From Verrucomicrobiota bacterium (lineage in GTDB: Bacteria; Verrucomicrobiota; Verrucomicrobiia; Limisphaerales; CANJSG01): a stretch of DNA of 18,209 nt. The position numbers and the translations under genes are program-made. The notes under the pieces are model-generated. The model was given only the letters and a program-made list of their open reading frames with translations. It ran no database searches and was not told the origin of the DNA. This document shows, in pieces, positions 1-18,209 of this stretch. Location of the stretch: assembly GCA_038209745.1 (NCBI GenBank), contig JBBQXJ010000092.1, forward strand, positions 1-18,209, written 5' to 3'. The stretch's first letter is position 1; every line of letters begins with the position of its first letter.

Positions 1-1861
1 AGAGTATTCCGGTGCCGGGGCAAGGGCGCGAAGGACGATCCCAGAACTGGTTCATGCCCGGGTGCTTGCCGGGGTAGTCGATGTGGCCGCTGAAGGCCGC
101 GTCGAAGTAGCTGTTGTTGCCCGTGGCGTCGGTGATGATGCCGTTGCCCCAGCGATCAAAGACGCGGCCGTGGGGATTGGCGAAGCCGTATGAAACGAAA
201 CGCTCGAACTTCGCGGTGTTTGGTTCGTAGCGGTAGATGGCGGCGTCGAGGTTGCGAACAGGGCCGTCCGGGGTCTCGACCTGGGTGCGGTGGAAAACGC
301 CGTCGCTGAGGTAGATCGCCCCGCCCGGATCGTGGCAGATGGCGTTGGCGGTGTGGTGGGAGTCGGCGGAATCCATGCCCATCAGGACGCGCTCTTTCCA
401 GTCGGCCTTGCCGTCGCCGTTGGTGTCGCGCACGAACCAGAGATCCGGCGCCTGCATGACTAGGACGCCGTCTTTGTAGAATTGGAATCCGGTCGGGGCG
501 TTGAGGTCGTCGAGGAAGGTGGTCACTTTGTCGGCTTTGCCGTCGCCGTCGGTGTCCTCCAAGACGATGAGGCTGTCACCCTGTTTGCTCCACGGGGTGC
601 GCTCCGGATAGTTGCGCCAGGCAGAGACCCAGAGACGGCCCTTGGTGTCCCAGGCCATCTGCACTGGGTTGATCAGCTCGGGGAACTGCTTCTCGTCGGC
701 GAACAGGTTGACCTTCATGCCGGAGTGGACGGTCATTTTCGAGATTGCTTCCTGGGCGTCGAGATAGACGTGGGAACCGTCGGGCTGCTCACCGGGCTGG
801 TTGGTGGGCACCTTCTCGACCTCGGGCACGTTGCTGTCGTCGACGAGGAGATCGCCGCCGGCCGCCACGGCCCAGACGCGCTTGTCCCGGTTGGCCGTCA
901 TCACGTCGCGCACGGCCATCTCCTCCTGCATGACCTGGTAGTTGGAGACGTAGGGAGGTTCGGGATTCCTTTGACCCTGGAGAAACGCACCTTTGCCGGC
1001 TTGGTAGGCGAGGCCTGAACGGCCGCCATAGACGTTGTATCCGTCGATCGTGCGGTAGCGCGAATGCCACATCTCGTTCTTGTCGACGATGGCTGTGCGG
1101 AGTTTCTCCATCGCCGGAGAAGGACCTTCCAGACTGTTGGCGGCCGCGCTGTCGCCCGTGAGCGCTTGATAGAGAATGGGAGCCAGAGCCTTGTTGCCCG
1201 CGTCGCTCAGGAGAAACCCGTTGATGGTGAGAGACTGGCCCTGTGACGCGGCGTCGCTGAAGAGCTTCTGGGACGGATTGAAGAGATCGACGAACAGGAG
1301 GCCGTTGGCCTGCGCGATCTCGCCCATTGCCTTGGTGTAGATGGACAGTCGGGCATTGATCGGGGTCGGATCGGCAAAGTTTGGATCGCGGGTCCTTTCA
1401 GCCGCGATCGGCGAGAAGAGGACGATGCGCGGAGCACCCTTGCCCGAGTAGTTCTTGGCCTTCGTCTCCTTGATCCACTTGTCGAGATCTCCGCGGAACT
1501 TGGACAGGCCCTCCGCGCCGTTGAACGACTCGTTGTAGCCGAAGAAGGCAAGAATCACGTCGGCCTTCACGCGGGTCAGCCAGTCGTCTGGTGAACCGAA
1601 ATTCTCCGAACGGGCGCGCAGGACGACCTCGTCGCCGGAGGCGGCCAAGTTGCGGAAGACGAGCTGCTGCTTGGGAAACTTGGCCTGGAGCAGCGTTTCG
1701 AGGTAGGCCGTGTGCTGCATCCGATCGGGCAGGGCATTGCCGATCAGGGCGACATGGTCACCGGGTTTGAAATCGAGCTTGGCGCTGGACTGGGCGAAGG
1801 CGGCGACCGCCAACAGAGGCAGGAGGAGGGCCACCCGGACGATGAGTAGGGGAAGTTTCAT
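1..1861 (-). CDS. PVC-type secreted protein: signal peptide, SGNH/GDSL-like domain and membrane-bound dehydrogenase (glucose/sorbosone dehydrogenase-like beta-propeller) domain; 3' end runs off the window
   Basis: Not in the ORF track; translated by hand from ATG at 1861: MKLPLLIVRVALLLPLLAVAAFAQ (signal peptide), KPGDHVALIGNALPDRMQH...FFGYNES (SGNH-like), then VNLFADEKQFPELINPVQMAWDTKGRLWV...LEDTDGDGKADK...DSHHTAN...NPHG...RPCPGTGIL, open to the window edge. This architecture is typical of Planctomycete/Verrucomicrobia membrane-bound dehydrogenase proteins, which usually have a C-terminal CxxCH domain (not visible here). Confidence 0.85.
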   Translation of the reverse strand, partial: MKLPLLIVRVALLLPLLAVAAFAQSSAKLDFKPGDHVALIGNALPDRMQHTAYLETLLQAKFPKQQLVFRNLAASGDEVVLRARSENFGSPDDWLTRVKADVILAFFGYNESFNGAEGLSKFRGDLDKWIKETKAKNYSGKGAPRIVLFSPIAAERTRDPNFADPTPINARLSIYTKAMGEIAQANGLLFVDLFNPSQKLFSDAASQGQSLTINGFLLSDAGNKALAPILYQALTGDSAAANSLEGPSPAMEKLRTAIVDKNEMWHSRYRTIDGYNVYGGRSGLAYQAGKGAFLQGQRNPEPPYVSNYQVMQEEMAVRDVMTANRDKRVWAVAAGGDLLVDDSNVPEVEKVPTNQPGEQPDGSHVYLDAQEAISKMTVHSGMKVNLFADEKQFPELINPVQMAWDTKGRLWVSAWRNYPERTPWSKQGDSLIVLEDTDGDGKADKVTTFLDDLNAPTGFQFYKDGVLVMQAPDLWFVRDTNGDGKADWKERVLMGMDSADSHHTANAICHDPGGAIYLSDGVFHRTQVETPDGPVRNLDAAIYRYEPNTAKFERFVSYGFANPHGRVFDRWGNGIITDATGNNSYFDAAFSGHIDYPGKHPGMNQFWDRPSRPCPGTGIL

Positions 1862-2055
1862 TCTAAAATCTTCGGATCATTGCTGGACGAAAATGGGAAG
1901 GGGGACATTCGTTCGGGATTGAATGTAGCGGCGGAAGAGGCTCCGTGGCTGTCCCCAGTTCCGGGGATCTCCGAAAGAGCGATGCGGTCCAAACGCGCTG
2001 GATCGCTTCTGGAAATTCGGGGGTCGACAAGGGGCTTTGCTGATCGCCCCGGGCA

Positions 2056-3159
2056 TCATTCGGGATAGGTGCCGGCGAGTTCGACGGTCCGCGCCTTGAA
2101 GGCGATGGGCTGTTCGGTGGCCGTTTCCTGGTCGTCGAAGTTGTGCTCCCAGTTCGGGTCGAGGCCGAGGTCCTTGAGCATCTGGAGGTCTTTTTCTACC
2201 GATTGGTTCAGTGTGGTCAGGTAGTTGCCGACCATCAGCGCACTGGCTCCGGCGGTGAAGATCATGCTCTGGAGATCGCGCAGGTTCACCGTGCGGCCTC
2301 CGGCGATCATGATCTCCTGGCGGGGCAGGAGAAAGCGGAAGCAGGCGATGGTCTTGAGGATCTCCATCGGCGGCAGCGGCGGCATGTTCTCGAACGGAGT
2401 CCCCTTGATGGGGTTGAGGATGTTGATCGGGCAGACATTGGCGCCGATTTCGCGCAGGGTCAGGGCGAGATCGCAGCGGTCCTCGCGGCTCTCTCCCATG
2501 CCGATGATGCCACCGGAGCAGATCTTGATGCCGGCCTTCTTCAGATACTCGATGGTCTGGAGACGGTCGTCGAAACTGTGGGTCGTGCAGTGGTGGCCGA
2601 AGAAGGCACGGGAGCTCTCCAAGTTGTGGCCGTAGCATTCGAGCCCGGCATCCTTGAGGCGGTCGGCGACTTTTTGGCTCTTGATCAGGCCGAGAGAGGC
2701 GTCGGGTCGGACTTTGCCGCCGGCCTTCAGCTCGCTGATCCGGTCGCAAACCTCGTCCAGCAGCGGACCTTCATTCAGGCCTTTCCATGCGGCGACGATG
2801 CCGAGAGCGGTCACGCCGTTGGCGCCCGCTTCGGCGGCGGCTTCTTCCAGCGGCGCGGGATCGACGAAGCCGTATTTAGGGGAGCCGGTCTGGTGGAAAC
2901 TGGACTGGGCGCAGAAGGAGCAATTCTCCGAGCAATTGCCGGCCTTGGCGTTGACGATGGAGCAGAGGTGGATCTTGTTTCCCTTGAAGCGCTCTCGGAT
3001 ACGGTTGGCCCAGGCGATCAAGTCCATGATGTCGCCGGTGGACTCAAGGCCGAAGAGGAACAGGGCTTCGGCCTTCTCGATGCGTCCGCCGCCAAGGACC
3101 GTTTGTCCCAGTTCTGAAATCCGTTGGTGATGGGTCACGTCAACCGCTGTGCTCGACAT
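2056..3159 (-). CDS. bioB: Biotin synthase (radical SAM) with atypical auxiliary-cluster ligands
   Basis: CSENCSFC radical SAM motif in NAKAGNCSENCSFCAQS; also HNLES, ICSGGIIGMGE, PINILNPIKGTP, AGGR and GNYLTT. ATG at 3159 is preferred over TTG at 3168 because 3167-3172 looks like a -10 box. Confidence 0.88.
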   Translation of the reverse strand: MSSTAVDVTHHQRISELGQTVLGGGRIEKAEALFLFGLESTGDIMDLIAWANRIRERFKGNKIHLCSIVNAKAGNCSENCSFCAQSSFHQTGSPKYGFVDPAPLEEAAAEAGANGVTALGIVAAWKGLNEGPLLDEVCDRISELKAGGKVRPDASLGLIKSQKVADRLKDAGLECYGHNLESSRAFFGHHCTTHSFDDRLQTIEYLKKAGIKICSGGIIGMGESREDRCDLALTLREIGANVCPINILNPIKGTPFENMPPLPPMEILKTIACFRFLLPRQEIMIAGGRTVNLRDLQSMIFTAGASALMVGNYLTTLNQSVEKDLQMLKDLGLDPNWEHNFDDQETATEQPIAFKARTVELAGTYPE

Positions 3160-3166
3160 GGTTGAC

Positions 3167-3194
3167 AAGGTAGGGAGGCGGGAAGCGAGCGCAA
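3167..3194 (-). promoter_or_regulatory. Putative sigma70-type promoter of bioB, probably leaderless
   Basis: Minus strand TTGCGC (3194-3189), 16 nt, TACCTT (3172-3167), 7 nt, ATG (3159); no Shine-Dalgarno sequence. Confidence 0.5.
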
Positions 3195-3273
3195 GAACGG
3201 ATGCGAAACGCCGGGAATGAACCGCGGATTTTCCGAGAGGTGCCCTGCGAATCGGCGGCGATCCAAGAGTCCG

Positions 3274-5400
3274 CTATTTTGCGACCGGGGCGAGTGCTTT
3301 GCCGTCAAATCCGGCCGATTTCAGGATCGAGGATTGAAACCGCCCCACATGGTAGTTGTGGCAGGTGGTGCAGTCGGCTCTGACGAACGCGGGTTGATGA
3401 CAGGAAGCGCAGGAAGTTTGGGTGACGCCGCCGAAATTGCTGTGCGCGATGAAAGCGTCCCTTTGTCCCGGCTTGTAGGCACTCGCGAATGCGTCTGGAT
3501 CGGCTGTCACCTTCAGAGAATGACAGGTCTGACACCCTTGACCCTCCAACAGACTGACGTGGGCCGAATGGGCAAAACGGGTGAACTTGTGCTCCATCCG
3601 GTCGGGCCGCCGTCCCGTCCAGTTGACGCGGAAGTCGGGCTTCGAATCGATGCTGTGGCACTTGGCACAAAGCCCGGGGGCCTTGGCTCCCGCCACTTCG
3701 TCGAACAGCGCCCCGGCAACCGCGGGAAGTGCGGTCTTATTCGTGTCCACGGTCAGATTCATCCATTCGGTGAGGAAGCGGTCGGCGTGTCCGCGCGGCC
3801 GATATTTCAAGGCAAACGACGCATCGGCGCTATACCAGCCGCCCAGGTTCACGCGGACATCGGGCGGAGCGGTTTTGACGGCGGTGGCTTTGGCCAAGGG
3901 AGGCGAGGGCATAAGTTCCGTGTCGGCTGCCTCGCCCTTGGTCCGGTAGTTGATGACTTCGTCCTGGAGACGGGGGAAGCCGGAAGCGAACGCTGTGCGA
4001 ATCACATCGGAGGTGATGAACGCCGTGATTGACTCCTGTTCATGGCTGGTCAGCTGTCGACCGAGCGACTTGGTCAGACGTTCGATCAGTTCGTCCTGGC
4101 CACGAGTGACCACGTCGAAGATCAAGCCTTTGATGCCCCACGCCACGGTCTGGGCCGCCGCGAGCTTCGCGGTATCGGTCTTTGAAATGTCGGATAAATC
4201 CGCTTCTCCCAAGGTTCCCATGGCGGAAAGAACCTTCGGGTCTGCCGCCAATAGGAGGCGTAGGAAGGGCGTCATCGGCTGTTCGGCGTCCTCCGGCCAT
4301 TGGCCGATGCCGAACTTGCCCGTCAGGCTGCGGTCGTCGAATCGAGGCAGGCCGATGAACGTGAGCCCGATCTTTACGGCGCCCTTGCCCTTGATCTGGT
4401 CGTCGTGGCAGGGCGCACAGGTCACCTCGTAGGGTTTGAGGGTCATGCTGGCGCCCTTGAGGTCGGGTTCGTGGCAACTGACGCAGGAGGTCGGCGCCGA
4501 GGGGGCGGACGCCGCGTCGGTGAAGTGGTGCTTCAGGTGGGAATCATGGTCGAAGATGATCCGGGTTCGCCGGGTGAACGGCTCTTTGGGAAACGGAGGA
4601 TGACCCGCCGCGAATCCGGAAAACTGGACGGAGTGGCAGCTTTGACACTGCATGTCGGTGATCGTCCGCAGGTCGTGGTTCGCGCCGAGATGCTCTTGAT
4701 GGCAGACAGCACAGTCCAGTTGCTGGGCGGCGGAGTCGTGCCTCCGACTGGCCAAGGAGGCGACTGCCAGGCTGGCAGTCAGCTTTCCGGTGGGCTTTCG
4801 GCCCAGCACGGCCTCGGTCAGGAGCTTGAGCGTCTCCTCGGGCAAGGCATGAGGCCGAAATGGCTCGCTGCCGACGTTGTGACAGTCGAGGCAAAGCCGG
4901 CCGTCTGTCGCGAGGTGGTTCGTCCCTGTGAGCCAACGGGCGGGCGGGCCTTCCAGTCCGGGGTGGCAATCGGAGCATTTAGAACCGGTGAAAGCGTGTG
5001 AAGCACTGAGACCACCGGGAGAAAGGAAATTGTTGCCTCGGCGACTGGATCCGAAAACAAACAGGATCAAGGCCAAGCTGACGGCAAATGCGCCGAGCGA
5101 GGCGAGTCCGCGCCATGAACGAAGCCCTCGCAATGGGATGCACTTCGGAATGGTGCGGCAGCAGGCTCCGTCTGGAAGCGGTCCATCGGGACAGGGGCCT
5201 CCTTGGGAAGCGGCTCGCGTGCATTGCCAGCGGTCGCCTTTGCGGAGCGGACGGCATTCAGTGGTGGCGCGACAGTTTCCCTGGGCATCGGGTCCGACGA
5301 GACATCCGGCGCCGCTGCACGTCCGGCCGCAAACCCAAGTCTGATTGGGACGCTCGTAGGCGCTCTTCTTGAAGCTGAACTGTTGCAACCAGCGTTTCAT
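3274..5400 (-). CDS. Membrane-anchored decaheme cytochrome c (c3/c7-like motifs) with an N-terminal Cys-rich domain
   Basis: 10 CxxCH: CSDCH, CLDCH, CAVCH, CQSCH, CVSCH, CAPCH, CAKCH, CQTCH, CASCH, CTTCH. FDHDSH and FAHSAH distal-His motifs. TM helix LASLGAFAVSLALILFVFG follows a 10-Cys N-terminal region. ATG at 5400 lies 5 nt after the upstream stop, so it is preferred over 5421. Confidence 0.92.
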   Translation of the reverse strand: MKRWLQQFSFKKSAYERPNQTWVCGRTCSGAGCLVGPDAQGNCRATTECRPLRKGDRWQCTRAASQGGPCPDGPLPDGACCRTIPKCIPLRGLRSWRGLASLGAFAVSLALILFVFGSSRRGNNFLSPGGLSASHAFTGSKCSDCHPGLEGPPARWLTGTNHLATDGRLCLDCHNVGSEPFRPHALPEETLKLLTEAVLGRKPTGKLTASLAVASLASRRHDSAAQQLDCAVCHQEHLGANHDLRTITDMQCQSCHSVQFSGFAAGHPPFPKEPFTRRTRIIFDHDSHLKHHFTDAASAPSAPTSCVSCHEPDLKGASMTLKPYEVTCAPCHDDQIKGKGAVKIGLTFIGLPRFDDRSLTGKFGIGQWPEDAEQPMTPFLRLLLAADPKVLSAMGTLGEADLSDISKTDTAKLAAAQTVAWGIKGLIFDVVTRGQDELIERLTKSLGRQLTSHEQESITAFITSDVIRTAFASGFPRLQDEVINYRTKGEAADTELMPSPPLAKATAVKTAPPDVRVNLGGWYSADASFALKYRPRGHADRFLTEWMNLTVDTNKTALPAVAGALFDEVAGAKAPGLCAKCHSIDSKPDFRVNWTGRRPDRMEHKFTRFAHSAHVSLLEGQGCQTCHSLKVTADPDAFASAYKPGQRDAFIAHSNFGGVTQTSCASCHQPAFVRADCTTCHNYHVGRFQSSILKSAGFDGKALAPVAK

Positions 5401-5405
5401 CGGGT

Positions 5406-6215
5406 TCAGTGGACCAGCCACGCCAAGGCGCCGTGGACGACGGCGAAAACGATCATGGAATAGGTCAGTGGAATATGGACAAACAGCCAGCCCTTCAAGA
5501 GCCCTTGGCCGGCCAACTGCATGTCGAGATTGTTCTTGGCGCGGATCAGTTCCGTCACTTGGGTCATGATCGCCTTCTCTTCCGGGTTGAGATATCGGTC
5601 CAGCGCCTCAACCTCCGAAAGGAGCCGGAGCACTGGCTTTTGATATCCGACCAAGTGGCTGAAGATGAACCTCGGCTCGGCAAAATAGGGACGGAGCTTC
5701 TTCTCATAGAAATCCGCGATGGTGGACGAATTGGTTTGGCCAACCGAATCGATCACCACGTTCTCCACTTCTTGGCTTACCGCCGAGCGCAGGGCCGGGA
5801 TGCGCTCAAAGATCAGATTTTCGCCGGACAACGTGAGCCGGGAAGGCACCCATCGCGAGATGCCCAGACCCACGAATCCGCTGACCGCCACTCCAAGGAA
5901 GAGCACCGCCAACGTGGACTCGAGCCAACCGTGCGGCACTTTCGGACCCACATGGATGAAAAACAGGACGACCGAAAAGATGCCGGCGTAGATATGCACC
6001 TGCATCCACGTGGACGCCCGGAGGAGCGGAAGGAACGGGAGCTTCTTCCGTGCATTGAACAGGGTCAAAAGGAGAACCACCGTCATCAGGGACAGACCGG
6101 AAAAGATCGCGGGACGGCGCAGGTTGGCCGTCAAGGCGTGGTCCACCAGCCAGAAGGCCAGCGAGGCCAGGATCAGGACGGCGAGTCCCAAGCGGCGGCG
6201 GGTGGAGAACATCAT
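5406..6215 (-). CDS. Integral membrane diheme cytochrome b (ferric-reductase-like transmembrane domain)
   Basis: About five hydrophobic segments and two H-x13-H helices (WMQVHIYAGIFSVVLFFIH and WLFVHIPLTYSMIVFAVVH). ATG at 6215 overlaps the upstream TGA (ATGA). The ORF-track extension to 6539 is out-of-frame overlap with the upstream gene. Confidence 0.82.
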   Translation of the reverse strand: MMFSTRRRLGLAVLILASLAFWLVDHALTANLRRPAIFSGLSLMTVVLLLTLFNARKKLPFLPLLRASTWMQVHIYAGIFSVVLFFIHVGPKVPHGWLESTLAVLFLGVAVSGFVGLGISRWVPSRLTLSGENLIFERIPALRSAVSQEVENVVIDSVGQTNSSTIADFYEKKLRPYFAEPRFIFSHLVGYQKPVLRLLSEVEALDRYLNPEEKAIMTQVTELIRAKNNLDMQLAGQGLLKGWLFVHIPLTYSMIVFAVVHGALAWLVH

Positions 6216-7942
6216 CGTCTTTCGAGCCAAGTGGCCAGCCGGTTGGTGTCTCGCATATCGATCCGGACCATGGCGTCGTGGGGGCAGGCATTGGCACAGG
6301 CCGGCCCGGTGATCTGATCTCCACACAGGTCGCATTTGGCCGCCTTCTGGATCGGCTGGTTGGTGGCCTCGTCGAAGAAGGGGATTCCACTCGGCCTTCT
6401 TGCGGCCACCATCTGGATGTTGTCGTAGGGGCAGCTGTTGGCGCAGGTGGCGCAGCCGATACAGGTCTGGTCGTTGATCGTGACGCTCCCCTTGGCGGAG
6501 TCCCGATGGATCGCTCCGGTGGGGCAGCCGATCATGCACACCGGGTCTTGGCAGTGCATGCAGGCGTTGGCGACCATGAAGTTTCCATTCATGGGGCCGT
6601 GTCGGACGAAGCGGGGATTGTTGTCGTGCGTTGCGGCGCAGGCCCTCACGCAGTCATCGCAGCGAGTGCAACGGTCCATGTCGATGATCATGGTGGCCGT
6701 TCCATTGATGAAACGGCGTTCCACCAGGAACTCCATCATTTCGGGCTCGATGACCTTCTCTTCGACACTTTCTGCCTTGCCCGCATGGGCGGTTTTGCGC
6801 AGGGGGGATGAAGGCATGAGAGCCTTTGGCATTGTCGGGAGGACCACTCGGTCCATGACCGCGGTCGGGACGAACAGGACGTCGACATACCCCAGGGCCC
6901 GAAGGGAGCGCTGGAAAGGGATCTGGGCGTTGTCGCGCCAGTTGTGGGCCACTTCATCCAGACCGAAGCTTTGGCCGCGGCCAAGGTAGCTGACGGTCAA
7001 TTCTCCGTGGTTGTAGGATTCACTGAGGCGGGCGAATCCGGAGCGGACCAGATAGACGCCGTTGGCGTAGTGGCCTTCAACGGCCACGACCGGCTCGTTC
7101 TTCATTCGTTCCGCGGAGCTGGCTTCGCGCAGTTTACTGTAGGACGCGTGCCAGTCGAAGTTTCCAAAAGTCAGGAACTGGGTCGCCTCGGCCACCGCGT
7201 CCAGACTCGCGTCGTCGAGATGGCGAAACATCGGGGTCTCCCGAAGATGGCTCTTTAGGCTTCGCTCACGGTAGAGGCGGTCGACGTTTTCCTTGAATTC
7301 CGGACTGCGCAGGCGGATCTCGCGGAGCCCTTGCCAGCGGATTTCGAGCAGAACCGCGTCCGTGTCGGCGACGACCGTGCTTGTGCGGGGGGTTCGCCCC
7401 AAGGCGGCGATCTCTCCGAAAAGTTCTCCGTCTTTCAAGAGCGCCGTTCGCTTGTCCTTGATCAAGACGGTCACGTCTTGGAGGAAAATAACGTCGTGGC
7501 GCTCTCTCGATTCCGCCTGGCCGTCATCCTTGCGGTCCAGACTCCGAACCTCTGGTTGGCTTGGATTGGACCAAAGCTGGGCGAGCGCGGAAAAAAAGCT
7601 CTTTTTCTGGGGGGCCTTCCGGCCGATCAACGTTTCGTCCAGATGGTCCAGGACGACCTTTAGGTTGCCGGAGAGGATGAGGAAGGCGGAGTTCCCGTAG
7701 TCACCCTGGCGCACCACGATATCGCCCTTTTTAAAACTACGAACTCGGGCGTCGTTCTTCAAGATTCCCCGCAGCGGGGTGGACTCGGGAAACCGGCTCT
7801 TGTCCATGTCCCGGAACAGCGGCACCTCCGATTCAAGCCGCTCAACCTCCGCCTCGGTCATCTCCAAGCAGGAGCCCTCTGATGACTCGTTCCAGAAGGG
7901 AACGTCCCAACGTTGCGGTCGCTTGATGGTTGTTGAATCCAT
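6212..7942 (-). CDS. Two cyclic-nucleotide-binding (CAP/CRP-type) domains fused to a DmsB/NrfC-like 4x[4Fe-4S] domain
   Basis: cNMP domain 1: FKKGDIVVRQGDYGNSAFLILSG...GELFGEIAALGRTPRTSTVVA. cNMP domain 2: EGHYANGVYLVRSG...YLGRGQSFG. Fe-S motifs: CTRCDDCVRAC, CMHCQDPVCMIGCP, CIGCATCANSCP, KCDLC...PACANACP. No signal peptide. Confidence 0.92.
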   Translation of the reverse strand: MDSTTIKRPQRWDVPFWNESSEGSCLEMTEAEVERLESEVPLFRDMDKSRFPESTPLRGILKNDARVRSFKKGDIVVRQGDYGNSAFLILSGNLKVVLDHLDETLIGRKAPQKKSFFSALAQLWSNPSQPEVRSLDRKDDGQAESRERHDVIFLQDVTVLIKDKRTALLKDGELFGEIAALGRTPRTSTVVADTDAVLLEIRWQGLREIRLRSPEFKENVDRLYRERSLKSHLRETPMFRHLDDASLDAVAEATQFLTFGNFDWHASYSKLREASSAERMKNEPVVAVEGHYANGVYLVRSGFARLSESYNHGELTVSYLGRGQSFGLDEVAHNWRDNAQIPFQRSLRALGYVDVLFVPTAVMDRVVLPTMPKALMPSSPLRKTAHAGKAESVEEKVIEPEMMEFLVERRFINGTATMIIDMDRCTRCDDCVRACAATHDNNPRFVRHGPMNGNFMVANACMHCQDPVCMIGCPTGAIHRDSAKGSVTINDQTCIGCATCANSCPYDNIQMVAARRPSGIPFFDEATNQPIQKAAKCDLCGDQITGPACANACPHDAMVRIDMRDTNRLATWLERR

Positions 7943-7983
7943 TATTTTTTCAGGCGGTCACGGACAAGAAGCGGCGATGGTGA

Positions 7984-8013
7984 GCCCGGTCCCTCTTCAC
8001 AAGGGACGCGGGC
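7984..8013. other. Intercistronic GC-rich hairpin
   Basis: GCCCGGTCCCT-CTTCACA-AGGGAC(G)CGGGC: 11-bp stem with one bulge and no U-tract on either side. Confidence 0.5.
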
Positions 8014-8056
8014 CTCCGTCTGTCGGTCATGATTGTGCTGCGGAACTCCGGTCGGA

Positions 8057-9067
8057 CTAGGGGTGGTAGGGAGTGCCCTTGTATTTGTCCGGCGTGGGCA
8101 CGAGTGCGTCCACTGCGGCCAGATCGGAGCCATCGCGTCCGGCCGCCAGCTTGGCCGCGTTTTCCCCGACCGTGCCGGCCATCTTGGTCAAAGCGGCGCT
8201 GTTGTTGGGCTTAAGTTCGGCGGCGGTGACCAGATCGATCATCGCCTTGACCTCGACCACGGCGGGAGCAGCTTTCAAAATGGTTTCCAGATTCGTCTTG
8301 GCGGCGTTGACCCGGTCGATCATGGCCTTCGAGTAGATCCCGTCCACGGTCGCGTTGGCCAACCCGCGCAGACCGTATTCGAGATCCAGCGACCTCCCTA
8401 CGATGTAGAGCATCCTCTTCCGTGCCGCGGAATCCTCGTCGTTCGTTTTTCCGGCAGATTTTTGGAGATTGTGGCGCACTTCGCCTGAAAGCCAGGAGAC
8501 CAGTTCAAAGTCGCTGCCGGCTTTATGGCCGGCCACGTTGACCAGCTTCTCTTCAGGCACGGTGTGGCAGGAGAAGCAGTTGGCCGCGACGTGGTAGTAG
8601 TTGGAAGGCCGCAGCATTCCGAGCTTCTCAGCCTTGGTCAGCCTATCCGGATCATCCTTGTTGTTATGGACCTTGTTCCAGTCCGTTCCAGCCGAGTGGC
8701 AGGACTCACAGGAGATGCCGGAAATGGCGACGACCTTGTCGTCTTTCTGTTGCGACGTGTAGTGGCACTTCACGCAAAGGCTTTCGTCTTTGATGCGGCG
8801 CATCCCCAGCTTCTGCGCGATTTCCTTCGCTTCGGGACGCCGGTGCATGGAGTTGAACGTGTCGTAGTGATGCGTGAGCTTCCAAGCTTCCACCATCGGG
8901 GCGTGGCATTCGGCGCAGTTTTCAGCGCCAAGAATCTTGGTAGGGTCGGCGCGATAGAGCCCTTCGGCTGCGATTCCATCCAACGACAGGATCCCGCACA
9001 AAGCCGCTGCCAAGAGGCGCACGTGAGACAAGAATTTTACCGGTCGGATATTGGTTTGTGAGCTCAT
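8057..9067 (-). CDS. Periplasmic tetraheme cytochrome c (cytochrome c554-like family)
   Basis: Sec-type signal peptide; 4 CxxCH (GAENCAECH, CVKCH, GISCESCH, CFSCH); AGHKAGSDFE motif; Ala-rich, probably helical, C-terminal domain. Confidence 0.88.
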   Translation of the reverse strand: MSSQTNIRPVKFLSHVRLLAAALCGILSLDGIAAEGLYRADPTKILGAENCAECHAPMVEAWKLTHHYDTFNSMHRRPEAKEIAQKLGMRRIKDESLCVKCHYTSQQKDDKVVAISGISCESCHSAGTDWNKVHNNKDDPDRLTKAEKLGMLRPSNYYHVAANCFSCHTVPEEKLVNVAGHKAGSDFELVSWLSGEVRHNLQKSAGKTNDEDSAARKRMLYIVGRSLDLEYGLRGLANATVDGIYSKAMIDRVNAAKTNLETILKAAPAVVEVKAMIDLVTAAELKPNNSAALTKMAGTVGENAAKLAAGRDGSDLAAVDALVPTPDKYKGTPYHP

Positions 9068-9112
9068 TTGAAGCGTGGTTCGCTGGTTTCCGTTGATGTC
9101 GGCAGAATTGTT

Positions 9113-10372
9113 TTAGGCCTCCAGAATCAGATTCTCTTCAGGAACGCAGATGCACGTCAGGCAACTGCCTTCCTCGACTTCGCATCCTGGTTCTTTGAGA
9201 TACCTGACCTTGCCCGATTTGATCGCGGTCTTGCACGTCCCGCAGCTGCCCGCGCGGCAGCCAAAGCCTATGGCGATGTCTTCCGCGAGAGCGAAATCCA
9301 GCAGTGAATCGGCCTGGCCGTTCCAGTTCGTGGTCTTGTTGGAGCGGGAAAAGGTGACCGGAATGGCGGCTGCGGCCGGCACGGTTCCGGGTTCGGCCGC
9401 GGCTTTCTTGACGCTCGCGGGTCCGAACGCCTCCATGTGGATCTTGGGTTTGGGAACTTCCCAAGAGAGCAGCGCCTCGTTCATGCCGCTCATCATTTCC
9501 CCGGGGCCACAGAGATAGAAATCGAAGTTGTTCGACGGAAGAACCTTCTTGAGAAGGTTCAAATCCAGCCGGCCCTCATGATGGAAATCTCGGTCCGCGA
9601 GATCGTCTTCTCCGGGACGGCTGTAGCAAACGTGGAGATGGATGAACGGATTCTCGCGGGCCACCGCTTCCACATGGGCCTTCATCATGTGCTCTGCGCT
9701 GTTGCGTGCGGCAAAGAAGAACCAGACTTCCCGTTGCGGGCCCGCTTCTACGATCTCATTCAACATGCCCAAGACAGGGGTCAGCCCAACGCCGCCGCCG
9801 ATCAAGACCACCGGGTTTGTCCGGCTCATGTCGAGGTAGAAGGCGCCGCCTGGAGCCTTCACATCCACGATATCCCCTTCTTTCAGGGTTCCGTGGAAGA
9901 AGTTGGAAACGAGCCCCGGCTTGCCGTTGGGATCCTTGGGCGGCGCCGGAATGCGCTTGATCGTGACGCGATAGTAGTCGGGGCGCGGCCGGTCCGAGAG
10001 GGAGTAGCAGCGGACCACCCGGTTCCGCTGGCCTGGAATATCGAGTTCAAAGGTCAGATATTGGCCGGGTAGGAACGAGGGGAGGGGCCTTTTGTCGTGG
10101 GGGACAAGGTAGAACGAGCGGACATCCCGACACTCCTCGACGATGCGCTGGATCATGAACTTGCGGGTGCCGTTCCATGGAGCGTGGCTTTCCTGTCGTT
10201 TCAGCTGAAGGCGAGCGAGCTCGATCTTTCGGCTGAAAAGGTCCGACTCCATTCGCTGTAGCGCGCCGGTCGTGACGATTCGACGCAACGAGATGACGAT
10301 GGTTGAAGCCAGCTGCACTGCCACTAGCAGCGCTAGGGCGATCGCAAGATAGATCAGGGTCGTTGGCAGCAT
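9113..10372 (-). CDS. FNR-family FAD/NAD(P)-binding oxidoreductase with C-terminal [2Fe-2S] ferredoxin (PaaE/Hcr/PDR-like) and an N-terminal membrane anchor
   Basis: FLPGQYL, RCYSLS, GLVSNFFH, GGGVGLTP, FYLCGP and HMEAFG motifs; 2Fe-2S motif CRAGSCGTC...CLTC; hydrophobic N-terminus LIYLAIALALLVAVQLASTIVISL. Confidence 0.92.
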   Translation of the reverse strand: MLPTTLIYLAIALALLVAVQLASTIVISLRRIVTTGALQRMESDLFSRKIELARLQLKRQESHAPWNGTRKFMIQRIVEECRDVRSFYLVPHDKRPLPSFLPGQYLTFELDIPGQRNRVVRCYSLSDRPRPDYYRVTIKRIPAPPKDPNGKPGLVSNFFHGTLKEGDIVDVKAPGGAFYLDMSRTNPVVLIGGGVGLTPVLGMLNEIVEAGPQREVWFFFAARNSAEHMMKAHVEAVARENPFIHLHVCYSRPGEDDLADRDFHHEGRLDLNLLKKVLPSNNFDFYLCGPGEMMSGMNEALLSWEVPKPKIHMEAFGPASVKKAAAEPGTVPAAAAIPVTFSRSNKTTNWNGQADSLLDFALAEDIAIGFGCRAGSCGTCKTAIKSGKVRYLKEPGCEVEEGSCLTCICVPEENLILEA

Positions 10373-10390
10373 GGCTAGTGGATCGAGGCC

Positions 10391-11818
10391 TCAGAATTTA
10401 ACCTGCAATTCCATCCGGCCACCATAGATCTCGCGAGAATTGTCCTGAAGACCGCCGAAGGTGTCGAACCGGACGATATAGCGGCGGCCCAGAGCCTGCT
10501 GGATACGGATGCCCGTTGCGACGGCGCTCTGGGTGTTGCCGCTGGTCGGTGTGCGTCCCCCAAGCTCGAAGGTCAGTTGACGTCGGCGAAGCTCTCCGAA
10601 GAACATCTGGTATCCCAGCGCGCCGCCGGCGGCGTTTTGAGGATAGCTGCTCAGAGCACTGCCGTAGTGCCCAAGGCCGACTGCGTTGAACAAGATGCCA
10701 ACCCGCCCAAGAGGACCGCCGGAGATCGGGCTCCGATCCGCCGAGGAGAATCCATCAATGCCCCAGAAACCGTTTAAATAAGCGATGTCTTGGCCGTAGG
10801 ACGGCGTCAGGGACATTTCAGCGAACAGCAGGGTGCCTGTTTCGACTTTCGGGGACTCGATGTCCAAGGCGATGGACTGGGCCACGCGGAAGGTCGTGTT
10901 GATCTTTCCGAAACGTCGCGTCATCCCCAACCCGAGGAAGAGTCCGTCGCTTCCACCGCTGGACGGGACGTAGACCACGTCGCCTTGGAAGGTCGACTCG
11001 GGATAGTCGGCCGCGATGTCCAAGCCGATCAGTTTCGCGTCGTGATCCCGGATGTTGTTGGATCGGTCGATCTCGCTCCAGCCAAAGATCGCCGAAGCGC
11101 GGAGAGTCGATCCCCCGATGGGAAGGATCGAGTTCTTGGTGAGCGATACGAGGTCGATCGCCTCGTCCTGGACGATCAGTCCGTCCTGCAGGGTCAGAGG
11201 TTGGCGGCCGACTGAAATACCGATGTCGAGCGGGTATTTGTCGCTTTGGTCAAGTTTTGGGAAGATTTCCCCGAACTCTCCCTCGAAAAACAGGGTGCGT
11301 GGTCTGAACGTGTTGCCGCCGAAATCTTGATTCCAGCCCTGACCGCCCTTGGGCTCAAAAGTATAGCCCGTGAATTGTCCGTTCTGCTCAAGGGGCCGGA
11401 TTCCGACGACGATTCGCTCGGTGGCGGCCAAAAAGAGGTTTCCGTAGAGGTTCAGATTGTTGGCCCACTCGGTTATCCGACCCGTGCCATTTTGATAGGT
11501 CTGAACCGCCGTGCGGTAGTCGCCGTAGACCCAAAACGACGGATGCCAGACGGCTCCCGTGGGGAGGGTGAAAGCATGGCGAATGTTGCCGGTCCCGAGA
11601 AATGCGTCCCCCCACTCGATCAAGGGAGCTGGCCGTGCGGGGAAGGTGTCGATCTGCAGCGGCTTTGCCTCGTCGGAGAATCTGCTGGAATCGTCACTGT
11701 GGGATTCAGAGGACGATGTGGGTTCCGAGGCTCCGGCGGAGCAAGTGGCCGTTGCCGCGACGAGGCAGATTTGAAGTCCGTGCCCCAGAAGTGACGACGT
11801 GCTATTCGGTTTTCGCAT
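10391..11818 (-). CDS. Putative outer-membrane beta-barrel (porin-like) protein
   Basis: Signal-peptide-like N-terminus; many alternating amphipathic strands (LIGLDIAADY, FQGDVVYV, LFLGLGMTRR, LTFELGGR, VATGIRIQQ, YIVRFDTFGG); C-terminal beta-signal GGRMELQVKF ending in Phe; no CxxCH. Confidence 0.75.
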   Translation of the reverse strand: MRKPNSTSSLLGHGLQICLVAATATCSAGASEPTSSSESHSDDSSRFSDEAKPLQIDTFPARPAPLIEWGDAFLGTGNIRHAFTLPTGAVWHPSFWVYGDYRTAVQTYQNGTGRITEWANNLNLYGNLFLAATERIVVGIRPLEQNGQFTGYTFEPKGGQGWNQDFGGNTFRPRTLFFEGEFGEIFPKLDQSDKYPLDIGISVGRQPLTLQDGLIVQDEAIDLVSLTKNSILPIGGSTLRASAIFGWSEIDRSNNIRDHDAKLIGLDIAADYPESTFQGDVVYVPSSGGSDGLFLGLGMTRRFGKINTTFRVAQSIALDIESPKVETGTLLFAEMSLTPSYGQDIAYLNGFWGIDGFSSADRSPISGGPLGRVGILFNAVGLGHYGSALSSYPQNAAGGALGYQMFFGELRRRQLTFELGGRTPTSGNTQSAVATGIRIQQALGRRYIVRFDTFGGLQDNSREIYGGRMELQVKF

Positions 11819-13724
11819 AGGATTGGTCCGAATTGGGAATTTCAGCGAGGTTAAGAGTCTGTTTGGTTCCGTTCAGAGGAATGGAAACCTGCTTTTTCCA
11901 CAGAACGGAGTGGCCACCTTTTACGGCGTCGGCGACGTCTCGTGGGCTCATGTTGTAGTCGAAACCGACTACCTGGATCTCTGTGATAAGGTTGATCGGC
12001 ACCATGCCGGCCTTGACCTCGATGTCCACGTTGTACGGTCCGTCACCGGTCAGTTCCTTGCGGCTGAGCGCGTATTTTGCCCAGCGATGGCCCAAGGGTT
12101 CGATGCCGCGGCGCTGGATGCGGGCGCCGTTTGGTCGTCCTTGGAGGATTGTGGAAAACGGCTCAGGGCGGATGAAGGGCAATGGATCGACCGAGTAGTT
12201 GATGGCGAGAACCTGCTCCCGTTCGCTGCCGCGGAGATTCAGGGTGATGAACTTGGACTGGAGGCTGAACAGGTATTTGTCCAGTGGCAGTGTGCCGTGG
12301 TGCACATAGGAGGAATGCAGGTCCCGGACGTCCCCGTTCGGATCGAGATCGCCGGATTCAAAGACGGTCTTGCCTGCTTGGTCCTTGACCGTGACATGAA
12401 GCCAGAGGGGCCGCTCGGCATCGAAGCCGGTTGGCGCGTTGTGGCCGTCCGTCGCGTTGTTGAACTTGATGGCAAACTTGATCCCGTTCTTGTCTGCTTT
12501 GCTCACCACGAAATCGGTCAGTTGATAGGCCGCCCGCAGCAACTTCACCCTCTCCTTCTGGAGTTCGGCCAAAAGCTTGAACTGGTCGTTCAAGATGGCC
12601 CGCGCATCATAACGGTCGTCCACCGACTCCCAGCGTTTGGGAAATTTTGCTCCGGCCTTGACCGTATCCTCAAATTTATCGATGCCCCATCCGGCCTTGT
12701 AGTCGAAAGTCAGCCACTCGCGCATGGTTGCGAGGGCGGCTGCCTTGTCGTTGTGGGGAAAGAATCCCGGATGGACGATCGAGTAGTCCGGACCTGGGAA
12801 CATATGGCTGGTCAGCTTGCGGGGTTCGGTCGGCACGCCTCCGACGATGGCTGCGGGTCCCATTGCGTAGCCGGATTTTTTGCCTTGTTCCAGGCCCATG
12901 TGGCAGTCCTGACAAGTGGTCCCAGCGAGGGAAGCGGGAGAGTTCTTGAATGAGCTGAACGCCTCCTCGAGGCGGAACCCGTTCATCAAGGTGACATCGT
13001 GGCAGGTGCCGCAAAACGCGGATTCAGTGAGCTGGAAGAACTTCTTGGCGTCGGTGTGGATCTTTCGGCCCTGAGTCACATTGTTCGTCACGACCCGGTA
13101 GACCTTGGGCTCGCCGAGGACGCGCATCAGCTCCTTGTTGCCCGTCGGTCCGTAAACCGGAGCCAGAATGTCACCCTTTTCGAGGGCAAACCGTCCGCTC
13201 ACCTTGCCGTATGGGGTGTTCATCCGGTGGCAGACGATGCAGGTGATGCCCTCGCGCGATGTCGGGGTGCGGTCCATGTTGCTCATGAAGGTGGACTCTC
13301 CGAGGTTCATGCCCACTTGGGTGTGGCAGCGGATGCAGAAGTCGCCGTTCGAGCCGCTGGTCAGCTTGGTGATCGTCGCCTGCATGGCATTGAACACCGG
13401 GCTCAACTGGGCGTAGGCGTGGGACGAGACGGACCATTCGCGGTAGTGGTTCGGATGGCAGGTGCGGCATGTCGCCGCCGACGGATACGAATCTTCGACG
13501 AACAGATTTTCGTGGGCGGCGAAGGAATCGATCTTCTCGGCTCCTGCGGCGGGTTTTCCGGAGCCTGCCTGGGCCAGGATATACTCAACCAGTCCGTCCT
13601 TCTTGCCTTCGGGCGAATCCAACTGTCCCGCGCTCGACGGCGTATTGAACAGCAAGGGAAGGAGCAGCAATGATGCGAATCGGAGTGCCACGAACTCTCG
13701 TTGCCTGGTAGATAGTGTTTTCAT
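11802..13724 (-). CDS. Periplasmic pentaheme cytochrome c (c554/c552-like heme domain plus a large C-terminal beta-rich domain)
   Basis: Signal peptide (FASLLLLPLLFNTPSSA); 5 CxxCH (CRTCH, CIRCH, EGITCIVCH, CGTCH, CQDCHM); WSVSSHA, SHMFPG and GHNAPTG motifs typical of such multiheme proteins. Confidence 0.9.
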   Translation of the reverse strand: MKTLSTRQREFVALRFASLLLLPLLFNTPSSAGQLDSPEGKKDGLVEYILAQAGSGKPAAGAEKIDSFAAHENLFVEDSYPSAATCRTCHPNHYREWSVSSHAYAQLSPVFNAMQATITKLTSGSNGDFCIRCHTQVGMNLGESTFMSNMDRTPTSREGITCIVCHRMNTPYGKVSGRFALEKGDILAPVYGPTGNKELMRVLGEPKVYRVVTNNVTQGRKIHTDAKKFFQLTESAFCGTCHDVTLMNGFRLEEAFSSFKNSPASLAGTTCQDCHMGLEQGKKSGYAMGPAAIVGGVPTEPRKLTSHMFPGPDYSIVHPGFFPHNDKAAALATMREWLTFDYKAGWGIDKFEDTVKAGAKFPKRWESVDDRYDARAILNDQFKLLAELQKERVKLLRAAYQLTDFVVSKADKNGIKFAIKFNNATDGHNAPTGFDAERPLWLHVTVKDQAGKTVFESGDLDPNGDVRDLHSSYVHHGTLPLDKYLFSLQSKFITLNLRGSEREQVLAINYSVDPLPFIRPEPFSTILQGRPNGARIQRRGIEPLGHRWAKYALSRKELTGDGPYNVDIEVKAGMVPINLITEIQVVGFDYNMSPRDVADAVKGGHSVLWKKQVSIPLNGTKQTLNLAEIPNSDQSYAKTE

Positions 13725-13734
13725 GGTGACTGTG

Positions 13735-13777
13735 ATTGTTCGGCGTTTCTCAGCGGCTCAAAGTCGACCAAAATCAA
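13735..13777 (-). promoter_or_regulatory. Putative FNR/Crp-family box with class II promoter geometry upstream of the redox operon
   Basis: Minus strand TTGAT-TTTG-GTCGA (13777-13764; 8/10 match to TTGAT-N4-ATCAA) and a -10-like AACAAT (13740-13735). The box centre falls about 42.5 nt upstream of the implied start near 13728. Confidence 0.4.
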
Positions 13778-14021
13778 TCGGCATCCGCCCAAAGGGCGGA
13801 GTAAGCCGAGGAACGTCGGGATTCGATTTGAAATCTTCGCCACTTTGCCCTGAAGGCGGACGAGATCGGCATAGGTCGTTCTCAATGGGCGGAGCCCGAA
13901 TTCGGTTTGAATATCGGACGGTTCCCGCCACAGCTGAAACATCGCGGCGAAGACATCCTGGCGATGGATTGGATTCTTAGGAAACCATCGGTGAAGCCGC
14001 AACTTTTCTCTTGAAGGGATT

Positions 14022-14081
14022 CTAGGTGTGGAGGCTCAGGAGGTTGTTCATGAGGAGACGGAGCCGTGAGACGGGCGGGCG
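14022..14081 (-). mobile_element. IS481-family right-end remnant (terminal inverted repeat and CTAG target)
   Basis: Plus strand CTAGG-TGTGGAGGCTCAGGAGGTTGT resembles IS481 termini (TGT end, CTAG-containing target). The encoded tail RPPVSRLRLLMNNLLSLHT* resembles IS481 transposase C-termini (P-I-S-R-L...N-L-L-x-x-H-S/T*, stop inside CTAG). Confidence 0.7.
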
Positions 14082-14846
14082 GAAGCTGCGGGCCTTGCGC
14101 TTGACGGCGGAGAAGACGCGGTTGAGAGCTTCGAGGAGGGCGTTGGTCGTTTCGCGTAACCAGTGCGCTATGACGCCCTCGAGGTGCCGTTCGATCATCC
14201 GTGCGGTTTTCGCCCTAGCCGCAAACAGCGCGGCCGCATGCTTGCCGGCGGTCCAGCGCACCCGAAGGCACCAGGCGCGCCGTTTGCGCCGGGCCAGCGC
14301 GACGTCCGGGATCGCATAGATGGCTGGGAGGATCCCCCGCATCTGGGGCGCCTTCACGCTCGTTAGATTGCTTTTCAGCAGTCCGGCGTAACGCGCCGCC
14401 TGCGCGACGAGATTCGCGCGCACCCCGGCGATGTAGGCCGGACCCATCTCGATCGAGACCTCCGTGATCGTCCGCGGAGGGCCGTTGTGTTCGCCGAGCG
14501 CGGTGACGAAGGCGCCCCACGTGGCCGCGTCCTTGCCCGGCGTGGCGAAGCGCACGCGTCTGCCGATCAGGTCGCAAAACACGCCGACGTAATGGTGCGC
14601 TTTGCGCACGCTCAACTGGTCGCACCCTACGCAGACCACTCCGCTCCAATCCACCTTGGGCCACGCCGCCTCGCCGGCCGCGATGCTTTCCCCATTCCAC
14701 CGCTCGGGCGTCTCCTTGATCCACAACCGCGCCACTCCATCCAGTTCGCCCCGCGCGGTGCCCGCATTCGGCGCATACTCGCAGCGCGTCACCCGCCAGT
14801 GCCGGCCCAAACCGTGAAGTTCGTGAAACAATTGCTCAGGTGTCAT
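14022..14846 (-). pseudogene. Degenerate ISL3 transposase fused in frame to an IS481 transposase tail
   Basis: VGCDQLSVRKAHHYVGVFCDL (usual GxDE...RKGHxY), EVSIEMGPAYIAGV (usual SxDM), TTNALLEALN...KRKARSFR (usual TNAxxEGxN...ARGFR). Only 274 aa; the zinc-finger/HTH region and the DxFH segment are missing. Confidence 0.8.
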
Positions 14847-14899
14847 CCCTCCTGCCGGTCACGCTCCCGCCCGCTACCCCTTGAAAACAGCGAGGAACC
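14079..14899 (-). mobile_element. ISL3-family insertion sequence remnant (left end kept, internally deleted, right end lost)
   Basis: Probable left end GGTTCCTCGCTGTTTTCAAG starting at 14899 on the minus strand, followed by ISL3 transposase motifs; no matching right inverted repeat found. Confidence 0.75.
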
Positions 14900-14901
14900 G
14901 G

Positions 14902-14941
14902 ACGAAACATCCCGGCCGTCCAATCAGGAACAGCCGGGACG
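14902..14941 (-). terminator. Possible intrinsic terminator downstream of gatA
   Basis: Minus strand CGTCCCGGCTGTTCC-TGATT-GGACGGCCGGGATG: about 14-bp stem with G-U pairs and one bulge, followed by a short TTTCGT tract. Confidence 0.45.
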
Positions 14942-15072
14942 ATCAGACAAAGATAGAGCCATCATACGGACTACGGGCGGTGGTTGGTAAAACAGAGACA
15001 AGCCCCACTCCCGTGGCCGCAGGCCGGGTGAGGAGACGCTCTCCGTTCAACCGATCTATTCCCGTATCTGGA

Positions 15073-16527
15073 TCAGATCACCGGCCGCTCCTTGTGCCAC
15101 GGGGTCGCCTGCTCGTAGGCGTGGGCGACCTGGAGGATCGTTTCTTCTCCGAACGGTTTCCCAAGGATCTGAAGGCCGATCGGGAGCTTGGGCGACGCGG
15201 TGAAGCCGCAGGGCAGGCTCAGACCGGGGATGCCGGCGAGGTTGCAGGAGATGGTGAAGATGTCGCTCAGATACATCTGGAGCGGATCGTCGGACTTCTC
15301 GCCGATCTTGAAGGCGGCGGTCGGCGTGGTCGGCGTGATGATCGCGTCGACCTTTTCAAAGGCGTTGAGGAAGTCCTGGCGAATGAGGGTGCGGACCTTT
15401 TGCGCACGGAGGTAATAGGCGTCGTAGTAGCCGCTGCTGAGCACGTAGGTGCCGAGGATGATGCGGCGCTTCACTTCGGGACCGAAGCCCTGGCCGCGGG
15501 TGTTGCCATAGAGCTTCTCCGGCGAATCGCCCTCGACGCGGGCGCCGTAGCGGACGCCGTCGAAGCGCGCGAGATTCGAGGACGCCTCGGCCGTGGCGAT
15601 GATGTAGTAGACGGCGACGGCGTATTGGGTGTGGGGCAGCGAGATCTCGACGATCTCCGCGCCCAGTTCCTTGAGCTTGGCCACGGCGGCATCGACGCTG
15701 GCCTTCACCTCGGGATCGAGGCCTTCGACCATGTATTCCTTCGGCAGACCGAGCTTCAGACCCTTGATGCTCTGGCCGAGCGCGGCGGTGTAGTCGGGCA
15801 CCGGTTGGTCCACGCTGCTGGAGTCGCGCACGTCGCGGCCGCTGATGGCGCCGAGCATGGCGGCGGCATCGCGCACGTCCTTGGTGAAGGGCCCGATCTG
15901 GTCGAGCGAGGAGGCGAAGGCGACAAGTCCGTAGCGGGACACACGACCATAAGTGGGCTTCAAGCCGACGCAGCCGCAGAGCGCGGCCGGCTGGCGGATG
16001 GAACCGCCGGTGTCGCTGCCGAGCGTGGCGAAGGCTTCATCTGCCGCGACCGCCGCAGCGGAACCGCCGGAGGAACCGCCCGGAATGCGGCTGGTGTCCC
16101 AGGGGTTCTTGGTCGTCTGGAAAGCCGAGTTCTCGGTCGAGCTGCCCATGGCGAACTCGTCCATGTTCAAGCGGCCAAAGATGACGGCGCCGGCGGCCTT
16201 CAGCTTCTCGATGACGGTGGCGTCGTAGGGCGAAACGAAGTTGCCGAGAATCTTGGAGGAGCAGTTCAGCGGATGTCCTTTGACGTTGAGCACGTCTTTG
16301 ATGGCGATGGGCACACCGAGGAGCGGTCCGCGTTCACCGGCGGCCAACCGCTGGTCGGCGGCGGCGGCCTGGGCGAGGGCATCGGCCGCGTCGTGGCTCA
16401 GGAAGGCCTGGATCTTGCCGTCGACGGCGGCGATGCGGTCGAGGCAGGCCTGGGTGGCCTGGACGGAGGTCGTTTCGCCGGCGGCAAGCTGGGCTGCGAG
16501 TTCGGAAATGGTCAGGGAATGGAGCAT
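15073..16527 (-). CDS. gatA: Asp-tRNA(Asn)/Glu-tRNA(Gln) amidotransferase subunit A
   Basis: Amidase signature [52 protein letters not shown]; GatA-specific [13 protein letters not shown] and [22 protein letters not shown]. Confidence 0.98.
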
Positions 16528-16571
16528 GGGAGAATCAATTCAATTGAAGGAAGGCAACCCTCTGGGAGTGC

Positions 16572-17102
16572 TCAGTATTCAGAAGCCGACCCAGGAGAAG
16601 GTTTGGTTCCTTGTGCGGACAGATAGTTGAAGAAGTCCAATTCCATCCGGGCCAACTCTTCGGGACGGCCTCGCTTGAGATCGCGAAATGGTTGGAAGAA
16701 TCGGAAGACTTTTCCCAATCGGAACGGCCGAAAAACGACGGCAAGAGGATTGAATTCACGTCCTCCACCAAAAAGCCGGAAAACCGAGGCGGCGATGAAC
16801 TGCCGAAACGACCATTTCTTTCTTCGAGACCAGTTGAGGATCACGGCCTGCTTTTGAATCCGAGGAGTGATATGCTCTTCGTAGTAGTCATGCCAAACCG
16901 GGCTGTCCGAATAGACGAACAAGAGACGCTTTGAGCGCGGGAGCCAGAGTATCCAAACTGCCAAGTGCAGGCAGACGAAGGAGCCAAGATAGAAAACAGA
17001 CCATAGAACCAGCAACGGGAGCCAGAGCGGGGCGAACAGCAAGAGGACAAGAACCGCTAGAACGGAATTGCCACTGGAATTCTTGCGCTTGGTCTGCTTC
17101 AT
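16572..17102 (-). CDS. Hypothetical membrane-anchored protein between gatC and gatA
   Basis: 176 aa ORF exactly filling the gatC-gatA gap in the same orientation; long hydrophobic N-terminal segment then a soluble, basic, aromatic-rich domain (LFVYSDSPVW, VILNWS, FGGGREFNP). Confidence 0.7.
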   Translation of the reverse strand: MKQTKRKNSSGNSVLAVLVLLLFAPLWLPLLVLWSVFYLGSFVCLHLAVWILWLPRSKRLLFVYSDSPVWHDYYEEHITPRIQKQAVILNWSRRKKWSFRQFIAASVFRLFGGGREFNPLAVVFRPFRLGKVFRFFQPFRDLKRGRPEELARMELDFFNYLSAQGTKPSPGSASEY

Positions 17103-17114
17103 AACCGGCCTAGT

Positions 17115-17396
17115 TCACTCCACGATCTTCGGCACGACGAAGAGCCCGTTGGCCTTGGCGGGGGCGTTCTGGAGGGCCTCTTCGTTGGTCAGGCTGGGCT
17201 TGATCTCATCGGCGCGCCAGACGTTGATGATGGGGAAGGCGTGGGCGGTGGGCTCGACGCCGGAGACGTCCACCTCGTTCAGCTTTTCGATGTAGCCGAG
17301 GATGTTGCCGAGCTGCGCGCCAAGCTTGGTCTCCTCCTCGGGAGTCAGGTTGAGCCGCGCCAAGTGGGCGACGTATTTCACGTCAAAATCAGACAT
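17115..17396 (-). CDS. gatC: Asp-tRNA(Asn)/Glu-tRNA(Gln) amidotransferase subunit C
   Basis: 93 aa: VKYVAHLARL, ILGYIEKLNEVDVSGVEPTAH, WRADE, ALQNAP, FVVPKIVE. Confidence 0.97.
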   Translation of the reverse strand: MSDFDVKYVAHLARLNLTPEEETKLGAQLGNILGYIEKLNEVDVSGVEPTAHAFPIINVWRADEIKPSLTNEEALQNAPAKANGLFVVPKIVE

Positions 17397-17402
17397 GCGC
17401 GC

Positions 17403-17431
17403 AGGCTAGGAGCCGGACCCTCAAACTGCAA
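17403..17431 (-). promoter_or_regulatory. Putative sigma70-type promoter of gatC, probably leaderless
   Basis: Minus strand TTGCAG (17431-17426), 17 nt, TAGCCT (17408-17403), 6 nt, ATG (17396); no Shine-Dalgarno sequence. Confidence 0.55.
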
Positions 17432-17448
17432 AATGGAAAATGGCCGGA

Positions 17449-17697
17449 TCAGTGCTTCTGCCAGCTCCGTCGCTTCCCGACACTAAACAACAGTCGGATT
17501 CCGTTCCCCACAACCCACACCAAAGCACCATAGGCGAGCAATGCCGCCAGCACGGTCAGCCCAAACATATCGGCCGGTTCGATCCTCCATTCCCACAGAC
17601 ACACCGCCATTCCGATCCGGAGCAGCCCAGCGACGAGACCCAACCCCACCAGCATCTTGAAGCGGGCCGCCTGCCATCGTGGATCTTCTTCCCACAT
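17449..17697 (-). CDS. Small hypothetical membrane protein (2 predicted TM helices)
   Basis: 82 aa, co-directional, 16 nt after the STAS stop, GGGAG upstream of the ATG, two hydrophobic stretches and a basic C-terminus. Confidence 0.55.
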   Translation of the reverse strand: MWEEDPRWQAARFKMLVGLGLVAGLLRIGMAVCLWEWRIEPADMFGLTVLAALLAYGALVWVVGNGIRLLFSVGKRRSWQKH

Positions 17698-17713
17698 GGA
17701 TCCGGTGCTCCCT

Positions 17714-18209
17714 CTATTTCTTCGTCGCTTCCTGCCGCTGCAAATCCTGCTCCAGAAAAGCCGTCACGTCCTTGAACTTGTCCACGTTGGCGGGATCCAT
17801 ATCCATGAGAAGCTTGTGGGCCTCCAGGCAGTTCCGGGTGTTCTCCACGCGCGACACGTCGTCCAAGCTGATTTCCTTGAAGGCGCCGGAGACGTCGTTG
17901 CTGGACTGGATCAACTGGAACAGCCGGTCGGTGCCCACGCTTTCGATGGATTCCAGAACCCCCTTGGGCGTGTTGAGCAGCCGGATCGGCCGGCCCTCGC
18001 CGGAACCGCCGCCGTCGAACTTCAGCCCCAGTCCGGCCAAATCCCCCAGGAACGTGCTGTCCATCGCGACGCACCCGCCCAGATCGATGACGAAGTGTTT
18101 GATGCCCTGTTCACCCAAGCCGTTGAGGAGCCGCTTGAAGTTGACGCTCACGGCAAAGTTGGCCCTCCCGATGACCTTGATGCAGGCCAGGTTTTCGAGG
18201 GTCGACACC
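17714..18209 (-). CDS. STAS-domain anti-sigma-factor antagonist (5' end probably outside the window)
   Basis: ACIKVIGRANF...FVIDLGGCVAMDSTFLGDLAGL: SpoIIAA/RsbV-like D-S motif with the phosphorylatable Ser; the frame is open to the window edge. Confidence 0.88.
   Translation of the reverse strand, partial: VSTLENLACIKVIGRANFAVSVNFKRLLNGLGEQGIKHFVIDLGGCVAMDSTFLGDLAGLGLKFDGGGSGEGRPIRLLNTPKGVLESIESVGTDRLFQLIQSSNDVSGAFKEISLDDVSRVENTRNCLEAHKLLMDMDPANVDKFKDVTAFLEQDLQRQEATKK

Follow-up and report, generated by a model that had tools for sequence, protein, structure and literature searches.

The window analyzed here is an 18,209-nucleotide stretch of a contig from a Verrucomicrobiota bacterium. Its reverse strand carries seven co-directional genes whose ORF coordinates match those of the original prediction. 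All of the predicted junction lengths were also reproduced: from ptdA to ptdG, the first pair overlaps by 17 bp, the next three pairs are spaced by 18, 45 and 114 nt, ptdE and ptdF share an ATGA, and 5 nt separate ptdF from ptdG. The starts used for ptdF (6215) and ptdG (5400) give genes shorter than the longest ORFs and are supported by homologue alignments. The genes bear the names of the cluster to which they are matched below.

3274-13724, minus strand: ptd cluster, seven genes
11802..13724, minus strand: ptdA, 640 aa, secreted pentahaem cytochrome c
10391..11818, minus strand: ptdB, 475 aa, outer-membrane beta-barrel as modeled
9113..10372, minus strand: ptdC, 419 aa, FNR-family reductase (FAD, NAD(P)H) anchored in the membrane by its N-terminus, with a plant-type 2Fe-2S domain at the C-terminus
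8057..9067, minus strand: ptdD, 336 aa, periplasmic tetrahaem cytochrome c
6212..7942, minus strand: ptdE, 576 aa, cytoplasmic; two cNMP-binding domains, then a four-cluster ferredoxin domain of the DmsB/HydN type
5406..6215, minus strand: ptdF, 269 aa, five-helix inner-membrane protein, candidate dihaem cytochrome b
3274..5400, minus strand: ptdG, 708 aa, bitopic decahaem cytochrome c

The 19 CxxCH motifs claimed earlier were counted as five in PtdA, four in PtdD and ten in PtdG. These numbers are kept in homologues, with five motifs in 30 of 31 PtdA sequences (six in the other), four in 47 of 48 PtdD sequences, and ten in 76 of 77 PtdG sequences, the exception being a 183-aa ORF.

By composition and gene order, the locus can be recognized as a copy of ptdABCDEFG (penta/tetra/deca-haem), which was named and described from marine bacteria and whose function is termed "completely unknown" in the accessible text of that report (bioRxiv 10.1101/2023.11.21.568154). 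The genes had originally been taken to match no characterized complex; this holds for characterization, but the cluster already had a name and a published description. The order given in that text is identical: a pentahaem cytochrome with a C-terminal extra domain, a porin, and a FAD/NAD(P) oxidoreductase, followed by a tetrahaem cytochrome, a cNMP and 4Fe-4S protein, a ferric-reductase-like membrane protein, and a decahaem cytochrome. PtdA is tied to the pentahaem cytochrome c552 of T. tepidum (PDB 5ze8) both there and here, where the match to 'cytochrome c552' reaches 7e-7 over residues 82-176. The hosts it lists are Alpha- and Gammaproteobacteria, Nitrospirales, and Planctomycetes from marine or saline sites, and its main text, as far as accessible, mentions neither Verrucomicrobia nor freshwater. 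Collinear copies were found here in MAGs of Pseudomonadota, Planctomycetota, SAR324, and Poribacteria. The accessible account also counts two 4Fe-4S clusters in PtdE, whereas 16 invariant cysteines were found here; it calls PtdG periplasmic, whereas a membrane anchor and a predicted cytoplasmic tail are seen here; and it contains no electron path, whereas one is proposed below. The present analysis adds the C-E-F-G core, the four histidines of PtdF, the 16 cysteines and intact cNMP cassette of PtdE, the Cys-rich, predicted cytoplasmic tail of PtdG, and an 18-strand OprD/AlgE-like barrel model for PtdB.

Gene presence was scored, by bit-score thresholds set in this analysis, in the 42 of 80 loci with at least 8.5 kb upstream and at least 2.5 kb downstream of ptdF. 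PtdG was present in all 42, PtdE in 41, PtdC in 40, PtdD in 27, and PtdA and PtdB in 22 each. The gene-neighborhood search proposed earlier supported co-occurrence. Ten loci have the collinear seven-gene arrangement, 11 have A-B-C divergent, 14 contain C-E-F-G only, four keep D-E-F-G with C next to it on the opposite strand, and three are arranged otherwise. The ptd genes travel as a unit, within which C-E-F-G is a separable conserved core. Because the arrangement recurs in dozens of genomes, it is far beyond chance. Among the 29 long-type loci, no additional ORF family recurs in more than five, and the neighboring genes point to no terminal acceptor.

The domain assignments of the original prediction were borne out by Pfam and NCBIfam, including the cytochrome c554/c7-type domains of the cluster. 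PtdC contains FAD_binding_6, NAD_binding_1, and Fer2 (Pfam). Across 61 sequences, conservation of its RCYS and GxGxTP motifs and of Cys 372/377/380/406 is 95% or higher, and 60 of the 61 have an N-terminal hydrophobic helix. PtdE matches cNMP_binding at 1.9e-25 in three stretches as well as Fer4 families, and its HydN, AegA, and DmsB-like NCBIfam matches are all below cut-off. Neither a hydrophobic nor a Tat-like N-terminus is visible in the PtdE sequence, and PtdC and PtdG have one membrane helix each, in agreement with the topology first predicted. Two regions of PtdE are of particular interest:

7373..7429, minus strand: phosphate-binding cassette of the first cNMP domain (residues 172-190, FGEIAALGRTPRTST)
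6263..6691, minus strand: four-cluster ferredoxin domain (residues 418-560)

The first cassette is intact by sequence. All 56 sequences examined carry F175, G176, E177, R183, and R186, and the pattern G-E...R-[ST] is the canonical cNMP contact set. The second cNMP domain has an insertion within its cassette. CRP/FNR-type domains are able to bind other ligands. Four class III cyclase-domain matches above cut-off in the genome provide a candidate cNMP source. In the ferredoxin domain, 16 cysteines (425/428/431/435, 461/464/469/473, 494/497/500/504, and 537/540/549/553) are invariant in the same 56 sequences and are predicted to bind four clusters.

PtdF was modeled by AF2 as all helical (pLDDT 92.8), with five helices and a cytoplasmic helical insert of ~100 residues. 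Two of the helices carry paired histidines:

5949..6017, minus strand: helix 3, His74 and His88 (H-x13-H), invariant in 15/15 and 70/70 sequences
5412..5498, minus strand: last helix, His247 and His261 (H-x13-H), invariant in 15/15 and 70/70 sequences

These four histidines are as expected for two b haems. They favor the dihaem cytochrome b of the original prediction, which remains a candidate assignment, all Pfam matches being below threshold (DUF4405, 23.9 bits against a cut-off of 26.7). At E<=0.1, the 70 homologues touch DUF4405 (45), Ni_hydr_CYTB (9), and Ferric_reduct (7). For DUF4405 proteins, the nearest family, haem b binding was shown experimentally according to the accessible text of PMC11334425. 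A fold search returned STEAP4 (Z 7.5), E. coli Hyd-1 cytochrome b (Z 7.4), and a designed two-haem bundle (Z 8.1), none above helical-bundle background, and Foldseek gave no match at E<=0.001.

PtdF may have a quinone site. A quinol- or quinone-reactive cytochrome b, like that of Ni-Fe hydrogenase, NarI, or CybB, would place the cluster in an ordinary quinone-linked reductase chain, periplasmic or extracellular, with PtdC and PtdE as side input or regulator. The Ni_hydr_CYTB and Hyd-1 matches point this way, and to our knowledge every characterized extracellular electron transfer pathway of Gram-negatives begins at the quinone pool. This reading is nevertheless judged quite unlikely in view of the near-constant presence of PtdC and PtdE in PtdF loci and the ATGA overlap of ptdE and ptdF; moreover, it is hard to see what a cytoplasmic chain of six Fe-S clusters would do when docked on a quinol oxidase. 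The docking model also argues against it. Multimer prediction, proposed earlier as a check and applied to PtdE(400-576) with PtdF, gave an ipSAE of 0.54 against 0.01 for the best control. The tool grades this as weak support, a mark that 116 of 157 solved complexes attain, as do 2 of 215 mismatched pairs; of these, however, just 18 solved complexes but both mismatches lie at or below 0.60. Three runs share at least 97% of contacts, with partner pLDDT of at least 78. The model thus lends weak support to PtdE docking on PtdF.

PtdG matches Cytochrome_C7 at 2.6e-14 and Paired_CXXCH (Pfam). Two features precede its first haem motif:

5116..5400, minus strand: N-terminal Cys-rich tail, residues 1-95, predicted cytoplasmic
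5050..5109, minus strand: membrane helix, residues ~98-117, following the tail

Since c-haem attachment requires the periplasm, the body of PtdG is placed there. Within the tail, which has no Pfam match, Cys 43, 60, 70, 80, and 87 are found in each of 12 sequences and Cys 24, 33, and 49 in nine of them. All 74 distinct homologues have 5-11 cysteines before a single hydrophobic helix, whose minimum 19-residue mean in a hydropathy scan is 1.59.

PtdA and PtdD both match Cytochrome_C554 (1.3e-9 and 7e-14, respectively; Pfam). PtdA begins with a signal-like hydrophobic stretch lacking Cys. Its haem domain spans approximately residues 70-310 and its C-terminal 250-300 residues are free of haem motifs, the last 252 aa having no Pfam match. 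Non-motif histidines are conserved in both proteins (71, 102, 223, 307, and 428 of PtdA in 31/31 sequences; 67, 134, 181, and 199 of PtdD in 47-48 of 48). The number of conserved distal histidines equals that of haems in each, and the haems are apparently all bis-His. This bears on whether the cluster is a nitrogen-oxide system, in which PtdA would be an NrfA-like catalytic cytochrome acting on nitrite, NO, or hydroxylamine, while PtdC would resemble Hmp as a reductase related to NO. The accessible text of bioRxiv 10.1101/2023.11.21.568154 places PtdA in the NrfA COG, calls PtdC flavohaemoprotein-like, and reports Nitrospirales hosts. The best NCBIfam match of PtdC is likewise the NO-inducible flavohaemoprotein, with a score of 269 bits where the cut-off is 432; however, the alignment is confined to residues 142-397 of the 399 of Hmp, its FNR half, and the globin is absent. 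PtdA contains no CxxCK, and its five CxxCH and five invariant extra histidines suffice for five bis-His haems, so that no catalytic haem is obviously open. With NrfH and NapC matches to PtdA also far below cut-off, a nitrogen-oxide role is very improbable.

PtdB has no Pfam or NCBIfam match. Its AF2 model is a beta-barrel (mean pLDDT 79.9; residues 1-15 and 24-79 below 50) with a disordered acidic, Ser-rich N-terminal stretch of ~55 residues and a terminal Phe. By our own count of DSSP elements the barrel has 18 strands, a number that is uncertain in a predicted model with TM 0.5-0.65 to its best Foldseek matches (MOMP 5ldt, OprD/Occ, and AlgE; E 1e-11 to 1e-9). The original prediction had proposed a conduit to the outer membrane. 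In the manner of MtrCAB, PtdB would sheath PtdD or PtdA and pass electrons to insoluble minerals or electrodes, an analogy also drawn in the accessible part of bioRxiv 10.1101/2023.11.21.568154. As in MtrCAB, MtoAB, PioAB, and Geobacter Pcc, the porin gene adjoins multihaem cytochrome genes. Furthermore, ptdA and ptdB were never found apart in the 42 scored loci and share a 17-bp overlap, and the disordered N-terminus of the PtdB model could hold a partner. Conversely, the MtrB barrel has 26 strands, and the modeled PtdB barrel is probably too small to sheath a cytochrome in that way; its best matches are 18-strand solute channels, and PtdB would itself be a solute channel. PtdA has 640 aa, including a large non-haem domain, and CxxCH occurs in 0 of 34 PtdB homologues. 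None of the cytochromes of the cluster has a lipoprotein signal, and the cluster encodes neither a lipoprotein outer cytochrome nor a CymA-, ImcH-, or CbcL-type quinol dehydrogenase. Matches to MtrC/MtrF domain II/IV and DmsE-family models are weak and far below cut-off. The verrucomicrobial porin-cytochrome systems differ as well, having eight-haem cytochromes and porins of at least 20 strands in the accessible text of He et al., 2017 (PMC5615132). Such a wire is decidedly improbable and the conduit claim weak; the alternative offered with it is the better fit, namely a reductase in the periplasm supplied through the porin.

The preferred reading, with a probability of roughly 0.55, is that the cluster encodes a split NOX-like electron exporter that is possibly gated by cNMP. 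The core PtdC-PtdE-PtdF-PtdG would divide this exporter over four polypeptides. Membrane-tethered PtdC would oxidize NAD(P)H via FAD and then 2Fe-2S, PtdE would relay the electrons in the cytoplasm by way of four [4Fe-4S] clusters, a step gated by its cNMP domains, and PtdF would move them across the inner membrane via two bis-His b haems. The ten c haems of membrane-anchored PtdG would then receive them on the periplasmic side, and PtdD (four haems) and PtdA (five) would hand them on by outer-sphere transfer. The acceptor would be a small soluble molecule entering through the 18-strand PtdB channel, such as chelated Fe(III), a quinone or humic compound, or another shuttle. The cofactor order of the original prediction is chemically sensible and every cofactor-binding motif in it is conserved. 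What the analysis shows is the gene content, the motifs, their conservation and the synteny; the contacts between the proteins, the direction of flow, control by cNMP, bypass of quinones and the acceptor are inferred. Since NAD(P)H electron export without proton pumping wastes energy, a purpose such as redox balancing or iron reduction must be assumed.

NOX, FRE, and STEAP proteins, Fre-MsrQ, and DUF4405 proteins similarly combine an NAD(P)H-FAD dehydrogenase with a membrane protein in which two His pairs on two helices stack two b haems. In NOX, electrons leave the cytoplasm bypassing the quinone pool, as they might here. Unlike in NOX/FRE/STEAP and Fre-MsrQ, the Ptd dehydrogenase is a protein of its own, tethered to the membrane and extended by a 2Fe-2S domain. 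A four-cluster ferredoxin carrying cNMP domains would come between it and PtdF, and a decahaem cytochrome c would take the place of O2, Fe(III), or MsrP as acceptor. The five helices and cytoplasmic insert of PtdF also set it apart from NOX/FRE/STEAP, and its Pfam scores lie below the Ferric_reduct and DUF4405 cut-offs.

The same complex could run inward, with low-potential periplasmic or extracellular donors (reduced humics, or else H2 or formate by way of cytochromes) feeding PtdA/D/G, PtdF, PtdE, and finally NAD(P)+ on PtdC. The architecture is symmetric: periplasmic multihaem c, membrane cytochrome b, and cytoplasmic Fe-S proteins are likewise combined in Tmc (TmcABCD), Hmc, and DsrMKJOP, whose working mode in sulfate reducers is inward flow. 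In addition, the c haems all appear bis-His, a type that is usually low-potential, and FNR enzymes are reversible. However, those complexes have CCG/HdrD-type, cytochrome-facing Fe-S subunits and NarI-type cytochromes b, with no flavin/NAD(P)H or cNMP module. The ptd proteins score far below cut-off against TmcA (22.7 bits), DsrO (54 bits), and HmcB (41 bits), and the only sequence resemblance in NCBIfam lies in generic Fer4 and cytochrome c3 motifs. When an FNR-type reductase ends in a 2Fe-2S domain, electrons normally run outward from NAD(P)H, and reductases with the domain order FAD-NAD-2Fe2S are known to oxidize NAD(P)H. Membrane potential should favor movement from inside to outside, so that only donors well below NAD(P)+ could drive the reverse, and the 29 long-type loci, with no extra family in more than five, show no linkage to a hydrogenase or formate dehydrogenase. 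Inward flow is therefore considered unlikely.

As for the host, the GatA adjoining this ptd copy is 79% identical to GatA of a Limisphaerales MAG. DNA of the locus is represented in sediment and soil metagenomes, and the habitat is probably sediment.

The seven co-directional genes of the original prediction were recovered at the same positions by an ORF and motif check, with the same junctions and with 5, 4 and 10 CxxCH motifs in the cytochromes PtdA, PtdD and PtdG. The genes are arranged as follows:

ptdA, 11802-13724, minus strand, 640 aa, pentahaem cytochrome c
ptdB, 10391-11818, minus strand, 475 aa, predicted barrel
ptdC, 9113-10372, minus strand, 419 aa, FAD/2Fe-2S reductase
ptdD, 8057-9067, minus strand, 336 aa, tetrahaem cytochrome c
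ptdE, 6212-7942, minus strand, 576 aa, cNMP/4Fe-4S protein
ptdF, 5406-6215, minus strand, 269 aa, candidate membrane cytochrome b
ptdG, 3274-5400, minus strand, 708 aa, decahaem cytochrome c

Going from ptdA to ptdG, the first two genes share 17 bp, the next three junctions are gaps of 18, 45 and 114 nt, the fifth is an overlap of stop and start codons (ATGA) and the last a 5-nt gap. The longest ORFs of ptdF and ptdG begin further upstream, and the homologue alignments begin at the starts listed. A promoter and terminator scan of 3000-14200 gave 2 and 13 sites against 2.2 and 11.6 in shuffled sequences, which is no excess.

The cluster had not been recognised as any characterised complex. Judged by gene order, domains and haem counts, it corresponds to ptdABCDEFG, which was already named and described in a preprint whose available part lists these seven proteins in this order and notes the T. 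tepidum pentahaem cytochrome c552 as a relative (bioRxiv 10.1101/2023.11.21.568154). As regards characterisation the remark stands: the preprint text states that the function "remains completely unknown", offers iron reduction by a porin-cytochrome complex or, alternatively, nitrogen cycling as its role, and reports that ptdAB is transcribed in marine Alphaproteobacteria (10.1101/2023.11.21.568154). Hosts named there are Alpha- and Gammaproteobacteria, Nitrospirales and Planctomycetes from saline habitats, and the main text, as far as available, does not contain the words 'Verrucomicrobia', 'freshwater' or 'NADPH' (10.1101/2023.11.21.568154). A literature search on the ptd names, or on cNMP binding combined with 4Fe-4S, multihaem and cytochrome b, found nothing beyond this preprint. 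The window holds a new, non-saline member of the named cluster, probably in a verrucomicrobial host; the 20 sequencing runs listed with its sequence are all of DNA, from sediment and soil metagenomes, and none of RNA. New here are a four-gene core, the invariant candidate haem b ligands of PtdF, the four-cluster count and intact cNMP cassette of PtdE, a Cys-rich tail on the cytoplasmic side of PtdG, the modest size of the barrel, and a wide, patchy, cross-phylum spread. The verrucomicrobial porin-multihaem system, as described in the available text of He et al. (2017, PMC5615132), is a different one: its cytochromes have eight haems and its porins at least 20 strands. Multihaem loci of Limisphaera are described, in the available part of another report, with 6-11 haems and OMR-family porins (PMC13608581).

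The core emerged from comparison across genomes. Among 41 genomes (the window's and 40 relatives), full-length PtdE was found in 13 (E<=2e-150) and a distant form in 3 (~1e-45). Of the 16 close-relative loci, two carry the complete set of seven in the window's order, and most of the others have C, E, F and G. In GTDB species representatives, a search with a PtdF alignment (the 9 closer rows of a 14-row set) returned at least 498 relatives, of which the best 80 were kept; by record titles these comprise 65 Verrucomicrobiota, 13 from other phyla (Myxococcota, Planctomycetota, Poribacteria, SAR324 and Pseudomonadota) and 2 unclassified. Opitutaceae and Pedosphaera-type strains are among the named loci. 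Genes were counted with our own bit-score thresholds at the 42 of these 80 loci whose flanks reach 8.5 kb or more upstream of ptdF and 2.5 kb or more downstream; since the 80 are those nearest to the window's PtdF, the proportions are not a census. Beside ptdF, G was present at 42 loci, E at 41, C at 40, D at 27, and A and B at 22 each.

Arrangement of ptd genes at the 42 well-flanked loci
C-E-F-G only: 14
A-B-C divergent from D-E-F-G: 11
Collinear seven-gene: 10
C on the opposite strand, beside D-E-F-G: 4
Other arrangements: 3

At 65 loci with shorter flanks, E was found in 64 and G in all 65. The co-occurrence across genomes that the original prediction called for is supported. By these sequence counts, C-E-F-G is a separable four-gene core. 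The sole well-flanked exception in which ptdF and ptdG lack both ptdE and ptdC within 10 kb is related locus L081, with a 10-kb upstream flank.

Within this core, PtdC carries FAD_binding_6, NAD_binding_1 and Fer2 domains (Pfam), and its FNR signatures RCYS and GxGxTP and four plant-type 2Fe-2S cysteines are at least 95% conserved. An N-terminal hydrophobic helix is present in 60 of 61 homologues. PtdE matches cNMP_binding (PF00027) in three stretches (89.1 bits against a cut-off of 27.5) as well as four-cluster Fer4 families. In its first phosphate-binding cassette F175, G176, E177, R183 and R186 are invariant in 56/56 sequences, and the second domain keeps the cassette with an insertion; score and cassette residues together identify PtdE as a predicted cNMP-binding protein. 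Its 16 cysteines, in four CxxCxxCxxxC-type groups, are likewise invariant in 56/56, as in DmsB/HydN-type four-cluster ferredoxins, and no NCBIfam equivalog model reached its cut-off for this part. The N-terminus shows no signal or Tat-like sequence. Since four class III cyclase-domain matches occur in the genome, a cNMP signal would be available.

PtdF was modelled with five long membrane helices and a helical insert of ~100 residues (pLDDT 92.8). His74 and His88 in helix 3, and His247 and His261 in the last helix, are invariant in 15/15 and then 70/70 sequences, even in homologues at 23% identity. This pair of H-x13-H pairs is the pattern of dihaem b cytochromes. In the NOX/ferric-reductase type each of two transmembrane helices bears a pair of His spaced by 12-13 residues, and H74/H88 and H247/H261 conform to this. 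Family models scored PtdF below their cut-offs: Ferric_reduct gave 15.9 bits against a gathering score of 28, with matches at E<=0.1 in 7/70 homologues, and DUF4405 (PF14358), the nearest Pfam family, 23.9 bits against 26.7, with matches at E<=0.1 in 45/70 homologues (best 2.3e-6). According to the available text of one report, haem b binding has been demonstrated for DUF4405, and a role in carrying electrons across the membrane was put forward (PMC11334425). For PtdF, Foldseek gave no match at E<=0.001 and fold searches gave none above helical-bundle background, within which STEAP4 (Z 7.5) and STEAP1 (Z 7.2) also fall; a PDB sequence search returned nothing useful (best E 0.041, GABA receptors). 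Co-folding of PtdE(400-576) with PtdF scored 0.54 against 0.01 for the best control, which the tool rates as weak support; this mark is attained by 116/157 solved complexes and 2/215 mismatched pairs, and scores up to 0.60 at that mark comprise only 18 solved pairs plus both mismatches. Runs agreed in at least 97% of contacts, with partner pLDDT of at least 78.

To our knowledge, the Gram-negative routes of extracellular or periplasmic electron transfer begin at the quinone pool, and PtdF might accordingly react with quinone itself. We regard this as quite unlikely.

The three cytochromes c share cytochrome c554/c7-type domains (Pfam/NCBIfam), and the haem counts of PtdA, PtdD and PtdG are kept in 30/31, 47/48 and 76/77 homologues. 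PtdA matches the T. tepidum pentahaem cytochrome c552 over residues 82-176 (PDB 5ze8, E 7e-7) and, weakly, the Ig-like repeat protein 4p99 (E 0.009, PDB sequence search); its C-terminal 252 aa, the part where a beta-sandwich is described for the named cluster, have no Pfam match. Five non-motif His are conserved in 31/31 PtdA sequences and four in 47-48/48 PtdD sequences. Because these numbers equal the haem numbers, the sequences fit bis-His electron-transfer haems rather than an open catalytic haem. Given this predicted ligation, we consider a nitrogen-oxide enzyme the least probable of the readings weighed here.

PtdG is predicted to be more than a simple periplasmic protein. Its ~95 N-terminal residues hold 10 Cys, 5 of them invariant and 3 more present in 9/12 sequences, and this stretch precedes the single hydrophobic helix; in each of the 74 distinct homologues, 5-11 Cys come before that helix. 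As c-haem attachment is periplasmic, the tail must be cytoplasmic. It has no Pfam match, and a PDB sequence search with PtdG gave nothing useful (best E 0.045). Among the related loci, one from Poribacteria encodes a PtdA with 6 CxxCH (L115:75-1946), another an 842-aa PtdA (L084:1175-3703) and a third a PtdG of 965 aa (L072).

PtdB has no Pfam/NCBIfam domain match. Its model (pLDDT 79.9) is a barrel with disorder at residues 1-15 and 24-79, and in it we counted 18 strands, a count on an AF2 prediction and not on a solved structure. The closest structures are the 18-strand channels MOMP, OprD/Occ and AlgE (E 1e-11 to 1e-9, TM 0.5-0.65). MtrB is a 26-strand barrel sheath, and in MtrAB-type conduits it encloses a decahaem cytochrome, whereas the PtdB model has 18 strands. 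The family models of such conduits also stayed below cut-off: DmsE/MtrA decahaem TIGR03508 scored 30.5 bits against 192.2, and OmcA/MtrC TIGR03507 20.7 against 209.3. No lipoprotein signal was found in any cytochrome of the cluster, and no haem motif in the PtdB homologues examined. An Mtr-like outer-membrane wire, which a barrel encoded beside multihaem cytochromes might suggest, is thus very unlikely, and the conduit to the outer membrane first proposed for this locus is disfavoured. The size of the barrel, the lack of a lipoprotein signal and the lack of a PtdB haem motif favour the other option offered at that time, a periplasmic system fed by the porin, with PtdB preferred as a modelled solute channel. 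That earlier interpretation is partly supported, in its cofactor motifs, predicted topology and co-inheritance.

The conserved core is best read as a split NOX-like exporter. PtdC would oxidise NAD(P)H at the cytoplasmic face and its 2Fe-2S centre would pass electrons to the four PtdE clusters; PtdE would dock on PtdF, whose two b haems would span the membrane, and PtdG would be the acceptor on the periplasmic side. Beyond PtdG the chain would continue through PtdD and PtdA. A small redox-active solute, let in or out by PtdB, would be reduced by PtdA in the periplasm in an outer-sphere reaction. Cofactor motifs, predicted topology and co-inheritance are observed; protein contacts and the direction of flow are what we infer from them. 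Reductases of the PtdC class normally oxidise NAD(P)H, and outward electrons would move with the membrane potential, so outward flow is favoured. Inward flow would resemble that of the Tmc/Hmc complexes, and for the two reasons just given it appears unlikely. With a probability of roughly one in three (0.35), we tentatively read Ptd as a quinone-independent, second-messenger-gated valve, a bacterial counterpart of NADPH oxidase made of several subunits, which passes electrons from cytoplasmic NAD(P)H directly over the inner membrane to a 19-haem periplasmic chain and dumps reductant on soluble Fe(III), humic or shuttle acceptors via a dedicated channel, with C-E-F-G as a widespread entry module. 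No neighbouring gene of the long-type (seven-gene) loci points to an acceptor.

If a cyclic nucleotide switched a route that begins at NAD(P)H, metabolism would be linked to outside acceptors in a different way, with a bearing on carbon turnover by the abundant polysaccharide-degrading Verrucomicrobia of anoxic sediments, soils and lakes. If the valve reading is true, fermentative Verrucomicrobia and many other phyla could dump reductant, and C-E-F-G would be a previously unnoticed inner-membrane entry to extracytoplasmic electron transfer. As the cluster was already named, the gain from the window alone is modest; ptd is common, with 498 or more PtdF relatives in the species representatives of GTDB, and spread across phyla. 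No extra ORF family, terminal reductases and iron uptake included, recurs in more than 5/29 long-type loci. The seven genes therefore appear self-contained and should be portable into a laboratory host.

In an even sample of the phylum, PtdF was found at E<=1e-20 in 13/401 genomes, which indicates a patchy distribution. A Kiloniellales (Alphaproteobacteria) MAG has a collinear seven-gene locus (L101) with a PtdA 60% identical to the window's. In a quick PtdE tree (78 rows, SH-aLRT support only) the window belongs to a clade with full support, whose ten rows are all verrucomicrobial and include nine collinear seven-gene loci. Copies from the same-genus genomes G001 and G002 lie elsewhere, with Kiloniellales and Phycisphaeraceae rows, and non-verrucomicrobial rows are scattered. 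This pattern suggests that the cassette was transferred, although contigs can be misplaced when MAGs are binned.

Genome G040 carries a seven-gene long-type and a four-gene short-type locus on two contigs (L031 and L036), with PtdE 66% and 49% identical to the window's, respectively; as both occur in one genome, the types are probably not interchangeable. A divergent c554-family cytochrome of ~400 aa lies upstream of ptdC in short-type loci (L036:4837-6090, L037:8587-9780, L044:6094-7281). Near ~10/19 short-type loci a 510-790-aa protein has an HbpS-like (haem-degrading protein) C-terminal domain (L093:12521-14215, L119:12433-14331, L036:11777-13432). Loci L040-L043 of congeners G001, G002, G003 and G006 are arranged in a third way: D-E-F-G, in which the decahaem cytochrome has 537-541 aa, lies on one strand, and C and a distant barrel (27% identity) lie on the other. 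PtdE of these congeners shares only 45-49% identity with that of the window.

Between ptdA and gatA, immediately upstream of ptdA, an ORF at 14022-14846 (minus strand, 274 aa) matches part of the DDE_Tnp_ISL3 transposase domain (profile positions 131-231 of 240, E 6e-18). This ISL3 remnant is compatible with arrival of the cassette by transfer. On the other side lie bioB (2056-3168) and, downstream of it, an ORF at 2-1861 (minus strand) that runs off the window end. This ORF has domains of the GDSL-like lipase and DUF7133 types (E 1.5e-53) and seems to have no connection with ptd. The cluster is also flanked by gatC and gatA (15073-17396, minus strand), between which a 176-aa ORF (16572-17102) matches no Pfam family. 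In a short-type Limisphaerales MAG locus, gatC and gatA (L118:12897-14679) flank ptd on the opposite side from the window's, and the two GatA proteins are 79% identical.
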